Position numbers and translations under genes: made by a program. DNA of 64,000 nt from an uncultured Eubacteriales bacterium. GTDB taxonomy: Bacteria; Bacillota; Clostridia; Oscillospirales; Acutalibacteraceae. The stretch spans positions 11,108-75,107 of the forward strand of contig CAZTFS010000002.1 in assembly GCA_964613045.1 (NCBI GenBank), given 5' to 3'. How positions within the stretch are numbered: position 1 is the first letter of the stretch; every line of letters begins with the position of its first letter. The notes under the pieces were generated by a model, which saw only the letters and a program-made list of their open reading frames with translations, did not search any database and was not told the DNA's origin. Positions 1-64,000 of the stretch are shown one piece after another.

Positions 1-121
1 GTTTTAAAATTTTATATTAAAAGAGGATGCGTTTCGGCGTATCAATGCGGGTGGCACCGCGGGTTAAATTTTGTTTGCTCGTCCCGGGAATATTTTATAT
101 TCCCCGGGACTATTTTATTTT
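1..121 (+). promoter_or_regulatory. T-box riboswitch leader, 3' part only (T-box motif plus intrinsic terminator); the specifier region lies off-window
   Basis: Conserved T-box sequence AATGCGGGTGGCACCGCGGG at 44-63. GC-rich hairpin GTCCCGGG (81-88) / CCCGGGAC (103-110) followed by a T-rich run at 111-121. Lies directly upstream of an aminoacyl-tRNA synthetase gene. Confidence 0.8.
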
Positions 122-145
122 GTATTAAAACAGGAGGAATGCTGT

Positions 146-2227
146 ATGTACAGAACTCTATTTTGTAACGACATCTGTGACAAGCACATAGGTCAGACAG
201 TTCAGCTTGCGGGCTGGGTCGATGTTGTACGAGATCACGGCGGTGTTATCTTTGTTGATCTTCGTGACTACACAGGTGTTACTCAGGTTGTTATCCATAA
301 CGAGGAGCTTCTTAAAAATGTAAACCGTGAAACTGTTATTTCTGTAAGCGGTGTTGTTGAAAAACGTGATGATGAAACCGTTAACACGAAGATTGCAACA
401 GGTTATGTTGAATTGGTTGCAGATTCACTTCAGGTTCTCGGTAAATCTCAGAATATGCTTCCCTTTGAAGTAAGAAATTCAAGACTGAGCAAAGATGAGC
501 TCCGTCTTAAATACCGTTACCTTGACCTTCGTAATCCCAAGAACCATAACAACCTTGTTATGCGTTCAAAGATTATCAGACATCTTAGAAATAAGATGGA
601 AGACAAGGGCTTCCTTGATATGCAGACGCCTATCCTTACCGCATCATCACCCGAGGGAGCAAGAGACTTCCTTGTTCCCAGCCGTAAGCATCCCGGCAAG
701 TTCTATGCATTACCTCAGGCTCCTCAGCAGTTTAAACAGCTTCTTATGGTATCGGGCTTCGACAGATATTTCCAGGTGGCTCCCTGTTTCCGTGATGAAG
801 ATGCACGTGCTGACCGTTCACCCGGTGAATTCTATCAGCTCGACTTTGAAATGGCTTTCGCAACTCAAGAAGAAGTTCTTGATGTCTGTGAAGACGTTAT
901 CTACGATACATTCAAGACATTTTCGGATAAGAAAGTAACAGAAAAGCCTTTCCGCCGTATCACTTATGCCGATGCAATGATGACATACGGTTCGGATAAG
1001 CCCGATCTGAGAAATCCTCTCATAATATGCGATCTTACTGATTTCTTCGCTCAGGTCAATTTTCCCGCATTCAAGGGCAGACCTGTAAGAGGTATTGTTG
1101 CTGATTGTAAAGGAAAGTCAAAGAAATTCTTTGAAGATTCTCTTAAATATGCCACTTCCGCAGAAGTAGGTCTCGGCGGTCTCGGTTATATCACGCTTAA
1201 AGACGGTGTTTTTGCAGGTCCTATCGCAAAGTTCCTCAGTGAAGCTCAGAAGACTGAGATAACAGAGTTAACAGGTGTCAAAGAGGGCGAAACTCTCTTC
1301 TTCATCTGTGATGACAAGAAGAATGATACAGAGAAAAAAGCAGGTCTTATCCGTACATGGCTCGCAAGAAAAGAACAGCTTGACCTTATTCGTGATGATG
1401 CTTTTGAATTCTGTTTTGTTGTTGATTTCCCAATGTACGAGGATGATGAAGAAACCGGCGAAACGATCTTTACTCACAATCCGTTCTCTATGCCCCAAGG
1501 CGGTATGGAAGCTCTTATGACAAAAGATCCCACTGAGGTTCTTGCATATCAGTATGACCTTGTCTGTAACGGAATCGAGCTTGCATCGGGTGCTGTACGT
1601 AACCATGATATAGATATCATGAAAAAGGCATTCGAAATTGCAGGCTATGATGAAGCTGAACTTAAAAAGAGATTCAATGCACTTTATACTGCATTCCAGT
1701 ACGGAGCTCCTCCCCACGCAGGTATGGCACCCGGTATCGACCGTATGGTAATGCTTCTTACAGATGAAGAAAAGATTCTTGATGTTATCGCATTCCCTCT
1801 CAACGGCAATGCTCAGGATCTTCTCCTCGGTGCTCCCTCAGAAGTTACAAACCAGCAGCTCGAGGATGTTCATCTCTTAGGCTCAGGCAGTGCTCTTGCT
1901 CAGCGTCAGACTGCAAGCGGTTCAACAGGTTCAAGACAGTCTCAGGGCAAGCGTTCCACATTCTCAAACGCACAGCAGCTTAATCAGATATCCCTTACGG
2001 AAGATGAAGAAGCTGTTATGCAGAATATCTTCGCTGATATGAGTGAAAGTGAAAAGAAACTCGGAGCTTGTGACACGGAAAATGTTGAAGCAATGGTTCA
2101 TGTTATGGAAATGACAAATATCCTTCGTGACGATGTCCGCAAACAGCCCTTTACAAGAGAAAGTCTTCTTGAAGGTGCTCCCGAACGTAATGAAGACAGC
2201 TGGCAAGTACCCAGACTGGTAAAGTGA
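146..2227 (+). CDS. aspS: Aspartyl-tRNA synthetase (bacterial type, probably non-discriminating) fused in frame to a C-terminal GatC-like domain
   Basis: ORF 71-2227. Start moved to ATG 146 (AGGAGG at 132-137, 8-nt spacer) because the upstream codons lie inside the T-box terminator. AspRS motifs present: FYALPQAPQQFKQLLM, CFRDEDARADRSPGEF, GAPPHAGMAPGIDR, and a GAD-type insertion. The tail is GatC-like (next entry). Confidence 0.9.
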   Translation: MYRTLFCNDICDKHIGQTVQLAGWVDVVRDHGGVIFVDLRDYTGVTQVVIHNEELLKNVNRETVISVSGVVEKRDDETVNTKIATGYVELVADSLQVLGKSQNMLPFEVRNSRLSKDELRLKYRYLDLRNPKNHNNLVMRSKIIRHLRNKMEDKGFLDMQTPILTASSPEGARDFLVPSRKHPGKFYALPQAPQQFKQLLMVSGFDRYFQVAPCFRDEDARADRSPGEFYQLDFEMAFATQEEVLDVCEDVIYDTFKTFSDKKVTEKPFRRITYADAMMTYGSDKPDLRNPLIICDLTDFFAQVNFPAFKGRPVRGIVADCKGKSKKFFEDSLKYATSAEVGLGGLGYITLKDGVFAGPIAKFLSEAQKTEITELTGVKEGETLFFICDDKKNDTEKKAGLIRTWLARKEQLDLIRDDAFEFCFVVDFPMYEDDEETGETIFTHNPFSMPQGGMEALMTKDPTEVLAYQYDLVCNGIELASGAVRNHDIDIMKKAFEIAGYDEAELKKRFNALYTAFQYGAPPHAGMAPGIDRMVMLLTDEEKILDVIAFPLNGNAQDLLLGAPSEVTNQQLEDVHLLGSGSALAQRQTASGSTGSRQSQGKRSTFSNAQQLNQISLTEDEEAVMQNIFADMSESEKKLGACDTENVEAMVHVMEMTNILRDDVRKQPFTRESLLEGAPERNEDSWQVPRLVK
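1988..2224 (+). other. gatC: GatC-like domain (79 aa) at the C-terminus of the AspRS ORF, preceded by a 37-aa low-complexity linker (1877-1987)
   Basis: ISLTEDEEAVMQNIF...DTENVEAMVHVMEMTNILRDDV...ESLLEGAPERNEDSWQVPRLVK follows the GatC pattern (DTxxVEP...H...N.LReD...L..AP....f.VP.v). No stop codon separates it from AspRS. Confidence 0.7.
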
Positions 2228-2237
2228 GGTGTGCAGA

Positions 2238-3419
2238 ATGAAAAACTATGTAACTAAGTTGTTTGATAACGGTAATATTGCCGTTGATGATACAATTCTT
2301 GTGAAAGATTCTCAGACAGCGGCAGGTTCACGTATTATGGAGGGCTTCAAACCCCTGTTCAGTGCAGATGCTGTTGTTAAACTTAAAGAAAAAGGCTATA
2401 AAATATCCGGAAAAGCAAGTGTCGGTGAATTCGGACTTGATCTTGTCGGTGAATTCTCACACTATGCACCGCAGGAAGGTACTCTCAAAGGTGCATCGGC
2501 AGAGCTTGTTGCAAAGAGTGAAGTAAAGGCTGCCCTCGGTGTTGATATGAACGGTTCAACAAGACGTGCAGCTGCTCTTTCAGGCGTTGACTTTCTAAAA
2601 CCCACATACGGAACTGTTTCACGATACGGTATAATATCATGTGCCGCCTCAGGCGAGCAGCTCGGTGTTTACGCAAAGGATGCCGAAAATATTAAAGAGA
2701 TCATGGATGTCATTGCAGGTCACGACGACAAGGACGGTACAAGCCTTCCCGCAGAAAGCTATGATTATTCAATTACTGATGTACAGGGCAAGAAAGTCTG
2801 CATTATCAAGGAGCTTCTTGACAAAGCAGACGACGAAACAAAAGCAAAAGTAACTGCTTTTGCAGAAGCTCTTAATGCAAACGGTGTTACGGTTGAGACA
2901 ATCTCATGCGATCTGTTTGAGCTTGCAAACACTGCATGGCAGATTCTTATGTGTGCTGAAACATGTAACAACGTTTCCCGTTATGACGGTGTTAAATTCG
3001 GTCACAGAGCCGAAAAATACAGAAATATTGACGAGCTTTATGTAAACTCAAGAACAGAAGGCTTCAACTTCCTTACAAAGGCAGTTATTCTCTACGGTTC
3101 TGATGTTCTCTCAAAAAACAGATATAAAGACTGTTATGATAAATCTCTCAGAGTACGACGTGTCGTTGCAGACGGTATGGCAAAGCTTTTTGAAGGTTAT
3201 GACGCAGTGCTTACCCCCGTGTGCAGTAAAACTTCTTATGAAGCTTATGATATTCATGATGCATTCGGAAAAGTATTCGCTGAAAGCGTATTTACATCAG
3301 TGGCAAACCTTATCGGTATTCCTGCTCTTGTAAGCGGCGGTGTTCAGCTTATGGGCAAGCAGTTCAGTGAAAGCACGCTTCTCAGTCTTGCACACATTGT
3401 TGAAAGGAAAGGTGAATGA
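2238..3419 (+). CDS. gatA: GatA-like amidotransferase subunit A, short (393 aa) and divergent
   Basis: KPTYGTVSRYGIISCAAS, VKD (catalytic-Lys context) and a RYDGVKFG-type C-terminal region align with GatA. GAGGTG RBS at 2226-2231. Sits between the GatC-like tail and gatB, and its stop overlaps the gatB start region. Confidence 0.75.
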   Translation: MKNYVTKLFDNGNIAVDDTILVKDSQTAAGSRIMEGFKPLFSADAVVKLKEKGYKISGKASVGEFGLDLVGEFSHYAPQEGTLKGASAELVAKSEVKAALGVDMNGSTRRAAALSGVDFLKPTYGTVSRYGIISCAASGEQLGVYAKDAENIKEIMDVIAGHDDKDGTSLPAESYDYSITDVQGKKVCIIKELLDKADDETKAKVTAFAEALNANGVTVETISCDLFELANTAWQILMCAETCNNVSRYDGVKFGHRAEKYRNIDELYVNSRTEGFNFLTKAVILYGSDVLSKNRYKDCYDKSLRVRRVVADGMAKLFEGYDAVLTPVCSKTSYEAYDIHDAFGKVFAESVFTSVANLIGIPALVSGGVQLMGKQFSESTLLSLAHIVERKGE

Positions 3420-3421
3420 TT

Positions 3422-4840
3422 ATGAATTATGAACTCGTCATCGGCCTTGAAACTCATGTGGAGTTAAGTACCGAATCAAAAATATTCTGCTCATGCGGCG
3501 GTCATTCTGCAGCAAAAGAACCTAATGACTGTGTTTGTCCTGCTTGTTGCGGAATGCCCGGCATGCTTCCCGTAATGAATAAGAGAGTTGTTGAATTAGC
3601 TGTAACAGCAGGTCTTATGCTTAACTGCGAGATCAGCCGTTACACAACATTTGATAAGAAAAACTACTATTATCCCGATCTGCCCTGTGCTTATCAGATA
3701 ACACAGCTTAATCATCCCATCTGTACAAACGGTCTTGTTTCTCTCAAGACTTCTCAGGGTGTCCGTGATATCAGAATCAAGCAGATTCACATGGAAGAGG
3801 ATGCAGGTAAGCTTGTTCACGGCGGTAATTCATCTTTTGTTGACTTCAACCGTACCAGTGTTCCTCTTATTGAGATCGTTACACAGCCCGATTTTCGCAG
3901 TGCCGAAGAAGTAGTAACTTACCTTAACAAACTTAAGAATATGTTCCGTTCAGGCGGAATTTCAGAGTGTGAAGAGGGTGCAATGCGTTGTGACGTAAAC
4001 ATTTCTGTCCGTCCCGAAGGCAGTGAAGAATTCGGTGTCCGTACAGAGATAAAGAACATGAGCTCATTTGAGGCCATTGAAAAAGCTATAAAGTATGAAT
4101 CACAGCGTCATATTGATGCGCTTGAATTTGAAACAGAAGAGCTTGTACAGGAAACGAGAAGATTTGACGACGTTAGCGGCAAGACTTTTGCAATGAGAAA
4201 CAAGGAAACTGAGGCTGATTACCGCTATTTCCCCGATGCAAACCTTATGCCTATCATTATTGATGATGAATGGCTTGAAAAAATCAAGGCGGCAAAGCCC
4301 ACTGCTGTTGACGAAAAAGCTGAACAGTACAGAGAAGCAGGTATTTCCGATAAAGAAATCGATATGCTTCTTGCAAACAACAAGATTCTCAGACTTCTTG
4401 ATGACACGGTTGCTCTCGGCTGTAATATGAAAGATACGGCAGCATATATCCTCACTGACTGTATGGGTATTCTCCGTAAGGCAGGAAAAACGATCGGTGA
4501 GCTTGATATTACCGCAGAAGACCTTTCTGCTGTCATCAAAATGGTTACTGACGGCAAGATAAACAGAAATGCAGGTAAGAAAGTGCTTATCGCAATGATC
4601 GAAGACGGTGCAGACCCCGTGGAATACTGCAAGCAGAACGGTCTTGACAAGCAGGTTGATTCATCTGCAGTTGAAGGTATTGTTGATGCAGTTATAGCAA
4701 ATAATGCTCAGGCTGTAGAAGATTACAAAAACGGTAAGGTCAAGGCTATGCAGGCTCTCTTCGGTGCTTGCATGAAAGAACTCAAAGGTGCTGGTGACCC
4801 CACAGTCATCAAGACTCTTCTTGAAGAAAAACTTAAGTAA
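3422..4840 (+). CDS. gatB: Asp-tRNA(Asn)/Glu-tRNA(Gln) amidotransferase subunit B
   Basis: MNYELVIGLETHVEL, HMEEDAGK, and a YqeY-like C-terminal tail. An alternative ATG at 3416 overlaps the gatA stop (ATGA). Confidence 0.92.
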   Translation: MNYELVIGLETHVELSTESKIFCSCGGHSAAKEPNDCVCPACCGMPGMLPVMNKRVVELAVTAGLMLNCEISRYTTFDKKNYYYPDLPCAYQITQLNHPICTNGLVSLKTSQGVRDIRIKQIHMEEDAGKLVHGGNSSFVDFNRTSVPLIEIVTQPDFRSAEEVVTYLNKLKNMFRSGGISECEEGAMRCDVNISVRPEGSEEFGVRTEIKNMSSFEAIEKAIKYESQRHIDALEFETEELVQETRRFDDVSGKTFAMRNKETEADYRYFPDANLMPIIIDDEWLEKIKAAKPTAVDEKAEQYREAGISDKEIDMLLANNKILRLLDDTVALGCNMKDTAAYILTDCMGILRKAGKTIGELDITAEDLSAVIKMVTDGKINRNAGKKVLIAMIEDGADPVEYCKQNGLDKQVDSSAVEGIVDAVIANNAQAVEDYKNGKVKAMQALFGACMKELKGAGDPTVIKTLLEEKLK

Positions 4841-4851
4841 AATAAAACAGA

Positions 4852-4881
4852 ACAGGAGTTATCTACTCCTGTTTCTTTTTT
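4852..4881 (+). terminator. Rho-independent terminator after gatB
   Basis: ACAGGAGT (4852-4859) / ACTCCTGT (4865-4872), then a T-run at 4873-4881. Confidence 0.75.
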
Positions 4882-4895
4882 AAGGAATGATAAAA

Positions 4896-6074
4896 ATGAC
4901 TGAAAGACTTTTTGAAAAAGATGCTTATTGCAGAAGTTTCACTGCAGATGTACTTTCCTGTGAAGAAAAAGACGGGTTTTATTATGTCGTTCTAAATAAA
5001 ACTGCATTTTTCCCCGAAGGCGGAGGTCAGGCTCCGGACCAAGGCACAATTAACAGTGCAAATGTCCTTGATGTTCAGGAAAAAGACGGAATGGTTTATC
5101 ATAAAACAGATAAAGCCTTTCAAACGGGTGAAAAGGTGAAGTGTGAGCTTGACTGGAATTTGCGTTTTTCGAGAATGCAGAGCCATTCGGGGGAACATAT
5201 TGTATCAGGTATCGTGCATAGCCTTTTCGGCTATGACAATGTGGGCTTCCATATGAGTGAAAAAACTATGACCGTTGATTTCAGCGGACCTCTCACTGCT
5301 GAAGACATTGAAAAAGTTGAACTTGAATCAAACAAGGCGATTTACAAAAATGCACCCGTTACAGCATCTTATCCCACAAAAGAGGAACTTATAAATACAG
5401 ATTACAGAAGCAAAATCGAACCAAGAGACGGCATAAGACTTATCACAATTGAGGGTATCGACTGCTGTGCATGTTGTGCTCCGCATCCTGCATTTACAGG
5501 TGAAATCGGAATCATAAAAATAATCGATTTTTGTCCGCACAAAAAAGGAACAAGAATCGAAATGGTTGCGGGAATCAATGCTTTTTATGATTATTCGACA
5601 CTTCATTCATCAGCTAAGCAGGTTATGAATCTGCTTTCAGCAAAAAGAAACAGTATTGCCGATTTTGTTGAAAAACTTCAGGAAACTGCAAACTATCTCA
5701 AATCCGAAAACGGTAAGCTTTCAAGAAAACTTGCTCTCGCCGAACTTCAGACTGTAAACATCAACGGCTGTGCCTATTCAATTGGCAAGAATATGTCCTA
5801 TGATGACCTGAGAGCCTGTTCAAACAATCTAATTGAAAGCGGAATAAGAAAGTGCATTCTTCTTTCGGAAACAGAAGAAAACAGCTATATTTATGTCGTT
5901 AGCAGTTCTGAAAACGATGTCAGAACTATCGTTAGCTGCCTTAACAGCACTTTTAACGGTAAAGGCGGCGGAAGAGATAACTATGCTCAGGGCAAGCTTT
6001 CGGCATCGTCTGATGATGATCTGAAGATTTCTGTTGAAAAATTTTTCAACAATAAACAGATAATTGAATTCTGA
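4896..6074 (+). CDS. alaX: Alanyl-tRNA editing protein, AlaX-L type (AlaRS editing domain plus DHHA1-like C-terminus)
   Basis: HSGEHIVSG (HxxxH) and CCAPH (CxxxH) zinc motifs of the Thr/Ala-tRNA synthetase second additional domain. C-terminal GKGGGRDNYAQGK. AAGGA RBS lies 9 nt before ATG 4896. Confidence 0.8.
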   Translation: MTERLFEKDAYCRSFTADVLSCEEKDGFYYVVLNKTAFFPEGGGQAPDQGTINSANVLDVQEKDGMVYHKTDKAFQTGEKVKCELDWNLRFSRMQSHSGEHIVSGIVHSLFGYDNVGFHMSEKTMTVDFSGPLTAEDIEKVELESNKAIYKNAPVTASYPTKEELINTDYRSKIEPRDGIRLITIEGIDCCACCAPHPAFTGEIGIIKIIDFCPHKKGTRIEMVAGINAFYDYSTLHSSAKQVMNLLSAKRNSIADFVEKLQETANYLKSENGKLSRKLALAELQTVNINGCAYSIGKNMSYDDLRACSNNLIESGIRKCILLSETEENSYIYVVSSSENDVRTIVSCLNSTFNGKGGGRDNYAQGKLSASSDDDLKISVEKFFNNKQIIEF

Positions 6075-6124
6075 TAAAAACAGTGTTACAATAAAAATGC
6101 CAAGTAATAAAAAGAGGTAATATC

Positions 6125-6961
6125 ATGAAGCATGAACGACTTGAATTGAAAAATTATTTTGATTTCTTAGGCGAAAATAATGCTGATCCTACGCTTGATA
6201 TTTATTTGCCTTATAACATGGTTGAAATGAACAGGCAAAATCAGAAAAGACCGTGTATGCTGATATGTCCCGGAGGCGGATACGGCGGCTGTTCCGAGCG
6301 TGAATGGGAACCTGTTGCACTTCACTTTCTGCCGGAGGGCTTCAATTGTTTTGTTCTGAAATATTCCTGTGCTCCGCACCGTTTCCCGACTCAGATACGT
6401 GAAGTAGCGGCTGCTATGGAGCTTATCTGCAGCAAGGCAGAGGAATGGAACTGTGATACTGATAAGGTCGCAATAATGGGGTTCTCTGCGGGCGGACATC
6501 TTGCCGCACACTATTCAACAATGTATGATTGTAAAGAAGTCCGAGATGTATTCCCCGAAAGCAAGCCGGTAAATGCGACAGTTCTTTCTTATCCTGTTAT
6601 TACGGCTGATTTTACCTGCACACATCAGGGCAGTTTTCTTAATCTGTTAGGACACGCACCTGAGAATAAAGAGCAGGAAGATTATTTTTCCTGCAACAAG
6701 AATGTTGACGCCGATACTCCTCCTGCATTTTTATGGCATACTGCAGAGGACGGTGCTGTTCCCGTAGTCAACAGTATTTTGTATGCAAATGCACTTATTG
6801 AAAATAACGTGCCGGTTGAATTACATATTTATCCTTACGGAGGACATGGTTTGTCCACATGCGACAAACACACCGTTGATGATGTAACGGATGTTATTGC
6901 TTACAACAGCGTATGGATGGACAGTCTTAAACGTTGGCTTAAATTGATGTTTGATTTATAA
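6125..6961 (+). CDS. Alpha/beta-hydrolase esterase (carbohydrate-esterase-like)
   Basis: CPGGGYGG oxyanion-type loop, GFSAGGHLA nucleophile elbow, C-terminal GGHG. Confidence 0.7.
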   Translation: MKHERLELKNYFDFLGENNADPTLDIYLPYNMVEMNRQNQKRPCMLICPGGGYGGCSEREWEPVALHFLPEGFNCFVLKYSCAPHRFPTQIREVAAAMELICSKAEEWNCDTDKVAIMGFSAGGHLAAHYSTMYDCKEVRDVFPESKPVNATVLSYPVITADFTCTHQGSFLNLLGHAPENKEQEDYFSCNKNVDADTPPAFLWHTAEDGAVPVVNSILYANALIENNVPVELHIYPYGGHGLSTCDKHTVDDVTDVIAYNSVWMDSLKRWLKLMFDL

Positions 6962-6964
6962 GAT

Positions 6965-8602
6965 ATGAATGAATTAAGTAATATATTTTTTGATATTCAG
7001 AACGGTGCCGGCATTGTTCTTGAAAAAAACAAAATATACCATGTCAGACAGGACGATTCCTTTGAATTGTCGGGATATTACTGCACAAACTCTGCTAAGA
7101 AACACGAAAATCCCGACGGAACACGAAGAACTGCAATTTATCTGAACAATAAGCATGATATAACCATCGACGGCAACGGTGCAACGATAATTGTACACGG
7201 AAAAATGACTCCGTTTCTTTTTGATAACTGTCAGAATGTAACAGTCAAAGATATTGCTGTTGATTATGCATGCCCCACAATGGCTGAGTTTACGGTTCTT
7301 TCTGAGGATAACGGTGTTTATGACATAAAGATCAATTCGGAATGTCTTTTTAGTGTAGCCGGAAGTGATCTGATCTGGCAGGGTGAACCCGATAAAAACG
7401 GTGAGCCTTACTGGCAGGACAGTTACATAGGAAATCGCAGACTTATAAAGATTTTTGATCCTGTTAGTGAAACATGCAGTGATTTCAGACGTGAAGATCT
7501 GCCTTTTGAAAAAATCGAGCAGATAACGGCAGATACACTGAGGGTTAAATTGAAAAATAAAGAAGTATCGCTGCCTGTAGGCTGCGTTTTTCAGACACGT
7601 AATATTGTCCGTGATCAGACAGGAAGTCTTTTTCAGCGTTGTAAAAATCTGAGTTTTGAACGTCTTCGCATAAAATTTATGCATGGTCTGGGTATGGTTT
7701 CGCAGTTTTGTGAAAATGTATCGTTCCGTAATTGTGATCTTACACCGGGAGAGGGAAGAACCATTGCCAGTACTGCTGATTTCTTTCAGTTTTCGGGTTG
7801 TAAGGGTAAACTTGTAATTGACGGTTGCAAAGCCCGTGGTGCACAGGACGATTATGTAAATGTTCACGGAACACATCTTAGGATAGTTGAAAAAAACGAT
7901 AGTGAAAACAGTATTGTTGTCCGCTTCATGCATAACGAAACATGGGGATTTAAGGCATTTGAATCGGGTGATGAGCTTGAATTTGTCAGATGGGACACCC
8001 TCATTCCTTACGGATGCACAAAGGTTTTGCAGTATAAAAAGAACAATGATACAGACATAAAACTATACCTTGACAGAGCTTTACCCTGCATTGAAGTTGG
8101 TAAAGATGTTGTTGAGAATGCAACATGGACACCTGATTTGTATGTACACAACTGCGATTTCGGACCTACGGCAGGCCGTGGAATACTTTGCACTACACGA
8201 GGTGAAGTCATTATTGAAAATAACCGATTTCGCAATCTCTGGGGACCAGCATTGCTGATTGAAGATGATTGCAATTTCTGGTTTGAATCGGGCTATACAA
8301 ATGAGATAGTATTCAGAAATAATCTCGTTATCGGCTGTGAATACGGCAGTACGTGGGAGTCAGCTCCGTCAATTCGATATTCACCTAAGGTAATGAATGA
8401 AAATTCTGAAGAATTTGTACACGGTAAACTTGTGTTGACAGGTAATACATTTAAAAATGCATGGAACGGAACACATGCTGTATGGCTTGAGTATCTGAGA
8501 GAAGCTGAAATTACTGATAATACTTTTGATTCACCTTACACCGTAAAAACTCATTGCGTCGGAAGTGTTACTGACGAAAATAATAAGCATGTTTCGGAGT
8601 GA
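6965..8602 (+). CDS. Right-handed parallel beta-helix repeat protein (putative polysaccharide-active enzyme)
   Basis: Repeated short beta-strand turns of the type N..V.D/N..I.. (e.g. ITIDGNGATIIVHG, NVTVKDIAVD, VHNCDFGPTAGRGI, IENNRFRN). No signal peptide. The family call is by pattern only. Confidence 0.5.
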   Translation: MNELSNIFFDIQNGAGIVLEKNKIYHVRQDDSFELSGYYCTNSAKKHENPDGTRRTAIYLNNKHDITIDGNGATIIVHGKMTPFLFDNCQNVTVKDIAVDYACPTMAEFTVLSEDNGVYDIKINSECLFSVAGSDLIWQGEPDKNGEPYWQDSYIGNRRLIKIFDPVSETCSDFRREDLPFEKIEQITADTLRVKLKNKEVSLPVGCVFQTRNIVRDQTGSLFQRCKNLSFERLRIKFMHGLGMVSQFCENVSFRNCDLTPGEGRTIASTADFFQFSGCKGKLVIDGCKARGAQDDYVNVHGTHLRIVEKNDSENSIVVRFMHNETWGFKAFESGDELEFVRWDTLIPYGCTKVLQYKKNNDTDIKLYLDRALPCIEVGKDVVENATWTPDLYVHNCDFGPTAGRGILCTTRGEVIIENNRFRNLWGPALLIEDDCNFWFESGYTNEIVFRNNLVIGCEYGSTWESAPSIRYSPKVMNENSEEFVHGKLVLTGNTFKNAWNGTHAVWLEYLREAEITDNTFDSPYTVKTHCVGSVTDENNKHVSE

Positions 8603-8606
8603 TATT

Positions 8607-9569
8607 ATGATTTTTGATAAACAGATTCTTGATATTTATCGCAGTATGGCTTATACGAGATATGATGAAACGGGAAATGTCTTTTATTTTTCTGCGGATG
8701 ATTTTGACGGTCTGAATAAAATTCCTTACGAATTCTGTTCATCAATGGGGCATGCTCTTAAGGGCTATGCTTATTATTACGACGGATATATTCCCGACAG
8801 ACTCGTAGTTTTCGATCACGGTATCGGTGGCGGTCATCGCTCATACATGAAAGAGATAGAAATGCTTTGCAGGTACGGTTATAAAGTCTTTTCTTATGAT
8901 CATACAGGCTGCATGGAATCGGGCGGCGAAACAACAAACGGAATGGCACAGTCATTGCGTGATCTGAATGATTGCATCTGTTTTCTTAAGAATGAAGAAG
9001 ATTTTAAGGAACTTGAAATATCTGTTATCGGACACAGTTGGGGCGGTTTTGCTTGTCTTAATATTACCGCATTACAGCCCCATATTGCAAAAGTCGTTGT
9101 GCTTTCTGGATTTACTTCTGTTGAAAGATTGATTAATTCCTTTTTCGGCGGAGTTCTCAAGGTCTACCGCAAAAAAGTCATGAAGCTTGAGAAAAGTTCA
9201 AATCCTGAGTTTGCGGATTATGATTCTGTTGAAACGCTCAGCAAAACAAGTGCCGATGTGCTGCTTATCTATTCCGATAACGATAAGGTAGTCAGAAAAA
9301 TGCATTATGACACGCTCAGAAATGCACTTGAGACAAAAGAGAACATTAAATTCATTCTCGAACATAATAAAGATCATAATCCGGATTATACACAGGATGC
9401 AGTCGCATATATGGCAGGATTCATGTCTGAGATGCAGAAGAATGTTAAGAAAAAGCTCCTTGAAACACCGGAACAGAAGAAGAAATTCATATCGTCCTTT
9501 GATTGGGATCGAATGACTGCTCTGGATATGAATGTATGGAACAGTATCATTGAGTTTCTCAATAAATAA
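8607..9569 (+). CDS. Alpha/beta hydrolase (serine hydrolase)
   Basis: HGIGGGH oxyanion region and VIGHSWGG nucleophile elbow. GGAG RBS before ATG 8607; the ORF-track start at 8565 overlaps the upstream gene. Confidence 0.7.
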   Translation: MIFDKQILDIYRSMAYTRYDETGNVFYFSADDFDGLNKIPYEFCSSMGHALKGYAYYYDGYIPDRLVVFDHGIGGGHRSYMKEIEMLCRYGYKVFSYDHTGCMESGGETTNGMAQSLRDLNDCICFLKNEEDFKELEISVIGHSWGGFACLNITALQPHIAKVVVLSGFTSVERLINSFFGGVLKVYRKKVMKLEKSSNPEFADYDSVETLSKTSADVLLIYSDNDKVVRKMHYDTLRNALETKENIKFILEHNKDHNPDYTQDAVAYMAGFMSEMQKNVKKKLLETPEQKKKFISSFDWDRMTALDMNVWNSIIEFLNK

Positions 9570-9574
9570 AACAA

Positions 9575-9606
9575 CCCCTTTTCCGCCGATGTGAACGGAA
9601 AGGGGG
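9575..9606. terminator. Bidirectional terminator between convergent genes
   Basis: CCCCTTTTCCG / CGGAAAGGGGG hairpin, with A-rich sequence on the 5' side and T-rich sequence on the 3' side. Confidence 0.65.
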
Positions 9607-9610
9607 ATTT

Positions 9611-10501
9611 TTACATTCTGAATTCGGCTTTTTTTACATACTCGATGAATGTTGACATACAGCCGGATATCCATTTGTTTTTGTGATATATAAGTTGCTT
9701 CCATATATCTGTTTTTATGTCAGTAACGTCAAGATAAATAAGTTTACCTTCTTTGACTTTTTCGTCAGTAACAAAATCGGGAAGAAAAGAGATCATATCC
9801 TCTTTTTCAATGATTTTTGTTATGATGTCTGTTCTGCCGATTTCAAGTGCAGGTACAATTTCAATCGATTTCTTAGCCAGTTCTTTGTCAAAGATCTTTC
9901 TGTAGCCCATTCCTCTTTCAGTCAATATAAATGCTTCCGAAGCTATATCTTCTATTGACAGATTTTTCATCGAGGCAAATCCGGAGTTGGGGTTTGCCGT
10001 AAAATTCATTCTGACAGGCTCTTCTTTAGCTATTATATAATCGCTGTGATATACATGATTATCAAGAGTCATCATTATGTCTGCTTCATTGTGATCGAGC
10101 ATTCTGAACATTGCCACAGTGTCCACATTTGTGAATTTGAGAGATATATTCGGATAGTTTTTACGAAAATCAAGATAATTTGTATTTATCATATCTTCGC
10201 AGACTGAGTCAGGTGTCACGACATGAATATGTCCCTCAGGAACAGAATCTGCCGTTGAATTTTCTTTAAATTCATCAGTTAACGCTCTGATCTGATGAGC
10301 GTAAGATAAAAGCTCACGGCCACGGTTTGTAAGGGTTATCGTATGGTTGATCCGTTCGAAAAGCATACAGTCAAGTTCTGTTTCCAGTTGTTTTATCTGA
10401 AACGAGACCGTGGACTGAGAATACCCCAGCATTGACGCTGCTTTTGTGAAATTGCCCACCTCCGCAACAGTTATAAATGTGATTAGATTCCTTATTTCCA
10501 T
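9611..10501 (-). CDS. LysR-family transcriptional regulator
   Basis: N-terminal wHTH: MEIRNLITFITVAEVGNFTKAASMLGYSQSTVSFQIKQLE. GGAGG RBS lies inside the longer ORF-track start. Confidence 0.9.
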   Translation of the reverse strand: MEIRNLITFITVAEVGNFTKAASMLGYSQSTVSFQIKQLETELDCMLFERINHTITLTNRGRELLSYAHQIRALTDEFKENSTADSVPEGHIHVVTPDSVCEDMINTNYLDFRKNYPNISLKFTNVDTVAMFRMLDHNEADIMMTLDNHVYHSDYIIAKEEPVRMNFTANPNSGFASMKNLSIEDIASEAFILTERGMGYRKIFDKELAKKSIEIVPALEIGRTDIITKIIEKEDMISFLPDFVTDEKVKEGKLIYLDVTDIKTDIWKQLIYHKNKWISGCMSTFIEYVKKAEFRM

Positions 10502-10520
10502 TTTTGCCTCCATTGAAAAA

Positions 10521-10548
10521 ATTGATTATAACTATCAAAACTATCAAT
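10521..10548. promoter_or_regulatory. Candidate LysR operator: inverted repeat plus tandem 9-mers
   Basis: ATTGAT (10521-10526) ... ATCAAT (10543-10548). Perfect tandem AACTATCAA at 10530-10538 and 10539-10547. Abuts the -35 element of the lyase promoter in the divergent intergenic region. Confidence 0.5.
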
Positions 10549-10577
10549 TTGACTAATCCTGATATGTATTATATACT
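10549..10577 (+). promoter_or_regulatory. SigA-type promoter for the beta-eliminating lyase gene
   Basis: TTGACT (10549-10554), 17-nt spacer, TATACT (10572-10577). GGAGG RBS before ATG 10616. Confidence 0.55.
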
Positions 10578-10615
10578 AATTGTGATTGAATTTCAACATA
10601 ACGGAGGAAAAATAA

Positions 10616-12064
10616 ATGCCCGAAATCAAATTCTATAACAGAGCACCGGTGCCCATGGAAATGCACAAGGTTAAAATAGTTCAGAAACTTACACTTCTCC
10701 CTGCAAAGGAGCGACTTGCAAAGCTTCGTGAGGCAGGATTTAATACATTTATGCTTCATAATGGTGACATATTTATGGATATGCTCACTGACTCAGGTGT
10801 TAATGCTATGAGTGATAATATGCAGTCAGCCATGCTCAGAGCTGATGATGCTTATGCAGGCAGTGAAACATTTTACCGTATGCGTGACAAACTTGAGGAT
10901 ATTTTCGGTATCAAGTATGTTCTTCCGGCTCATCAGGGCCGTGCTTGTGAGCATATTATAGCTCAGCGTTTTGTAAAAGAGGGTAACTGTGTTATAATGA
11001 ACTACCATTTTACAACTTCAAAGGCTCATGTTACCCGTCTCGGCGGAAGAGTTGAAGAACTTGTCAAAGATGAAGGACTTGTTTCAAAGAGCGATCTTCC
11101 TTTCAAGGGCAATATTGATCTTGACAAGGTAAAGGCATGTATTGAAAGGGAGGGTGCAGAGAATATTGCATATATTCGCCTTGAAGCAGGTACAAATCTT
11201 ATCGGCGGTCAGCCCATTTCATACGAAAATATGAAAGAAGCAACAGAACTTGCAAAATCCTACGGTATTCTTACTGTTCTTGATGCGTCTTTGCTTCAGG
11301 ATAACCTGTATTTTATCAAGACCCGTGAAGAGTCTATGAAAGATAAATCAATCAGAGAGATCACAAGAATGATTGCGGATCTGTTTGACATCGTTTATTT
11401 CTCGGCACGTAAGTTCGGTTTTGGTCGTGGCGGAGCAATTCTTGTTCGTGATGAAACTCTTTTCCATGAGATGGAAGATTTTGTAACAATGTTTGAAGGA
11501 TTCCTTACATACGGCGGTATGTCAGTTAAGGAAATGGAAGCTCTTATTATCGGATTTGAAGAAACAATGGATATGGATATCATATCACAGGGTCCTCAGT
11601 TTATTGCACACTGCGTCAGAGAGCTTGACAAACTCGGTGTTCCTATGATCACCCCGGGCGGCGGACTTGGTGCTCATATTGATGCCCGTGAAGTAGTAGG
11701 TCATATTCCTGCTGAGGAGTATCCTGCAGGTTCTCTTGTTGCAGCTCTCTATCTTTGCGGCGGTATCAGAGGCATGGAAAGAGGAACACTTTCGGAAGAA
11801 AGAAATCCCGATGGAACTGAACATATTGCATCAGTTGAAATGGTCAGACTTGCTTTCCCCAGACGAGTATTTACACTTTCACAGACTGAGTATGTTATTG
11901 ACCGAGTTAAATGGCTTTACGACCACAGACATCTTATCGGCGGCTTAAGATTTGTACATGAGCCTAAGACATTGAGATTCTTCACAGGTAAGCTTGAAGC
12001 TGTATCAGATTGGCCTGAAAAACTCATAGAAGCTTATATCGCAGATTTTGGCGAGGATCAGTAA
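10616..12064 (+). CDS. Beta-eliminating lyase family enzyme (tryptophanase / tyrosine phenol-lyase family, PLP-dependent)
   Basis: DMLTDSGVNAMSD, DDAYAGSETFY, PAHQGRACEH, FKGNIDLDKV, GAENIAYIRL, PLP-Lys context FSARKFG, GMERG, EPKTLRFFT. Strong colinearity with TnaA/TPL as I remember those sequences. Confidence 0.85.
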   Translation: MPEIKFYNRAPVPMEMHKVKIVQKLTLLPAKERLAKLREAGFNTFMLHNGDIFMDMLTDSGVNAMSDNMQSAMLRADDAYAGSETFYRMRDKLEDIFGIKYVLPAHQGRACEHIIAQRFVKEGNCVIMNYHFTTSKAHVTRLGGRVEELVKDEGLVSKSDLPFKGNIDLDKVKACIEREGAENIAYIRLEAGTNLIGGQPISYENMKEATELAKSYGILTVLDASLLQDNLYFIKTREESMKDKSIREITRMIADLFDIVYFSARKFGFGRGGAILVRDETLFHEMEDFVTMFEGFLTYGGMSVKEMEALIIGFEETMDMDIISQGPQFIAHCVRELDKLGVPMITPGGGLGAHIDAREVVGHIPAEEYPAGSLVAALYLCGGIRGMERGTLSEERNPDGTEHIASVEMVRLAFPRRVFTLSQTEYVIDRVKWLYDHRHLIGGLRFVHEPKTLRFFTGKLEAVSDWPEKLIEAYIADFGEDQ

Positions 12065-12077
12065 AATAAAACGAATA

Positions 12078-12104
12078 AAGGAGCTGAAAAACAGCTCCTT
12101 TTTT
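12078..12104 (+). terminator. Rho-independent terminator after the lyase gene
   Basis: AAGGAGCTG / CAGCTCCTT with a 5-nt loop, then TTTT. Confidence 0.8.
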
Positions 12105-12218
12105 AATGGTACGGAAAATGTGTAGATTGAATAAACTTCACAAAATTTCTGTTTTTTTAAATTTATGTTTATGTGTAGCCGTTTTTTTCGGTCTGCACTT
12201 TTTTACATACTCTTTTAT

Positions 12219-13073
12219 TTATTTGAGTCTGTAAGTTCTTATAAAGGTTGAAACAATCTTGTTGTAATCTGAAATATGGAAAACTAATTCGCCGTTTTCA
12301 TCTGTTTCTGCACACAGCCCTTCGGTTTCTGTATCAAAACCTGTTGTGTTTCTGTCAAAGAGAAGCTTTACTTCGCCTGTTGCAAGGTCAACTTCGTAAA
12401 CAGTTTTGTTTTCTCCTTCGGGGTCGCAGTTGAGGTATGCTTTTCCGTCAAGGACATCGCCTGCCTGAACTCTCTGTAAGGTTTCTGAAAGCTCAACGGT
12501 GTGTGAAAGGCTCATATCGTCGATATTATATACAACAATTCTGTCAGCTTCATTGAACTGTGATGTGTAAAGATAGTTTTCATCTGTTGCACACCATGCG
12601 ATACCGTCTTTGAGATATTCCCAGTCAACAGCATAATATGTGCCTGTATACTCAAGTGTTTCAGCATCGTAGATAAGCACAAGAGGGTGTGTTTCAGGCT
12701 TATTTTCAACGGGAGCATAGATAATGCCGTTCTGAACGGAGATATCACCTATATGGTCATAATCCTGCTGTTTGAATTCAAGGGGGAGTGCATCAAGGTT
12801 TTCCTTGATAACTTCACCTGTTGACTTGTCAATTATGCCGAGACAGCCTAGCTTAATGCCTGCAAGTGAGCCTGATACATAGAAAAGGTCGTTTTCTTCT
12901 TCAATACCCTGACCGCAGAGAAATGAATCAATAAGTGAAAATCCGAATTCATTTATGATTTCTGCTTCTTCTGTTGCAGGGGGAGTGGGACAGATGAGTG
13001 ATGAAATCATCATTACAAGGGCTGTAAGCGGTGAAAGAACCACTTTAAGATAACTTAATATTGTACCAAACAT
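12219..13073 (-). CDS. Hypothetical exported protein (beta-propeller-like repeats)
   Basis: Hydrophobic N-terminus LSPLTALVMMISSLI. Repeating beta-strand-rich segments. AAGGAGG RBS overlaps the stop codon of the upstream gene. Confidence 0.6.
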   Translation of the reverse strand: MFGTILSYLKVVLSPLTALVMMISSLICPTPPATEEAEIINEFGFSLIDSFLCGQGIEEENDLFYVSGSLAGIKLGCLGIIDKSTGEVIKENLDALPLEFKQQDYDHIGDISVQNGIIYAPVENKPETHPLVLIYDAETLEYTGTYYAVDWEYLKDGIAWCATDENYLYTSQFNEADRIVVYNIDDMSLSHTVELSETLQRVQAGDVLDGKAYLNCDPEGENKTVYEVDLATGEVKLLFDRNTTGFDTETEGLCAETDENGELVFHISDYNKIVSTFIRTYRLK

Positions 13074-13086
13074 AAAAATTTCCTCC

Positions 13087-15264
13087 TTAATCTCCTAAAA
13101 GACCGTAATATCTGCCCATCCAGTAGGGAAGAAGATAGATGTAAGGCATTGCTGCTGTTGTTCCTTTTGCACCGTGAGCACCGGGGAGTGTAGATGTACG
13201 GTTAACGACTTTTGTATTTACCTCAATGAATTCTTCACAGCCGGAGTCGCAAATGAACTGATTACCGTCATAGTGAACAGGAACTCTTGCAGAATATTCA
13301 AGAGGGTATTTAAGCTGTGCCGGAATGCCCATGGGCTCTTGCTCCGTATCCCATACGATGTCTTTTCTGTGGCTGTTGTATATGGGGAATCTGATAAGAT
13401 CAAGATTCATTTCTGAAAGTGACTTTGCCGCATTTTCAATATCACAGCTGTTATTAGTAAGAGCACCGTATGTAATATTGAACCAGGGTGAACGTTCAAC
13501 ACGTTCATATTCCCAGTGATGAGTAAGCCCCATCTTGAAAATCTCTTTCTGAGCTTCATCTTCTGTATACACAAGCAGGGGATAGATATTAGTGAAGTCG
13601 AGCTGATCGTCGATATGAGCAACGTGACCGTCTTCACATTTGTACTGCATACAGTTCATTGCGTAATGATGCTTTTTAATGAGCATATCAAACACTTTGT
13701 TGTATTTTTCATCACCTGTTACATGGTACGTTGTCTTGAGGAATGAAAGTATCTCAAGTGAGTTTGTTCCTCTTTCGTAATACCATCTGTCATCATTGTT
13801 GAGAAGATCCGGCTCCCAGTTAGCCCATGTTGTGGGAATGCCGTCAACGTCGGTAAGATGGAAGTTGTGGTCGATAATGTGATCTGTAATGGTCTTGACG
13901 ACCTGTGCGATCTTCTTCTTTTCTTCTTCATCAGCAACAAGGTCATAATAGATGCCGTATGCATAATAATGACCTGTCATCTCATCACTTGAAGTTTCGC
14001 CGAGCCACTCGCAATCGGGATTTCCTTCACAAAAATGCCATTCTTCTCTGTTTCCTGTAGCAAAATTTTCCTCGTGAGAGTATCTTGTTGCTCTTGCGGT
14101 AAAGCCCGGTCTGCCTGTAACTTCTGTAAGCTTTATCATAGCTTCCACTGCACGCTTTGCATTTGACTTAGCTTTTTCGTCACCTGTTACTGCATAACGG
14201 AAGCACTGGCTTGCACAGTAAAGACCTGTGAAAAGACCGTCATTATCTGAATTCGGAAGCCAGCCTGAGTCCATATCTGCGTATTTACGAAGCTTTCTTG
14301 ATACATGGTAGCCTTCGTTTCTTACATAGTATTTGTCAGCCAGCTCGTCGAAATGCTTTGCCTTTTCCTCAAGTGTCATCATCTTTGCTGTGATAATGCT
14401 GATGCCTCTGGGGGTAACTGCAGCCATTGTTCCGTTGTCAGAAACTGTGATGGCAGTAACATTCGGATGCATGAGCCATACACCGTATGAAAAATAGGAG
14501 ATCTTACCGTCCGTAAGAGTGATTATTCCTGTTTTTGTTGCAAAATATTTCTTTCCGTCAGCAGCAAAGAACATATCATTTATTGAACCGTTGGGAACGG
14601 AATAAAAATCATTTCCGTTGAACCAATAGTTTCTGCCGTCGTAGATGTTGAGTCCTTCATCTGAGCCAACCCAGAGATGGCCGAGTGCATCAATTGCAAG
14701 ACAATTGATCTTTTTGCTCAGAGCTCCCGATATCTCGGGAAGAAGCTCTGCCCAATGACGGCGTTTGCCTTTCATTGACATAAGACCCGATGTTGCAGAA
14801 CCGACATAAACAGTTTCGTCATACTTAGCTTTGTTGTCAAGTGCTGCAAGACAAACTGTATCTTCGGGGAGGTCAACGATCTTAACTGCATCATTTCCGT
14901 CAAGACGGAAAAGCTCATTTTCGGTAATGAACCAGACTGACTTGTCAAGAGCAACAGACATATCAATGACAGGTGAGTTTAACTTTGCTATAATGTTGAG
15001 CTTACCTTTCTTTATTTCTGCAAGAGAATTGCCTGCTGCGGCGAAAAGTTTGCCGTCTTTAGCAAAAAGCTTAGAAACATTTGCATTGATTTTCTTCATT
15101 TTTCCGTCGTTGTATTCAATAATACAATCGGGTTGAGCAATGTAAAGAGTTTCACCTGCAAAAGCTACAGAAGTGACATTTTCGGCGTCAATGCCGTTTT
15201 CTGCGGTGATAAATGTTTTGTCATACTGTTTGAACTCACCGAAGTTAAGTGAATTTTTTTTCAT
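13087..15264 (-). CDS. Hypothetical 725-aa protein: N-terminal Reg_prop-like beta-propeller plus an unassigned helical C-terminal domain
   Basis: Propeller-type repeats (LWVGSDEGLNIYDG, KYFATKTGIITLTDG). The C-terminal half is rich in W/Y/H helices (GLYCASQCFRYAVTGDEKAK...). The start at 15264 makes an ATGA overlap with the upstream stop and has an AAGGAG RBS. Confidence 0.6.
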   Translation of the reverse strand: MKKNSLNFGEFKQYDKTFITAENGIDAENVTSVAFAGETLYIAQPDCIIEYNDGKMKKINANVSKLFAKDGKLFAAAGNSLAEIKKGKLNIIAKLNSPVIDMSVALDKSVWFITENELFRLDGNDAVKIVDLPEDTVCLAALDNKAKYDETVYVGSATSGLMSMKGKRRHWAELLPEISGALSKKINCLAIDALGHLWVGSDEGLNIYDGRNYWFNGNDFYSVPNGSINDMFFAADGKKYFATKTGIITLTDGKISYFSYGVWLMHPNVTAITVSDNGTMAAVTPRGISIITAKMMTLEEKAKHFDELADKYYVRNEGYHVSRKLRKYADMDSGWLPNSDNDGLFTGLYCASQCFRYAVTGDEKAKSNAKRAVEAMIKLTEVTGRPGFTARATRYSHEENFATGNREEWHFCEGNPDCEWLGETSSDEMTGHYYAYGIYYDLVADEEEKKKIAQVVKTITDHIIDHNFHLTDVDGIPTTWANWEPDLLNNDDRWYYERGTNSLEILSFLKTTYHVTGDEKYNKVFDMLIKKHHYAMNCMQYKCEDGHVAHIDDQLDFTNIYPLLVYTEDEAQKEIFKMGLTHHWEYERVERSPWFNITYGALTNNSCDIENAAKSLSEMNLDLIRFPIYNSHRKDIVWDTEQEPMGIPAQLKYPLEYSARVPVHYDGNQFICDSGCEEFIEVNTKVVNRTSTLPGAHGAKGTTAAMPYIYLLPYWMGRYYGLLGD

Positions 15265-16202
15265 TGGTAATCTCCTTGTAATGTATTGTTTATCCACTTG
15301 AGAATGTCATCATAAACATTCTGATAAGCATCCTCATTAAGTATTTCGTGACGAAGCCCGGGATAAAGCTTCATGTCGGCTTGTATGCCGTTTTCTTCAA
15401 ATTTATTGCAAGCATTAAGGACACCTCTGCCGAAAAGACCGATAGGATCTTTACCGCCTGAGATAAGAAATACGGGTAGTGTGGGCGTAATCATTGCATA
15501 ACATTCGTCTGAAGAAGCTTTGAAAAGCATTTTTGCAACGATCATTGAGCTTGCATTTGTAATGGGAAAATCAAAATACGGATCAGAATCTGCCTCAGCA
15601 CGATTTTCAATACTTACGGATAGCCATGCATTTACATCATCTTCTTTGAAATATCTTGAAGTAAGCTTTCCGAGTATTTCGCTTCCCGTGGATGAATATG
15701 TATCTTTACCTATCATGTCACTGAACGGATATACATATTCCTGAAAAACTGAGAGTTTACTGTTGATATGAGTCGTTCCGCAGAGGATAAGACCTGCAAG
15801 CTCTTCACCGAAGTTTGATGCATATATCCTTGCGAGAAAAGATCCCATGCTGTGTCCCAGTATATAATAGGGAAGAGCAGGATATTTCTTTTCCATGATA
15901 TTGTGCAGTACATGCATGTCATCAACCATACGTATATCGGAATCGGGTTCGCCGAAGTTGCCGAGTTCTGCTTGTGACGGAGCCGACAATCCGTGACCGA
16001 TGTGATCGTTACCGCAGACAACAAATCCGTTTGAAGCCATAAAACATGCGAAACGCTCGTATCTTCCTATATGCTCGGTAAGTCCGTGAGCTATCTGGAG
16101 AACTGCCCATGGCTCTGTTGTGTCGTCTTTCCATATCAGAACACGGCTCATTGTCTTGCCGTCTGTTGATTTGAAGAATGCTTGAGATTTAACTATAGCC
16201 AT
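15261..16202 (-). CDS. Alpha/beta hydrolase (lysophospholipase / monoacylglycerol-lipase-like)
   Basis: HGLTEHIGRYERF, DHIGHGLS, GHSMGS nucleophile elbow. GAGGAG RBS lies 7 nt before ATG 16202. An alternative ATG at 16217 overlaps the GH13 stop as ATGA. Confidence 0.75.
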   Translation of the reverse strand: MAIVKSQAFFKSTDGKTMSRVLIWKDDTTEPWAVLQIAHGLTEHIGRYERFACFMASNGFVVCGNDHIGHGLSAPSQAELGNFGEPDSDIRMVDDMHVLHNIMEKKYPALPYYILGHSMGSFLARIYASNFGEELAGLILCGTTHINSKLSVFQEYVYPFSDMIGKDTYSSTGSEILGKLTSRYFKEDDVNAWLSVSIENRAEADSDPYFDFPITNASSMIVAKMLFKASSDECYAMITPTLPVFLISGGKDPIGLFGRGVLNACNKFEENGIQADMKLYPGLRHEILNEDAYQNVYDDILKWINNTLQGDYQ

Positions 16203-16213
16203 AGTGGTTCTCC

Positions 16214-17893
16214 TCATTTAAGCATGTAAACTCTTGCTTCGTAAGGCTTGAGCACACAGCTGTTTCCGTTGTTTTTCGGATCATTGTAGTTGCATATTGC
16301 TATTTCAGCATCTGTAATATCAATACCTGCAGGAGCTTTGAAGAGCATTTCCTTATCGGAGAACGAAAGCACGACTAACATTCTCTGATCCTTATAATGT
16401 TTAGAATAAACATAAAGATCTTTTCTGTCGTGATAATGCTCATTGTACTGACCGTAAATTACTATTTCATTTTCCTTGCGGAATTTTATAAGTTTACGGT
16501 AATAATGAAGAACAGAATCAGGATCTTTTTCCGCCGCTTCAACGTTGATTTCTGTATAATTGGGATTGATGTGGAACCAGGGCTTTTCTGCTGTCGTAAA
16601 GCCTGCATTTTTTTCTGCGGACCACTGTACAGGAGTTCTTGCGTTGTCTCTTGAGGCATAGCGAGCCATCTTCATGGTTGTTTTCTCGGGAAGAATTTTA
16701 CTAACCATATTGTAAACCGTAACGGTAGAAACATCTTCATACTGATCGATTGTATCAAGCTCGATATTTGTCATACCGATCTCCTGACCCTGATAGATAA
16801 AGGGGGTACCGCTTAAGCACATATACATGGTTGCAAGCATTTTTGAGCTTTCGACTCTGAATTTTTCATTTCCGTAACGGCTTACAACTCTGGGCTGGTC
16901 ATGGTTTTCAAGGTAATTTGCGTTCCATGCATCGCCGTACAGCTCTGTCTGCCAGTTTTTGTATACTGATTTAAGCTTCTTAAGATTGAAAGGCGTATGT
17001 AACCAGCTGTTAAGGAAACAGTCAGCCTCCATGTGCTGAAAACTGAACATCATGTTCAGTACCTGGTTCGGTCCTTCAGTTATGTGCTTAAGTGCTTTTT
17101 TTGTAGTCATCATAGGAGCTTCACCGATCGTTACACAGTCGTAATGATCGAGCACATCTCTGCGGAATTCGGCAAGATAATCGTGAAGATGGGGACCGTC
17201 CATATAATGCTCCATACCGCCGATAATAGGTATTGGGAGACCGTCGGGAAGTCCCTCTTCTTTTGAAATATATGTGATAACATCTTCACGGAATCCGTCA
17301 ACGCCCATATCAAGCCAGTAACGCATTATATCCTTGACTTCCTCACGGACTTTCGGATTGTCCATGTTAAGGTCCGGCTGTTCCTTTGCGAAAAGATGAA
17401 GATACCACGCATCAGCTTCTTTGTCAAAGCTCCATGCACTGCCCGAGAAATTTGATTGCCAGTCGTTGGGAGGAAGCTTGTTGCCGCATCTTCCTTTTCT
17501 CCAGAAGTAGTAATCACGATAGGGACTGTCGGGATTCTTGCTCTGTTTGAACCATTCATGCTGATCTGAAGTGTGATTTATAACAAGATCCATAATTATT
17601 TTAAGACCTCTTTCATGAGCACCGTCAAGAACAGCCTTAAAGTCATCAAGATTGCCGAAATAATCTGCTATTTCTCTGTAGTTTGAGATATCATAGCCGT
17701 GATCTTTACCGGGAGATGCATAAAGAGGGGAGAACCATATTGCATCAACACCAAGGCTTTTTATGTAATCGAGCTTTGATAAAATGCCCTTAAGGTCACC
17801 GATACCGTCACCGTTGCCGTCGCAGAAAGAACGGGGCCAGATCTGATACACTGCCATTTCCTTATACCAGCATTTTTTTATATTTTCGGACAT
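16214..17893 (-). CDS. GH13 alpha-glucosidase / oligo-1,6-glucosidase-type enzyme (cytoplasmic)
   Basis: WYKEMAVYQIWPRSF, GDGIGDLKG, DAIWFSPLYASP, DLVINHTSDQHEWF, GFREDVI, NHDQPR. Confidence 0.9.
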   Translation of the reverse strand: MSENIKKCWYKEMAVYQIWPRSFCDGNGDGIGDLKGILSKLDYIKSLGVDAIWFSPLYASPGKDHGYDISNYREIADYFGNLDDFKAVLDGAHERGLKIIMDLVINHTSDQHEWFKQSKNPDSPYRDYYFWRKGRCGNKLPPNDWQSNFSGSAWSFDKEADAWYLHLFAKEQPDLNMDNPKVREEVKDIMRYWLDMGVDGFREDVITYISKEEGLPDGLPIPIIGGMEHYMDGPHLHDYLAEFRRDVLDHYDCVTIGEAPMMTTKKALKHITEGPNQVLNMMFSFQHMEADCFLNSWLHTPFNLKKLKSVYKNWQTELYGDAWNANYLENHDQPRVVSRYGNEKFRVESSKMLATMYMCLSGTPFIYQGQEIGMTNIELDTIDQYEDVSTVTVYNMVSKILPEKTTMKMARYASRDNARTPVQWSAEKNAGFTTAEKPWFHINPNYTEINVEAAEKDPDSVLHYYRKLIKFRKENEIVIYGQYNEHYHDRKDLYVYSKHYKDQRMLVVLSFSDKEMLFKAPAGIDITDAEIAICNYNDPKNNGNSCVLKPYEARVYMLK

Positions 17894-17918
17894 GTTGATT
17901 TTCCTTTCTTTGATTCTG

Positions 17919-17961
17919 AATATACACTGTATATTTTACCATTAAAAAAGCGACTTGTAAA
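17919..17961 (-). promoter_or_regulatory. Promoter of the GH13 operon with an overlapping perfect palindromic operator
   Basis: On the minus strand: TTTACA (17961-17956), 17-nt spacer, TAAAAT (17938-17933). Palindrome AATATACA-C-TGTATATT at 17919-17935 spans the -10 edge and the expected transcription start. Confidence 0.5.
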
Positions 17962-17981
17962 GAGTTTTCTCTGCAAATCGC
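17943..17981 (-). terminator. Rho-independent terminator after the HAD-IIA gene
   Basis: AGCGATTTG / CAAGTCGCT on the minus strand, followed by TTTTTT (plus-strand A-run at 17944-17949). Confidence 0.7.
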
Positions 17982-18006
17982 TGATTGTTTTTATTAATTA
18001 AGAAAA

Positions 18007-18783
18007 TTAAAGATAATTGCAAAGAGTTCTCAGATCCTTGACTGCGACTGTTGCTTTTATATCAGATTCTTCATACAGCTCCGGTGTTGTAACGCCTGAG
18101 TATACAAGCACTGATTTTGTACCGTTCTTCATTCCGATCGCAATGTCAGTTTCAAGTCTGTCACCGATAAAGCATATTTCATCTCTTGAACAGCCCAGCA
18201 TGTGGGTAACATAGTCAACCGTATAGGCATAAGGCTTGCCCACTATAATGTCGGGATATCTGCCTGCAGAAGCATAGAACATTTCTATCATTGAACCAGT
18301 ATCCGTCATGAAGCCATTTGCAAGAGGACAATTTTTATCGGGATGTGTTGCGATGTATTCAGCTCCGTTTGCAATAAAATTTGCCGCTTTTGTGATCTTT
18401 TCGTAAGTAAGTGTTGTATCAAATCCCAAAAGAACGATGTCCGGAGCATCGTTAACGATGTTAAGACCTGCTTTGATGCAATCGTTTGTAAAATTTTCGT
18501 TTGCGAGAAGATAAATTTTCTTGCCCTCACGGTTTCTTTTTATAAAATCAATGGCGACATGTGAGGAAATAATAATTTTATTCTCAGGTACGGGGTAGCC
18601 GATCTTATTGAGTTTTTCAAGACATTCTGCGGCATCATGGGAAGAGTTGTTTGTAAAGAAAAAGAAATCTTTGCCTTTGTCTTTGAGACTGTCTGTAAAT
18701 TCTGAAGCCCCCTCAATCATGTTATCTCCAAGATAGAAGGTTCCGTCCATGTCAATGATAAAATATTTTGTGTTTTTGAACAT
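18007..18783 (-). CDS. HAD-IIA family sugar-phosphate phosphatase (NagD/AraL-like)
   Basis: FIIDMDGTFY (DxDGT motif), FFFTNNS, GDRLETDI. GGAG RBS before ATG 18783; the ORF-track start overlaps the upstream gene. Confidence 0.8.
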   Translation of the reverse strand: MFKNTKYFIIDMDGTFYLGDNMIEGASEFTDSLKDKGKDFFFFTNNSSHDAAECLEKLNKIGYPVPENKIIISSHVAIDFIKRNREGKKIYLLANENFTNDCIKAGLNIVNDAPDIVLLGFDTTLTYEKITKAANFIANGAEYIATHPDKNCPLANGFMTDTGSMIEMFYASAGRYPDIIVGKPYAYTVDYVTHMLGCSRDEICFIGDRLETDIAIGMKNGTKSVLVYSGVTTPELYEESDIKATVAVKDLRTLCNYL

Positions 18784-18794
18784 TTTGATTACTC

Positions 18795-20246
18795 CTATAT
18801 GATTAGTGTTAAGATGTTTATTGTAAGACAGCAAAGAATGAAAAATCCGTGTACCGTTCGTTCACTTTTGCTGATTGTGATCTTTCCTGATTTAAGCAGC
18901 TTCAGTATAAAGAATACTGTTTCGTAGAAGAATGTGTACATCAGCACCGTCATTCTTATGTTTATGGCTTCGCCTTTTATTGCTATCAGACCGAATAGCA
19001 GAAACTCGGGAAGGAAGAAAATGAGCTTCCATGTTATGTTTCCCCTTGTATCATTAAAACATTTTTCTGCAACTTCCTGACAAAGAACAAGCATAATGAC
19101 AGGGAATGCAACTGCTGCTGCAACGGTGTATGAGCCTATGAAGCAAAAAAGCATCGGTAAGATCGAATAAACTGCAAACTCAGCTTTTTCGCACAGCATT
19201 TTATAACGTCTGAAATGCTCATTATCTTCTGCTCCGGCATAAATATTTGCTTCATATTGTTCCTTTGTTATCAGCTTCAATTTAAGCAGTTTTCTGTTGT
19301 ATTTTCTGTTGACTGCAGGTGCAATAAAATACTGTAACGTGTCCGCAATAAGTATTATTCCGTAAATGATAAGAAGAGCGTAGGAAACATTTTCGGATAT
19401 GACAGACTGAAAACCGTAGGTATCAATGATTTTCAGTTTTTCCGCAAAAAGATCTTTTGTCAGTATAAATAATACTGCAATCCCCATTCCTGCATAAGCT
19501 CCGAGCGAACATTCCATGACTTTCCATGAGTCTATGAAACCGTTCTCGTTTGCTTTTCCGAATGTGTGTTTACCCTTTTTATTAGGGTATTTTGTGTAAA
19601 TCTGAAATATCTGTGCCAATACCCAGCTTACACCGCCTATAAGGAATGTTCCCGATGCTGTTACAAGTGAAGACCAATCTTTGAGCACTGCCGAAAAGAC
19701 AAGTATCTCGATCCACATACCCATCAATCCGCCCCATGTCTCATGTCTTGTTACAGAGAAGTATATCCTCGGGAATTTATTATCATCAGGATTGTAAGGT
19801 TTATTAAGAAGAAGATAAAATATGACAGCAAAAACAGGCAGAAGAGTAAAAAACAGAATGATCTGTAAAAGAGTCATCTTGCCTGCTGTTACTGTGATGA
19901 AAAGTGAAACATAGCCTCCGAAAAGACCGAACCAGACACCGCCTTTTACAAAAAGAGCAATAAGTCCCTTCTTCATGTTTGTCGGCGGTTTTGAATCCAT
20001 TGACAGCCCGAGAGTTTCACCGTAAGTCATGTTTCCGCCGCAGTACATTGCCAGTGCACCTACACCTGCAATCAGCCACGGATTTTCAGCAAGTGTGCAA
20101 GAACCGGAAAACACAGAAATTATAAAACCTAAGAAAGCACCCGGCAGCATTGCACCTTTTTCACCGCCGATGATCGTTCCTCTCATACCCCATGCATACG
20201 AAACGGCAACGCCTGCAAAAAAAATAAAGAATAGATTGTTCAGCAT
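18795..20246 (-). CDS. Polytopic membrane protein, family not recognised
   Basis: About 12 hydrophobic segments across 483 aa. Sits 10 nt after the GNAT gene and 11 nt before the HAD gene. Confidence 0.65.
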   Translation of the reverse strand: MLNNLFFIFFAGVAVSYAWGMRGTIIGGEKGAMLPGAFLGFIISVFSGSCTLAENPWLIAGVGALAMYCGGNMTYGETLGLSMDSKPPTNMKKGLIALFVKGGVWFGLFGGYVSLFITVTAGKMTLLQIILFFTLLPVFAVIFYLLLNKPYNPDDNKFPRIYFSVTRHETWGGLMGMWIEILVFSAVLKDWSSLVTASGTFLIGGVSWVLAQIFQIYTKYPNKKGKHTFGKANENGFIDSWKVMECSLGAYAGMGIAVLFILTKDLFAEKLKIIDTYGFQSVISENVSYALLIIYGIILIADTLQYFIAPAVNRKYNRKLLKLKLITKEQYEANIYAGAEDNEHFRRYKMLCEKAEFAVYSILPMLFCFIGSYTVAAAVAFPVIMLVLCQEVAEKCFNDTRGNITWKLIFFLPEFLLFGLIAIKGEAINIRMTVLMYTFFYETVFFILKLLKSGKITISKSERTVHGFFILCCLTINILTLII

Positions 20247-20256
20247 ATATGATACC

Positions 20257-20808
20257 TCATAAACTAAGAGTCATTAATAAGCCTCGCTTGAAATTGATAA
20301 AAGTGCTGAAGCCGTTCTTTTTATAGAATTTTACCGCCTTTTTGTTATCACTGCCCACAACGAGCATCAGACCGTTGACACCTTTATCGGTAAGATGCTT
20401 TCTAAGTATTGATATCATCTGAGAACCATAGCCCTTACTGTGAAACTCAGGCAAAAGATCAATATGCATATGTGCGTTATATTTTTTTGACGCAGGAATG
20501 TGGGCAATTATCTCTCCGTAAGCATAAAGACATTTCCCGAGACCTAACTTTCGTATATCTTTGATGTATTGTTTGAAATTCTTTCTGTAGGCTATAAAAT
20601 TTTCACTGCAAAGAATGTAACCGACTGCATTATCGTCAGTATCTGCAAGTACAAAACAATTCTGAGGCTCATTTTCAATATAGTAGTCGCAATAAAGCAT
20701 TAGAATGAATTGTTTTTCCGTTTCGGATCTGTCAGCACAACCTGCAGTGATGATACATACATTTCTGACATTTTCCCTATCCTTTTTTTCATACGGACGA
20801 ATATGCAT
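20257..20808 (-). CDS. GNAT-family N-acetyltransferase
   Basis: Acetyl-CoA binding-type motif HSKGYGSQMISILRKH and C-terminal AVKFYKKNGF. Confidence 0.75.
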   Translation of the reverse strand: MHIRPYEKKDRENVRNVCIITAGCADRSETEKQFILMLYCDYYIENEPQNCFVLADTDDNAVGYILCSENFIAYRKNFKQYIKDIRKLGLGKCLYAYGEIIAHIPASKKYNAHMHIDLLPEFHSKGYGSQMISILRKHLTDKGVNGLMLVVGSDNKKAVKFYKKNGFSTFINFKRGLLMTLSL

Positions 20809-20960
20809 ATTATCAGCTACCTAATAAAGTTAAAATTCACTACCGTAAAGTATACAAAAAAAATTAATAAAAGTCCACTCTTTTTTGTAAAAAACTATTT
20901 AAATATTTATTTTTATGTGTTATAGTTGACATATATAATTACGGAAAAGAGACATTTGAT

Positions 20961-21932
20961 ATGAAAATTGCAACCATCGGTACCTCATGGATAACCGACA
21001 GTTTTATAAAATCCTGTGCATATATTGATTCGGCAGAGATATGTGCAGTATATTCACGCAGTAAGGAAAAGTCTGAAAAATTCGCATCTGAGCATGATGT
21101 GAGTCTTTTTTATGATTCACTTTCAGAAATGCTCGCAAATAAAGATATTGATGCTGTATACATAGCCAGTCCCAATGCTTTTCATTATGAGCAGGCAAAG
21201 ATGAGCCTTGAAAACGGTAAACATGTAATTTGTGAAAAGCCTGCCGTTGTTACAGGTGAACAGCTCAGAACTCTGTATAAGATCGCAGATGAAAAAGGAC
21301 TCATTTTTCTTGAAGCAATGAAGTCTATGCACTCTGACGGTCTCAATATCGTAAAAAATGAGATAAAAAATATCGGTGACATAAAGACTGCAAGTATTGA
21401 TTTTTCACAGCTTTCGTCAAAATATCCCGCATATAAAAGGGGGGAGAATCCGAATATTTTTAACCCCGAGCTCTGTACGGGTGCACTTATGGATCTTGGT
21501 GTCTACTGCGTGTATTTTGTACTTGAACTATTCGGAAAGCCTGAAAAAGTTATCTCGCATTCCGATTTTCTTGATACAAAAGCTGATTATGCAGGCACAC
21601 TTATTTTTGTTTACGGCAATAAAACCGTTACCGTTACTTATTCTAAGGTTGCAAACGGGTTTATACCGTCAAAAATTCTCGGTGAGGACGGAGCTGTTAC
21701 CGTTAAATCGGTTTCAAAACTTGTGGGCATCAACAGACTTTACAATGACGGTTCTGTTACTGAGCTTTATCCCGTAGTTGACGAGAATCTTGTGATGTCA
21801 AAAGAAATTGAAGCTTTCATAGGATTTATAAACGGTAAAAACGCCGATTATTATGATTATTGTAAGCAGATGTCCGTTGACGTTTGTGAAATAATAGAAC
21901 AGATCAGAAAAGAAAATAACTTCATATTTTAG
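20961..21932 (+). CDS. Gfo/Idh/MocA-family NAD(P)-dependent oxidoreductase
   Basis: MKIATIGTSWI Rossmann N-terminus and HVICEKP motif. Confidence 0.8.
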   Translation: MKIATIGTSWITDSFIKSCAYIDSAEICAVYSRSKEKSEKFASEHDVSLFYDSLSEMLANKDIDAVYIASPNAFHYEQAKMSLENGKHVICEKPAVVTGEQLRTLYKIADEKGLIFLEAMKSMHSDGLNIVKNEIKNIGDIKTASIDFSQLSSKYPAYKRGENPNIFNPELCTGALMDLGVYCVYFVLELFGKPEKVISHSDFLDTKADYAGTLIFVYGNKTVTVTYSKVANGFIPSKILGEDGAVTVKSVSKLVGINRLYNDGSVTELYPVVDENLVMSKEIEAFIGFINGKNADYYDYCKQMSVDVCEIIEQIRKENNFIF

Positions 21933-21942
21933 GAGGTTAATT

Positions 21943-24900
21943 ATGTTATACAAAAAAAACAAAGAAAAAGCATTATCAGCCGAGCTTTTTAAAAATCCTA
22001 CAAGTGAGTACAGAGGTACCCCTTTCTGGGCGTGGAACTGTAAGCTCGAAAAGGAGGAGCTTTGCAGACAGATTGAAGTTTTCAAAGAAATGGGCTTAGG
22101 CGGTTTTCACATGCATGTAAGAACCGGCATGGCAACGCCATATCTTTCTGATGAATATATGGATATCGTCAAGTGCTGTGTTGAAAAGGCAAAAAGTGAA
22201 AAAATGCTTGCATGGCTTTATGATGAAGACAGATGGCCTTCAGGTGCAGCAGGAGGCTTGGTTACAAGGAATCCGGAGTATCGTTCAAGATATCTTCTTT
22301 TTACCAATACTTCATACGAGGAAAACAATGATGTTCATGTTGACACCGATTCCCGTGCTGCAGGCGGAAGAACATGTAACGGTGATCTTCTTGCTGTTTA
22401 TGACGTTATTCTTGATTCAGATGGCTATCTGGAATCATATAAGCGTATTGACAAAGATGATGCTGCCGAGGGTGACAAGTGGTATGCATACACTGAAGCA
22501 TGTTCATCTTCAAGCTGGTATAATAATCAGGCTTACGTTGACACTCTCAATAAAAAAGCTATCGAAAAATTCATAGAAATTACTCATGAACGCTACAAAG
22601 AAACCGTCGGTGAGGATTTCGGTGATGCTGTTCCCGCTATATTTACCGATGAACCGCAGTTTTCACGTAAGCAAACCTTTAACAATTCAACAGATAAGGA
22701 TGATGTAACACTGCCCTGGACAACGGATATCCCCGAAACATACAAAGCTATGTACGGTGATGACATTCTTGACCATATCCCCGAATTGTTCTGGGATTTT
22801 GCAGGCGGTAAGGTCAGTGTCCACAGATATCATTATCACGATCATATCTCCGAACGTTTTTCCGAGGCATTTGCCGATACCGTCGGTAACTGGTGCCGTA
22901 AAAACGGTCTTGCACTGACAGGTCACATGATGGAAGAGCCTTCGCTTAAAAGTCAGACTGCGGCACTGGGCGAAGCAATGCGATCTTACAGAGGTTTTGA
23001 TATTCCGGGCATTGATATGCTTTGCAACAGCTATGAATTTACAACCGCAAAGCAGGCACAGTCTGCATGTCATCAGTTTGGCTGTGAGGGAGTGCTGTCT
23101 GAGCTTTACGGCGTTACAGGTTGGGATTTCGATTTCAGAGGTCATAAGCTCCATGGTGACTGGCAGGCGGCTTTAGGTGTAACCGTACGAGTACCGCATC
23201 TTTCATGGGTCTCAATGGCAGGTGAAGCAAAGCGTGATTATCCTGCATCTATCCATTATCAGTCGCCCTGGTATAAGGAGTATTCATATATTGAAGATCA
23301 TTTTGCCAGAGTCTACACAGCTCTTACAAGAGGAAAACCTGTTGTTAAAGTCGGTGTTGTTCATCCTGTTGAAAGTTATTGGCTTCACTGGGGTCCAAAT
23401 GATAAATCCGATCTTATCCGTGAAACAATGGATGAAAAATTCAGGGATGTTACTGATTGGCTTCTTAAAGGAAGTATTGACTTTAACTATATTTGTGAAT
23501 CTCTTCTTCCCGAACAGTGTGAAAAAGGCGGAAATCCGCTTAAAGTCGGTAAAATGGAATACGATGCAATCGTTGTACCCGACTGCGAAACACTCCGTTC
23601 TTCAACACTCGAGAGACTTGAGGAGTTCAGAAAACAGGGCGGTAAGCTTATATTTATGGGCAATGCTCCCGTTTACGAAAATGCTGTTGAATCCGACAGA
23701 GGCAGAAAGCTCTATGAAGAGTCAATATGCATATCTTTTGACAGAGCAAAATTGCTTACAGCTCTTGAAGACAACAGAACGGTCACCCTTCGTTATAAAG
23801 ACGGCAGTCTGACAGATAAATTTATTTATCAGATGCGTGAAGATAATGACTGTAACTGGCTGTTTGTTTCGCATTGTGCAGAACCTTATAATAAGGACGT
23901 TTTTCAGAGCAAACATTTGAGAATCACACTCAAGGGTGAAAAGAAAATCACAGTATATGACACTGTTACGGGTGATATCTATCCTGCAGATGTTGATTAT
24001 ACAGGCGGTAACACGGTAGTTAAAAAGAAAATGTTTGATTATGACAGCTTGCTTCTAAAAATAGAGGACGGCAAAAATGAAGCAGTTTCTGCAAAAGCTG
24101 AAGCAATTCTGAAAGCAGTTAATGTTCCGTCATTTGTTCCGTTTACAATGGATGAAAAGAACGTACTGCTTCTTGATATTTGTCAGTTCAGTGTTGATGA
24201 CGGAGAGTTTATGCCCGAAGAAGAAATTCTCAGAGCAGACAATATCGCAAGACGAATTGCAGGACTTAAAGAGCGAGAGGGATCTGTTGCTCAGCCCTGG
24301 GTAATTCCTCCCGAAGTTCCCAAGCATTCGATTACACTTAAATTTACAGTGAATTCTCTTGTTAATGTCAAAAATCCGTCACTTGCTCTCGAGGATGCCG
24401 AGCTTGCAGAGATAACACTTAACGGAAAACCTGTTGAAAATGCTGTGACAGGTTGGTATGTGGATACTTCCGTCAAAACTGTTGCTCTTCCCGAGATCAT
24501 AAAGGGTGAAAATATCATCACCGTAAAATTACCGCTGGGAAATCGTACAAATACAGAATGGTGTTACTTGTTAGGTGATTTTGGTGTCGAGGTAAACGGC
24601 AGAAATTCAAAACTGACCGAAATGCCCGAAAAACTTTGGTTCGGTGATATTGTTAATCAGGGACTTCCTTTCTACGGTGGTAATATTACATATCATCCGG
24701 GTGAATTTATTGCCGAAAACGGTGAAATCGAGGTTATGATACCTCAGTACAGGGGAGCACTTGTAAAAGTTCTTGTTGATGATAATGATATGGGCAATAT
24801 CGTGTATTCTCCGAACACACTTCGCATCACCGGGCTTGAAAACGGTGCACATAAAGTCGATATTAAGCTTTATACACACAGATTCAATTCCTTCGGTGCT

Positions 24901-25029
24901 GTTCATAATTCTGATGCCAGAATGTCATGGCACGGTCCGAACGCATGGCGTACTGAGGACGAGATCTGGACTTATGAATACAGACTCAAAACAGTAGGTA
25001 TAATTTCAACACCCCAAATAAAGGCATAA
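21943..25029 (+). CDS. Large (1028 aa) glycoside-hydrolase-like protein, family not assigned
   Basis: N-terminal RGTPFWAWNCKL...MGLGGFHMHVRTG resembles TIM-barrel glycosidases of the rhamnosidase/GH-like group. No signal peptide. Starts 10 nt after the oxidoreductase gene. Confidence 0.5.
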   Translation: MLYKKNKEKALSAELFKNPTSEYRGTPFWAWNCKLEKEELCRQIEVFKEMGLGGFHMHVRTGMATPYLSDEYMDIVKCCVEKAKSEKMLAWLYDEDRWPSGAAGGLVTRNPEYRSRYLLFTNTSYEENNDVHVDTDSRAAGGRTCNGDLLAVYDVILDSDGYLESYKRIDKDDAAEGDKWYAYTEACSSSSWYNNQAYVDTLNKKAIEKFIEITHERYKETVGEDFGDAVPAIFTDEPQFSRKQTFNNSTDKDDVTLPWTTDIPETYKAMYGDDILDHIPELFWDFAGGKVSVHRYHYHDHISERFSEAFADTVGNWCRKNGLALTGHMMEEPSLKSQTAALGEAMRSYRGFDIPGIDMLCNSYEFTTAKQAQSACHQFGCEGVLSELYGVTGWDFDFRGHKLHGDWQAALGVTVRVPHLSWVSMAGEAKRDYPASIHYQSPWYKEYSYIEDHFARVYTALTRGKPVVKVGVVHPVESYWLHWGPNDKSDLIRETMDEKFRDVTDWLLKGSIDFNYICESLLPEQCEKGGNPLKVGKMEYDAIVVPDCETLRSSTLERLEEFRKQGGKLIFMGNAPVYENAVESDRGRKLYEESICISFDRAKLLTALEDNRTVTLRYKDGSLTDKFIYQMREDNDCNWLFVSHCAEPYNKDVFQSKHLRITLKGEKKITVYDTVTGDIYPADVDYTGGNTVVKKKMFDYDSLLLKIEDGKNEAVSAKAEAILKAVNVPSFVPFTMDEKNVLLLDICQFSVDDGEFMPEEEILRADNIARRIAGLKEREGSVAQPWVIPPEVPKHSITLKFTVNSLVNVKNPSLALEDAELAEITLNGKPVENAVTGWYVDTSVKTVALPEIIKGENIITVKLPLGNRTNTEWCYLLGDFGVEVNGRNSKLTEMPEKLWFGDIVNQGLPFYGGNITYHPGEFIAENGEIEVMIPQYRGALVKVLVDDNDMGNIVYSPNTLRITGLENGAHKVDIKLYTHRFNSFGAVHNSDARMSWHGPNAWRTEDEIWTYEYRLKTVGIISTPQIKA

Positions 25030-25035
25030 AACAAA

Positions 25036-25059
25036 ACCGCTTCACGAAAGTGAGGCGGT
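25036..25059. terminator. Bidirectional terminator between convergent genes
   Basis: ACCGCTTCAC-GAAA-GTGAGGCGGT hairpin with T-rich flanks on both strands. Confidence 0.65.
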
Positions 25060-25081
25060 CGTGCTTTATTATCCCGACAAA

Positions 25082-26038
25082 TTATTGTTTTTCCTTTTTT
25101 CTCGATTTTATAAAGTCAGGGGATTGTGCAAGAATTATTGCGGCAAACATCACAAAACAGCCCAGAAGCTCTCTTGAATTGAGCGTGTTGCCTCTTATCA
25201 TCCAGTCTGAAAGTGCCGCAAAGACGGATTCAAGACTCATCAAAAGTGAAGCGAGCACAGGTTGACAGCGTTTTTGTCCGAGGATCTGAAGTGTAAATGC
25301 AACGCCGCCTGACATAACACCTGAGTACAGCAGGTGAACTGCATTGTCCGTAATTGCAGATAATTCGGGCTTTTCAAATATGAACATACCGATTGCGGAG
25401 ATAGTAGCAGCCACAAAAAACTGAATGCATGATAACTTGACACCGTCAATTTCTTTTCCCAGTGTGTCTACGGCAAAAATTTGTATGCCGAAGAATACAG
25501 CACATGCAATAAGAAGAATATCTGCAACTGATATTCCGAGACCTGCACCCGGCTGAACGGAAATAAGATAAAGTCCGCCAACTGCTACAGCCACGCTTAA
25601 CCATGAAAGAGCATGAAGCTTCTTTTTTGTGAAGATTCCGAATATCGGAACAATCACAATGTACATCGCTGTTAAAAATGCAGCTTTTCCTGTTGATGTA
25701 TCTTTACCCAACAATTCTATACCGAACTGCTGAAGATTTCCTGCAAATGCAAGAGCAATACCGCAGATTATTCCGCATTTAACAAGTGTTTTATTCTCGG
25801 AAAGCCAGTCATTTATTCCTGTATATCTTGTTTTGTTTAGCTTTGCAGTTTTTGTGTTATTTTTGATAAGAACGATAAGACCTATAAATAAATATGCAAG
25901 GGTACATCTGATCGTCTGAAATGTAAATGAGCCGACTTCTCCGCCCTCACTTTGAGATATGAATGAAATACCCCATATAACAGCCGCAAGGACAAGCAGA
26001 AAAGGACTTAAGGCTTTGAGTTTTTTTTCTTTATCCAT
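25082..26038 (-). CDS. DMT-superfamily (EamA) transporter
   Basis: 10 hydrophobic segments in two EamA-like halves, 318 aa. Confidence 0.75.
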   Translation of the reverse strand: MDKEKKLKALSPFLLVLAAVIWGISFISQSEGGEVGSFTFQTIRCTLAYLFIGLIVLIKNNTKTAKLNKTRYTGINDWLSENKTLVKCGIICGIALAFAGNLQQFGIELLGKDTSTGKAAFLTAMYIVIVPIFGIFTKKKLHALSWLSVAVAVGGLYLISVQPGAGLGISVADILLIACAVFFGIQIFAVDTLGKEIDGVKLSCIQFFVAATISAIGMFIFEKPELSAITDNAVHLLYSGVMSGGVAFTLQILGQKRCQPVLASLLMSLESVFAALSDWMIRGNTLNSRELLGCFVMFAAIILAQSPDFIKSRKKEKQ

Positions 26039-26049
26039 GTAATTCTCCG

Positions 26050-27198
26050 TTATTTTAAATAGTTAATGATTCTGACGGTCCTGCCGTCTTTTTTATAAAC
26101 TCTCGGAATACGTCTTGAAACACCGCATACAACCTCGTAATTAAAGCTCATTGACATATTGCCTATATCTTCCGCCGATATGCTGTCTTTTCCGAAAAGA
26201 ATAACTTCGTCATCAATTTGAGTATCGGGAATGTCGGTAACATCAATCATAAATTGATCCATGCAGACCCTGCCCGTAATTGGTGCGAATTTACCTTTTA
26301 CGATTACCTTTCCGACATTGGAAAGTGCCCTCGGATATCCGTCGGCATAGCCTGCTGAAACAGTTGCGATGCGACGTGATTCAGTTGTTTTATAAGTGTG
26401 TCCGTAGCTGATTCCTTCGCCTGCTGGGACTTCTTTGATGTGTGTTATGTGACTTTTTAATGTCATTGCAGGGATAAGATCAATCTTAGACTTGTCAACT
26501 TCTTCCGAGGGATAAAGACCGTACAGGGAGATTCCCATGCGGATCATATCAAAATGTTCGCTTAATTCAGAAATTGCGGCACTGTTGCATATGTGCTTGA
26601 CAGGGAAGTCAATTCCGTTGACCTCGCACAGTTTAATAAAACTCTTAAATCGTTTTGACTGCATTTCAGAAGTTGTTTTGTCTGTCATGTCAGCACAGGC
26701 ATAATGCGAAAATATACCCTGTATTTCAATTTCGGGCATTTCGCTGATGGTTTTTATTGCATTGACGCTTTCATCGTTAAGTGAAAATCCGATCCTTGTC
26801 ATTCCGGTGTCGATTGCAATATGTATTTTGGCTCTTTTGCCTGTTATTTGAGCTGCTCTTTGAATATTTATTGCTGAATCAAGAGTAAAAACAGTCATTG
26901 AAATATCGTTTTCGATAAGAAGCACGTTATCGTCATCGTGTGTATAAGCGAGGATTAAAACAGGCGTTCTGATACCTGCGTTTCTCAGTTCAATTGCTTC
27001 ATCAACAGTTGCAACAGCAAAATAATCAGCCTTGTCTTTAAGCAATTCTGCGAGGACGACTGAACCGTGTCCGTAACCGTCAGCTTTGATTACAGCACAG
27101 ATCTTTGTGTTGTCAGAAACACATTTTTTCAGTTCATTAAAATTGTTTAGGATTGCATCAAGGTCAATTTCCGCAAATGTTCTTATATATTTATCCAT
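26050..27198 (-). CDS. alr: Alanine racemase
   Basis: AEIDLDAILNN, PLP-Lys motif VIKADGYGHG, and C-terminal RVCMDQFMIDV. Confidence 0.92.
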   Translation of the reverse strand: MDKYIRTFAEIDLDAILNNFNELKKCVSDNTKICAVIKADGYGHGSVVLAELLKDKADYFAVATVDEAIELRNAGIRTPVLILAYTHDDDNVLLIENDISMTVFTLDSAINIQRAAQITGKRAKIHIAIDTGMTRIGFSLNDESVNAIKTISEMPEIEIQGIFSHYACADMTDKTTSEMQSKRFKSFIKLCEVNGIDFPVKHICNSAAISELSEHFDMIRMGISLYGLYPSEEVDKSKIDLIPAMTLKSHITHIKEVPAGEGISYGHTYKTTESRRIATVSAGYADGYPRALSNVGKVIVKGKFAPITGRVCMDQFMIDVTDIPDTQIDDEVILFGKDSISAEDIGNMSMSFNYEVVCGVSRRIPRVYKKDGRTVRIINYLK

Positions 27199-27268
27199 AG
27201 ACCTCACTTCTTAAATATGCACATTATTAACGGCACGGAATTATGCATTCAGTGCCGTTACTACTGTG

Positions 27269-27297
27269 ATTATATCTCTATTTGTCTTTTAAGTCAA
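27269..27297 (-). promoter_or_regulatory. Consensus SigA-type promoter for alr
   Basis: On the minus strand: TTGACT (27297-27292), 17-nt spacer, TATAAT (27274-27269). The leader that follows contains the AACGGCAC/GTGCCGTT stem-loop (27229-27261). Confidence 0.6.
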
Positions 27298-27310
27298 GAT
27301 TTTTTTGTTT

Positions 27311-28243
27311 TTAATCAGTGTGTATATAGAAATCGGCGTCAACAGTCCTCATTCCGACAAAATCACATAAAGACATTGCTGTTTCCATATCGTTGTTTGT
27401 AAAACAGACGATATTACATTTAGGAATAGCTTGTTTTGCGATTGCGGCAGACATTATACTGTGTGCATCAATGAGAATTGCAGCATCATTTTTGTTATTG
27501 TTGACATAATTTACCGATTCTCTGTATTCTTCAATGAACCGATTAACAGCCTTTTTATTACTGTAGTAAAAATCACTGTTTACAGCAACACAACCCATGG
27601 TAAGAATTGAACCGCCTGCTTTTTTCCATTCGTCCGTAATATCAAGCCCCAGTGAAAACGAACTGTCCGATTGAGTAAGAAGCGAAGCAAAGGGTTCGGG
27701 CAGCAGTAATGTATCATAGTCATATTCAATTGCTTTTTTTACGGTTTCGGAATGCTCTGATGTGAAAGAAATATGGGCATTTACATTGTTTTTATTCAAT
27801 ACATAATTAAGAGCATATTCGGCAACAGTACCTTTGCCTGCTGATAAAATTGTTTTTCCTTCAAGATCCTTTACGGAAGATATTTTACTGTTTTTTGTTA
27901 CGATATGAAGCATTCCCAAAGTGTTTACCGCTATAACTTTAATTTTTCTGCCTGAGCTTTCGTAAAGTGCTGCAGCAAGGTTTGCAGGAATACATGCAAT
28001 GTCGTATTCGCCGTCAGCAAGCTTTTTACCGACTTCAGTCGGATCAGTGTCAAGAGAAATGTTGTACACATTTGCTGTTTTTCCAAGATCTGATCTTGTC
28101 CATAGATATGCACCGCCCATTCCCGTAGGTCCTTTGAGAAATGACAGATTTATTGTTTTTCCTTTCCTTGAACCGAATTTCAATATCGGTATCAGCAACA
28201 ATGCACCTGCAGTCAGAACGGATAACAGAATTTTAGTTTTCAT
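27311..28243 (-). CDS. Exported ABC-type substrate-binding protein (NMT1/THI5- or NitT/TauT-like), orphan
   Basis: Signal-like N-terminus MKTKILLSVLTAGALLLIPIL. Periplasmic-binding-fold-like sequence. No adjacent permease or ATPase gene. Confidence 0.5.
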   Translation of the reverse strand: MKTKILLSVLTAGALLLIPILKFGSRKGKTINLSFLKGPTGMGGAYLWTRSDLGKTANVYNISLDTDPTEVGKKLADGEYDIACIPANLAAALYESSGRKIKVIAVNTLGMLHIVTKNSKISSVKDLEGKTILSAGKGTVAEYALNYVLNKNNVNAHISFTSEHSETVKKAIEYDYDTLLLPEPFASLLTQSDSSFSLGLDITDEWKKAGGSILTMGCVAVNSDFYYSNKKAVNRFIEEYRESVNYVNNNKNDAAILIDAHSIMSAAIAKQAIPKCNIVCFTNNDMETAMSLCDFVGMRTVDADFYIHTD

Positions 28244-28300
28244 TTCAATTCACTCCTTACCATAATTTTATGTTAAAAAAGTAAATTGATTCAAAAATAT

Positions 28301-28330
28301 AAGCAGGAAATTCAAAAGAACTTCCTGCTT
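28301..28330. terminator. Terminator hairpin after the 1170-aa gene
   Basis: AAGCAGGAA / TTCCTGCTT, T-rich on both strands. Confidence 0.7.
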
Positions 28331-28337
28331 GAGTTTT

Positions 28338-31300
28338 TTATGTGAATAAATTACCTACGGCTTTAAAGAATTTTATGATCTTCTTGATATATTCAACAAG
28401 CTTGTTGAACATATCCAAAAGGGAAGATGATGTTGAATTCTTCTCCTGTGCGGAAACATCTTCACAGTCGCCTGCATATTCTCCCTGTGTTGTATCCTTC
28501 TGAATTGCAAACGAATCAACATTTGTTACCTTTTCACCGTCAACAGCATAAGCATCAAAATAAAGAACTCCGCCGTCAACCGTAACTGCTGAGAACATTG
28601 AAGAATCAACTTCAATAATAGCCTCTGCTCTGGGGAATAATTCATCTGTAAGTGCTTCATCTTTCTGAAGATATGTTTTTACGCCTGACGTTCCGCTGAT
28701 AACATACGATGTTCCTGCGGGCAGTACGTCTGTTGCATAATTCTTTCCGTTATATTTAAGATATACACGCTCGGTATCTGTAACCTGATTGTCATTAAGG
28801 GCATAAGTTCTCATATATACATGGTCGTGTCCCTGGAAAACAAGGTCTATACCAAGCTCGGGCATAAGAGATGAAAGCTGAGTTCTCATAGCACATACAT
28901 CATCATCGTCATAATGTGAACCGTTGGAATAAATTGCCTTGTGTATTGCAACTATCTTCCATTGTGCATCACTTGACGCAGCATCAGCTTTTAGCCATTC
29001 TATCTGTTCATCTGAAAGTGCATCATTTTCATTCAGATCGTTAGTATTAAGCACCATGAAATGAACATTGTTATAATCAAATGAGTAGTAAGCACCTGTT
29101 GTTGTATCCTGTTCGGGCAGGTTCGAAAGTACAAACTTATTTACAATTGCGTTTTCGCCGAATGCCTCATGATTTCCTGAAGCGGGCATGTAATAAGTGT
29201 TCATTATTTCGTCTGATGCTGTGTCAAATAACCATTGCCACTGCCGGATGTTATCAGGATTGTCAACGTTGTCACCTGTGTGAAGTATAAGGTCAACATC
29301 ATACATATCGAACGCCTTATCAAGCACATTTGCCCAACCACGCTCAAACTGAGCCTGTGTCTGTGACTGAGAATCTGTAACGTTTATAAATGTTACCTTG
29401 TCAGAACCGTCCTGTGTTGTGATAGAACCCGTGTCACTCCACCAGCCACGCTCTTCATTACCCAGTCTGTAGTAATAGGTCGTACCTTCTTCAAGACCGC
29501 TGATAGTTGCGGTGTAATGATTCAGTTCAAAGTCATAATAGAAGAATCCTGTGATTCCTATATCAATACCGGGATAACTCACTGTTGCAACTTCTTCATT
29601 TACGGTAACGCTGAAATCAAGTTTATCAAGCTCTGTTGCCTTGCCTGTAAAACCGTTGAATTCGTCTGCCTTATAGATCTCAATATCGGATCCGTCAACA
29701 GTTTCTTTTGTAAACCAACTGATGTTTGCACTTGTGGCATCACTGCCGAGAGTTACGTTTATCATAGTGGGCAGTCTGTAATTTTCTGTTGAAACTTCGG
29801 GTTCTGTTGCTTCACTTGAATATGTAACATTATTATCGCCGAGATGCTGAGGATTTACGTCAGTTACAAAATCCTGAATGCAATAGGAGAAAGTGTTACC
29901 AAGTGATTCGATCTGACTTTCGGTGATGTATTCTTCCATAAGTGAATCAATAATGTCGTTAATGCTGTCGTAGGGAAGTATACCGAAGCTGAATACAACA
30001 TTTACAAGGTTCATATAGCTTGTATCGCCGTCAAGAAGACCGTTAACAAACTGATTAACACTGCAACCGAGAGAAGTGTTAATCTTGTTGCTTGAGCCGA
30101 AAAGCGAACCTATGTTGACATGCAGCTTTGAAAGAATGGCTTCATCGAGAAGATCATTAAGAATGATATCAAGAAGTGTGTCAATAATAAGATTTACATT
30201 TTCGCCGCTTTCAAACTTTTTGATAACGTCAAGCACAAATGCGTCGTCAGAGCTGTCTTCATTTCCTGTATACCAATAGTACATGGCTGAAAGGACAAAA
30301 TCGCCTAATGTACCACCCGTTGAAGTATCACCGAAATGGTAAGTGTCAATAAATTTTGTACAGGGAACATCTGATACTTTAAGATTGACTACACGGTTGA
30401 GAACGTCTTCGATCAGTGCAAGGAGATTGTCGGGATCATCAATATAGAGCTGCTCTATCTGAGTAAACAGATCCTCAATAAACCACATTATATTGTCTGT
30501 TGAGAAAATATTTATACCTATTATGCTGATACCATCGCCGATATAGGGCTCAAGCAGACCGCCGAGAAGCTCTGCAAGATCGATATTCATTGTTTTGAGA
30601 AATTCATTGATACCGCCTGCATCACTGATCTTGTCGATATAGGGGAGAAGATAATTCTTTACAATACCCATAAAGAATGCTTCCATATCAGCATATCCGT
30701 CATCAGAGTATCTGCCGCCGAAGTTGATAGCAAAAGATGCCGTGCTGAAGGGCTTTTCGTATGTAACACCGTTAACGGTAACTTCGTGAGCATAGTCAAC
30801 ATCAAACATGTCGTATGTCATTTCGCTTTCGCCGTTACCGTATGTTGTTATTGTACAATCTCTTATGCGGTTGGGGAAACCTGTAAGCGTGCCGACTTCA
30901 CAGTCATAGATGACATTTCCGTCATCAGACGTAACACTTGCAATGTCATTAGTGTGCTGATGACCTGTGAAAACATAGTTGATACCTGCATCGGCAAAGG
31001 ATTCTGCTACCCACTGATAGTCGTCGATACAGAATGCATATGTAACAGAAGGCTCTAATTCCATATGAGGTGCAATGCTGTGATGAATCATTGCAACAGG
31101 TGTTTTTCCCTGTGCAATTGCATCAGAAGCCATATTCTGAACCCACGCCATTGTTTCTTCTGTAATCATGCCGTTTGTCTGTTGCTTTCCCGGAACATCG
31201 GGATCGTAAAGGCAGGAATCAATAGCTATAAGTCTGTAATCGTCATCAAGATCAGCAGCATAGGACAGACCGCCGTTATATGAGCCGTCAGCTGCTTTAT

Positions 31301-31850
31301 ATTCACTGATTGCATGGTCGTAACCGAGGTTTGCATAGACCTCTCTGAATTCAGCCTGAGTTATGCATCTTGCTTCCTCCATAACGCCGTTTTCAAAGGT
31401 GCATGCATCATTAACATTGATATCATGGTTGCCGTTGATAACAAATACTTCGATACCTGTTTCTTTTTCAAAGTTTTCAAGAATCTCAGCAAGTTCAATG
31501 TGTGCCTGATATTCGCTGTCTTTTGTCAGATCACCCGGAATAAGAAGATACTTATATCCTTCTTCCTGTGCTTTGAGGGCTATTGAATCAAGTGCCGCAT
31601 AAACAAGAGCTTCGGATTCCTCATACTCCTTTGAGTCTGTAGAACAGAACTCCTGCCATGCCTCGCACAGATCACCTGTGTACGACTGAGGGTAATAATG
31701 AATGTCCGAAACTGCCGCAAAGGACATCGATGCTTTTACTTCTTCGGGATCAGCCGTTCCTTCAGCCACAGAGGTAAAGGCGAGTGAGAAAACTGAAAAA
31801 AGCATCATCGCAGAAAGAAAAACAGCAATAATTTTTTTTGAAAGCTTCAT
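28338..31850 (-). CDS. Secreted 1170-aa protein with two calcineurin-like metallophosphoesterase domains
   Basis: Signal peptide MKLSKKIIAVFLSAMMLFSVFSLAFTSVA. Domain 1: SDIHYY, GDLT, NGNHD, GHQHTND. A PAP-N/FN3-like segment (TYYYRLG). Domain 2: HTGDNVD, SGNHE, IHKAIYS, QGHDHVY. Confidence 0.85.
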   Translation of the reverse strand: MKLSKKIIAVFLSAMMLFSVFSLAFTSVAEGTADPEEVKASMSFAAVSDIHYYPQSYTGDLCEAWQEFCSTDSKEYEESEALVYAALDSIALKAQEEGYKYLLIPGDLTKDSEYQAHIELAEILENFEKETGIEVFVINGNHDINVNDACTFENGVMEEARCITQAEFREVYANLGYDHAISEYKAADGSYNGGLSYAADLDDDYRLIAIDSCLYDPDVPGKQQTNGMITEETMAWVQNMASDAIAQGKTPVAMIHHSIAPHMELEPSVTYAFCIDDYQWVAESFADAGINYVFTGHQHTNDIASVTSDDGNVIYDCEVGTLTGFPNRIRDCTITTYGNGESEMTYDMFDVDYAHEVTVNGVTYEKPFSTASFAINFGGRYSDDGYADMEAFFMGIVKNYLLPYIDKISDAGGINEFLKTMNIDLAELLGGLLEPYIGDGISIIGINIFSTDNIMWFIEDLFTQIEQLYIDDPDNLLALIEDVLNRVVNLKVSDVPCTKFIDTYHFGDTSTGGTLGDFVLSAMYYWYTGNEDSSDDAFVLDVIKKFESGENVNLIIDTLLDIILNDLLDEAILSKLHVNIGSLFGSSNKINTSLGCSVNQFVNGLLDGDTSYMNLVNVVFSFGILPYDSINDIIDSLMEEYITESQIESLGNTFSYCIQDFVTDVNPQHLGDNNVTYSSEATEPEVSTENYRLPTMINVTLGSDATSANISWFTKETVDGSDIEIYKADEFNGFTGKATELDKLDFSVTVNEEVATVSYPGIDIGITGFFYYDFELNHYTATISGLEEGTTYYYRLGNEERGWWSDTGSITTQDGSDKVTFINVTDSQSQTQAQFERGWANVLDKAFDMYDVDLILHTGDNVDNPDNIRQWQWLFDTASDEIMNTYYMPASGNHEAFGENAIVNKFVLSNLPEQDTTTGAYYSFDYNNVHFMVLNTNDLNENDALSDEQIEWLKADAASSDAQWKIVAIHKAIYSNGSHYDDDDVCAMRTQLSSLMPELGIDLVFQGHDHVYMRTYALNDNQVTDTERVYLKYNGKNYATDVLPAGTSYVISGTSGVKTYLQKDEALTDELFPRAEAIIEVDSSMFSAVTVDGGVLYFDAYAVDGEKVTNVDSFAIQKDTTQGEYAGDCEDVSAQEKNSTSSSLLDMFNKLVEYIKKIIKFFKAVGNLFT

Positions 31851-31920
31851 AGTAATGTTCCTTTCTTAATTTATACGCTAATTATACTCATTATTATTAC
31901 AGAAGTAAATATAAACTATT

Positions 31921-31954
31921 AATATTAACAAATTTTTAATATTGACAAATTTTA
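31921..31954. repeat. Tandem 17-bp direct repeat upstream of the phosphoesterase gene
   Basis: AATATTAACAAATTTTT (31921-31937) and AATATTGACAAATTTTA (31938-31954), 15/17 identical. A partial third copy AATATTG lies at 31962-31968. Confidence 0.8.
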
Positions 31955-31971
31955 AAGACATAATATTGTTG

Positions 31972-33567
31972 TTATTCAAGTTTTGCAGCTATTCTGAGGA
32001 TTTTTCTTGCATCTGCCGCCGTAATTCTTCCGTCACCTGTTACATCTGCCGCTATTTTTTCTGTGTAAGTCGGTGAATAAAGATTTGCTGATATTCTCAG
32101 TGCAATTCGTGCATCTGATGCCGTGACACTGCTGTCAGCATTTATATCTCCGATAAGCATGTCTGCTGAGGGTATTTTTTCGGTGTTGTATTCATTATCA
32201 CTTATGAATCTGGGGTAGTCGATATAACAGATGTTAAGATCTGTGTATCTTGATTCGATTCCGCTTACACCGCCGTGCTCCGTATACTGCCACATGCCGT
32301 ATTCGCCGCTGTAGCTGCATTTGTCATGCCAATCAGCTATCCACAGTGCATGATTTGAAAAAAGTGCATCGTTGTAATAGTCGCTTGCCCATGATGTGCT
32401 GCAGTAAACTCCCGAATAGATATTTACTTTATCCATTTCCGAAAGAAACGTATATGTAATGTTGAAAATTGCAGTTTTACCGCATCTCTCAGTTACTGCA
32501 TCTTCCATATCTATGTATACCGGCATATCAAATTCAAGATCGTATTTGTTAATAGTGTCAATTACAAACTGAGCTTCAGCCTTTGCTTCATCGGTTGTTG
32601 TTGCCGTAGAATAGAAGTAGCAGCCCACGTGAAGCCCCTGTTCCTTCGCACCTTTGTAATATTCGAGAAATCTTTCATCAATAAGTATTTCTCTTGTCAG
32701 TGAGCCTCTCAGACCGATTCTCATTATTACGGCTTTTATGTCACCCGATGCCACCTTTGACCAGTCGATATTGCCTTGCCATTTTGAAACATCAATAACA
32801 TTCCAATTTACTGCATATTCACTTGTGCCGGCATGTGAATCGTCATAAAGAACAGCATAGTCCATGCTGATCCAACCGTTGTAACCGTTGTATGTAATAT
32901 ATCCCCATGCTCCGTCACTGCTGAAGTCTGTTATGTCGACTATTGTTCCGATAGGGATCTTTGTAAGAACCGTACAGCTTGTATTGGGTTCTTTTCTCAA
33001 GTTGAGAAAAGAAGCTGTGGTCATGTGTTTTCCTGTTGTATAATTTGAAACATAACTGTAATCCGGAGTTGCGTATGCTATGATCTTTTCCATTCCGATG
33101 GTGTAAAGCTTCTTTTTTACGGTGTTGTCATTATCGCAGATAACGGCTGTAACGAACTGAGTGTCCGTTGAGATAACAATTGCACAATTTTCCGCTGTAA
33201 TGCCGTCATCTCCGATAAAAAGAATGTCGCCCCTTTCGGGGATGTAATCAGGATTTGCATTTATCCTCATGCCTTCAGTGAAGAAATCATATAAATTCGA
33301 TACTGTTTCTGTTGTCGGAATAACTTCATTCGGGATTTTTGCTTCATCGGCACACCAGATGATAAAATTCAGACTTGCGTTTACATTATTACCGTATTTT
33401 TCTGATTCGTCAGCAGTACAACCAACCTGAGTAAGTGATATTTCGGCAATATCATCTGCGTAAGACCCCGTATTCTTATGAGTATTCTCAAATGCCGCAG
33501 ATGTCATTACAGTGAACGCTGACAGGAGCACAATAACGGATATAATTATGCTTAGATATCTTTTCAT
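31972..33567 (-). CDS. Secreted modular cell-wall hydrolase: N-terminal CHAP/NlpC-like region, SH3b, GH25 muramidase, C-terminal dockerin
   Basis: Signal peptide. SH3b-like LNLRKEPNTSCTVLTKIPIGTIVDI...GWISMDY. GH25 motif VIDVSKWQGNIDWSKV...VIMRIG...GCYFYS. Dockerin at the C-terminus. Confidence 0.8.
   Translation of the reverse strand: MKRYLSIIISVIVLLSAFTVMTSAAFENTHKNTGSYADDIAEISLTQVGCTADESEKYGNNVNASLNFIIWCADEAKIPNEVIPTTETVSNLYDFFTEGMRINANPDYIPERGDILFIGDDGITAENCAIVISTDTQFVTAVICDNDNTVKKKLYTIGMEKIIAYATPDYSYVSNYTTGKHMTTASFLNLRKEPNTSCTVLTKIPIGTIVDITDFSSDGAWGYITYNGYNGWISMDYAVLYDDSHAGTSEYAVNWNVIDVSKWQGNIDWSKVASGDIKAVIMRIGLRGSLTREILIDERFLEYYKGAKEQGLHVGCYFYSTATTTDEAKAEAQFVIDTINKYDLEFDMPVYIDMEDAVTERCGKTAIFNITYTFLSEMDKVNIYSGVYCSTSWASDYYNDALFSNHALWIADWHDKCSYSGEYGMWQYTEHGGVSGIESRYTDLNICYIDYPRFISDNEYNTEKIPSADMLIGDINADSSVTASDARIALRISANLYSPTYTEKIAADVTGDGRITAADARKILRIAAKLE
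31975..32151 (-). other. Dockerin module (two F-hand Ca-binding repeats)
   Basis: GDINADSSVTASDARIALRISANL ... ADVTGDGRITAADARKILRIAAKL. Confidence 0.75.
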
Positions 33568-33580
33568 TTCATTTTACCTC

Positions 33581-33615
33581 AAAAAAAACAGAGACTTGAC
33601 TTTACGTCAGTCTCT
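33581..33615 (-). terminator. Rho-independent terminator after the zinc-ribbon membrane protein gene, abutting the lysozyme RBS
   Basis: On the minus strand: AGAGACTGAC...GTCAAGTCTCT hairpin, then TTTTTTTT (plus-strand A-run at 33581-33588), then GAGG RBS. Confidence 0.7.
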
Positions 33616-33662
33616 ATTATGCAATATTTTTATTGGAAATACAAGAATATTTTAAATATTTA

Positions 33663-34367
33663 TCAGAAGAAAAATTTTCTTGAAAGCCAGGCTCTTAATT
33701 TACTGTTTTTTGCTGCAACAACGAAGAAAAGCAGGAAGATAAGACTTGATACCCCGAGAATTGTTGTGATATACGTTGCTACAACTGAAAAACTGTAAAT
33801 ATTTATTACCGTACATATATATGCATTTGTAACAGTCAATGCTGCAAAGGTTGCAATCGTGGACTGTAACAGCGTTCTTTTCTTTGAAAAATAAGCTGCA
33901 AGAACCGCAATTATTGCAAATATTCCTATGACCAGAGGCAGTGCAAGCTTCCAAAACCAACCTGTCTGTTCCGAATTGTAGTAATAAAACAGGAATATGT
34001 ATGCGGCAGTAACGATCGCATCAATAAATATGATCAGATACTGATTTTTCTTTTTCATTAAGAAAGGGAACACAAAAAGAAACCACGCAAGAACCGACGA
34101 TGATACCACGTATATGCTCCACAGTGTTTCAGGTGCAAAAAGAATATTGGTAAGCATGCATACAATATTCGGAATCAGCATTACAAGCGTAAGAATGATT
34201 GCACCGTACTTGTTTTTCGTTGCTTTCGGCAAAACGATCTTTTCGGGAAACGGCGGATCATTTTTCCCCATATTAATTACATTGGGATTGAGAACGGGTG
34301 TGTCGCAGAGAGGGCACTTGATCGAACTCTCTGCAAGCTCCACGCCACAGTTTACACAATATGACAT
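33663..34367 (-). CDS. Zinc-ribbon membrane protein (DUF6320-like)
   Basis: N-terminal CVNC...CPLC zinc ribbon, then about 6 hydrophobic helices. Confidence 0.6.
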   Translation of the reverse strand: MSYCVNCGVELAESSIKCPLCDTPVLNPNVINMGKNDPPFPEKIVLPKATKNKYGAIILTLVMLIPNIVCMLTNILFAPETLWSIYVVSSSVLAWFLFVFPFLMKKKNQYLIIFIDAIVTAAYIFLFYYYNSEQTGWFWKLALPLVIGIFAIIAVLAAYFSKKRTLLQSTIATFAALTVTNAYICTVINIYSFSVVATYITTILGVSSLIFLLFFVVAAKNSKLRAWLSRKFFF

Positions 34368-34384
34368 ATTATTTCTCCTCGTAT

Positions 34385-35671
34385 TTATTGTTTGTTGCTT
34401 TCTACTTTTACAGGTATACCTTGCTTGATAAGGAAACGGAAAAACTCACGTTCAATATCTGTATTTGTATACATGTTTGCGAAAGATACCGCCATAGTAT
34501 TTCCCACTGTGCCTGCACCGACTCTTGCACCGTTAAGTCTGCCGGGACTGGGCATGAGGATATAGCTGTCCACATGTTCAAGCATCTCGGGAGGGATTCC
34601 TACAACACCTACATTTGTAAAAACAGATGTTGTTGTTTTTTCAGCACCGCACGTAAACACAAGACCTACTGCAAAATCTTTTATTGCAATCGGAATAAAT
34701 CTCATGATGGGATTTCTTTCAATTCCTAAATTTGAAGCAAACATTGCACTCAGATGCTTTGCGTTGTTTGTAAGTCTGAGACTCAATGACAGATGCTTAA
34801 GTACTTCGTCAAATGTGTATTCACCCCATGTCGGGTCGATTCTGATCTGATAGTTGACTGAAAAATTTCTCAGAGTTTTTGATTCAAACTGATTTCTGCA
34901 GTTTACGGGAATCTGCATAACAACTTCCTTTTGTTTTATGTTTTCTCTTCTCTGAAACTGCATGTGTATCAACATAAGTGCAGAGGACAGATATTCGGTT
35001 ATCGTTACACCTTTTTCTTTTGCCTTTGCTTTAAGTATATCAACGGGAATATAGCCGGTCGTGATGATTGATGTATGTTTTGGCATTTTTTCACCTATAC
35101 GGTGATACGTCTTAAACTGGGGCAGACGCTCTTTTGCTGTTTTTGATGCATATTTTACAAACGAATCCTCAATTTCCTCATCTTTCGGATTTTCATTTAT
35201 GTCATATACCATTCCTGTGCAAGGAATGTCGTATCCTTTCAGTCTGAGATATTCTGCAACTACGGTACAAAGGAAGACAGTTGCACCGAAGCCGTCTGTA
35301 AGTGCATGAAATATCTCAATTGATATTCTGTTTTTATAGTAAAAGAATCTGAACATATAGCGGTTGTTTTCTTTGTGATTAAGTCGCAGACAGGGATTGT
35401 TTGCGTCGGGCAGAACAACCGGATCTTCCGGATTCTTTTCAATGTAATGCCAGAACAGTCCGTTTCGTAAACGTACAGCCATGGTCGGAAAACGGGGGAG
35501 ACATTTCTTAACAGCCTTGAAAAGTATATCAGGATCGACCTCTTCTTTTAAATTAAGAGATGCTCTTATCATGTTTGACCATGTTTTTGTATTCTGTCCG
35601 GGAAACACAGTGCCTGCATTATCAAGCTTAAACCATGTTTTGTTTTTGATATTTTTATTTATCTTTTTCAT
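34385..35671 (-). CDS. Condensation/acyltransferase-superfamily protein with an HxxxDG motif (alcohol-acetyltransferase/PapA5-like)
   Basis: FHALTDGFGA active-site-type motif and N-terminal WFKLDNAGTVFP. Its start overlaps the ispG stop (TAATG). Confidence 0.55.
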   Translation of the reverse strand: MKKINKNIKNKTWFKLDNAGTVFPGQNTKTWSNMIRASLNLKEEVDPDILFKAVKKCLPRFPTMAVRLRNGLFWHYIEKNPEDPVVLPDANNPCLRLNHKENNRYMFRFFYYKNRISIEIFHALTDGFGATVFLCTVVAEYLRLKGYDIPCTGMVYDINENPKDEEIEDSFVKYASKTAKERLPQFKTYHRIGEKMPKHTSIITTGYIPVDILKAKAKEKGVTITEYLSSALMLIHMQFQRRENIKQKEVVMQIPVNCRNQFESKTLRNFSVNYQIRIDPTWGEYTFDEVLKHLSLSLRLTNNAKHLSAMFASNLGIERNPIMRFIPIAIKDFAVGLVFTCGAEKTTTSVFTNVGVVGIPPEMLEHVDSYILMPSPGRLNGARVGAGTVGNTMAVSFANMYTNTDIEREFFRFLIKQGIPVKVESNKQ

Positions 35672-36729
35672 TAAAACTCCGTTGCTTCTATTTCATTTAT
35701 CAGTTCATCAAGAAGCTTTTCTTCAGGGACTTTTCTGAGTATTTCACCTTTGCGGAAAATAAGCCCGCAACCATCACCGCCGGCGATACCTATATCTGCT
35801 TCTCTTGCTTCGCCGGGACCGTTGACAATACAGCCCATGATGGCAACTGTTATATTTTTGTTGCAGTTTTTAAGCCTTTCTTCTGCTTCTCCTGCCAGCT
35901 TTATAAGATCTATCTTTGTTCTGCCGCAGGTCGGGCAGGACACAAAGCGAACACCTCTTTGTCTTATATCAAGAGCCTTGAGTAAGTCGTATGCCGCATC
36001 GATCTCTTTTTCCGGATCTGCTGTCAGTGAGATTCTCAATGTATCGCCAATGCCGTTAAGAAGCATGGCACCGAGTCCTGCACTGGATTTGATTATACCC
36101 ATTCTCTCGGTTCCCGCTTCCGTTATGCCTATATGTAACGGATAGTCACACATTTGGGCGACCGTGGAATATGCTTCGACTGATTTTCTTACATCGGATG
36201 ATTTAAGTGAAATTACAATATCATCAAAATCAAATTTTCTGAGCAGATCTACATGATACATTGCACTTTCAGCAAGAGCTTCGGGCGTTGGCGAGCCGTG
36301 GCGGGCGAGTATTTCTTTTTCAAGTGAACCCGAGTTTACGCCGATTCTGATGGGGATACCTTTAAGACGGCACTTGTCAGCAACTGCTTTGACCTTGCTT
36401 TCTGCACCGATATTTCCGGGATTTATCCTTATCTTATCAACACCTGCTTCTGCACATTCGAGAGCTATTCTGTAATCAAAATGAATGTCAGCAACAACGG
36501 GAATCGAAAGCTTCTCCTTTAATTTGTAAACAGTGTTAACGCAATCAAGATCGGGAACGGCAGTTCTGATTATTTCACAGCCTGCATTCTGAAGTCTCAC
36601 AGCCTGCTGAACACAGGCATCCGCATCCGATGCAGGCGTGTTGAGCATAGATTGCACTGCGATCGGGTTTTCACCGCCGATAATTATATTGCCTATTTTA
36701 ATTTCCTTCGCTTTTCTTCTTGAATACAT
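35671..36729 (-). CDS. ispG: 4-hydroxy-3-methylbut-2-en-1-yl diphosphate synthase
   Basis: IGGENPIAVQSM, RINPGNIG, C-terminal CPTCGR...GCIVNGPGE Fe-S cysteines. Confidence 0.93.
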   Translation of the reverse strand: MYSRRKAKEIKIGNIIIGGENPIAVQSMLNTPASDADACVQQAVRLQNAGCEIIRTAVPDLDCVNTVYKLKEKLSIPVVADIHFDYRIALECAEAGVDKIRINPGNIGAESKVKAVADKCRLKGIPIRIGVNSGSLEKEILARHGSPTPEALAESAMYHVDLLRKFDFDDIVISLKSSDVRKSVEAYSTVAQMCDYPLHIGITEAGTERMGIIKSSAGLGAMLLNGIGDTLRISLTADPEKEIDAAYDLLKALDIRQRGVRFVSCPTCGRTKIDLIKLAGEAEERLKNCNKNITVAIMGCIVNGPGEAREADIGIAGGDGCGLIFRKGEILRKVPEEKLLDELINEIEATEF

Positions 36730-36756
36730 AATATCACCAAATTTTAAATTTATCCG

Positions 36757-37848
36757 CTAATTGACGATTAAATTTTTAATATCGTTAAATGTTATCACAA
36801 CCATCAAAAGCATGAGAAGCACAAGTCCTGCGGCATGTATAAAGCCTTCATATTTTGCGGGAACAGGCTTCTTTCTTATCGCTTCGATAAGAATAAAGAA
36901 CAGTCTGCCGCCGTCAAGGGCAGGAACGGGAAGCAGATTGAACACGCCTACATTTATTGATATAAGAGCCATGATGTAAACTATCATATCAAAGCCGACA
37001 CCTGTTGAAACGGCTTCGCTTGTGGCGTTTGCTATTATAGAGACCGTGCCGACAGGTCCGGAAAGATCGTTTATTCCGTAGTGTCCCGTTACAAGATCAA
37101 ACAGCGTCAGCCAGACAAGTCTTGCTATTGACAATGTGTCCTTTGCTGCAGTCGATATTACATTCAGCGGTGTTTTCTCAACACCGATTATAATAAAATC
37201 GTATATTATTGTATTGTTGCCGTCTTCATCGGCAGTACGCTCAAAAGCGACATCGGAAAGCGTTATTTTTTCACCGTTGCGTTCTACAACGAACTCATAT
37301 ACGCCGTCATCATCTCTTGCAAGACAGTAGCTGAGATCACGTGAGGAAAAAATGCTTGTACCGTTGATCTCCTTTATGATATCGCCCGTTTCAAGTCCTG
37401 ATTGCTGACTGACAGCGTTTTCATAAAAACTGTGGATCTGAGTTGTGCCTATAAGATCTTCCATACAGGTAAGTATAGTTACAAATATAAAACCAAGTAT
37501 AAGATTCATTATTGCACCTGCGGCAACTATGATGAATTTTTTCCACCACTTTTTTTTGCAGAATGCATTTTCATCTTCACTTTCTTCGTCCTCACCCTCC
37601 ATGCTTACAAAACCGCCGATGGGGAAGCATCTGAGCGAATACTGAGTGTCGCCTTTTTTCTTTTTGAATATGGCAGGACCCATACCGAGAGAAAACTCAT
37701 TAACTTTGACTTTAAAGAGCTTTGCGGAAAGAAAGTGTCCGAGCTCATGTATTCCTATGATAAGACCGAAGAAAAGTATTGCGACCAGAATCGGCCATAC
37801 CTTGCTCCATACGGCAGATATATCTATTGCGAGTAAAAGTGTGCTCAA
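36757..37848 (-). CDS. rseP: RIP metalloprotease RseP (site-2 protease, M50)
   Basis: HELGHF zinc motif, central PDZ-like segment, LLPVPALDGG. Confidence 0.9.
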   Translation of the reverse strand: MSTLLLAIDISAVWSKVWPILVAILFFGLIIGIHELGHFLSAKLFKVKVNEFSLGMGPAIFKKKKGDTQYSLRCFPIGGFVSMEGEDEESEDENAFCKKKWWKKFIIVAAGAIMNLILGFIFVTILTCMEDLIGTTQIHSFYENAVSQQSGLETGDIIKEINGTSIFSSRDLSYCLARDDDGVYEFVVERNGEKITLSDVAFERTADEDGNNTIIYDFIIIGVEKTPLNVISTAAKDTLSIARLVWLTLFDLVTGHYGINDLSGPVGTVSIIANATSEAVSTGVGFDMIVYIMALISINVGVFNLLPVPALDGGRLFFILIEAIRKKPVPAKYEGFIHAAGLVLLMLLMVVITFNDIKNLIVN

Positions 37849-37853
37849 AAAGT

Positions 37854-39008
37854 TCAGTCCTTTCGTGATACAGCGGAAAGCACCGCTTCTCTGACTGTTT
37901 TATCGGTGTCGTCGATGTCTTCAACAGTAAAGCTGTCTGTGATTTTTGCCTTTGATGCCCCTTCAATTATAAGGTCGGGGATATGGTTGAATTTTACCTT
38001 GCCCTCACGGAAAAGCCTGTTGACTTCTTCATTTGCCGAATTGACAGCAGCAGGCATAAGTCCGCCTTTTGTTATTGCATCTCTGCAGATGCCGATACAT
38101 CTGAATGTTTCGTAATCGGGCTTGTAGAACGAAAGTGTCGCAAGTGATGCGAAATCAATTTCACCCACAGGCGATTCGTATCTTTCGGGATATGTCAGTG
38201 CATACTGGATAGGTATCCTCATATCGGGAAGTCCAAGCTGAGCGATAACGGAATTATCGTCATATTCTATCATGGAATGAACGATACTTTCCCTGTGGAC
38301 GATTATATCTACCTTTTCGGGGGCAACATCAAACAGCCACACAGCCTCAATAAGCTCAAGACCTTTGTTGAACATCGTTGCGGAATCTATTGTGATCTTT
38401 GCTCCCATGCTCCAGTTCGGATGCCTGAGTGCATCTGCGGCAGTGACATTTTCAAGCTCACTTTTTGTTCTTCCGAAGAAAGGACCGCCGGAGGCAGTAA
38501 GAATGATTTTTTTCAGAGCTTTATTTGAGGGCTTTCCCTGAAGACACTGAAAAATAGCCGAATGCTCACTGTCAACAGGAAGTATAGGTACATTATTTTT
38601 CTTTGCTGCATTTGTAACTAACTGACCGCCTGCCACAAGGGATTCCTTGTTTGCAAGAGCAAGTGCCTTGCCGGAATTTATTACAGCCAGTGTCGGCTTA
38701 AGTCCTGCCATTCCTACGATTGCATTGATAACAGTATCTGCTTGAGTTTCGGCAGCACATTCGCAAATACCTTCAACACCCGAAAGTACTTTTATTTCGG
38801 TGTCTGCAAGCTTTGTTCGTAAATTCTCCGCTTCTTTTTCATTATAAAGTGCAACCTTTTCGGGATTCAGAAGTCTTGCCTGCTTTTCGAGAATATCAGA
38901 ATTTGAATGAGCCGTAAGAGCTGTTACTTTGTAGCCATGCTTGATGGCAACATCAATAGATTGAGTTCCTATTGAACCGGTTGAACCGAGAATAGCAATT
39001 TTCTTCAT
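37854..39008 (-). CDS. dxr: 1-deoxy-D-xylulose 5-phosphate reductoisomerase
   Basis: MKKIAILGSTGSIGTQ, LANKESLV, DSEHSAIFQC, NKGLE. GAGG RBS favours ATG 39008. Confidence 0.93.
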   Translation of the reverse strand: MKKIAILGSTGSIGTQSIDVAIKHGYKVTALTAHSNSDILEKQARLLNPEKVALYNEKEAENLRTKLADTEIKVLSGVEGICECAAETQADTVINAIVGMAGLKPTLAVINSGKALALANKESLVAGGQLVTNAAKKNNVPILPVDSEHSAIFQCLQGKPSNKALKKIILTASGGPFFGRTKSELENVTAADALRHPNWSMGAKITIDSATMFNKGLELIEAVWLFDVAPEKVDIIVHRESIVHSMIEYDDNSVIAQLGLPDMRIPIQYALTYPERYESPVGEIDFASLATLSFYKPDYETFRCIGICRDAITKGGLMPAAVNSANEEVNRLFREGKVKFNHIPDLIIEGASKAKITDSFTVEDIDDTDKTVREAVLSAVSRKD

Positions 39009-39019
39009 TTTCATCAGCC

Positions 39020-39859
39020 TCAGATGTTAATAAAATAAAGTATCATATAAAGTGCCGCAAGGACAAAAACGCAACTGTCTATTCTGTCCATCACACCGCC
39101 GTGACCGGGGAAAAGATTTCCGAAATCCTTTATATTGTGGTTTCTTTTTATGATAGATGCGGAAAGATCGCCGAACATGCTGATAACGGAAAGTACGGCA
39201 CTTATAATTATTATCTGCCACCATAATATTGTATGCACAGTGAACAGGAATTTATCAAAAATAAGAAAAACAATTATATTGAGTATGACAGTTCCGATAA
39301 TACCGCCTACTGCACCTTCAACAGTTTTATTGGGACTGATATTCGGGCAGAGCTTGTGTTTTCCGAATAATTTACCTGCAAAAAGTGCAAACGAGTCAGT
39401 ACCCCAGGCACAAAGCATTGCAAAAAGGATAAAATACACACCGTTGGTTTTTGTGTATAATTCGGGCTCGGTAACGTAACAGTCACGCAGTCTGATAAAT
39501 ACAGACAGGGAAGTAGGAATTGCGACTGTTGAAAACAGTGCGGTAATTACATCGCTGAATGCGGTCTTACTGTACATGAGCACCATTATGATGAAATATA
39601 CCAGCACATAAATGATTGCGACTGGCATAAGCGGAATTTCTATATTGAAATGAACAAGGAACGGAATTGCAGCTGCAGAAATACAGCTCAATGACATAAG
39701 TAAATGATTCTTACCGCCTGTTGCTTTTATTATTTCATAAACAGCGATCGCTGAAAAAAGTGCCAGAATTATCGGGAAGATAATTGTATGCATAAATGCA
39801 AAACAGGGAACTACTATGACTGCGATTGCGACTATTGCGGTTATTATTCGTTTTTTCAT
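39020..39859 (-). CDS. cdsA: Phosphatidate cytidylyltransferase
   Basis: SIIKRNHNIKDFGNLFPGHGGVMDRIDS signature; polytopic. Confidence 0.9.
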   Translation of the reverse strand: MKKRIITAIVAIAVIVVPCFAFMHTIIFPIILALFSAIAVYEIIKATGGKNHLLMSLSCISAAAIPFLVHFNIEIPLMPVAIIYVLVYFIIMVLMYSKTAFSDVITALFSTVAIPTSLSVFIRLRDCYVTEPELYTKTNGVYFILFAMLCAWGTDSFALFAGKLFGKHKLCPNISPNKTVEGAVGGIIGTVILNIIVFLIFDKFLFTVHTILWWQIIIISAVLSVISMFGDLSASIIKRNHNIKDFGNLFPGHGGVMDRIDSCVFVLAALYMILYFINI

Positions 39860-39917
39860 TGTATTTACCTCTCAAAACACTTATAGCGGAGTTAAGATCA
39901 ACTCCGCTTGAAAGTGC

Positions 39918-40655
39918 TTATATTCCGCCGAAACGGCGGTTTCTTTTTTCGTAGCCTCTGAGAGCTTCGTTAAAATTCTCTTCTGTAAAATCAGGCCATA
40001 ATATGTCTGAAAACCACAACTCTGAATAAGCACCTTGCCATGTCAGAAAGTTAGATGTTCGGTATTCACCGCTGGGACGGATAATAAGGTCGGGATCGGG
40101 CTGACCTGCGGTGTAGAGATAGTCGGAAATGAGTTTTTCATCGATATCATCAGCATCTATTTCACCGTCAGCAGCTTTTTTTGCAATGTTTTTAACGGCA
40201 TTGACGATCTCATGTCTGCCGCCGTAATTGATTGCAATATTTAATGTTACCTTATTCTTCTTTTCGGTAAGTTTTTCTGCATAGTCCATAAGATTGAGAA
40301 GTTCAGCAGACATACCGTTTCTGTCGCCTATGAACTTGAGCCTTATGCCCTTTTCCTCATTTTCACCGATTCTTTCGATCACTTCATTGAGATAATCGCC
40401 GAAAAGGTCCATGATAGCATTGACTTCAGCTTCGGGACGTTTCCAGTTTTCGGTTGAGAATGCGTAAAAGGTAACATATTTTATACCTATATCAGCGGCG
40501 TATTCGCCTATTTTACGGAAAGTTTTTGCACCTGCTTTATGACCTTCGCTTCTGGGAAGCTCTCTGTTTTTAGCCCATCTGCCGTTACCGTCCATGATAA
40601 TGCCAACATGCTCAGGTAAAACAGAAAATTCGGGCAATACTTTTTTGTCTGACAT
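39918..40655 (-). CDS. uppS: Isoprenyl transferase (undecaprenyl-diphosphate synthase)
   Basis: HVGIIMDGNGRWA, FSTENWKRP, RTSNFLTWQ. Confidence 0.93.
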   Translation of the reverse strand: MSDKKVLPEFSVLPEHVGIIMDGNGRWAKNRELPRSEGHKAGAKTFRKIGEYAADIGIKYVTFYAFSTENWKRPEAEVNAIMDLFGDYLNEVIERIGENEEKGIRLKFIGDRNGMSAELLNLMDYAEKLTEKKNKVTLNIAINYGGRHEIVNAVKNIAKKAADGEIDADDIDEKLISDYLYTAGQPDPDLIIRPSGEYRTSNFLTWQGAYSELWFSDILWPDFTEENFNEALRGYEKRNRRFGGI

Positions 40656-40656
40656 A

Positions 40657-41217
40657 TCAGATCTCCATAAGTTCTGCAGTCTTAGCTTTTTCGATTTCTT
40701 CGATCTTCTTGATGTATTCGTCTGTGATCTTCTGGATCTTGTCTTCAGCCTGCTTCTGATCGTCTTCTGTGATCTCGCTTGCTTTCTTCATAGCTTTGAC
40801 CTTGTCGATAGAATCTCTTCTGATCTGACGGATCGCAACCTTTGAATCTTCTGCTGTCTTAGAAACATCCTTTGAAAGCTGTTTTCTTCTTTCCTCAGTG
40901 AGAGGCGGGAAGTTAAGTCTGATAACAGTTCCGTCATTCTGAGGGTTTATGCCGAGATCAGACGTCTGGATAGCCTTGCAGATGAGTGTAAGAGCTGATT
41001 TGTCCCAAGGCTGGATAACAAGAGTTCTTGCGTCTGCGTTAGAAATGCTTGCCATCTGAGCAATGGGTGTGGGTGTGCCGTAATAGTCAGCCTGGATCTT
41101 ATCAAGGACCTTTGCACTTGCTCTGCCTGCTCTTATTGAATCATATTCGGAATGAAGAGCGTTTATAGTTTTATTCATGCGTTCTTTTGTTTTTTCATAA
41201 AGTTCTTTGAGTTCCAT
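40657..41217 (-). CDS. frr: Ribosome recycling factor
   Basis: IRAGRASAKVLD, NFPPLTEERRKQL; 186 aa. Confidence 0.93.
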   Translation of the reverse strand: MELKELYEKTKERMNKTINALHSEYDSIRAGRASAKVLDKIQADYYGTPTPIAQMASISNADARTLVIQPWDKSALTLICKAIQTSDLGINPQNDGTVIRLNFPPLTEERRKQLSKDVSKTAEDSKVAIRQIRRDSIDKVKAMKKASEITEDDQKQAEDKIQKITDEYIKKIEEIEKAKTAELMEI

Positions 41218-41271
41218 TGTAATGCCTCCTGATTTTGATTTTATGTAATTATTTTATAACAAATTTGTTTA

Positions 41272-41979
41272 TCAGTCAATAACAAGTGTGCCGATATTTT
41301 CTCCGCAAACAGCTCTCAAAACATTTTCGGGATCCTGAAGATTGAAAACAAGGATGGGAATATTGTTGTCCTTGCAGAGTGCAGCTGCCGTGCTGTCCAT
41401 AACGCCGTAGCCTTTCTCGACGACCTGTGCGTGGGTAAGAGTATCAAATTTTACGGCATCGTCAAACTTGTTGGGATCTTTGTCGTAAACACCGTCAACA
41501 TTTGTTGCCTTGAGCATAACATCTGCTTTGATCTCAGCGGCTCTTAATGAAGCTGCTGTATCAGTGCTGAAGAAGGGAGAACCTGTACCGCAACCGAAAA
41601 TTACAACTCTTCCTTTTTCAAAGTGGCGGATTGCCTTGTTTCTGATGTACGGCTCTGCGATCTGACGCATTTCGATTGCGGTCTGAACTCTTACGGGAAC
41701 ATCCATCTGTTCGAGAGTGTCCGCAATAGCGAGAGCGTTCATTGTGGTTGCGAGCATACCTATATGATCTGCTCTTGTTCTGTCCATATTACCGCTGGAA
41801 CGACCTCTCCAGAAGTTTCCGCCGCCGACTACGATACCTATTTCCGTTCCGATCTCAGAGCATTTTTTGATAACATTGCAAACGCTTGCAACAGTATCAA
41901 AATCAATACCGGTCTTGTTATCGCCTGCGAGAACTTCACCGCTGAGCTTTAAAAGTATGCGGTTGTATTTCTTATCCAT
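41272..41979 (-). CDS. pyrH: UMP kinase
   Basis: [40 protein letters not shown] before ATG 41979. Confidence 0.92.
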
Positions 41980-42011
41980 AATTTTAAGTACCTCCGTTTG
42001 TATTCTAATAT

Positions 42012-42040
42012 ATTCTACAATATTTTTTTTCACCTGTAAA
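42012..42040 (-). promoter_or_regulatory. SigA-type promoter for the pyrH-frr-uppS-cdsA-dxr-rseP-ispG operon
   Basis: On the minus strand: TTTACA (42040-42035), 17-nt spacer, TAGAAT (42017-42012). Confidence 0.5.
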
Positions 42041-42059
42041 GAGTATTAACAATAAATTG

Positions 42060-42088
42060 TTGACTAAATTAAAAAAAAAGTATATAAT
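42060..42088 (+). promoter_or_regulatory. SigA-type promoter for the kinase gene
   Basis: TTGACT (42060-42065), 17-nt spacer, TATAAT (42083-42088). Confidence 0.55.
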
Positions 42089-42132
42089 TACAAGCGTAAT
42101 TTATCATTTTTGAATGAAAGGAACTTATATAT

Positions 42133-43260
42133 ATGGCTATTATTGAGGATAAACTCCCTGAAACTATAAATGATATACTCTCAGCATTCGGTATCGAAGG
42201 ACTTGAGAACTGGAAAATGATACATAACGGTCATATTAACCGTACTTATGTTATCGAATTTAAAAAGAGTAACGAAAAAGTAAAATGGCTTTTACAGCAG
42301 ATAAATACTGATGTTTTTAAAATGCCCGTAGAACTCATGGATAATGTAATGCGTGTTACATCCTTCCTTAAAGAGAAGATAATTGAAGAGGGCGGCGATC
42401 CTGACAGGGAAACTCTTACTGTTTATCCCACGGTTGACGGTGAAAATTGCTTTTTTGATGTAAACGGTAAGTGCTGGAGAATGTATAATTTCGTTGACAA
42501 TGCGTTCTCGTATAACAGTATTGAGAATGACGAACTGTTTTTCAGAGCAGGTGCTTCCTTCGGTAAATTCCAATCTCAGCTTGCAGACTTTCCGATCGAT
42601 ACTCTTCATGAAACTATTCCTGATTTTCACCATACATATAAAAGATTTCTTAATCTGCTGGCTTCCGAAGAGAAAAATATGTCGGGCAGAGTATGTAATG
42701 TGCGTGCAGAACTTGATTTTGCGAAGGAAAGGGAAGCTGATACTAAAACTGTAGTAGATCTTATTGAAAAAGGTGAGATTCCCGTAAGAGTTACTCACAA
42801 TGATACCAAGCTTAACAATATTATGTTTGACAGTGAAACAAAAAATCCCGTTTGTGTTGTGGATCTTGATACCGTTATGCCGGGATCTTCCCTTTATGAT
42901 TTCGGTGATGCCATCCGATTCGGTGCAAGCACCGCTGCCGAGGATGAAAAGGATCTTTCAAAGGTCTCAACGGATCTGAATCTTTATGAAAAATATGTCC
43001 GTGGTTATTTGAGTACTGCAGGTAAGAGTCTTAATGAAAAGGAGATTGAATATCTTCCGTTCTCAGCAAAGCTTCTTACTCTTGAGTGCGGTATGCGATT
43101 CCTTACCGACTATATTGACGGTGATGTTTATTTCGGTACTTCATATCCTGAGCATAATCTTGACAGATGCCGTACTCAGTTCAAGCTTGTTGCCGATATG
43201 GAAGAAAAAATGGATGAGATGATAAGGATCACAAAAGATGCATATTCAGAAGCTTTATAA
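42133..43260 (+). CDS. nahK: N-acetylhexosamine 1-kinase-like APH-family sugar kinase
   Basis: Long colinear matches to Bifidobacterium NahK as I remember it: VTHNDTKLNNIMFD, DLDTVMPGSSLYDFGDAIRFGASTAAEDEKDLSKV, ECGMRFLTDYIDGDVYF, YPEHNL. Confidence 0.75.
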   Translation: MAIIEDKLPETINDILSAFGIEGLENWKMIHNGHINRTYVIEFKKSNEKVKWLLQQINTDVFKMPVELMDNVMRVTSFLKEKIIEEGGDPDRETLTVYPTVDGENCFFDVNGKCWRMYNFVDNAFSYNSIENDELFFRAGASFGKFQSQLADFPIDTLHETIPDFHHTYKRFLNLLASEEKNMSGRVCNVRAELDFAKEREADTKTVVDLIEKGEIPVRVTHNDTKLNNIMFDSETKNPVCVVDLDTVMPGSSLYDFGDAIRFGASTAAEDEKDLSKVSTDLNLYEKYVRGYLSTAGKSLNEKEIEYLPFSAKLLTLECGMRFLTDYIDGDVYFGTSYPEHNLDRCRTQFKLVADMEEKMDEMIRITKDAYSEAL

Positions 43261-43266
43261 GGGGGA

Positions 43267-44001
43267 ATGTATATGAAAAAAGAAGAACTTGTAAAACAGA
43301 TAGAATTTAAGGCGGCATCAATTTTTGTTTCTGCATCAGTCGGTCTTGCTGTTGCATCAGCATTGGCATATATAACATCTGCCGTAAGCTCGATCAATGA
43401 TATTGTTCAGATGATTTTTCAGATTTTGTCTGTTGCATTCATGATATTTGCATATGTGATGACAGTCAAGGGCTTTTCTTCAGTTAATAAATCATGTAAA
43501 CTCAGTGAAGCAAATGAGAATTATTATTTCGGCAAAAACATGATGATATTTTCAATTCTGAGTATCGTTCTGAGTATTGTTCTGGAGATCGTTGCTTTTA
43601 TGCTTTACATGATGCTTTCAGTTTACAAGAACGCCGAAAGTCTGACACCTCAGGAGGTTGCTGCAGCAGGTAATCTGAAAATTATAACAGCTGTTGTTGT
43701 AATTGCCGTTCAGCTTGTGTCTGTTTCCATGCCATATATATTTTATATGTGGAATATTCACAAAACAACACCCAAAACAAATTCGATCAACAGTTTTGCA
43801 CTTTTTACAATGTTTGTAATGATAGTGAGAACTGCAATAGGTATTCTCAACGCAATATACAGCATAAAGGGTGGGGATACATCATTCCTTTCAAGCTTTG
43901 CTGAGATACTTAAAGTTGCACAGTATCTTTTGCTTACCGTTTTCTTTGTTGTCAGAAGAAAAAGTCTTGTTACTGTTAATGAATTGAAGATAGAAGAATA
44001 G
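43267..44001 (+). CDS. Hypothetical membrane protein (about 6 TM)
   Basis: Hydrophobic helices throughout. Starts 6 nt after the kinase gene. Confidence 0.6.
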   Translation: MYMKKEELVKQIEFKAASIFVSASVGLAVASALAYITSAVSSINDIVQMIFQILSVAFMIFAYVMTVKGFSSVNKSCKLSEANENYYFGKNMMIFSILSIVLSIVLEIVAFMLYMMLSVYKNAESLTPQEVAAAGNLKIITAVVVIAVQLVSVSMPYIFYMWNIHKTTPKTNSINSFALFTMFVMIVRTAIGILNAIYSIKGGDTSFLSSFAEILKVAQYLLLTVFFVVRRKSLVTVNELKIEE

Positions 44002-44026
44002 TTAAATTTTATTATCTGTCAAAATT

Positions 44027-44057
44027 AAAGCCGCAGTTTTTACTGGGGCTTTTCTTA
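44027..44057 (+). terminator. Rho-independent terminator
   Basis: AAAGCCGCAG / CTGGGGCTTT (one mismatch), then a T-rich run. Confidence 0.6.
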
Positions 44058-44110
44058 TTCTCGGTTTCTTTCGTAAATTATGTTGAGAGTCAAGAGTTTG
44101 TTTTTTTTTG

Positions 44111-44151
44111 AAAAAAATAAGGCTGTATCAACTTTTTTTGCGGATACAGCC
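44111..44151 (-). terminator. Rho-independent terminator after mscS
   Basis: GGCTGTATC / GATACAGCC hairpin (44121-44151), followed on the minus strand by TTATTTTTTT. Confidence 0.7.
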
Positions 44152-44158
44152 TTCAACG

Positions 44159-45055
44159 TTATTCTTTTGTAAGATGCACATCCATCTGCGGGAAAGGAAT
44201 CTGAATATCTCTTTCGTCGAATACCTTCTTCACTTTTTCCATCAGATTGAATTTAACATCGGAATACAGTTCTGTTTTGCACCATACTCTGAGCTGATAT
44301 GCAACTGCACTGTTGTCAAACGATGTAAGTACAGCTACCGGTTCCGGAGCGGAAAGCACATTTTCATTCATCTTTGCAACATCCAGAAGAGCCTGTTTTA
44401 CCTTGTCTGAATCCTCTGAGTAGGCGGCAGTTATGTTTATATCAACACGCCTTGTGCTGTATGTGCTGTAGTCTGTCAGTGAATCTGAAGAAATATTACC
44501 GTTCGGTATGATAACCATTTTATTATCAAAAGTCGTTATTTTTGTATAAAAAATATTTATTGACTTTACCGTTCCTTCGTATTCACCGAATTTTATGTAA
44601 TCACCGACAACAAAGGGTTTAAATGCGGTGATTATAAATCCGCCTGCAATGTTGGATAGACTGTTCTGAAGTGCAAGACCTATTGCTATTGCACATGAGC
44701 TTAGTATTGTAACCATCGACGTCATCGGGACGCCGATGATTGCCAGCACTGTAATAACCAAAAGTATTTTTAGAAATATTGTGGAGAAACTTCTGAAAAA
44801 TGATCTCGTGGTGGGTTCAAGCTTGTTTAATATTTTTCCTTCTTTGATCTTTGCAGAAAAGATATTGACAACTTTCCAGCCCACGAGTAAAAGTACGATT
44901 GCACAAACAAAATTTATACCTGTATCAGCAATAAGTTCTGCGATTTTGTTTTTAACGGCTTCAAATATCGCACCTGCATTGCTTATATTTTCACTGATAT
45001 TTGAAATATCAATATCTGTAAGATCTATCTCAGTAGCAACTTCGAGCAATTTCAT
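44159..45055 (-). CDS. mscS: Small-conductance mechanosensitive channel (MscS family)
   Basis: IGLALQNSLSNIAGGFIITAFKPFVVGDYI, GTVKSINIFYTKITTFDNKMVIIPN. AGGTG RBS before ATG 45055; the ORF-track start is a GTG at 45064. Confidence 0.88.
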   Translation of the reverse strand: MKLLEVATEIDLTDIDISNISENISNAGAIFEAVKNKIAELIADTGINFVCAIVLLLVGWKVVNIFSAKIKEGKILNKLEPTTRSFFRSFSTIFLKILLVITVLAIIGVPMTSMVTILSSCAIAIGLALQNSLSNIAGGFIITAFKPFVVGDYIKFGEYEGTVKSINIFYTKITTFDNKMVIIPNGNISSDSLTDYSTYSTRRVDINITAAYSEDSDKVKQALLDVAKMNENVLSAPEPVAVLTSFDNSAVAYQLRVWCKTELYSDVKFNLMEKVKKVFDERDIQIPFPQMDVHLTKE

Positions 45056-45070
45056 ACTTTTCACCTGTTA

Positions 45071-48000
45071 TCAGTAGTAAACTTTAACAGTTTTGATCTC
45101 AAAAGGTCTGAAAGAAACATTCATGTCATTGAGTTTTTCAAGTGTTTCTTCAAGCATGTTTGTAATTTCGCATTTCTTTGCACCGGGGAAGGAGAGAACA
45201 GCATTTGTTCTTGTACCTTCTGCTTCGTAAAGACGCACAATATAAGCATTTTCAGCATCTTCGCAGGGCTTGACTGCTTCAACAAAGATGTTTGCGGCAT
45301 CAACGCTTACGAGAGAATCGGCTTTGTAGTCGCCCTTAGCTGTAATAACGGGAATGTTAAGCATGTATGAAGGTCTGATAACATTTTCAGCACTGAATCC
45401 GCCGTTGTGAGGAAGGAATGAATATGTACACTTGTGAAGACCGTCATGATCGCCCATATAATCGGGATGGTTGCCGCCCTTGTGGAGAGAAAGTCTCATG
45501 TTTCCGTCTTCGACAGTGATACCGTACTTGCAATCATTAAGAAGTGCTGCACCGAATCTTGTTTCAGAAAGGTCAGTGTACTTATGGTTGACTACCTCAA
45601 ATTTTGCCTGCTCAATCGAATCGTTGCGTGTAGTGGGTCTCTTTACAAAACCGAACTGAATTTCATGTCTTGCAAAATCTTCAACGATATTTGTATCAAA
45701 TGCAGTTTTGAGGAGTCTGTGGTCGTCCTGCCAATCCATAACTGTATCAAATCTGACTTCAGCGGAATCTGCAAAGAAGATCATGTCCTGCTTAACGGTT
45801 GATTTGCCTGATATCTTGTATTCGGAACGAACAATATATGCAACTTCACCTGCGGAAACAACTTCTCTTGAAAGGAGAGCGGAAGCATCCTTGAATTTAC
45901 ACTGAACATCAGCATCAATATCCCAGTTGTCCCATGAAGAGGGGAGATCTTCTGCCATAATGAATGTATTAAGATTGTAACCGTTACCTTTGATTTCTCT
46001 GTTTGCGGTTTTGTCAACAAATGAACTGATAGTTCCGTTTTCGGCAAACTTGACAGAAGCAAAAGGTGTTTCGAGGCAGTTGCCGTTTACTGTAAATACA
46101 GAATTGCTTTCAGTCATACCCTTTTTGAGCTTGAGAGTTACTGAAGACATTGCAGGAACTGTAATACCGCTTACGATAAGTGTTTCCTTGCCGTCAATAT
46201 TTGTGTATATCTGCTGTTTGCAATCTGCATCAATTATGTAGCCCTCATAATCCATGAATACTGCATCATTTCTGTCAAATGAAAGTGTATTTATGAATGT
46301 TACCGAGTCATTTGTGTCAGAATTTATAATTGCAGAGATCTGCTCGTTTGCAGACTTTATGAGAGCAGTTGTTTCTGCACGGCTTTCAACGTGAGCCCTG
46401 TTCAAACATGTGCCGGGAAGAATATCATGGAACTGATTAAGAAGCAATGTCTCATAAAGAGGAGCGATATTTTCGCTTGAAGCCGCTTTGCCTGCCTTTT
46501 TAGCTTCGTTTACAGTAAGTATCTCAAGATCTCTGAGTGCAAGCTCGGATTTTCTGTTGTTTCTCTTGATCGTGTGCTGATTCGTAAGCGTACCTCTGTG
46601 AAGCTCAAGATAAAGCTCACCCTTGTACGTATTCGGGTTAACTGCGGTAGCTTCAAGGTCTTTCATAAATTCGCTTACGGACATATGCTTTGATTTGCCT
46701 ACACCGTCAAGATCCCGGATTCTTCTTGAAAGCTCAACCATTTCATACTGAGGTCCGCCGCCGCCGTCACCGAAGCCGTAGGATATAAGTCGCTTGTTGG
46801 AAACACTCTTCTGTTTGAGGTAGTCTTTTGTCTCTCTGATTACAGATGCAGCATCGGGATATATGTGTGTCCTGTTAAAATGAGTGAACACAGATGTACC
46901 GTCAAGACCTACCCAATTGAATGTATCATAGGGGAAGGTATTTGTATCATTCCATGAAAGCTTAGTAGTAAGGAAGTAATCAACGCCGCAGCCCTTCATG
47001 ATCTGAGGAATTGCAGCCGAATAGCCGAATGTATCGGGAAGCCAGAAGCAGTCAGATGTGTAGTCAAAATACTTTCTTGTAAATCTCTGCCCCCAAAGGA
47101 ACTGACGGATCATGGATTCACCGGAAGTTATGTTACAGTCGCATTCTACCCAAACACCGCCGTTGGGCTCATATCTGCCTTCATGTACTTTTTCAGCGAT
47201 TCTTTCAAACAGCTCGGGATAATTTTTTCTTATCATGTTGCTGTGACATGCAGAGCTCTGAATAAAGTTGTATTCGGGATACTGCTCCATTAGGCTGAGT
47301 GCATTTGCATAAGTTCTTGTAACCTTTTTTTCTGTTTCACCAACATGCCAGAGCCATGCTGTGTCCATGTGTGAATGACCGATAAGACCTGCAAAAGGAG
47401 CAGAATCGGCAGATTTTTTGGAAAGTACCTCCTTGAGTGCGGGAACAGCTTTTCTGATGCCGTCCATGAATGTGTCATAGTCGGTATCTTCAACAGAATA
47501 ATAAACATTCTTATGTACTTCGTAAAGTGCGTTTACAGCACAGCCACGCATAAAGCTGTCTTTTTCAAGAGCAGTTGCAAGCTGCCATACAGTCATAAGA
47601 TCAAAGTAGAATTCCTGTATCTCAAAATTCTTTGTGCAGATGTCAGCACCGTTATAAATGAAGTTGTAATCCTTGATGCATGCATCGTCATAAGGATGAC
47701 ATCCGGGATAATCATGTCCGCCGTAATACTCGATAACGATATTAAGGTTTTCATTTGCAGCAGCATTTTTCTTTATCATGTCACAGTAATGGTTTCCGTG
47801 ACCTGTATAAACGATCTTTGTTGCGAAAGTACCCATTGTTCTTCCGTTTACGAAAAGGAGAGCTTCATAACCGCCCATATGAGGCTTTATAAAAAGATCT
47901 TTTCCTGCGAGCTCTTCGGGTACTGTATAGGAAGCTTTGTACCAGCTGTAAGCATCTTTACCGTACCAGGTAGAACCTCTTTCTATGGGAGCAAACTTGC

Positions 48001-48148
48001 TGTCATCCGGAATTTCGTGAAGTCTTTCTTTTGTAACGAACTGTGAAAAATCAATAGTTGCATGAGTATTGAATATCATCGGCTCGAGAGTTTCCTGAAA
48101 ACGCTTTATTTTGTCAAGCAGTTTTTCGATCTGCGGTTCATTCAGCAT
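45071..48148 (-). CDS. GH38 alpha-mannosidase (cytoplasmic)
   Basis: GHSHMDTAWLW metal-binding motif, FWLPDTFGYS, LLNQFHDILPGT. Confidence 0.9.
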   Translation of the reverse strand: MLNEPQIEKLLDKIKRFQETLEPMIFNTHATIDFSQFVTKERLHEIPDDSKFAPIERGSTWYGKDAYSWYKASYTVPEELAGKDLFIKPHMGGYEALLFVNGRTMGTFATKIVYTGHGNHYCDMIKKNAAANENLNIVIEYYGGHDYPGCHPYDDACIKDYNFIYNGADICTKNFEIQEFYFDLMTVWQLATALEKDSFMRGCAVNALYEVHKNVYYSVEDTDYDTFMDGIRKAVPALKEVLSKKSADSAPFAGLIGHSHMDTAWLWHVGETEKKVTRTYANALSLMEQYPEYNFIQSSACHSNMIRKNYPELFERIAEKVHEGRYEPNGGVWVECDCNITSGESMIRQFLWGQRFTRKYFDYTSDCFWLPDTFGYSAAIPQIMKGCGVDYFLTTKLSWNDTNTFPYDTFNWVGLDGTSVFTHFNRTHIYPDAASVIRETKDYLKQKSVSNKRLISYGFGDGGGGPQYEMVELSRRIRDLDGVGKSKHMSVSEFMKDLEATAVNPNTYKGELYLELHRGTLTNQHTIKRNNRKSELALRDLEILTVNEAKKAGKAASSENIAPLYETLLLNQFHDILPGTCLNRAHVESRAETTALIKSANEQISAIINSDTNDSVTFINTLSFDRNDAVFMDYEGYIIDADCKQQIYTNIDGKETLIVSGITVPAMSSVTLKLKKGMTESNSVFTVNGNCLETPFASVKFAENGTISSFVDKTANREIKGNGYNLNTFIMAEDLPSSWDNWDIDADVQCKFKDASALLSREVVSAGEVAYIVRSEYKISGKSTVKQDMIFFADSAEVRFDTVMDWQDDHRLLKTAFDTNIVEDFARHEIQFGFVKRPTTRNDSIEQAKFEVVNHKYTDLSETRFGAALLNDCKYGITVEDGNMRLSLHKGGNHPDYMGDHDGLHKCTYSFLPHNGGFSAENVIRPSYMLNIPVITAKGDYKADSLVSVDAANIFVEAVKPCEDAENAYIVRLYEAEGTRTNAVLSFPGAKKCEITNMLEETLEKLNDMNVSFRPFEIKTVKVYY

Positions 48149-48176
48149 AAGATCACCTCAAAAATTATTTGAAGAA

Positions 48177-48205
48177 ATTATACTACATGATAATTAATAT
48201 TTCAA
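48177..48205 (-). promoter_or_regulatory. Consensus SigA-type promoter for the GH38 gene
   Basis: On the minus strand: TTGAAA (48205-48200), 17-nt spacer, TATAAT (48182-48177). Confidence 0.55.
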
Positions 48206-48227
48206 CAATAATATCGAAATTATTAGG

Positions 48228-48256
48228 TTGAAATTTGAAAAAATATAGTATATAAT
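48228..48256 (+). promoter_or_regulatory. Consensus SigA-type promoter whose -10 ends 7 nt before the HAD start codon (leaderless configuration)
   Basis: TTGAAA (48228-48233), 17-nt spacer, TATAAT (48251-48256). ATG at 48264 with no Shine-Dalgarno sequence. Confidence 0.55.
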
Positions 48257-48263
48257 TCCAAGT

Positions 48264-48836
48264 ATGAATATTTATGATTTTGACAATACGATCTATGACG
48301 GCGAAAGTGTGTGGGATTTTTTTATAAGCTACATAAGAGTCAATCCTTCTTTTGTCCGTTACATGCCAAGAGTGATTTTTGCATTTGCGAAGTATAAGCT
48401 CGGAAAACTGACGGTTGAGCAGATGATAAGTGATTATGCTCCTGTCATAAAGAAATGTTACTGTGACTATGATAATTGGGAGGAATTCACGGTAAAATTC
48501 TGGGACGAGCATATGCATAAAATCAAAAATTTCTATAGTGAAGTGAGAAAAGATGATGACGTGATTCTGACAGCGTCACCCGAGCTTACTATTAAGGAGA
48601 TTGCAAAACGACTTAATATCAGATACTATGTATGCTCCACCGTTGATAATGAAACAGGGGAGATAACACGTATGTGTATGCGTCAGAACAAGATAACTGC
48701 ACTTAAGGAAGAGTTCGGTGATGATGTTCAGATAGATGACTTTTATACCGATTCTATCGCAAATGACGGTTTCTTTGCCGAACATGCTAAGCGAGTGTTT
48801 CTTGTGAAGGGTGATAAGATAACTCAGATAAAATAG
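48264..48836 (+). CDS. HAD-IB-like hydrolase
   Basis: MNIYDFDNTIYDGES (DxDxT at residues 5-9), ILTASP, C-terminal YTDSIANDG. Confidence 0.75.
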   Translation: MNIYDFDNTIYDGESVWDFFISYIRVNPSFVRYMPRVIFAFAKYKLGKLTVEQMISDYAPVIKKCYCDYDNWEEFTVKFWDEHMHKIKNFYSEVRKDDDVILTASPELTIKEIAKRLNIRYYVCSTVDNETGEITRMCMRQNKITALKEEFGDDVQIDDFYTDSIANDGFFAEHAKRVFLVKGDKITQIK

Positions 48837-48845
48837 CAATAAATT

Positions 48846-48885
48846 AAGAGGTGTAATGTTTAAAAGCTTTACACCTCTTTCTTTG
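48846..48885 (+). terminator. Rho-independent terminator after the HAD gene
   Basis: AAGAGGTGTAA / TTACACCTCTT 11-bp stem, then TCTTTG. Confidence 0.7.
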
Positions 48886-49109
48886 TGTGAAAATCACTGT
48901 AAAGTTAAATTGCATTACACAAAAAAATGTATATTTACTCTGTAAATAAAAATTCCTTTACGGTGTTCAAAACTCTGTTTAAAATGTTTAAAACATTGCC
49001 GAAAATGTGTAAAACGCATGGATTTTGTGTATAAATCGTAAAGCTTAAAAACTTTACTGTTCAAAACTATTTTGTTTTTATACATTGCATATCCGGTTAG
49101 TATATGCAA

Positions 49110-49724
49110 TTATTGATTGGTTATTCTGTTTTTGATCGCTTCAATATATTCCATGATTTTAAACCTGACTTCATATTTTTCAGTGTTTATTACAATGTCC
49201 TGTTGAGTGTTGTTAAAGACTGAATCTATTGAATTATCCTCGGCGGCGGGCAAGCAAAGAGTCGGAAACATGACGCACCACCAGTTTTTGCCGTTGCCGT
49301 TACCTATAATTATTTTCAGTGCAAGATATTTACCTGCCGGCATTGTTACATCATCGTATATTCTGGTCGTAAAATACTCTTCTTCAAGATATACTTCTGT
49401 ATTATAGGAATATCCGTATTCAGAGATTATACTTTCTGCAGTTTTTTTTATATTATTTATTTCAGGTTCGATCTTTTCCTTAGCGTTCTGCGGAGATACT
49501 GTTCCGTCAAAAATTGCAGGGCATTGCTCAAGAACAGCATCTCGTACCTTTAGTTTTAATTCTTGATCTTCTTTAGAATCCGAATTTGCAAGAATATGAA
49601 GTCTTATTACATCGTTTCGAATGGTCTGACAGGAATAAGAGAATGATGAGATGTTGTAGAGTAACAAAAAAGCAAGACTTATTGATACTGCAATTGTAAG
49701 ATTTCTGAATTTAAGTTTATCCAT
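49110..49724 (-). CDS. spoIIR: Stage II sporulation protein R
   Basis: IRLHILANSDSKEDQELKLKVRDAVL and NWWCVMFPTLC. AAAGGA RBS before ATG 49724; the longer ORF-track start lies inside the ispE terminator. Confidence 0.88.
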   Translation of the reverse strand: MDKLKFRNLTIAVSISLAFLLLYNISSFSYSCQTIRNDVIRLHILANSDSKEDQELKLKVRDAVLEQCPAIFDGTVSPQNAKEKIEPEINNIKKTAESIISEYGYSYNTEVYLEEEYFTTRIYDDVTMPAGKYLALKIIIGNGNGKNWWCVMFPTLCLPAAEDNSIDSVFNNTQQDIVINTEKYEVRFKIMEYIEAIKNRITNQ

Positions 49725-49740
49725 TTTTATGTCCTTTCTG

Positions 49741-49780
49741 AAAATAAGAAAACCGTCTGTCAAATTAATGATAGACGGTT
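49741..49780 (-). terminator. Rho-independent terminator after ispE
   Basis: AACCGTCT / AGACGGTT stem (49751-49780), followed on the minus strand by TTCTTATTTT. Confidence 0.7.
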
Positions 49781-49800
49781 TTTTCCATATTTATGCAGAT

Positions 49801-50670
49801 TTATACTATTTCAATGCTTTGTTTTACGGGGACAGTTTCAAAAACTTGCGTAAATTTGTCTCTCAGCTCTTCGGCACACTCTGAAGCATCTTTTTGATCT
49901 TCAAATACACCGAATATTGCCGCACCGCTGCCTGTCATCATTGCAAGTTTTGCGTTGTGATTACGCATTATTGCCTTAATTTTAACTCTGTCACCGACTT
50001 CAACGACCTGTTCAAAAACATTTGCAGCCTTATTGCACATACTTTTGAGGTCTTTTTGTGTTGCGGCGAAAAGAAATCCTTCATTATCCGGGTGTCTGAT
50101 CCAATCAGCAGTATCGTAATTTGTATAAGCATCCTTTGTAGAAACGCCCTGGCTGGGCTTTACGACGACAATATAACATTCGGGAATATCGGGAAGCTTT
50201 GCCATGACTTCACCTTTATTAAGACAAAGTCTTGTGCCTCCTGCTATGCAGAAGGGAACATCAGCACCGACCTTTTCCCCTATCTTATATAAATCATCCG
50301 GGGACAACTCTGTGTTCAGAAGCTTGTCAAGAGCAACTATAACTGCTGCAGCATCTGCACTGCCGCCTGCCATACCTGCCTGTGACGGTATGATCTTTTC
50401 TATATGTATATGGGCACCGTGAACAGTATCATTAATGTTCTCAAAAAAGAACTGTGCCGCTTTATAAGCTGTATTTTTGCTGTCTGCAGGCACGGTCTTG
50501 TCCTGACAGGAAAGTGTTATAATGCCCGAGTCGTTCAATTCCACTGAAACATTATCATAAATTCCTACGGATTGCATAACTGTATAGATGCTGTGATAAC
50601 CGTTTTCGAGTATTGCAGTAAGATCAAGAATAAGGTTGACTTTAGCAGCTGCTTTGAGAGAAATTTTCAT
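49801..50670 (-). CDS. ispE: 4-diphosphocytidyl-2-C-methyl-D-erythritol kinase
   Basis: AAAKVNLILDL and GHMP-kinase motif PSQAGMAGGSADAAA. Confidence 0.92.
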   Translation of the reverse strand: MKISLKAAAKVNLILDLTAILENGYHSIYTVMQSVGIYDNVSVELNDSGIITLSCQDKTVPADSKNTAYKAAQFFFENINDTVHGAHIHIEKIIPSQAGMAGGSADAAAVIVALDKLLNTELSPDDLYKIGEKVGADVPFCIAGGTRLCLNKGEVMAKLPDIPECYIVVVKPSQGVSTKDAYTNYDTADWIRHPDNEGFLFAATQKDLKSMCNKAANVFEQVVEVGDRVKIKAIMRNHNAKLAMMTGSGAAIFGVFEDQKDASECAEELRDKFTQVFETVPVKQSIEIV

Positions 50671-50798
50671 ATTTGCACCATCCTTATATATATTCTAACT
50701 GCTATGACCAAATTTTTCAATATTTTTTTGATAAAATATTGTAAAGATCTTTAAATTGTGATAACATATATAAGCAAAAATTTTATACGGTGATATTT

Positions 50799-51611
50799 AT
50801 GGAATTTAAAACAATTGTTGATACGCACAATCATACAGATAATTCTTTTGACGGAAATCATTCACCTGTATATATGTGCGAGGCTGCATGTAACAAAGGA
50901 TTAAGGGCAATTGCATTTACCGATCATTGTGAAGTTGATGCGTTTGATGACAGTGCAGAAAGAAGTGTCAGACAGGCATATTTTGAGATCGCAAAAGCAA
51001 AAAGTGCGTTTATGGGTAAGTTGCTTGTGCTTAACGGAATTGAACTCGGACAGCCTGCTTATGATATTCCCACAGCGGAAAAGATACTTGCTTCCCAGAA
51101 ATTTGATATAGTTATCGGATCTGTACATAACCTCAGAAATAAAAAAGATTTTTATTTTATTGAGGATTTTTCTAAAATTGATGTAAAGGCTGAACTTAGA
51201 GAATATTTCGATGAGATTCTGACTATGCTTGAATGGGGTAATTTTGATATTCTTGCTCATCTTACATATCCTTTCCGTTATCTTTTCTCAAGAAACAATA
51301 TACGTGTTGATATTGATGAATATAAGCCTCAGGTTGATGAAATACTCAAGCTGACCGCTGAAAAAAATATTGCTCTTGAGATCAATACGGGCGGACTCAG
51401 ACAGCCTATAGACAGACTTGCACCTGAGGTAGGTACAGTAAAAAGATTTAAGGAACTCGGCGGCAAAATGGTATCTGTCGGCTCTGACGCTCATTTTGCT
51501 AAGGATATCGGCGTCGGTATCAAGGACGCATTGTCTGCTGCAAAGGAGGCAGGCTTTGACTGCGTGACGATATTCCAGAAACGCCAGCCTCTTGAGATTC
51601 CCATTGAATAA
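50799..51611 (+). CDS. PHP-family histidinol-phosphatase-like hydrolase (HisJ family)
   Basis: VDTHNHTDNSFDG, FTDH, GSVH, GSDAH metal-ligand motifs. Confidence 0.8.
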   Translation: MEFKTIVDTHNHTDNSFDGNHSPVYMCEAACNKGLRAIAFTDHCEVDAFDDSAERSVRQAYFEIAKAKSAFMGKLLVLNGIELGQPAYDIPTAEKILASQKFDIVIGSVHNLRNKKDFYFIEDFSKIDVKAELREYFDEILTMLEWGNFDILAHLTYPFRYLFSRNNIRVDIDEYKPQVDEILKLTAEKNIALEINTGGLRQPIDRLAPEVGTVKRFKELGGKMVSVGSDAHFAKDIGVGIKDALSAAKEAGFDCVTIFQKRQPLEIPIE

Positions 51612-51630
51612 CAACGGAGATGAATTTGAT

Positions 51631-53001
51631 TTGTTTGAAGCAGATAAATATCTGGATAAAGTAAAACGTATCCACTTTATTGGTATCGGCGGCTCTGGCA
51701 TGTGTCCGCTTGCAGAGATACTGCATTCCAAAGGTTATGAGCTTTCAGGCTCTGATAATAATGAAACAGACACCCTTAACAGGATAAAATCGCTTGGGAT
51801 TCCTGTTGTTCTCGGTCAGAAAGCCGAAAATATAGAGGGAGCTGAGATGATTATTTATACTGCGGCGATCCAGAAGGATAATCCCGAGCTGATTGCTGCA
51901 ATGAACAGCGGTATTCCTACTTTTGAGCGTTCCAAGTTGCTCGGTGCTGTTTCAAGAAAGTTCGGAAATTGTATCGGTATCAGCGGAACACACGGCAAGA
52001 CTACTGTTACGTCAATGCTGACCCAGGTGCTTATAAATGCCGGTGTTGATCCCTCTGCGGTAATCGGCGGAAAGCTCCCCATGACAGGAACTAACGGAAT
52101 TACAGGCAATTCCGATATTTTTGTTTGTGAAGCATGTGAGTATTCCAATACATTTCTTGAGCTCAGCCCTGAGTGCAGTGTTATTCTTAATGTTGATGCA
52201 GATCATCTTGAATTTTTTAAGACGATGGATAATCTGAGACATTCTTTTGTTGAATTTGCCTCAATGGCAAAAACCGTAATTTATAACGGTGATGATGAAA
52301 ATACGCTGAAAGTCATTGCTGAAACTGACGGAAAGGAATACATTACCTTTGGTCTTGACAAGTCCAATGACTGGTATGCAGACAATTTCGGTAGAGATAA
52401 CGGTGCCTATTCTGAATTTGATGTTTATTTTAAAGGTCAGAAACAGGGCAGAGCAGTTCTTTCTGTTCCCGGCAAACATAATATTTATAACGCTCTTGCA
52501 GCTATCGCATCCGCCGTATATGCAGGCGTTGAGCCTGTGAAGGCAATTGATCTGCTGCATGATTTCGGCGGAGCAGGCAGACGTTTTGAAAAACTCGGTG
52601 AATATAAAGGTATTACGATAGTAGATGACTATGCACATCATCCTGCCGAACTGAAAGTTACTCTTGAAGCTGCAAAGCAGATGAATTTTAAGAAGGTAAT
52701 TGCTGTTTTTCAGCCCTTTACCTATTCACGTACCGCGATGCTTCTTGATGATTTTGCTAAGGTGCTCAGTATTGCCGATAAGGTTGTTATGACTGAAATC
52801 ATGGGCTCAAGAGAAAAGAATACTTATAATATTTATTCTTCTGATCTGGCGGCTAAGATACCCGACAGTGAATGGTATCCGACTTTTGAAGAGGTTGCAA
52901 AGAGAGTCGAAGATATTGCCGAAGACGGCGATCTTGTTATAACGCTCGGATGCGGAGATGTTTATAAGATAGCCAAAATGATTATCAATGATTTGAAATA
53001 A
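51631..53001 (+). CDS. murC: UDP-N-acetylmuramate--L-alanine ligase; start codon uncertain (no in-frame ATG near the 5' end)
   Basis: IHFIGIGGSGMCPLAEIL, GISGTHGKTTVTSM, DDYAHHP. The TTG at 51631 follows GGAG (51616-51619). The ORF stays open back to a TTG at 51592, which overlaps the upstream gene. Confidence 0.88.
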   Translation: MFEADKYLDKVKRIHFIGIGGSGMCPLAEILHSKGYELSGSDNNETDTLNRIKSLGIPVVLGQKAENIEGAEMIIYTAAIQKDNPELIAAMNSGIPTFERSKLLGAVSRKFGNCIGISGTHGKTTVTSMLTQVLINAGVDPSAVIGGKLPMTGTNGITGNSDIFVCEACEYSNTFLELSPECSVILNVDADHLEFFKTMDNLRHSFVEFASMAKTVIYNGDDENTLKVIAETDGKEYITFGLDKSNDWYADNFGRDNGAYSEFDVYFKGQKQGRAVLSVPGKHNIYNALAAIASAVYAGVEPVKAIDLLHDFGGAGRRFEKLGEYKGITIVDDYAHHPAELKVTLEAAKQMNFKKVIAVFQPFTYSRTAMLLDDFAKVLSIADKVVMTEIMGSREKNTYNIYSSDLAAKIPDSEWYPTFEEVAKRVEDIAEDGDLVITLGCGDVYKIAKMIINDLK

Positions 53002-53007
53002 AAGATA

Positions 53008-53043
53008 GACCGTATGATGCTGAGTCATACGGTCATTTTTTTT
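53008..53043. terminator. Bidirectional terminator between murC and the histidine kinase gene
   Basis: GACCGTATGA / TCATACGGTC 10-bp stem, then T8 on the plus strand; A-rich upstream. Confidence 0.8.
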
Positions 53044-53045
53044 GC

Positions 53046-55658
53046 TTATTCGGGTTCTACGGTAACTACTGTATCTTCTGTTTTAACGGGTTCGTCGTTC
53101 TTGCAGGGTAGTTTTACTATCGCCTTGAACAGATCTCCGTCTATTATGAGCTTTAACTCACCGTCTTGTATCGTACAAAGATCTTTTGCAATTGAAAGTC
53201 CCAGTCCGTTGCCTTCTTTTGATCTTGATTTGTCACCACGGACAAATCTTTCTGTAAGCTCCTCAGGTGAAATATTCAGCGGTTCGGCAGAGATATTTTT
53301 AATTTCAAAATAACCGCTTATTCCGTCGCTGTAAACAGAAACATAGATTCTTGTATACGGTGCCGAATACTTCTTTGCGTTATTCAGCAGATTTGAGATT
53401 ATGCGATATGTTTTTGAACCGTCTGCATAAACCTTCGGCGGATATTCGGGCTCGTCAAATTTTATCTCATTTCCGTTTTTCTCAGCTTCGGGGGCAAATT
53501 CAACTATCGCCTGAACAGCAAGTTCTGAGAGATTGAGTACTGATTTATTGAGAGTAACATTGCCCGTTGATACCTTTGATGCTTCAATAAGGTCCTCAAT
53601 GAGGCGTTTCAGCTTGATGGACTGCTTATGAATAACATCTGTGTACTTGATTGCATTCTCATCTGTGATATTGCATTTGCTCAGAAGATCAGAGTAAGTT
53701 ATAAGAGATGTCAGGGGAGTTTTTAAGTCATGCGAAACATTTGTTATAAGCTCCGTCTTCATCTGCTCTTCTTTTATAGCCTGAGCAATCGCTTCCTCAA
53801 GCTGTTGATTTGAGTTGGAAAGATTCTCAGAAAGAAGTCTTAACTCTTCAGGCACTTTTTCATTGCCGAAAACGACGTTTTTGTTCTCACATGAGGCCGT
53901 GATTATATCGTCAAACATTCTTATGTATTTCATGAAGAAAATAGCAACAAGTGCGTTGAACGTAATGAATACACCTATGCATATCAAACATAAGAGACCT
54001 TCATAGATTGCAAATGCGGCAATTGATGCAAATATCAGAATGATCAGATTTACAACTACATATCCGATAATGAGCATTATTGTCTGTTTTTGCATTTTCT
54101 GCGGTTTATATGAAAACACTTTTTTGATTTTTATGTTCAGTTTTCTTGATCCCTTGCCGATCCATTTAAGTAGTTTTGCAATTAAGGTGCTTTTAAAGAA
54201 TGATTGACCGCTTTTCTTGATTCTTAACGTTGATGCCAGCCATTCGCTCAGCAGTAACCAACAGATAGTCACTAAAGCCGCTGTAATTGCGTTGATATAT
54301 TGGTAGTATATATATGCATTGTAGTAGTTCCATACCGTAACGTCGAGTATTCCGAATAAAAGACCGGCTGCAAGTACGAGGAGACCACAGGTAAGCAAGA
54401 AGTGAATATCTGTGGGTAATTTATCAATAAATGCTGTTTTTATATCCCCGAAGTCATTTGTATGTCCGCATAATAAGAGAAAAGCAATAAGGAAAACAAT
54501 AGCGAGAATTACGGTAATTACACATACAGTAATAAGTGTCGATGCCTCATATTGACTGTATGTTACGTACGCACTATACATATCACTGTATACATCGCTT
54601 TCAATTGTTGCTGACAGACCGTATTCAAGGAAAATATATAACTCTTTGCTTGTGCATGATTTGAGCCAATCTTCTACAGCTTCTGCTCTGTCTTCATTTT
54701 CAATGCCCTTAAATTCGATATTTTCCGTGTTAACAATTGCATAAACATTATAGCTTTTTACATCATCTGCATCAGGTTTTTCTTTAAGATTGGTATATAC
54801 TGTTCCTTCCTTGCTGACTGTGTAATAATGCAGAGTGTTAAGCTCCTGAAGATAATATTCATAGTCGTAAAAATAGTTGCTATAGCTTGATATGTACTCC
54901 TTTGCCCACTCGTTATATTGAGTATAGAATTCTTTCTTTATCTGAGTTTCCGAGAAGAGCATATTGTCTACATGAAAAGTGCATGTTGTAGTTGAGTAGT
55001 TATTATTTGCATCGGAAAAAGTAACTTCGCATGAAAAACTATACTCAGTGTCAAAGGCATCGTCTCTGACCAAGGCTTCATAATTAAGAAAATCTCTTCC
55101 CGATGAAGATTCGAGTATTTTTTGTGCAGCTTCAATATTTCTTGGTAAAACTTCCTCAGCTTCGGGTGTGACCTCATTATCATATCCTGTCACATATTCC
55201 CATGTTGCTGTTGTTGATACACTCGATGAGGTTGTTGTTTCGGGTATTGAGACCAGATCGGCTGAATATTCATAATTGAAATATGAATCATCATAATTGT
55301 TGACGGCATATTCAAGCTCTGACTGAATAATGTAGGATTTCTGGTCAAGGTAGCTGTTCATGGCTTCTGCAACCTTTTCTTCAGCCTGAGCCGATAGCTG
55401 TTCATCAAGTGAAGCTGTATCTACAGAGCCCAATTGACAGATTGTATGAATATCATTAGAAATGTGATAGTTGAAATCGTCGCATGAATAAAATGAAATC
55501 TGATTACCGCTCAGGTATTTTTCAAAACCGAAAAGCATACCTGAATGAAGAAAAGTAAATGCACTGCTTACAGCTGTAAAGAAACAGATTGCCGATAATG
55601 CAAGACACAAAAGTTTCGCAAATAATGTGTATTTAAATTTTTTCGACCTTGTATCCAA
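53046..55658 (-). CDS. Sensor histidine kinase with a large (about 330 aa) extracytoplasmic domain and a multi-TM block
   Basis: HisKA H-box NVSHDLKTPLTSL and HATPase N/G boxes (LLNNAKKYS, GNGLGLSI). TTG start at 55658 with AAAGGTGG RBS. Overlaps the response regulator gene by 26 nt. Confidence 0.88.
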   Translation of the reverse strand: MDTRSKKFKYTLFAKLLCLALSAICFFTAVSSAFTFLHSGMLFGFEKYLSGNQISFYSCDDFNYHISNDIHTICQLGSVDTASLDEQLSAQAEEKVAEAMNSYLDQKSYIIQSELEYAVNNYDDSYFNYEYSADLVSIPETTTSSSVSTTATWEYVTGYDNEVTPEAEEVLPRNIEAAQKILESSSGRDFLNYEALVRDDAFDTEYSFSCEVTFSDANNNYSTTTCTFHVDNMLFSETQIKKEFYTQYNEWAKEYISSYSNYFYDYEYYLQELNTLHYYTVSKEGTVYTNLKEKPDADDVKSYNVYAIVNTENIEFKGIENEDRAEAVEDWLKSCTSKELYIFLEYGLSATIESDVYSDMYSAYVTYSQYEASTLITVCVITVILAIVFLIAFLLLCGHTNDFGDIKTAFIDKLPTDIHFLLTCGLLVLAAGLLFGILDVTVWNYYNAYIYYQYINAITAALVTICWLLLSEWLASTLRIKKSGQSFFKSTLIAKLLKWIGKGSRKLNIKIKKVFSYKPQKMQKQTIMLIIGYVVVNLIILIFASIAAFAIYEGLLCLICIGVFITFNALVAIFFMKYIRMFDDIITASCENKNVVFGNEKVPEELRLLSENLSNSNQQLEEAIAQAIKEEQMKTELITNVSHDLKTPLTSLITYSDLLSKCNITDENAIKYTDVIHKQSIKLKRLIEDLIEASKVSTGNVTLNKSVLNLSELAVQAIVEFAPEAEKNGNEIKFDEPEYPPKVYADGSKTYRIISNLLNNAKKYSAPYTRIYVSVYSDGISGYFEIKNISAEPLNISPEELTERFVRGDKSRSKEGNGLGLSIAKDLCTIQDGELKLIIDGDLFKAIVKLPCKNDEPVKTEDTVVTVEPE

Positions 55659-56322
55659 GTCCCCACACCACCTTTAAGTATTTCGGATCTTTCGGGTTGA
55701 TCTCGATTTTCTCTCTTATGTTTCTTATATGTACGGTGACTGTTTTTTCTGTATGGAAAGCCGGCTCATTCCATACAGCTTCGTAAATCTGAGTGCTCGA
55801 TAAAACTCTTCCCATGTTCTGCATAAGGTACTCAAGTATACTGTATTCTCTTGCGGTAAGCTTGACAGCTTCGCCGTCAACAAGTACTTCCTTGCTGTCT
55901 GAATTGAGAGTAAGACCGCCTGTGATAAGTGTGTTTTCACTTTTCTGCATACTTCCGAGAGTGCTGTAACGCCTTATCTGCGATTTGACACGTGCCACAA
56001 GCTCCAGCGGATTGAACGGCTTTGTTACATAATCATCAGCACCGAAGCCTAAGCCCGTGATCTTGTCGGTGTCTTCGCTTTTAGCTGAAAGGAGTATAAT
56101 GGGAAAATTGTATTTTTCTCTTATACGGATAGTTGCTTTAAGACCGTCCATTTTCGGCATCATGATATCGAGAACCATGCAGTGAATCTCGATATTTTTA
56201 ACTTTTTCCAGTGCGTCAACTCCGTCAACAGCAGTAATGACATTGTAGCCTTCTGATTTTAAATAAATTTCGATTGATTCAAGGATTGCGTTGTCATCGT
56301 CACATACCAGTACGTTATACAT
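55633..56322 (-). CDS. OmpR-family response regulator
   Basis: Receiver domain VLVCDDD...DIMMPKMDG; winged-helix C-terminus LTAREYSILEYL...VWGLGYK. Confidence 0.92.
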   Translation of the reverse strand: MYNVLVCDDDNAILESIEIYLKSEGYNVITAVDGVDALEKVKNIEIHCMVLDIMMPKMDGLKATIRIREKYNFPIILLSAKSEDTDKITGLGFGADDYVTKPFNPLELVARVKSQIRRYSTLGSMQKSENTLITGGLTLNSDSKEVLVDGEAVKLTAREYSILEYLMQNMGRVLSSTQIYEAVWNEPAFHTEKTVTVHIRNIREKIEINPKDPKYLKVVWGLGYKVEKI

Positions 56323-56410
56323 ATCTTTTACTCCCTTTTACGAATAACAGTCCCACTGTTATTAAATCATATACGAATCAAGAAAAAGACAATCAAAAGT
56401 AAAGAATTAG

Positions 56411-57115
56411 TTAAGACTTTTTCTCTTTATTCTTTAAATATCTTGTATATACTGCCGTGCTGCCGATTCCGAGTATACCTGTAGCAACAAAAATGATAAT
56501 TGAATACAGAAAATTGCTGTTGCCTATTTCCGCACCGCACCATGTAGATGTTATAATTGACGGGATTCTCGCAACAGTAGTTAAAAAGATGAATTTCGGC
56601 GTTGAAACAGGAAGCATAAACTGAAAATAAGTCAATAGATCTTTTGGTGTGCCGGGTATAAGATAAAGCAGAAACAAAGATGTGTTAACATTAATTTTGT
56701 TTATGTACTTCTTAGCTGTCAGAATCTGTTTTTCTGTGAGGATTGCGTTAATAAACCGAGCACCGATATATTTTGTCAGAAGAATGATAATGATTGAGCC
56801 TATCTCAGTTCCCAAAAGGCACAGCAAACAGCCGCCGAATGTTCCGAAAACGTAGCCTGATGCAATTTCAAGCGGTTCTGACGGAATGAACTTAACAATT
56901 GTCTGCAATGCCCTTATAAGAACGAATATGACTTTGCCCCATACTCCGAAGCCGTTCAGCCATTCTTTAAGATTCTCTTTATTTAAAATTACGGAATATA
57001 GCTCTGTCCCGTAATTTATGTAAAACAGAATTAATGCTGAAATAAAGCCCGATAATAATATGATTGGGAATAAAAGCTTGTTGTCTTTAACGAACCGTAA
57101 AATTTTCTTTATCAT
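56411..57115 (-). CDS. TVP38/TMEM64 (DedA-related, VTT-domain) membrane protein
   Basis: FIPSEPLEIASGYVFG motif with 5-6 TM segments. GAGG RBS. Overlaps the GT8 gene by 29 nt. Confidence 0.7.
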   Translation of the reverse strand: MIKKILRFVKDNKLLFPIILLSGFISALILFYINYGTELYSVILNKENLKEWLNGFGVWGKVIFVLIRALQTIVKFIPSEPLEIASGYVFGTFGGCLLCLLGTEIGSIIIILLTKYIGARFINAILTEKQILTAKKYINKINVNTSLFLLYLIPGTPKDLLTYFQFMLPVSTPKFIFLTTVARIPSIITSTWCGAEIGNSNFLYSIIIFVATGILGIGSTAVYTRYLKNKEKKS

Positions 57116-57884
57116 CTCTCAGTTCCTCATAAAAGACCTTCAGTGGATTCTGACAGCCTTCATGCCATGGCTTGTCCTTGCCGTCGTAATGTATCAGCAC
57201 TGTGTTCTTTCTGACCCAATCAATATTAAGTTTTTTTCGTTTATATGTCTTTAAATCAAGATTGATTATATTTGAATCGCACAGCTTGATTCTGTTATAG
57301 AATAATGCATTTATAATATCCTGGTCGCCGAATTCCAATTTCAGTTTTGTGTTTTTAATAAAATCAAAAATTTCTTTACCCGTGTATTTTTCTCTCAGAA
57401 ATTCAAGATTGATAAGCATAACGCCTGAATTTACAAAGGGGTAGGCGGCAGGAAGCCTCAAACGCATTGAATTGAACCAATGCATAAATGAATTAACGTG
57501 TGTTGATGCTGATAAATAATATCTGTCAATGTCACAGTAATAAAATTTGCTTATGTCATTGATAACCACCGTGTCGGGATCGAGATAAAGCACCCTTTTT
57601 ATATCTTTAGGCAGATAGTCCATACATAAAAGTCTGTAATATGCTTCTTTTGTAATGTGTTTAAGAAGCGGCAGGCCGTCAAACAGCTCGTCTGTGATCC
57701 TGATGAAATGCAAATGGTGATTCGTGTCTGAAATGCATTCGCTGATTTTTAGTTTATCGTCCTCATTAAGACGGCTGTAGGCTATGTAATAGCAGTTCTG
57801 TTCATAAGAGTTCTTGTTTATTGAATGTATCAATACGCAAAGAGGCTCTAAATATGATTCATTCAATGTAAATAAGAAATTCAT
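57087..57884 (-). CDS. Glycosyltransferase family 8
   Basis: FTLNESYLEPLCVLIHSI, YYRLLCMDYLP, LYLDPDTVV (DxD), NSGVMLINL. Confidence 0.72.
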   Translation of the reverse strand: MNFLFTLNESYLEPLCVLIHSINKNSYEQNCYYIAYSRLNEDDKLKISECISDTNHHLHFIRITDELFDGLPLLKHITKEAYYRLLCMDYLPKDIKRVLYLDPDTVVINDISKFYYCDIDRYYLSASTHVNSFMHWFNSMRLRLPAAYPFVNSGVMLINLEFLREKYTGKEIFDFIKNTKLKLEFGDQDIINALFYNRIKLCDSNIINLDLKTYKRKKLNIDWVRKNTVLIHYDGKDKPWHEGCQNPLKVFYEELRDDKENFTVR

Positions 57885-57981
57885 AATCTATCCACATTCC
57901 TTTCTGTGGGTAGATTGTACTGTTTTTATGTTAAATTAAGGCGTTGTGAAATCAAAGAATAAGTAAAGATTTTGCAACAAA

Positions 57982-59268
57982 TCAGACAAGCTCACCTATG
58001 CAGTGTTCATCCGAACAGCTTGTTATTTTTACATTTATTATCTGACCCGTAAGTTCTTTATCGCTTTTTACCAAAACAGGTGTGTAATTTTTTGTATATC
58101 CGCATTGCATACCGTTCTTCGGAGCCTCAAACAGTACAGAAAAAATCTTTCCCTCGGACTCGGCAAATGCAGTTTTTCTTATGTCTTCACAGACGGCAGA
58201 CAGTTTTGCTGCTCTTTCGCTTTTTACGGCGTTATTAAGCTGTCCGTCCATTTTTGCAGCTCTTGTACCTTCTCTGATCGAATAGGGGAAAACATGAACC
58301 TTTTCAAATTTGATCTTTTTTGCAAATTTAACGGTTTCTTCAAATTCCTCCTGTGTTTCCCCGGGGAAACCTGTTATGATGTCTGTTGTTACGGAAGCAT
58401 CATTGAATGTGCTTCTGAGCTTGTTTACAAGTGCCGTGTATTCATCTGTATTGTAATGTCTGTTCATGCGTTTAAGCACCGCATCACATCCGCTTTGCAG
58501 TGAGATATGGAACTGAGGACAGAATTTTGAGCAGGCGGAAAATGATTCTATCATTTCATCGCTGATATGGTCAGGTTCAAGCGAGCCTAAACGTATTCTT
58601 TCGATTCCGTCTGTATTCTGTGCCGAATTTACAGCATCTGTCAGTGACAGACCTATATCTCTGCCGTATGCAGAAAGATTTATTCCCACAAAAACAACTT
58701 CTTTAAAACCGTTGTCAGCGAGAGACTTTAATTCGGTTTTTATATCTTCAATTGATTTTGATCTTGATCTTCCTCTGGCGTACGGTATTGCACAATATGA
58801 ACAGAAACGGTTACAACCGTCCTGTATCTTCATGAATGCTCTGGTGTGTCCCGAAAATTCGGTTATTATAATGCCCTCATATTTTTCATCATTTTTGTGC
58901 TGAGTAATGTTTCTTATGTACTGATGTTCTTTGAACCACTTATTCAATGATGAAATAAGCTGACTGTTATTTTTATTTCCGAGAATAATATCAGCTTCAT
59001 TTACAGCAAGTGCCTCTTCGGGAAAAGCCTGGGGAACACAGCCTGTCATAACGACAACTGCGTTCGGGTGAGACGATTTAAATTTTCTTACTGCCTGTCT
59101 TGTTTTTCGGTTGCTTTCCGCCGTAACGGTGCATGAATTTACTATGTAAACATCGGCGTCTTCTTTCGTATCCACAACAAGGTAGCCGTTCTTTGTCAGC
59201 ATTTCAGTCATTTCCTGAGATTCATACTGATTGACCTTGCATCCTAAGGTGTAAATTGCTGCTTTCAT
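57982..59268 (-). CDS. mtaB: tRNA methylthiotransferase MtaB (radical SAM)
   Basis: MKAAIYTLGCKVNQYESQ, radical-SAM CNRFCSYC, TRAM-like C-terminus. Confidence 0.78.
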   Translation of the reverse strand: MKAAIYTLGCKVNQYESQEMTEMLTKNGYLVVDTKEDADVYIVNSCTVTAESNRKTRQAVRKFKSSHPNAVVVMTGCVPQAFPEEALAVNEADIILGNKNNSQLISSLNKWFKEHQYIRNITQHKNDEKYEGIIITEFSGHTRAFMKIQDGCNRFCSYCAIPYARGRSRSKSIEDIKTELKSLADNGFKEVVFVGINLSAYGRDIGLSLTDAVNSAQNTDGIERIRLGSLEPDHISDEMIESFSACSKFCPQFHISLQSGCDAVLKRMNRHYNTDEYTALVNKLRSTFNDASVTTDIITGFPGETQEEFEETVKFAKKIKFEKVHVFPYSIREGTRAAKMDGQLNNAVKSERAAKLSAVCEDIRKTAFAESEGKIFSVLFEAPKNGMQCGYTKNYTPVLVKSDKELTGQIINVKITSCSDEHCIGELV

Positions 59269-59391
59269 TTAGTATCACATCCTAACATAATATTATATTA
59301 GTCAATTGTTAAAAAAGCAAGTATATTATAGCATGTCAGAACATAAATTTAAATGAGAACAAGCATTCAAATTTTTGGAAGGTGTGTTATA

Positions 59392-60618
59392 ATGAAGAAG
59401 TATATAACTGTAATAGCAACAGTATGCCTGAGTATGGTGATGAGTATATGTGTATTTGCTGTTCCTTTTTCCGTCGATGACGAACTGGAATATTCCGAAA
59501 ACAGTAAAATTCCTGCAGAAACTGTCGATGCCGCTGCAGCTGTTGATGCACAGCTGATGACCTATGCAAAAGCTGTAGTTCTGATGGAAAAGTCAACAGG
59601 CAAGATTCTTTATGCTGAGAATGAAAATGAAAAACTCTATCCTGCATCTGTTACCAAAATAATGTCCATTCTTCTTGTTTGTGAAGCTGTAGATTCGGGC
59701 AGAATAAAGCTGTCGGATGAGGTTTCGTGCTCCTCTAACGCAGCATCAAAGGGCGGTTCTCAGATCTGGCTTGAACCGGGCGAAGTGATGAGCGTCGAAG
59801 AACTGCTGAAGGCTACTTGCGTTTACAGTGCAAATGATGCTTGTACACTTCTCGGAGAATATGTAAGCGGCAGTGAACAGGCCTTTACGGATGATATGAA
59901 TAAAAAAGCACAGCAGTTAGGTATGACAAATACCCGTTTTGATAATTGTACGGGGCTTGATGATACCACAGATACACATCTTACAACAGCATACGATATA
60001 GCTCTGATGTCCAGAGAGCTGCTCAGCCATGATTTTATAAAACAGTATACAACTATATGGATGGATTCGCTTCGTGACGGCGAAACTCAGCTTGTAAACA
60101 CCAACAGACTCGTTCGGTTTTATGAAGGTATAACAGGTCTTAAAACAGGAACTACTGAAAAAGCAGGGTGCTGTGTATCTGCTTCAGCCGAAAGAAACGG
60201 TATGGAGCTTATTGCTGTTGTTATGGGTAGTGACAACAGCACAGACAGGTTTACTTCTGCACAAAATCTTCTTGATTGGGGATTTGCCAATTATGAAATT
60301 ACAATTCCCGATTTCGACGAAAGCAGCGTTGCACCGATTAATGTCATTCACGGTAAAAAAGATACGGTTGATCTTTTAATTCCTGATATTGCGGCTGTAC
60401 TTACAAATAAGGGAAAGGGAAGTGAGCTTAAAGCTGAAGTTGAGCTTCAGGAAAGTATAACAGCTCCTTTTGAAAAGGATACTGTTGTAGGGAAAATTAA
60501 AATTTGTATCGGTGATGAGGTCGTTTCTGAGTATGAAATAAAAACTTCTGAAGGTGTTGAAGAGATGAATTTTTTTACTGCTTTATATAAACTTTTAACG
60601 TGTTTTTCCGAAAAATGA
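59392..60618 (+). CDS. Serine-type D-Ala-D-Ala carboxypeptidase (PBP5/DacF-like)
   Basis: Signal peptide, SVTK (SxxK), SAND (SxN), KTGTT (KTG). Confidence 0.88.
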   Translation: MKKYITVIATVCLSMVMSICVFAVPFSVDDELEYSENSKIPAETVDAAAAVDAQLMTYAKAVVLMEKSTGKILYAENENEKLYPASVTKIMSILLVCEAVDSGRIKLSDEVSCSSNAASKGGSQIWLEPGEVMSVEELLKATCVYSANDACTLLGEYVSGSEQAFTDDMNKKAQQLGMTNTRFDNCTGLDDTTDTHLTTAYDIALMSRELLSHDFIKQYTTIWMDSLRDGETQLVNTNRLVRFYEGITGLKTGTTEKAGCCVSASAERNGMELIAVVMGSDNSTDRFTSAQNLLDWGFANYEITIPDFDESSVAPINVIHGKKDTVDLLIPDIAAVLTNKGKGSELKAEVELQESITAPFEKDTVVGKIKICIGDEVVSEYEIKTSEGVEEMNFFTALYKLLTCFSEK

Positions 60619-60661
60619 AATAAATTCATAAAATTTTTGCACACTAATGTCAAAAAATCTA

Positions 60662-60690
60662 TTGAAAAATCTTTTAATACATAGTATAAT
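60662..60690 (+). promoter_or_regulatory. Consensus SigA-type promoter for pgi
   Basis: TTGAAA (60662-60667), 17-nt spacer, TATAAT (60685-60690). Confidence 0.55.
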
Positions 60691-60720
60691 ATACAAAATA
60701 TTTGTTTGGTGAGGCGTACT

Positions 60721-62067
60721 ATGGCGATTAATCTTAATTGTAAGTATCTGTCCTCTTTTGTAAGTGATGATGAAATTATTGCTGTAAAAGATGAATTAAC
60801 TGATGCTTACGAAAAACTTTATTCCAAAAAAACTGAAGCTGCCGGAAATGGCTTTCACGGCTGGCTGAATCTTCCCGAAAACTATGATAAGGAAGAATTT
60901 GCCCGAATAAAAGCAGCCGCAGCTAAGATAAAGAGCGATTCCGACGTTCTCGTTGTTATCGGCATCGGCGGCTCTTATCTGGGTGCAAGAGCAGCTATTG
61001 AATTCTGCAGATCTAAGAATTATAATGTAGTTGTTAAAGATGCACCTAAAATTTTCTTTGTTGGTAATTCTTTAAGTCCTACTGAGATCTCAGAAGTACT
61101 TGAGATCTGCAAAGCATGTGATTTCTCTGTTAATGTAATTTCAAAGTCGGGTACAACGACCGAACCTGCTGTTGCATTCAGACTTTTTAAGGCACTTCTG
61201 ACAGAGAAGTACGGCAAGGAAGAAGCGGCAAAGAGAATCTATGCAACCACGGATAAGTCAAGGGGTACTCTTAAAGAGATGGCTGATTCCGAAGGTTATG
61301 AGACTTTTGTTGTCCCTGATGATGTCGGCGGCAGATTTTCAGTTCTTACAGCTGTTGGGCTTCTTCCCGTCGCTGCAGCAGGAATTGATATTGATGCACT
61401 TATGAACGGTGCGTATGATGCAATGAAAGCTTATGAAAACGGCGACGTGCTTTCTAATGATTGCTGTAAATATGCAGCTATCAGAAACATTCTTTTAAGA
61501 AAAGGAAAGAATGTTGAAATGATGGTCAGCTATGAACCTGATTTTACAATGATGAATGAATGGTTTAAGCAGCTTTTCGGTGAAAGTGAAGGAAAAGAAA
61601 ATAAGGGTATCTTTCCTTCCAGTGCTGTTTATTCGACCGATCTTCATTCACTCGGTCAGTATGTTCAGGAAGGTCAGCGTCACTTGTTTGAAACAGTCGT
61701 TGTTTTTGAACAGCCCAAATGCGATATTGTGATTGAGGAGGATGAAAACAACAGCGACGGACTCAATTTTATTGCAGGAAAAACATTGTCTTATGTTAAC
61801 TCCAAGGCTTTTGAGGGTACAGTTCTCGCTCATACAGACGGCGATGTTCCCAATATCGTTCTTGAAGTTGAAAAAATGGATGAATATAATTTAGGTTATC
61901 TCATTTATTTCTTTGAAAAGGCTTGTGCCGTATCGGGTTATATGCTTGGCGTAAACCCCTTTAATCAGCCCGGTGTCGAAAGCTATAAGAAGAACATGTT
62001 TGCTCTTCTCGGTAAGCCCGGCTATGAAGATATGGCTGAGGAACTTTCAAAGAGATTGAATGGTTGA
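60721..62067 (+). CDS. pgi: Glucose-6-phosphate isomerase
   Basis: [49 protein letters not shown]. Confidence 0.93.
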
Positions 62068-62097
62068 CCCTCATTATAAAGTAAAGGAGAAATACAA

Positions 62098-62514
62098 ATG
62101 ATTACATTACTTACCGGAACAAAAGGCAGCGGCAAAACAAAGAAGCTTATCGCTCTTATTGATGAGGCTCTTCAGGCTTCTCAGGGCCATGTTATCTGTG
62201 TTGAGCAGAAGGAAGCTCTCAGATATGATGTTAAGACCAGCGTAAGACTTGTTTCTGCAGACGCTTATAATATTAAGGGTTTTGAAGCTTTTTACGGACT
62301 TCTTTCAGGTCTTTGTGCAGGAGATCATGATATAACTGACATCCTTATCGATGCAACACTTCGTATAGGTTCAAGAGATTATGAGGAGCTTGCAGATTTC
62401 CTTGTAAAGGTAGATGCACTTTCCAAGGAAGCTGATGTTAAATTTACATTTACAGTTTCAACTGAGACTGAGAATATTCCTGAGAGAGCTCTTGCTCTTT
62501 GCGAACTTAAGTAA
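62098..62514 (+). CDS. Small (138 aa) P-loop NTPase-like protein of unknown function
   Basis: Walker A GTKGSGKT at residues 7-14, Walker-B-like DILIDAT. AAAGGAG RBS. Confidence 0.6.
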   Translation: MITLLTGTKGSGKTKKLIALIDEALQASQGHVICVEQKEALRYDVKTSVRLVSADAYNIKGFEAFYGLLSGLCAGDHDITDILIDATLRIGSRDYEELADFLVKVDALSKEADVKFTFTVSTETENIPERALALCELK

Positions 62515-62599
62515 TATTTTTCGGCAGCGTTAGGTTCTGCTGATGGAGATTTTTGATCAGTTTACGGTAAAAAATATTTAAATTATTCCCAAAAAGATA

Positions 62600-62628
62600 T
62601 TGACAAAGTCGTAAATTGAATATATAAT
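62600..62628 (+). promoter_or_regulatory. Perfect-consensus SigA promoter for yceD-rpmF
   Basis: TTGACA (62600-62605), 17-nt spacer, TATAAT (62623-62628). Confidence 0.65.
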
Positions 62629-62660
62629 ATTATCCGTTCGTATTTTGGAGGACTTTGTAA

Positions 62661-63143
62661 ATGAATATTGATCTGCGTCGCTTTTTTGAAAATGACGATA
62701 TCAGGCAGGATTTTGATTATGAATTCTCAGCCGATGATGAATTGATTCCCGAACCTGTAAAGGTCAAGGGATTCATAAAGGGCTCAACTGGTGTCGTTTC
62801 TCTTTCTTCGGCAGCGGAATGTTCCGTTTGTACGCAGTGTGCAAAGTGTGCAAAAGATATCAGCATAAAGCTGGATGTCCCCGTTGAACATCTTCTTATC
62901 TCGCATCTTAATGATGAAGATAATGATGATTATATCCTTGTCGAAAATATGGTTCTTGATCTTGATGAACTTGCGTTGGAGGATATTTATCTTTCTCTTC
63001 CGTCAAGATTTCTTTGTAAAAAGGATTGTAAGGGATTGTGTCCGTTTTGCGGTAAGGATATTAATGAAGGTGAGTGTGGCTGCAAGAAGCCCGTTGATCC
63101 CCGCCTTGCGGCACTTCAGAAGCTTTTGACTGATGATGAATGA
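62661..63143 (+). CDS. yceD: YceD-family (DUF177) protein
   Basis: C-terminal CKKDCKGLCPFCGKDINEGECGC. Conserved position immediately upstream of rpmF. Confidence 0.85.
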   Translation: MNIDLRRFFENDDIRQDFDYEFSADDELIPEPVKVKGFIKGSTGVVSLSSAAECSVCTQCAKCAKDISIKLDVPVEHLLISHLNDEDNDDYILVENMVLDLDELALEDIYLSLPSRFLCKKDCKGLCPFCGKDINEGECGCKKPVDPRLAALQKLLTDDE

Positions 63144-63171
63144 TTGTGTAATTTATTAGGAGGTTTTCAAT

Positions 63172-63354
63172 ATGGCAGTACCTGCAAGAAGAGTTTCTCA
63201 TGCAAGAAGAGATAAAAGACGTTCTAACGTTTGGAAGATGGATGCTCCTTCTCTCCAGAGATGTCCTCAGTGCGGTGAGTTCAAGAGAACACACAGAGTA
63301 TGCGATACCTGCGGTTATTATAACGGCAAACAGGTTATCAGCGTAGAGGAATAA
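63172..63354 (+). CDS. rpmF: 50S ribosomal protein L32
   Basis: MAVPARRVSHARRDKRR...CPQCGEFKRTHRVCDTCGYY. Confidence 0.95.
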   Translation: MAVPARRVSHARRDKRRSNVWKMDAPSLQRCPQCGEFKRTHRVCDTCGYYNGKQVISVEE

Positions 63355-63365
63355 TTCCTTTTTGT

Positions 63366-63397
63366 TTCTGACATTAAAGGCGGAGAATAATTGTTCC
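63366..63397 (+). terminator. Rho-independent terminator after rpmF
   Basis: AAAGGCGG / CCGCCTTT stem, then TT(T). Confidence 0.7.
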
Positions 63398-63437
63398 CCG
63401 CCTTTTTAGTGTTGTTTACTATCGGGAGGAATCATAA

Positions 63438-64000
63438 TTGGCTGTAAAGATCAGCGAAGTTGATATGGATTCACTCTGTGGCAGAAAAGGTATTGCCGCA
63501 GGGTTTGTTTTGCTTTCTGTAAACGGTCACGATATTAATGATGTGCTTGATTATCGGTTTTATGCTTCCTCCAAGCGTATAAATGTTATTTTTAAAGATG
63601 CTGAAGATAATGAATTTTCTCTCCATCTGAAGACTCACGGAGATGTTGACGAGCTCGGACTCAGATTTGATACTTATCTGATGGACAAGCAGCATTCCTG
63701 TAAAAATAAGTGTATTTTCTGTTTTGTCGATCAGATGCCGCATGGTATGAGAAAAAGTCTTTATTTTAAAGATGATGATTCCAGACTTTCTTTTCTTTTC
63801 GGAAACTACGTAACTTTGACCAATATGACGGAAGCGGATATCAACAGGCTGGTGGAAATGCATATTTCCCCCGTTAATATTTCCGTTCACACAATGAATC
63901 CCGATCTTCGTGTGAAAATGATGAAAAATCCCCATGCAGGTGATGTTCTCAGATATCTCAAGATGCTTGCAGACGGCGGAATAGAAATAAATGCTCAGCT
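63438..64000 (+). CDS. PDZ-domain radical SAM protein (DUF512 family), 5' partial; runs off the window and is absent from the supplied ORF track
   Basis: My own translation from TTG 63438 (GGGAGGA RBS at 63424-63430): AVKISEVDMDSLCGRKGIAAGFVLLSVNGHDIND...CKNKCIFC (CX3CX2C)...FLFGNYVTLTN. No stop before position 64000. Confidence 0.75.
   Translation, partial: MAVKISEVDMDSLCGRKGIAAGFVLLSVNGHDINDVLDYRFYASSKRINVIFKDAEDNEFSLHLKTHGDVDELGLRFDTYLMDKQHSCKNKCIFCFVDQMPHGMRKSLYFKDDDSRLSFLFGNYVTLTNMTEADINRLVEMHISPVNISVHTMNPDLRVKMMKNPHAGDVLRYLKMLADGGIEINAQ

Follow-up and report, generated by a model that had tools for sequence, protein, structure and literature searches.

An AspRS–GatC fusion and a triad-less GatA in a putative tethered Asn-transamidosome operon of gut Acutalibacteraceae

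Gene organization and domain composition of the fusion

The window (the whole 64,000-nucleotide stretch of DNA analyzed here) opens with a T-box leader, followed by a fused aspS~gatC gene, a gatA-like gene, gatB, and an AlaX-like gene, all on the plus strand. The fusion gene (146..2227) starts with an ATG at 146, ends with a TGA at 2225–2227, and encodes 693 aa plus the stop codon. A Shine-Dalgarno sequence (AGGAGG, 132..137), read from the sequence, precedes the gene and is conserved across loci. The mechanical ORF list placed the start at a TTG at 71, which was rejected because it overlaps the T-box terminator and because the orthologues keep the ATG and an MYRT start.

The AspRS moiety comprises residues 1–581 (146..1888), as delimited by NF001750, the Pfam domains, and the unfused AspRS of a sister locus (L088). 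NF001750 matches this part with 744 bits (cut-off 443) over residues 1–577, and TIGR00459, which describes bacterial-type AspRS, matches the same residues with 611 bits (cut-off 374), which bears out the earlier note's reading of residues ~1–577 as a complete bacterial-type AspRS. The Pfam domains are an OB anticodon-binding domain (19–98), the class II core tRNA-synt_2 (117–553), and a GAD insertion (~338–393). In the tail, PF02686 matches residues 617–688 with 41–46 bits (41.2 and 46.4; cut-off 23), and TIGR00135 scores 47.8 bits with the whole protein and 53.0 bits with the tail alone (cut-off 47.1), such that the N-terminal part and the tail both score above the cut-offs of the AspRS and GatC profiles, respectively. 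Positions 5–92 of the 93 in the TIGR00135 model correspond to fusion residues 605–692, and the tail shares 58–68% identity with free-standing GatC proteins of 93–94 aa from Oscillibacter and Oscillospiraceae. In the alignment with these proteins, the segment KRSTFSNAQQLNQ pairs with the GatC N-terminus, so that GatC homology begins at about residue 601 (nt 1946) and the GatC domain is complete (residues 601–693; 1946..2224). The tail had been recognized as GatC before, but with a start at nt 1988 and 79 aa; the identity stands, whereas the extent is ~93 aa from nt 1946.

The AspRS of unfused relatives ends in ...QQLLDANIRIRE before the stop codon, compared to ...QQLEDVHLLGSG in the window, which is four residues past residue 577. 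The real linker therefore spans approximately residues 582–600 (SALAQRQTASGSTGSRQSQ; 1889..1945), as aligned to the C-terminus of unfused AspRS and the N-terminus of GatC. A linker of 37 aa at nt 1877–1987, as originally described, is too long, the alignments giving ~19–23 aa. The linker has a high content of Ser, Gly, Gln, Ala, and Thr and differs between species by indels of 1–2 aa; the mean column identity over residues 578–600 is 0.65 and dN/dS is 0.40. The junction pieces HLLG[SN]G[SN]ALAQR and GKRSTFSNAQQLNQ are well conserved among the fused loci. The ORF at 146–2227 and the domain profiles agree on a single, uninterrupted, in-frame AspRS–linker–GatC protein of 693 aa, as the earlier note had proposed. 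An AlphaFold2 prediction of the 693-aa fusion from a 25-sequence alignment gave a mean pLDDT of 49.8 and a pTM of 0.37, and the model was unusable because the close relatives give too shallow an alignment.

T-box leader

The 3' part of the T-box leader occupies positions 1..89 (Rfam RF00230, 34.6 bits, E 1.6e-6), its 5' end being cut by the edge of the window. It contains the conserved T-box sequence AAUGCGGGUGGCACCGCGGG at 44–63, in which the UGGC bulge would pair with the G73 discriminator, and is followed by an intrinsic terminator (81..122; stem GUCCCGGGAAUAU / AUAUUCCCCGGGAC, then a U-tract) that was read from the sequence and is conserved in the leader alignment. A search of the whole window against Rfam at the gathering threshold returned no match, because the T-box is both truncated by the window edge and atypical, and it was recovered in E-value mode. 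With RF00230, the full-length leader of an orthologous locus (L001, 5710–5940) reaches 46.6 bits (E 4e-9), short of the gathering score of 93.

The specifier position lies upstream of the window and was read in the orthologous leaders. AAC followed by a purine was found in 54 of the 56 distinct leaders, the other two having been missed by the search pattern, and a 5-bp helix with G-C/A-U covariation follows directly after the AAC. Of the features expected of RF00230, the T-box sequence and terminator are thus present in the window (44–122), and the specifier, the purine, and the covarying helix are present in the orthologues. The canonical Stem I is missing from the leaders: the transcript start is ~7 nt past the –10 box, and the usual 5' strand of Stem I, with its K-turn and S-turn, is therefore absent. 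The leaders also have a conserved hairpin with GAC in its loop. This GAC (Asp) was considered as the specifier and rejected, as it is followed by U and is replaced by GGC in one leader, whereas the AAC precedes a purine and borders directly on the covarying basal helix. The AAC (Asn) specifier thus marks the operon as a putative Asn-tRNA(Asn) module under T-box control, like that of Clostridium acetobutylicum.

Conservation and origin of the fusion

All of the best 120 database relatives (120/120) are proteins of 690–741 aa with the GatC Pfam domain, and they derive from many independent assemblies. When residues 480–693 were used as the query, the best 80 GTDB species genomes all gave matches (80/80) at 80–90% identity, covering query residues 1–214 in 78 genomes and 1–208 in the remaining two. 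At least 80 species-level genomes of Acutalibacteraceae and relatives from animal guts hence carry the tail in frame, which settles the earlier question of whether the fusion is conserved in related genomes. Besides the window, each of the 71 fetched loci with a complete gene encodes a fusion of 690–693 aa, and one further locus (L043) is interrupted. Synonymous sites between the window and its orthologues are near saturation (dS ~1.2–1.6) with the frame intact, and dN/dS is 0.04 for AspRS, 0.10 for GatC, and 0.40 for the linker. The AspRS–GatC fusion is real and old rather than an artefact, because the same in-frame fusion has been kept across these genomes despite the near-saturated synonymous sites. 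That sequencing or assembly missed a frameshift or a stop codon at the aspS–gatC junction is of negligible probability, given that hundreds of independent assemblies of several origins, and 71 of the 72 complete genes from species-level genomes, show the identical frame.

Sister operons in Oscillospirales retain the ancestral, unfused arrangement (aspS–gatC–gatA–gatB) and share the gene order, the T-box, and a short GatA with the fused operon. The spacer between aspS and gatC is 63 nt with a Shine-Dalgarno sequence in L088 and L089 and 19 nt in L090 and L091. The unfused AspRS of L088 has 576 aa and shares 74% identity with the window AspRS, and the linker comes close in length to the 63-nt spacer of that locus. 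Comparison with these sister operons shows that the fusion stems from the loss of the aspS stop codon and of the gatC ribosome-binding site, whereby a ~60-nt spacer became a flexible linker of ~20 aa. GatC-like proteins of 69–137 aa with 72–83% identity were considered as free-standing GatC, which would have argued against conservation of the fusion, and rejected, as they are genes called within intact fusion ORFs or pieces of such ORFs at contig edges.

GatA-like protein, GatB, and the specificity of AspRS

The gatA-like gene (2238..3419; 393 aa) encodes a protein with an amidase fold (Pfam Amidase, 185 bits). Its ATG at 2238 lies 10 nt past the fusion stop, and a separate gatC is absent from the operon, a layout that had been correctly described from the outset. 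The protein does not qualify as a GatA equivalog, as it scores 267.7 bits against TIGR00132 (cut-off 481.1) with a match that starts only at model position 60; it has 393 aa compared to ~485 aa, and ~60 N-terminal residues are absent. It was aligned with GatA of Staphylococcus aureus (2DF4_A) and Aquifex (3H0L_A), and the residues at the positions of the catalytic triad Ser-cisSer-Lys (S. aureus Lys79, Ser154, and Ser178; PMC2330236) were tallied over 79 loci. At the position of Lys79, the window has Asp17 and 76 of the 79 loci have Asp; at that of cis-Ser154, the window has Leu83 and 78 of the 79 have Leu or Ile. At the position of the Ser178 nucleophile, the window retains a serine (Ser107), and the loci have Ala (44), Ser (29), Thr (4), or Gly (2). 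The gene is nevertheless under purifying selection (dN/dS 0.12). In one Oscillibacter genome that holds both forms of GatA, the canonical one is 32% and the short one 62% identical to the window protein.

Having lost the triad, the GatA-like protein would be unable to hydrolyze glutamine by the amidase-signature mechanism, and it looks like a glutaminase-dead scaffold subunit. The channelling to GatCAB envisaged in the earlier note needs to be revised in this respect: the tethered partner is not canonical, as its GatA lacks Lys79, cis-Ser154, and ~60 N-terminal residues, and any channelling would therefore exclude glutamine hydrolysis by this subunit.

In contrast to the GatA-like protein, GatB (3416..4840; 474 aa) is canonical (NF004012, 569 bits, cut-off 338). 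It has the Pfam domains GatB_N and GatB_Yqey, its motifs GLETHVEL, HMEEDAGK, PLIEIVT, and DYRYFPD align with GatB of Aquifex and Thermotoga, and its dN/dS is 0.07. An AlaX-like trans-editing protein is encoded downstream (4887..6074), with the C-terminal part of tRNA-synt_2c, tRNA_SAD, and DHHA1 as Pfam domains. The same gene follows gatB in L001, and it may belong to the same transcription unit as gatB. Pfam detected no AsnRS, AsnA/AsnB, second AspRS, or second gatCAB in 30 of the 47 other window ORFs of at least 120 aa. A canonical gatCAB adjoins the homologous operon in Oscillibacter.

Among PDB entries, mycobacterial and Helicobacter pylori Asp/Asn ligases match the anticodon-binding domain of the window AspRS best. 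The domain carries the motif RDHGGVIF, the His of which reportedly matters for tRNA(Asn) recognition in Pseudomonas aeruginosa AspRS. RDHGGV is common to the Asp/Asn ligases 4RMF, 5W25, and 5GRO, whereas Escherichia coli has RDLGS. This motif, along with the linkage to gatB behind an Asn T-box, fits an AspRS of the non-discriminating (ND) type, and the AAC-specifier T-box and the ND-type anticodon-binding domain together fit a role in Asn-tRNA(Asn) synthesis.

Proposed function and alternative explanations

The arrangement of T-box(Asn), aspS~gatC, the gatA-like gene, and gatB probably represents a tethered Asn-transamidosome operon with a dead GatA that likely uses ammonia. Uncharged tRNA(Asn) would stabilize the T-box antiterminator and thereby turn the operon on. 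The product would be a dimeric ND-type AspRS with a full GatC flexibly tethered to each subunit. GatC forms a belt around the GatA–GatB interface (PMC4027206; PMC2330236), and we infer from this role that GatA and GatB would have to assemble on the synthetase, since the fusion holds the only GatC of the operon. With no free GatC from the operon, each AspRS subunit would nucleate one pair of the GatA-like protein and GatB, resulting in a constitutive 2:2:2 Asn-transamidosome. Asp-tRNA(Asn) would be passed from the synthetase to GatB without release, and GatB, with its kinase and transamidase motifs kept, would carry out the amidation, while the GatA-like protein has most likely been kept for a structural role. 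Free ammonia, which is plentiful in the rumen and hindgut, would most likely supply the amide nitrogen, and this is the least certain step. In a known amidotransferase (AdT), NH4Cl can replace glutamine, and impairment of the glutaminase increased this transamidation (PMC4027206). A tether could help because Asn-transamidosomes of the bacterial type are dynamic and of lower stability (PMC3367201). According to the chain counts of PDB 4WJ3, AspRS and GatA occur at a ratio of 1:1. The tether may fix both stoichiometry and channelling. A further GatC, a canonical GatCAB, an AsnRS, or another AspRS may be encoded elsewhere in the genome and would alter this physiological interpretation.

More tentatively, and with somewhat less than even confidence, the operon may encode a natural covalent Asn-transamidosome that operates without glutamine hydrolysis. 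GatA would then be a pseudoenzyme scaffold, GatC would reside within the synthetase, and GatB would use free ammonia as an adaptation to the ammonia-rich gut, with the whole complex being an Asn-dedicated paralogue beside a canonical GatCAB, as suggested by the tandem arrangement in Oscillibacter.

The tethered complex presupposes that GatC remains attached in an intact ~78-kDa polypeptide and that ~20 residues suffice to bridge the AspRS C-terminus and the GatC N-terminus in an assembly like that of 4WJ3. Were free GatC made by internal translation initiation or by proteolysis of the linker, the mature AspRS and GatC would be ordinary proteins, and the linker is indeed exposed and of low complexity. 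In some MAGs, the NCBI pipeline annotates a 'GatC' of 69, 106, or 117 aa as an internal ORF. These calls, however, sit within intact 693-aa ORFs. In the window and 47 other loci (48 of 71), the linker lacks any in-frame start codon (ATG, GTG, or TTG), a start codon with an upstream Shine-Dalgarno-like motif occurs in only 7 of 71, and initiation at the first conserved Met would cut ~23 N-terminal residues from GatC. The release of free GatC by either route is considered highly improbable. A different objection is that the assembly, even with GatC attached, may not act as an amidotransferase. The loss of the GatA triad, the canonical gatCAB beside the homologous Oscillibacter operon, and the trans-editing-type gene after gatB would be consistent with an AspRS–GatC/GatA-like/GatB assembly that sequesters or proof-reads Asp-tRNA(Asn) or acts in regulation, with amidation left to a canonical GatCAB or with Asn-tRNA(Asn) made by AsnRS. 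This is improbable in view of the catalytic motifs kept in GatB and its score well above the equivalog cut-off, the purifying selection on all three AdT-type components, the tRNA(Asn) T-box control that fits a producer of Asn-tRNA(Asn), and the direct use of ammonia by AdTs (PMC4027206).

The benefit of the tether, rather than its existence, is disputed by a further alternative, in which the aspS stop codon was lost neutrally and the change became irreversible after decay of the gatC ribosome-binding site, so that the fused complex works like the unfused version. The components, the T-box, and the dead GatA are all common to the unfused sister operons, and the linker is close to the ancestral spacer in length and evolves fast (dN/dS 0.40). 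Most fused loci no longer have the gatC Shine-Dalgarno sequence and start codon, a loss that would make the fusion hard to reverse. The AspRS–GatC architecture also occurs in a distant lineage, so that such fusions may form easily, although recurrence across independent lineages may equally mean an advantage. Since the fusion has been kept in at least 80 species at near-saturated synonymous divergence and parts of the junction are well conserved, we regard a tether of no selected benefit as unlikely but deserving of serious consideration. Such an origin is compatible with a physical tether, as only the selective value is in dispute.

Comparison with known systems

The architecture has a counterpart in NCBIfam NF009460 (PRK12820), described as 'bifunctional aspartyl-tRNA synthetase/aspartyl/glutamyl-tRNA amidotransferase subunit C'. 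In both, AspRS is followed by GatC, and window residues 5–664 align with positions 24–691 of the 723 in the model. The window scores only 460 bits against a cut-off of 1379, however, and represents a different lineage rather than a member of this equivalog. The architecture also occurs in a second, distant lineage, and the two other fused lineages found (P0242 and P0383) are likewise far below the NF009460 cut-off. The earlier note knew of no characterized AspRS–GatC fusion, and the literature searched likewise yielded no experimental study of one, whether of the window type, the NF009460 type, or the distant lineage, but the architecture as such was already catalogued.

In C. acetobutylicum, aspS and gatCAB reportedly form one operon under a tRNA(Asn) T-box (Saad et al. 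2012, JBC, as cited in PMC4206432; Saad et al. 2013, PNAS). The operon described here likewise unites genes for AspRS and the amidotransferase behind a T-box that reads tRNA(Asn), and the GAAC context of the C. acetobutylicum specifier, with its overlapping Glu and Asn codons, recurs in most of the leaders. It differs in that aspS and gatC are one gene, GatA lacks the triad and the N-terminus, and the Stem I region of the T-box is non-canonical and below the Rfam gathering score.

The Asn-transamidosomes of Thermus thermophilus (3KFU), P. aeruginosa (4WJ3), and H. pylori (PMC3367201) consist of ND-AspRS, tRNA(Asn), and GatCAB and prevent the release of Asp-tRNA(Asn), a cooperation that is proposed here as well. 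The window shares a bacterial-type AspRS with a GAD domain with P. aeruginosa and H. pylori, and the proposed AspRS:GatA ratio of 1:1 is that of 4WJ3. The known complexes are tRNA-dependent, that of H. pylori being dynamic, and contain GatA subunits with glutaminase activity, whereas in the window GatC would provide a covalent link and the GatA-like protein has lost the triad. An N-terminal extension on a GatC-type protein is known from yeast mitochondrial GatF of GatFAB (PMC4027206), a GatC-like belt with a large N-terminal appendage in a complex that can use NH4Cl as nitrogen donor, and the GatC N-terminus therefore tolerates extensions. The appendage of GatF is a scaffold peptide for GatA rather than a synthetase, however, and its GatA is active. 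In Mycobacterium smegmatis, a GatC–GatA fusion obtained in the laboratory (PMC7541841) similarly joins neighboring AdT genes by loss of a stop codon, but at the C-terminus of GatC and with impaired fidelity. The Deinococcus GlnRS–YqeY chimera (PMC1865053) combines a synthetase with a domain of AdT origin whose action is restricted to cis; this appendage is a tRNA-binding domain and not an assembly subunit.

In the literature searched, we found no report of a naturally triad-less GatA and no description of a tRNA-dependent amidotransferase running on free ammonia. Transamidosomes are a classic example of how substrate channelling safeguards the genetic code. In bacteria whose AspRS is of the bacterial type, they are transient and hence hard to study. 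If the proposed function is correct, a natural covalent synthetase–amidotransferase in at least 80 gut species would offer a ready, stable complex for structural and kinetic work, with the unfused sister operons as built-in controls. The clade-wide loss of the GatA triad under purifying selection raises the question of what GatA does besides making ammonia, and suggests a tRNA-dependent amidotransferase with free ammonia as its possible nitrogen source. The fusion also poses an annotation problem, as pipelines label it 'aspartate--tRNA ligase' or call a spurious internal GatC.

The aspS~gatC fusion gene and its conservation

The fusion gene aspS~gatC is a single open frame of 693 codons on the forward strand (ATG at 146, stop codon at 2225–2227), preceded by the Shine-Dalgarno (SD) sequence AGGAGG at 132–137. 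Residues 1–577 match the bacterial AspRS equivalog NF001750 of NCBIfam with 744 bits (cut-off 443), and Pfam places an OB anticodon-binding domain at residues 19–98, the class II core at 117–553, and a partial GAD insertion at 338–393. The tail matches the GatC models PF02686 (cut-off 23; 41 bits when the full protein is scanned, 46 bits when only the tail is) and TIGR00135 (47.8 and 53.0 bits, cut-off 47.1), and residues 605–692 cover positions 5–92 of the 93 in the latter model. An earlier note, made from the sequence alone, had claimed an in-frame AspRS–linker–GatC fusion and proposed profile searches as a check; the single frame and the matches above cut-off to all three models bear this out for both parts. 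Its observation that the operon has no free-standing gatC also holds by ORF reading, as gatA (+) begins with the ATG at 2238, 10 nt past the fusion stop, and is followed by gatB (3416–4840, +) with a 4-nt overlap.

The boundaries proposed in that note required revision. Free-standing GatC proteins (93–94 aa) align from their N-terminal residues with 'KRSTFSNAQQLNQ...' of the window, so the GatC domain comprises residues ~601–693, and the identity of the tail stands while its proposed extent of 79 aa does not. Likewise, the AspRS C-terminus of unfused relatives ('...QQLLDANIRIRE*') aligns with '...QQLEDVHLLGSG' of the window, which places the true linker at ~582–600; a linker is indeed present, at ~19 aa (23 aa counting from 578) instead of 37 aa. 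The AlphaFold model of the fusion protein has a mean pLDDT of 49.8.

The 120 best matches among 5.8 billion proteins all have 690–741 aa, a GatC Pfam domain, and 86–94% identity, and derive from NCBI, ENA, JGI, and Logan assemblies. A scan of one genome per GTDB species with fusion residues 480–693 as the query confirmed at least 568 relatives, the best 80 of which share 80–90% identity, with the entire query aligned in 78 and its residues 1–208 in the other two. These 80 are named Acutalibacteraceae, Candidatus Fimenecus, Congzhengia, or unclassified Clostridia MAGs, with goat, sheep, deer, buffalo, and human gut as sources. All 71 complete genes fetched from relatives beyond that of the window encode a fusion of 690–693 aa, and the conservation in related genomes that the earlier note had asked about is thereby established. 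Median dS against the window is 1.2–1.6, near saturation, and the fusion ORF is nevertheless intact across loci, which indicates that the frame has been retained through long divergence. The dN/dS values (AspRS 0.04, GatC 0.10, linker 0.40) point to purifying selection on the GatC part. A sequencing or assembly artefact behind the fusion is excluded.

The sole fetched locus with a broken fusion ORF (L043, JAZNGX010000139.1, ~2551–3930) stops after 455 aa at '...HNPFSMPQGGMD'; a frameshift, misassembly, or pseudogenization may be responsible. Several 'GatC' database entries of 69–137 aa with 72–83% identity to the tail resembled free-standing genes, but those checked are either contig-edge fragments or parts of unbroken fusion ORFs (L004 4240–6321; L005 4168–6354). 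In the public annotation of these two loci (GCA_036549705.1, GCA_036298405.1), an internal 'GatC' of 106 or 117 aa is called at L004 6001–6321 and L005 6001–6354, with no gene call over the AspRS part of the 693-aa fusion ORF. Other records label the fusion merely 'aspartate--tRNA ligase', and owing to such calls and names the fusion is hidden in annotations.

Origin from unfused operons

Two unfused sister operons were reached via free-standing GatC proteins of 58–68% identity. In a Clostridia MAG (L088/L089), a 576-aa aspS with its own stop codon is followed by a 63-nt spacer including AGGAGG, a 93-aa gatC, a short gatA (395 aa), and gatB; its AspRS is 74% identical to that of the window across 577 residues. 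In Oscillibacter sp. GCA_017446225.1 (L090/L091), aspS is followed by a 19-nt spacer, gatC (94 aa), a short gatA (398 aa), and gatB. The simplest history suggested by these arrangements is that the aspS stop codon was lost and a spacer of ~60 nt came to be read through.

Such a stop-codon loss may have been neutral and then locked in, with no benefit from the fusion, a reading that conflicts with nothing reported here unless a benefit is claimed. A second rival is that free GatC is released. Internal initiation is an unlikely route to such release, because a start codon behind an SD-like motif occurs in the linker of only 7 of 71 loci, and in 48 of the 71 (window counted) the linker lacks any in-frame ATG, GTG, or TTG. 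The start signals of gatC thus appear to be gone in the fused clade, which would make the fusion the only source of GatC from the operon. Proteolytic cleavage, which would likewise release free GatC, is a rival to an intact fusion.

The T-box leader

Positions 1–89 (+) of the window form the 3' portion of a T-box leader (RF00230, 34.6 bits, E 1.6e-6), with the conserved T-box sequence, read from the sequence and the RF00230 match, at 44–63 (+) and the terminator at 81–122 (+). In the orthologous locus L001, where the leader is complete, the score is 46.6 bits (E 4e-9), short of the gathering score of 93. Among 56 distinct orthologous leaders, the promoter TTGACA-17-TATAAT is conserved, and a pattern search found AAC followed by a purine in 54 (GGG-AAC-A in 48, GGC-AAC-A in four, and GGG-AAC-G in two). 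The five nucleotides 3' of this context form a helix with the transcript's 5' end. Covariation in it is clear: at one of its pairs, 27 leaders have G-C and 21 have A-U. T-box specifiers are presented as a codon plus purine next to a helix, and since AAC precedes a purine and abuts a helix in this manner, the specifier is read as AAC (Asn). The UGGC bulge of the T-box fits a G73 discriminator. The unfused operons are preceded by the same leader, including GGGAAC. The specifier loop of the Clostridium acetobutylicum T-box is reportedly GAAC. That species is reported to have AspRS and one GatCAB set in an operon under a tRNA(Asn) T-box (Saad et al. 2012, as cited in PMC4206432), an arrangement like that of the window operon.

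The Stem I region is unusual for a T-box and the leader is non-canonical (e.g., L001 5753–5830, corresponding to sequence upstream of window position 1). Transcription would start ~7 nt beyond the –10 box, and it is this 5' end that pairs with the segment right after the specifier. A second conserved hairpin has six covarying base pairs and a conserved 14-nt loop, UCACCGACUGAAAG, whose GAC is retained even in distant unfused operons, with GGC there in one leader.

The partner subunits GatA and GatB

The short GatA encoded in the window (GatA*, 393 aa) matches TIGR00132 with 267.7 bits (cut-off 481.1) from model position 60 onward. It was aligned with high posterior probability to the GatA of Staphylococcus aureus (2DF4_A) and Aquifex (3H0L_A). 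The catalytic Lys79 (IAVKD; S. aureus numbering) is replaced by Asp17 (IAVDD), the GGSSGGS motif with cis-Ser154 reads GTLKGAS, and GSDTGGSIRQPA of the reference reads GVDMNGSTRRAA. These residues belong to the Ser-cisSer-Lys triad of GatA, in which Ser178 is the nucleophile (PMC2330236). Across 79 loci, the Lys79 position is Asp in 76, the cis-Ser154 position is Leu or Ile in 78, and the Ser178 position is Ala in 44, Ser in 29, Thr in four, and Gly in two.

The triad is likewise absent from GatA of the unfused sister operons and of a fused lineage with 55% identity, which argues that its loss is older than the fusion. By alignment, short GatA (390–398 aa) without triad or GGSSGG is conserved in fused and unfused operons alike (window 2238–3419, +; L001 8088–9269; L088 5293–6480; L090 2819–4015; L086 1007–1696) and is under purifying selection (dN/dS 0.12). 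Judged by these motifs, GatA* appears not to be a glutaminase. GatB is canonical (569 bits, cut-off 338) and conserves GLETHVEL, HMEEDAGK, PLIEIVT, and DYRYFPD, with a dN/dS of 0.07.

The Oscillibacter genome carries tandem amidotransferase (AdT) systems, with a canonical second gatC–gatA (493 aa)–gatB set directly after the short-gatA operon (L090 5472–7810; L091 4685–7023). The canonical GatA keeps the triad and all three motifs and is 32% identical to GatA* of the window, to which the short Oscillibacter GatA is 62% identical.

The same architecture elsewhere

The fusion is real and conserved and makes mechanistic sense. Its architecture alone is already catalogued, recurrent in Clostridia, and uncharacterised. 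NCBIfam lists NF009460 (PRK12820), 'bifunctional aspartyl-tRNA synthetase/aspartyl/glutamyl-tRNA amidotransferase subunit C', with which residues 5–664 of the window protein align at 460 bits (cut-off 1379); the two share the AspRS and GatC architecture, although the window protein falls below the cut-off for membership. When 1.84 billion cluster representatives were searched exhaustively by HMMER with fusion residues 480–693, few other fusions appeared among the best 150 matches, namely P0242, at 55% identity and with a different linker, and P0383, at 38%. In the P0383 lineage, tRNA-synt_2 and GatC occur together in ~90 of the 120 clusters listed (90%-identity clusters; identity 44–99%), with source names including Aristaeellaceae, Eubacteriales, and Lachnospiraceae, and its operon (L087) encodes a canonical GatA of 486 aa with the triad intact. 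Because the unfused L088 and L090 genes resemble the window gene far more than P0383 does, independent fusion in these two lineages would be the simplest explanation.

In an ORF at L087 5001–6092, the last ~140 residues of AspRS, with GatC after them, are preceded by ~120 residues from the N-terminus of a succinate dehydrogenase/fumarate reductase flavoprotein, and a chimeric metagenome contig or a rearrangement is the probable cause; P0391 and similar relatives have the normal GAD–core–GatC layout, unlike this ORF.

A search of the accessible literature turned up no paper that describes or tests an AspRS–GatC fusion in nature. What goes beyond anything found described is the combination of an Asn T-box operon, GatC present only within the synthetase, and a glutaminase-dead GatA, the last conserved across a large gut clade.

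A probable tethered Asn module

AspRS is a dimer, and the anticodon-binding domain of the window enzyme resembles that of non-discriminating types (motif RDHGGV). GatC wraps the GatA–GatB interface as an unstructured belt, and both GatA folding and assembly of the complex depend on it (PMC2330236, PMC4027206), so each synthetase subunit would, through its fused GatC, recruit one GatA*–GatB pair. A dimeric AspRS would then give a 2:2:2 assembly, the ratio also present in the chain counts of the Pseudomonas aeruginosa transamidosome entry 4WJ3. In yeast GatF, a GatC-like subunit tolerates an N-terminal appendage (PMC4027206). A C-terminal GatC–GatA fusion is harmful in Mycobacterium smegmatis (PMC7541841). 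Since bacterial-type Asn-transamidosomes are dynamic (PMC3367201), the tether could plausibly keep the partners at a higher local concentration. We consider the tethered Asn module as a whole likely.

GatA* would be unable to hydrolyse glutamine, and GatB would use free ammonia. The guts of the hosts are ammonia-rich. AdTs accept NH4Cl, and activity with NH4Cl rose in GatFAB once its glutaminase was impaired (PMC4027206). Ammonia as the nitrogen donor for GatB is a tentative proposal, on which we lean slightly toward doubt. A catalytically dead GatA makes it possible that the module has a role other than amidation, but such a role fits poorly with the Asn T-box and an intact GatB.

Gene neighborhood

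Pfam was run on 30 of the 47 other window ORFs that reach 120 aa. The genes recognised were of housekeeping and glycoside-hydrolase types, and none of these 30 ORFs was identified as an AsnRS, an asparagine synthetase, a second AspRS, or part of a second gatCAB. Four reverse-strand ORFs have no Pfam match at E ≤ 1e-5 (13087–15297, 736 aa; 12219–13073, 284 aa; 18795–20246, 483 aa; 34385–35671, 428 aa). An AlaX-like trans-editing gene (tRNA_SAD, DHHA1) follows gatB in the window (4887–6074, +) and in L001 (10745–11908), and a YbaK/ProX-type tRNA_edit gene takes the same position in the distant fused lineage (L087 9025–9498), which may point to a link between editing factors and these operons. 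The window also encodes a GH25 lysozyme with dockerin and SH3 domains (31972–33567, –), and a related genome encodes a CBM25/CBM26–dockerin protein (L005 806–3859); these organisms seem to use cohesin–dockerin surface assemblies of the amylosome or cellulosome type.

Follow-up and report, generated by a model that had tools for sequence, protein, structure and literature searches.

The 64,000-nucleotide stretch of DNA analysed here (the window) encodes, between an AspRS-GatC fusion and GatB, a shortened homologue of GatA (GatA′), which from its sequence is probably a pseudo-glutaminase scaffold in a tRNA(Asn)-responsive transamidosome that would use ammonia, and not glutamine, as amide donor. 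We propose that this Asn-tRNA-forming enzyme probably works on free ammonia because GatA′ has lost the glutamine-splitting residues yet is conserved in hundreds of species. The features of the locus are as follows.

1–122, + strand: 3′ part of a T-box-type leader, cut by the window edge
46–63, + strand: T-box sequence TGCGGGTGGCACCGCGGG
about 82–109, + strand: terminator hairpin of the leader
111–121, + strand: T-run of the leader
132–137, + strand: Shine-Dalgarno sequence AGGAGG of aspS::gatC
146–2227, + strand: aspS::gatC fusion, encoding AspRS, a Ser/Gly/Gln-rich linker and a GatC domain
about 1994–2209, + strand: GatC domain of aspS::gatC (residues 618–689; Pfam GatC, 2e-10)
2238–3419, + strand: gatA′, encoding an N-terminally truncated, predicted glutaminase-dead GatA homologue of 393 aa
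2286–2288, + strand: gatA′ Asp17 codon (catalytic Lys column)
2484–2486, + strand: gatA′ Leu83 codon (cis-Ser column)
2556–2558, + strand: gatA′ Ser107 codon (nucleophile column)
2937–2939, + strand: gatA′ Trp234 codon (S. aureus Tyr309 column)
3084–3086, + strand: gatA′ Val283 codon (S. aureus Arg358 column)
3285–3287, + strand: gatA′ Ser350 codon (S. aureus Asp425 column)
3416–4840, + strand: gatB, encoding a full-length GatB with catalytic domain and YqeY tail
4887–6074, + strand: AlaX-type alanyl-tRNA editing-domain gene with a DHHA1 domain

A preliminary description of this DNA had placed a short, 393-residue subunit without the usual N-terminal region between the GatC-like tail and gatB, and the open reading frame and the profile matches bear it out. 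The start codon is the ATG at 2238, which lies 11 nt past the stop codon of the AspRS-GatC fusion and has a Shine-Dalgarno-like GAGGTG 6 nt upstream (a GTG in the same frame is present at 2229); at the other end, gatA′ overlaps gatB by 4 nt (ATGA) and the two genes are translationally coupled. The Pfam Amidase profile (PF01425) matches GatA′ with 185.5 bits (E 2.5e-54, cut-off 27) over profile positions 52–445 only, and TIGR00132 (gatA) matches with 267.7 bits, below its curated cut-off of 481.1, with model positions 60–463 matched and 1–59 unmatched. Judged from these alignments, about 55–60 N-terminal residues are really absent relative to GatA. A longer reading frame is excluded because a stop codon lies directly upstream, ruling out a missing N-terminus encoded 5′ of the gene; provision of this segment by the fusion is likewise ruled out by unfused relatives with a separate GatC that are just as short. 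The best six PDB sequence matches and the best ten fold matches are all GatA chains, and the gene lies between gatC and gatB both in the window and in related loci. An AlphaFold2 model (pLDDT 81.6, pTM 0.88) finds its PDB fold matches among amidase-signature enzymes, the best being all GatA (TM 0.79–0.83 on the query); as modeled, GatA′ keeps the GatA/amidase-signature fold.

Alignment of GatA′ by HMMER to six solved GatA structures (S. aureus numbering throughout) places Asp17 in the column of the catalytic Lys79 and Leu83 in that of cis-Ser154, and the nucleophile Ser178 corresponds to Ser107, which is retained in the window protein; two of the three members of the Ser-cisSer-Lys triad are lost. 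The Gly/Ser-rich signature GGSS[GS]GS reads GTLKGAS in GatA′ (residues 81–87). An earlier hand alignment, which had set EGTLKGASAELVA (nt 2475–2513) against GGSSGGSAAAVA to propose loss of cis-Ser and GVDMNGSTRRAA (nt 2538–2573) against GSDTGGSIRQPA to propose retention of the nucleophile, agrees with HMMER on both counts, and the downstream KPTYG.VSRYG block is conserved as it stated. Its catalytic-Lys motif, VKD at residues 22–24, was misplaced: HMMER pairs IAVDD (residues 14–18) with IAVKD or MGIKD of the solved GatAs, so the Lys column falls on Asp17. The degeneracy of the amidase signature is thus real and was understated, since the Lys is also lost and the glutamine-binding residues are replaced; comparison with the Amidase profile and the solved GatAs recovered neither an intact triad nor a Gly-rich loop. 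Tyr309, Arg358, and Asp425 bind glutamine in S. aureus GatA (bioRxiv 10.1101/733030), and yeast GatA has residues in equivalent roles (PMC4027206). In GatA′ Arg358 is replaced by Val283 and Asp425 by Ser350 in the alignment to the six solved GatAs, and Tyr309 by Trp234 in a column comparison anchored on S. aureus GatA.

These replacements are fixed, or nearly so, across 81 orthologues: the Lys79 column holds Asp in 80 and Glu in one, and the three glutamine-binding columns hold Trp (81/81, Tyr309), Val (81/81, Arg358), and Ser (78/81, Asp425). The nucleophile column is occupied by Ala (42), Ser (34), Thr (4), or Gly (1); because Ala occurs in 42 orthologues against Ser in 34, this column is not under selection. 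A rewired Ser-Lys dyad of Ser107 and Lys84 was considered and ruled out, since column 107 is mostly Ala in the orthologues and column 84, adjoining the cis-Ser column, accepts ten residue types (K/E/S/A/G/L/H/T/V/Y). Overall, 139 of the 393 GatA′ positions are invariant. With Lys79, cis-Ser154, and all three glutamine-binding residues gone and the nucleophile column drifting, the impaired glutaminase half-reaction suggested earlier is what the sequences predict.

Loss of these residues extends well beyond close relatives. Lys79 is missing from 68 of 142 representatives (the best 50%-identity cluster representatives in which this column is occupied), and Ser178 is retained in only 18 of the 68; the nucleophile column of this wider degenerate family contains Ala, Ser, Glu, Lys, Gln, Tyr, and others. 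When 66 GatA columns at least 90% conserved in 68 canonical GatAs were compared with the degenerate family, those lost comprised K79, D125, M129, G130, G157, S158, T175, G176, S178, P182, and G190, together with Y309, R358, and D425. Those kept comprised S93, E126, F127, D174, G177, R180, P193, Y195, G196, S199, R200, G202, S209, D234, D237, E316, N320, R323, D325, G326, G330, R347, G362, P402, G435, P437, and Q454. On this pattern, residue loss is centred on the active site and is not that of general decay.

The partner subunit GatB retains its kinase and transamidase motifs (GLExH, HxEEDAGK, PLIEIV, RCDxN, and DYRYFP), with matches to NCBIfam GatB at 568.9 bits (cut-off 338) and to a PDB GatB at 3.9e-124. 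It carries lineage-specific substitutions at Lys81, Cys91, Gln123, and His232; these four columns are 96–100% conserved in a comparison set of 49 canonical GatBs, and the changes R to K, K to C/N/A/T, R to Q, and Q to H are found in 78 of 78 GatBs partnered with a degenerate GatA. We take the substituted positions to be tunnel-lining, and the A-to-B tunnel could have been broken rather than re-used. The AspRS part of the fusion is of bacterial type, with an anticodon-binding OB fold, a class II core, and a GAD domain (Pfam tRNA-synt_2 at 1.2e-111, tRNA_anti-codon, and GAD); the fusion scores 744.6 bits against NCBIfam aspartate--tRNA ligase and 47.8 against TIGR00135 (gatC; cut-off 47.1), and is 88–94% identical in 79 related loci. 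The product of the AlaX-type gene matches Pfam tRNA-synt_2c (C-terminal part), tRNA_SAD, and DHHA1, and NCBIfam AlaXM with 143.9 bits (below the cut-off of 300). This gene follows gatB in 21 of 80 related loci (within the stretch retrieved) and is possibly the last, accessory gene of the operon.

Median dN/dS is 0.125 for gatA′, 0.065 for aspS::gatC, and 0.073 for gatB; gatA′ is under purifying selection and is not decaying. Of 80 related loci, 79 have the order aspS::gatC-gatA′-gatB, one relative (L170) has an unfused aspS-gatC-gatA′-gatB arrangement, and in distant branches degenerate gatA′ genes occur in plain gatC-gatA′-gatB operons without aspS. GatA′ relatives are present in at least 186–318 species-level genomes; the matches listed, 160 loci drawn from 186 and 318 genomes, are all from uncultured gut Clostridia and include no cultured carrier. 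The preliminary description had supposed that its reading would fall if the short form were simply the only, functional GatA of the clade. The form is indeed clade-wide, and it may be true that it is the clade's only GatA, but since the catalytic columns are variable, this makes no case for retained catalysis. On sequence grounds, GatA′ fits the definition of a pseudoenzyme subunit, with its catalytic residues lost and its gene and partner genes under purifying selection, and gene order, translational coupling, and the co-varying GatB columns point to an association with GatB and GatC. In source records that name them, GatA′ proteins are annotated “hypothetical protein” or “amidase family protein,” and some degenerate full-length forms are annotated GatA.

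The earlier suggestion that this is a specialised amidotransferase gains support from the leader preceding the operon. At the Rfam gathering threshold no T-box was found in the window or in ten related loci; the leader was recognised by reading bases 1–122, followed by a renewed search with an E-value threshold. Full leaders of related loci then matched RF00230 with 46.6, 43.6, and 34.1 bits (E 4.6e-9 to 5.8e-6), spanning model positions 1–219 and all below the gathering score of 93. The leaders combine GGGTGGCACCGCGGG, a mutually exclusive terminator, a T-run, and a specifier codon plus purine above the basal helix. In an alignment of 59 related leaders and the window, the base helix shows many compensatory pairs, with AACA directly 5′ of its 3′ strand in 53 of the 59, and also in L168 and L170; the Asn specifier AAC+A, read in the related loci, lies 5′ of the window start. 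From these characters we assign the leader as an Asn-specifier T-box whose Rfam matches are sub-gathering. By analogy with C. acetobutylicum, an Asn-responsive T-box on aspS suggests an accessory module with which a housekeeping GatCAB could coexist. A search for a tRNA(Asn) gene, in which the U1-A72 identity pair could be checked, found none in the window (Rfam) or in six related loci (ARAGORN).

In the proposed mechanism, uncharged tRNA(Asn) would turn the operon on through the leader, and the AspRS moiety, presumed to be non-discriminating, would charge tRNA(Asn) with Asp. GatB, tethered to the synthetase via the fused GatC and the GatA′ scaffold, would phosphorylate Asp-tRNA(Asn) with ATP and amidate it with free ammonia from the ammonia-rich gut in place of glutamine-derived ammonia. 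GatA′, presumably the only A subunit available to the complex, would be unable to bind or hydrolyse glutamine, though its fold and its position between GatC and GatB are retained. The chemistry has precedent in that tested amidotransferases of the GatCAB type transamidate with 20 mM NH4Cl replacing Gln (PMC4027206). We advance tentatively the further idea that the dead glutaminase pocket has been converted to an ammonium entry port, defining a natural, widespread class of ammonia-dependent amidotransferase (“GatCA*B”). The replacement of Lys79 by Asp or Glu beside conserved Asp80 and Asp174 might form an acidic NH4+ trap, which loss of the N-terminal helices would expose; the conserved polar residues R200, D211E, R323, and E316 may still lead toward GatB, where the tunnel end would have co-adapted (R to K, K to C, R to Q, Q to H).

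Elsewhere in their genomes, carriers of gatA′ may encode an AsnRS, another AspRS, AsnA/AsnB, or a canonical gatA. It is conceivable, though we think it rather unlikely, that a canonical gatA or gatCAB is present and that GatA′ serves as an alternative or regulatory subunit, such as one competing for GatB/GatC or forming an Asn-specific complex; canonical GatA would then still supply Gln-derived ammonia, or the module would be a back-up only. The Asn-specifier T-box argues for such an accessory, inducible module, and a passage in PMC4206432 (citing Saad et al. 2012) describes additional T-box-controlled copies of AspRS and GatCAB in C. acetobutylicum; moreover, the GatA-like protein Tse8 was reportedly pulled down with the transamidosome, and a mode of action through this interaction has been proposed (10.1101/733030). 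However, the operon has its own GatB and GatC and needs no foreign A subunit, its GatB shows co-evolution with the degenerate A subunit at four columns that are invariant elsewhere, and the distant branches are ordinary gatC-gatA-gatB operons without aspS, of which the one locus checked (L166) has no detected T-box. Two scans, one with a canonical Oscillospirales GatA and one with a profile, returned 150 canonical loci, none from the 87 gatA′-bearing assemblies, a weak argument given the almost negligible statistical power of the scans; the canonical GatAs with the greatest similarity to the query lie in ordinary gatC-gatA-gatB operons on contigs outside these assemblies.

That GatA′ is instead a hydrolase with a rewired active site acting on another amide donor we regard as improbable; a different donor had also been suggested in the preliminary description. 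A candidate invariant cluster exists (Asp17/Asp18/Asp103/Asn105/Arg109/Arg110), the 81 orthologues show no variation in the Asp-Asp pair or in what was the active-site loop (D-M-N-G-x-x-R-R), and the Lys79 column is acidic in 49 of the 68 degenerate representatives; yet Asn105 is not general across the wider degenerate family, and hydrolysis of another donor is disfavoured because no nucleophile is conserved, either in close orthologues or in the wider family. We know of no amidase-signature enzyme that works without a Ser nucleophile. It is very doubtful, too, that the complex does not amidate at all and instead binds, protects, or edits Asp-tRNA(Asn), or acts only as a GatB kinase, its A subunit being a disappearing relic. 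GatA′ does evolve about twice as fast as its neighbours, and GatB differs in several columns that are conserved elsewhere, among them D to N in FPDPDL; on the other hand, the constraint is strong, with dN/dS at 0.125 across no fewer than 186 species, the GatB catalytic motifs are all kept, and an operon induced by uncharged tRNA(Asn) would be expected to raise Asn-tRNA(Asn). We reject a pseudogene, frameshift, or mis-assembly, for which the short length alone would speak, given the intact frame, the Shine-Dalgarno sequence, the coupling to gatB, the purifying selection, and a length of 392–399 aa across hundreds of independent assemblies.

In descriptions of GatCAB, the glutaminase, kinase, and transamidase steps are obligately coupled; the enzyme is essential to most bacteria and is considered a drug target. 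If GatA′ is a pseudo-glutaminase scaffold, the glutaminase half would be dispensable in vivo where ammonia is plentiful, and the lineage would be a natural experiment on the non-catalytic roles of GatA in scaffolding, tunnel formation, and allostery; the four co-varying GatB positions would be mutagenesis targets for the ammonia route to the transamidase site. For rumen and hindgut Clostridia, metabolic reconstructions may get nitrogen use and the synthesis of Asn- and Gln-tRNA wrong, because GatA′ proteins are labelled hypothetical or amidase family and some degenerate forms GatA. Were the entry-port idea true, GatCA*B would be a class found in energy-limited gut anaerobes, maybe as the sole route to Asn-tRNA(Asn) in some lineages, and perhaps to Gln-tRNA(Gln) too.

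A literature search for a catalytically dead GatA or an ammonia-dependent GatCAB found no description of either. The locus resembles canonical GatCAB (S. aureus 2DF4, A. aeolicus 3H0L, T. maritima 3AL0) in its three-subunit gene set and order, its GatA fold (TM about 0.8 on the query), and its intact GatB. In contrast to these enzymes, GatA′ lacks the 55–60 N-terminal residues, Lys79, cis-Ser154, the GGSSGGS loop, the T175/G176 loop residues, and all three glutamine-binding residues, GatC is fused to AspRS, and GatB has four lineage-wide substitutions. Association with AspRS, here through a gene fusion, recalls the Asn-transamidosomes of T. thermophilus (3KFU) and P. aeruginosa (4WJ3). The domain order, AspRS followed by GatC, is that of the bifunctional AspRS/GatC family NF009460 (PRK12820), against which the fusion scores 460.1 bits, below the cut-off of 1379; it is an analogous protein and not a family member, and is probably of independent origin. 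In the comparable C. acetobutylicum module GatA is not known to be catalytically impaired, nor GatC to be fused. That system also has AspRS and amidotransferase genes in one operon with a tRNA(Asn)-reading T-box, as mentioned in a passage of PMC4206432 (citing Saad et al. 2012, 2013), whereas here GatA is predicted to be dead and the T-box is atypical (sub-gathering), a promoter occupying the model's position for the 5′ strand of stem I.

Other relatives of GatA have diverged differently. Tse8 of P. aeruginosa is a GatA-like amidase-family protein with diverged glutamine-binding residues and a reported transamidosome interaction (10.1101/733030), but its Ser-cisSer-Lys triad is intact, and it is secreted as a toxin and encoded outside any gat operon; GatA′, by contrast, is the A subunit of its own operon and no longer has the triad. 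AtzE-AtzG (PDB 6C62), which is among the fold matches of GatA′, pairs a “vestigial” GatA-derived amidase-signature protein with a GatC-like partner; AtzE is an active hydrolase that lost GatB, whereas GatA′ has lost catalysis and kept GatB. In NadE (PMC3376133), and in AsnA as opposed to AsnB, a synthetase half runs on free ammonia without a glutaminase half; there the glutaminase domain is missing outright, whereas here it is kept as a dead, trimmed subunit, presumably as a scaffold needed by GatB and GatC. An experimental precedent for the shift to ammonia is yeast GatFAB with a truncated GatF N-terminal domain, in which glutaminase activity falls and NH4Cl-dependent transamidation rises once the GatF peptide covering the GatA site is removed (PMC4027206). 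In the yeast enzyme the change is a laboratory deletion in the GatC-like subunit, with the triad intact; here it is a natural loss in GatA itself.

The first 6 kb of the window, in which the G+C content is ~40% throughout, form a single co-directional gene string:

1-122, + strand: tail of a leader RNA
146-2227, + strand: bacterial-type AspRS, a Ser/Gly/Gln-rich linker and a GatC domain, fused
2238-3419, + strand: gatA′, encoding a 393-aa amidase-family protein
3416-4840, + strand: gatB, whose start overlaps the gatA′ stop codon in ATGA
4887-6074, + strand: DHHA1-domain protein of the AlaX type (alanyl-tRNA editing), immediately 3′ of gatB

Of 80 related loci, 21 have an AlaX-like gene 3′ of gatB within the fetched stretch; the window's copy, at 4887-6074, would add a second tRNA quality-control function to the string. 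No other amidase, aminoacyl-tRNA synthetase or asparagine synthetase was found among ten large ORFs profiled in the rest of the window. A tryptophanase-family beta-eliminating lyase (10616-12064, + strand; 558.8 bits to NF009709) suggests that this gut organism may produce indole, and a 1170-aa ORF (28338-31850, − strand) has a weak N-terminal match to the anti-phage phosphoesterase family DS9_1 (51 bits; cut-off 420).

The preliminary description had singled out GatA′ as unusually short, which is borne out: an upstream stop codon closes the reading frame, and the profiles are unmatched at the N-terminus, the product covering only positions 52-445 of the Pfam Amidase profile and 60-463 of TIGR00132 (gatA; 267.7 bits, cut-off 481.1). 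HMMER alignments were made to the GatAs of known structure from Aquifex, S. aureus and Thermotoga (residue numbers are those of S. aureus). Relative to Aquifex GatA, 85 residues are missing in total: 55 at the N-terminus, 9 just before the Gly/Ser loop, 4 in small internal gaps, 9 in the last loop and 8 at the C-terminus. The alignments agree with the earlier hand alignment that the cis-Ser is lost (GTLKGAS in place of GGSSGGS, with cis-Ser154 replaced by Leu83) and that the nucleophile is kept while the surrounding glycines are replaced (GVDMNGS for GSDTGGS, Ser178 being Ser107). The catalytic lysine had been misplaced there, in a VKD motif; IAV-K-D of GatA instead aligns with IAV-D-D (residues 14-18), and Lys79 is replaced by Asp17. 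Tyr309, Arg358 and Asp425, which bind glutamine in S. aureus GatA according to bioRxiv 10.1101/733030 (yeast counterparts are described in PMC4027206), are also substituted: Arg358 by Val283 and Asp425 by Ser350 in the HMMER alignment, and Tyr309 by Trp234 in the S. aureus-anchored column comparison. The reported anomaly is real, and goes beyond what was described.

Residual catalysis is tested decisively by asking whether the residues it would require are conserved. Across 81 orthologues, the nucleophile column (Ser178) holds Ala in 42, Ser in 34, Thr in four and Gly in one; the column after the cis-Ser (Lys84 in the window) holds ten different residues, and the Lys79 column is Asp in 80 and Glu in one. 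When 1.84 billion cluster representatives were searched exhaustively with HMMER, GatA′ proved to belong to a much wider set: 68 of the 142 best representatives with a residue in the Lys79 column lack Lys79, with Asp or Glu instead in 49, and of these 68, 40 share the N-terminal truncation and only 18 keep Ser178. We compared this degenerate family column by column with 68 canonical representatives. The losses center on K79, D125, M129, G130, G157, S158, T175, G176, S178, P182, G190, Y309, R358 and D425, whereas ~thirty other near-invariant positions are kept, among them S93, E126, F127, D174, G177, R180, S209, D234, D237, E316, N320, R323, D325, G326, G330, R347, G362, Q454 and the KPTYG-SR-G block, already recognized as well conserved in the preliminary description. 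To judge from the sequences, this is the pattern of a pseudoenzyme in which fold and interfaces are maintained. It fits neither a decaying gene nor an enzyme with a new substrate.

In a crude neighbor-joining tree the truncated forms cluster together, apart from the canonical K-S-R-D proteins, and a number of full-length degenerate forms are interspersed with canonical GatAs; the triad may have been lost more than once, and before truncation. Full-length homologues (470-500 aa) without Lys79, and often without Ser178, include the cluster representatives P0168, P0172, P0182, P0187, P0188, P0232 and others, and the protein encoded at 8001-9425 of comparison locus L166; at least one full-length degenerate homologue is named GatA by its source record.

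The ten PDB structures that best match the AlphaFold2 model of GatA′ (pLDDT 81.6, pTM 0.88) are all GatA chains (TM 0.79-0.83 on the query). Residues 247-292 form the only low-confidence stretch of the model, yet are among the most sequence-invariant parts, as would be expected if this segment became ordered on binding a partner.

Searching 5.8 billion proteins gave 4903 matches at E ≤ 1e-5; the best 120 of these 4903 all have at least 79% identity and 393-394 aa, come from Clostridia or Acutalibacteraceae MAGs, and are named ‘hypothetical protein’ or ‘amidase family protein’. A close relative of gatA′ is present in 186 species-representative genomes, and a second scan, queried with a more distant family member, found 318 genomes. 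The carriers among the matches listed from the two scans are all uncultured MAGs, with no isolate among them, and their host-named records are mostly from ruminant or other herbivore guts. In 79 of 80 fetched loci gatA′ lies between the AspRS-GatC fusion and gatB, the 80th being cut off upstream. Median dN/dS values (Nei-Gojobori, 300 random pairs) are 0.125 for gatA′, 0.065 for aspS::gatC and 0.073 for gatB, and 139 of 393 GatA′ positions are invariant (81 sequences), which argues that gatA′ is under strong constraint, relaxed about two-fold relative to its neighbors.

The GatB of the window is a strong, full-length match (568.9 bits; PDB match E 3.9e-124) and keeps the GLExH, HxEEDAGK, PLIEIV, RCDxN and DYRYFP motifs (Mg2+ ligands, kinase/transamidase site), in which ligand roles for His and Glu have been described (PMC2330236; PMC4027206). 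Comparison of 78 GatBs partnered with degenerate GatAs with 49 from canonical loci of many phyla revealed changes in 16 of the 92 columns that are ≥95% conserved in canonical GatBs. Four of these columns (canonical conservation 96-100%) are changed in 78/78 partnered GatBs, the deepest branches included: R in FDRKNY (Lys81 in the window, K in the others), K in PDLPK (Cys91; N, A or T), R before IHxEED (Gln123; Q) and Q in YExxRQ (His232; H). The PDLPK lysine is presumably S. aureus Lys88/H. pylori Lys89, a proposed ammonia tunnel residue. GatA Thr175 and Asp211, which we take to be its GatA-side counterparts, are Met and Glu in GatA′. Whatever the exact role of the substituted residues, the four substitutions show co-evolution of GatB with the dead A subunit. 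Window GatB residues 148, 166 and 276 were also noted, and the close clade has FPDANL instead of FPDPDL.

Bases 46-63 of the window read TGCGGGTGGCACCGCGGG and are followed by a GC-rich hairpin, a T-run, and then AGGAGG and the aspS start. No Rfam match reached the gathering score in the window, since it begins inside the leader. In related loci the full leader aligns end-to-end with the T-box model RF00230, with scores of 46.6, 43.6 and 34.1 bits (E-values 5e-9 to 6e-6) that fall far short of the gathering score, 93. The complete element spans L001 3623-3853, L168 5633-5819 and L170 5525-5750. A conserved sigma-70 promoter (TTGACA-17-TATAAT) occupies the place where the model puts the 5′ strand of stem I; the leader is therefore atypical, and is missed by the Rfam thresholds as they stand. 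RNAalifold analysis of ten leaders gave a basal helix with compensatory changes in 4/6 pairs, topped by a minimal internal loop, one base opposite four, whose 3′ side is an invariant AACA. AACA is present in 53 of 59 leaders (AACG in one more), above a helix formed by more than 20 different complementary sequence pairs, and the GG-AAC-A-helix arrangement recurs in the more distant L168 and L170. A T-box carries its specifier just above the basal helix, where these leaders have AAC plus a purine, and on this basis we read the operon as one that would be induced by uncharged tRNA(Asn). An Asn-responsive T-box before aspS makes an additional housekeeping AspRS plausible in the carrier genomes. 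In C. acetobutylicum, a T-box-controlled aspS/gatCAB module is credited with tRNA-dependent Asn synthesis (Saad et al., 2012, as cited in PMC4206432).

More distant degenerate GatAs (34-49% identity) are encoded in ordinary gatC-gatA′-gatB operons; one, in L166, is the full-length form from a Peptococcaceae MAG, and no T-box was found before it in this one locus. A 403-aa relative (L170) lies in a row of unfused aspS, gatC, gatA′ and gatB, and the AspRS-GatC fusion is already present beside a 396-aa relative. Together with the crude tree, these contexts suggest that triad loss may have been followed by truncation, linkage to aspS and then fusion. [quoted passage not shown] None of the 150 canonical gatA loci returned came from the 87 gatA′-carrying assemblies, in scans with almost no power for this purpose; a canonical gatA or gatCAB, AsnRS, a second AspRS or asparagine synthetase may be encoded elsewhere in carrier genomes.

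The operon parts would fit an Asn-transamidosome, in which the AspRS moiety would charge tRNA(Asn) with Asp, and GatB, tethered via the fused GatC and the GatA′ scaffold, would activate the Asp with ATP and then amidate it. With the residues present, GatA′ could not supply the amide nitrogen by hydrolysing glutamine, and free ammonia would be the simplest source. Ammonia is millimolar in rumen and hindgut fluids, and its direct use spares the ATP otherwise spent by glutamine synthetase. Amidotransferases of the GatCAB type accept 20 mM NH4Cl in vitro, and trimming of the peptide that covers the GatA site in yeast GatFAB lowers glutaminase activity and raises NH4Cl-dependent transamidation (PMC4027206). 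More specific, and more speculative, is the proposal that the old pocket, remade by the Lys79 to Asp/Glu substitution and loss of the N-terminal helices, would act as an ammonium entry port. The reason for keeping GatA′ would be that GatC wraps around the A-B interface and is required for GatA folding (PMC2330236; PMC4027206), from which we infer that the complex cannot do without the A subunit as a structural element.

In the literature searched, which included few subscription papers, neither a catalytically dead GatA nor an ammonia-dependent GatCAB was found described. Those canonical relatives that most resemble the query (L173-L175, 3350-7909) have an archaeal-type AspRS, short (443 aa) and without the GAD domain, before gatC-gatA-gatB, in a module adjoining glutamine synthetase and an ANTAR regulator; these loci join aspS to gatCAB in another way than by the AspRS-GatC fusion. 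On sequence grounds, GatA′ appears to be a pseudo-glutaminase form of GatA that has lost its N-terminus, occurs throughout the clade and is maintained by selection; its partners are a co-evolved GatB and an AspRS-fused GatC, all under an Asn-specifier T-box. It lacks the defining catalytic features of the GatA equivalog family, and the system is best classed outside that family, as a variant GatCAB transamidosome.
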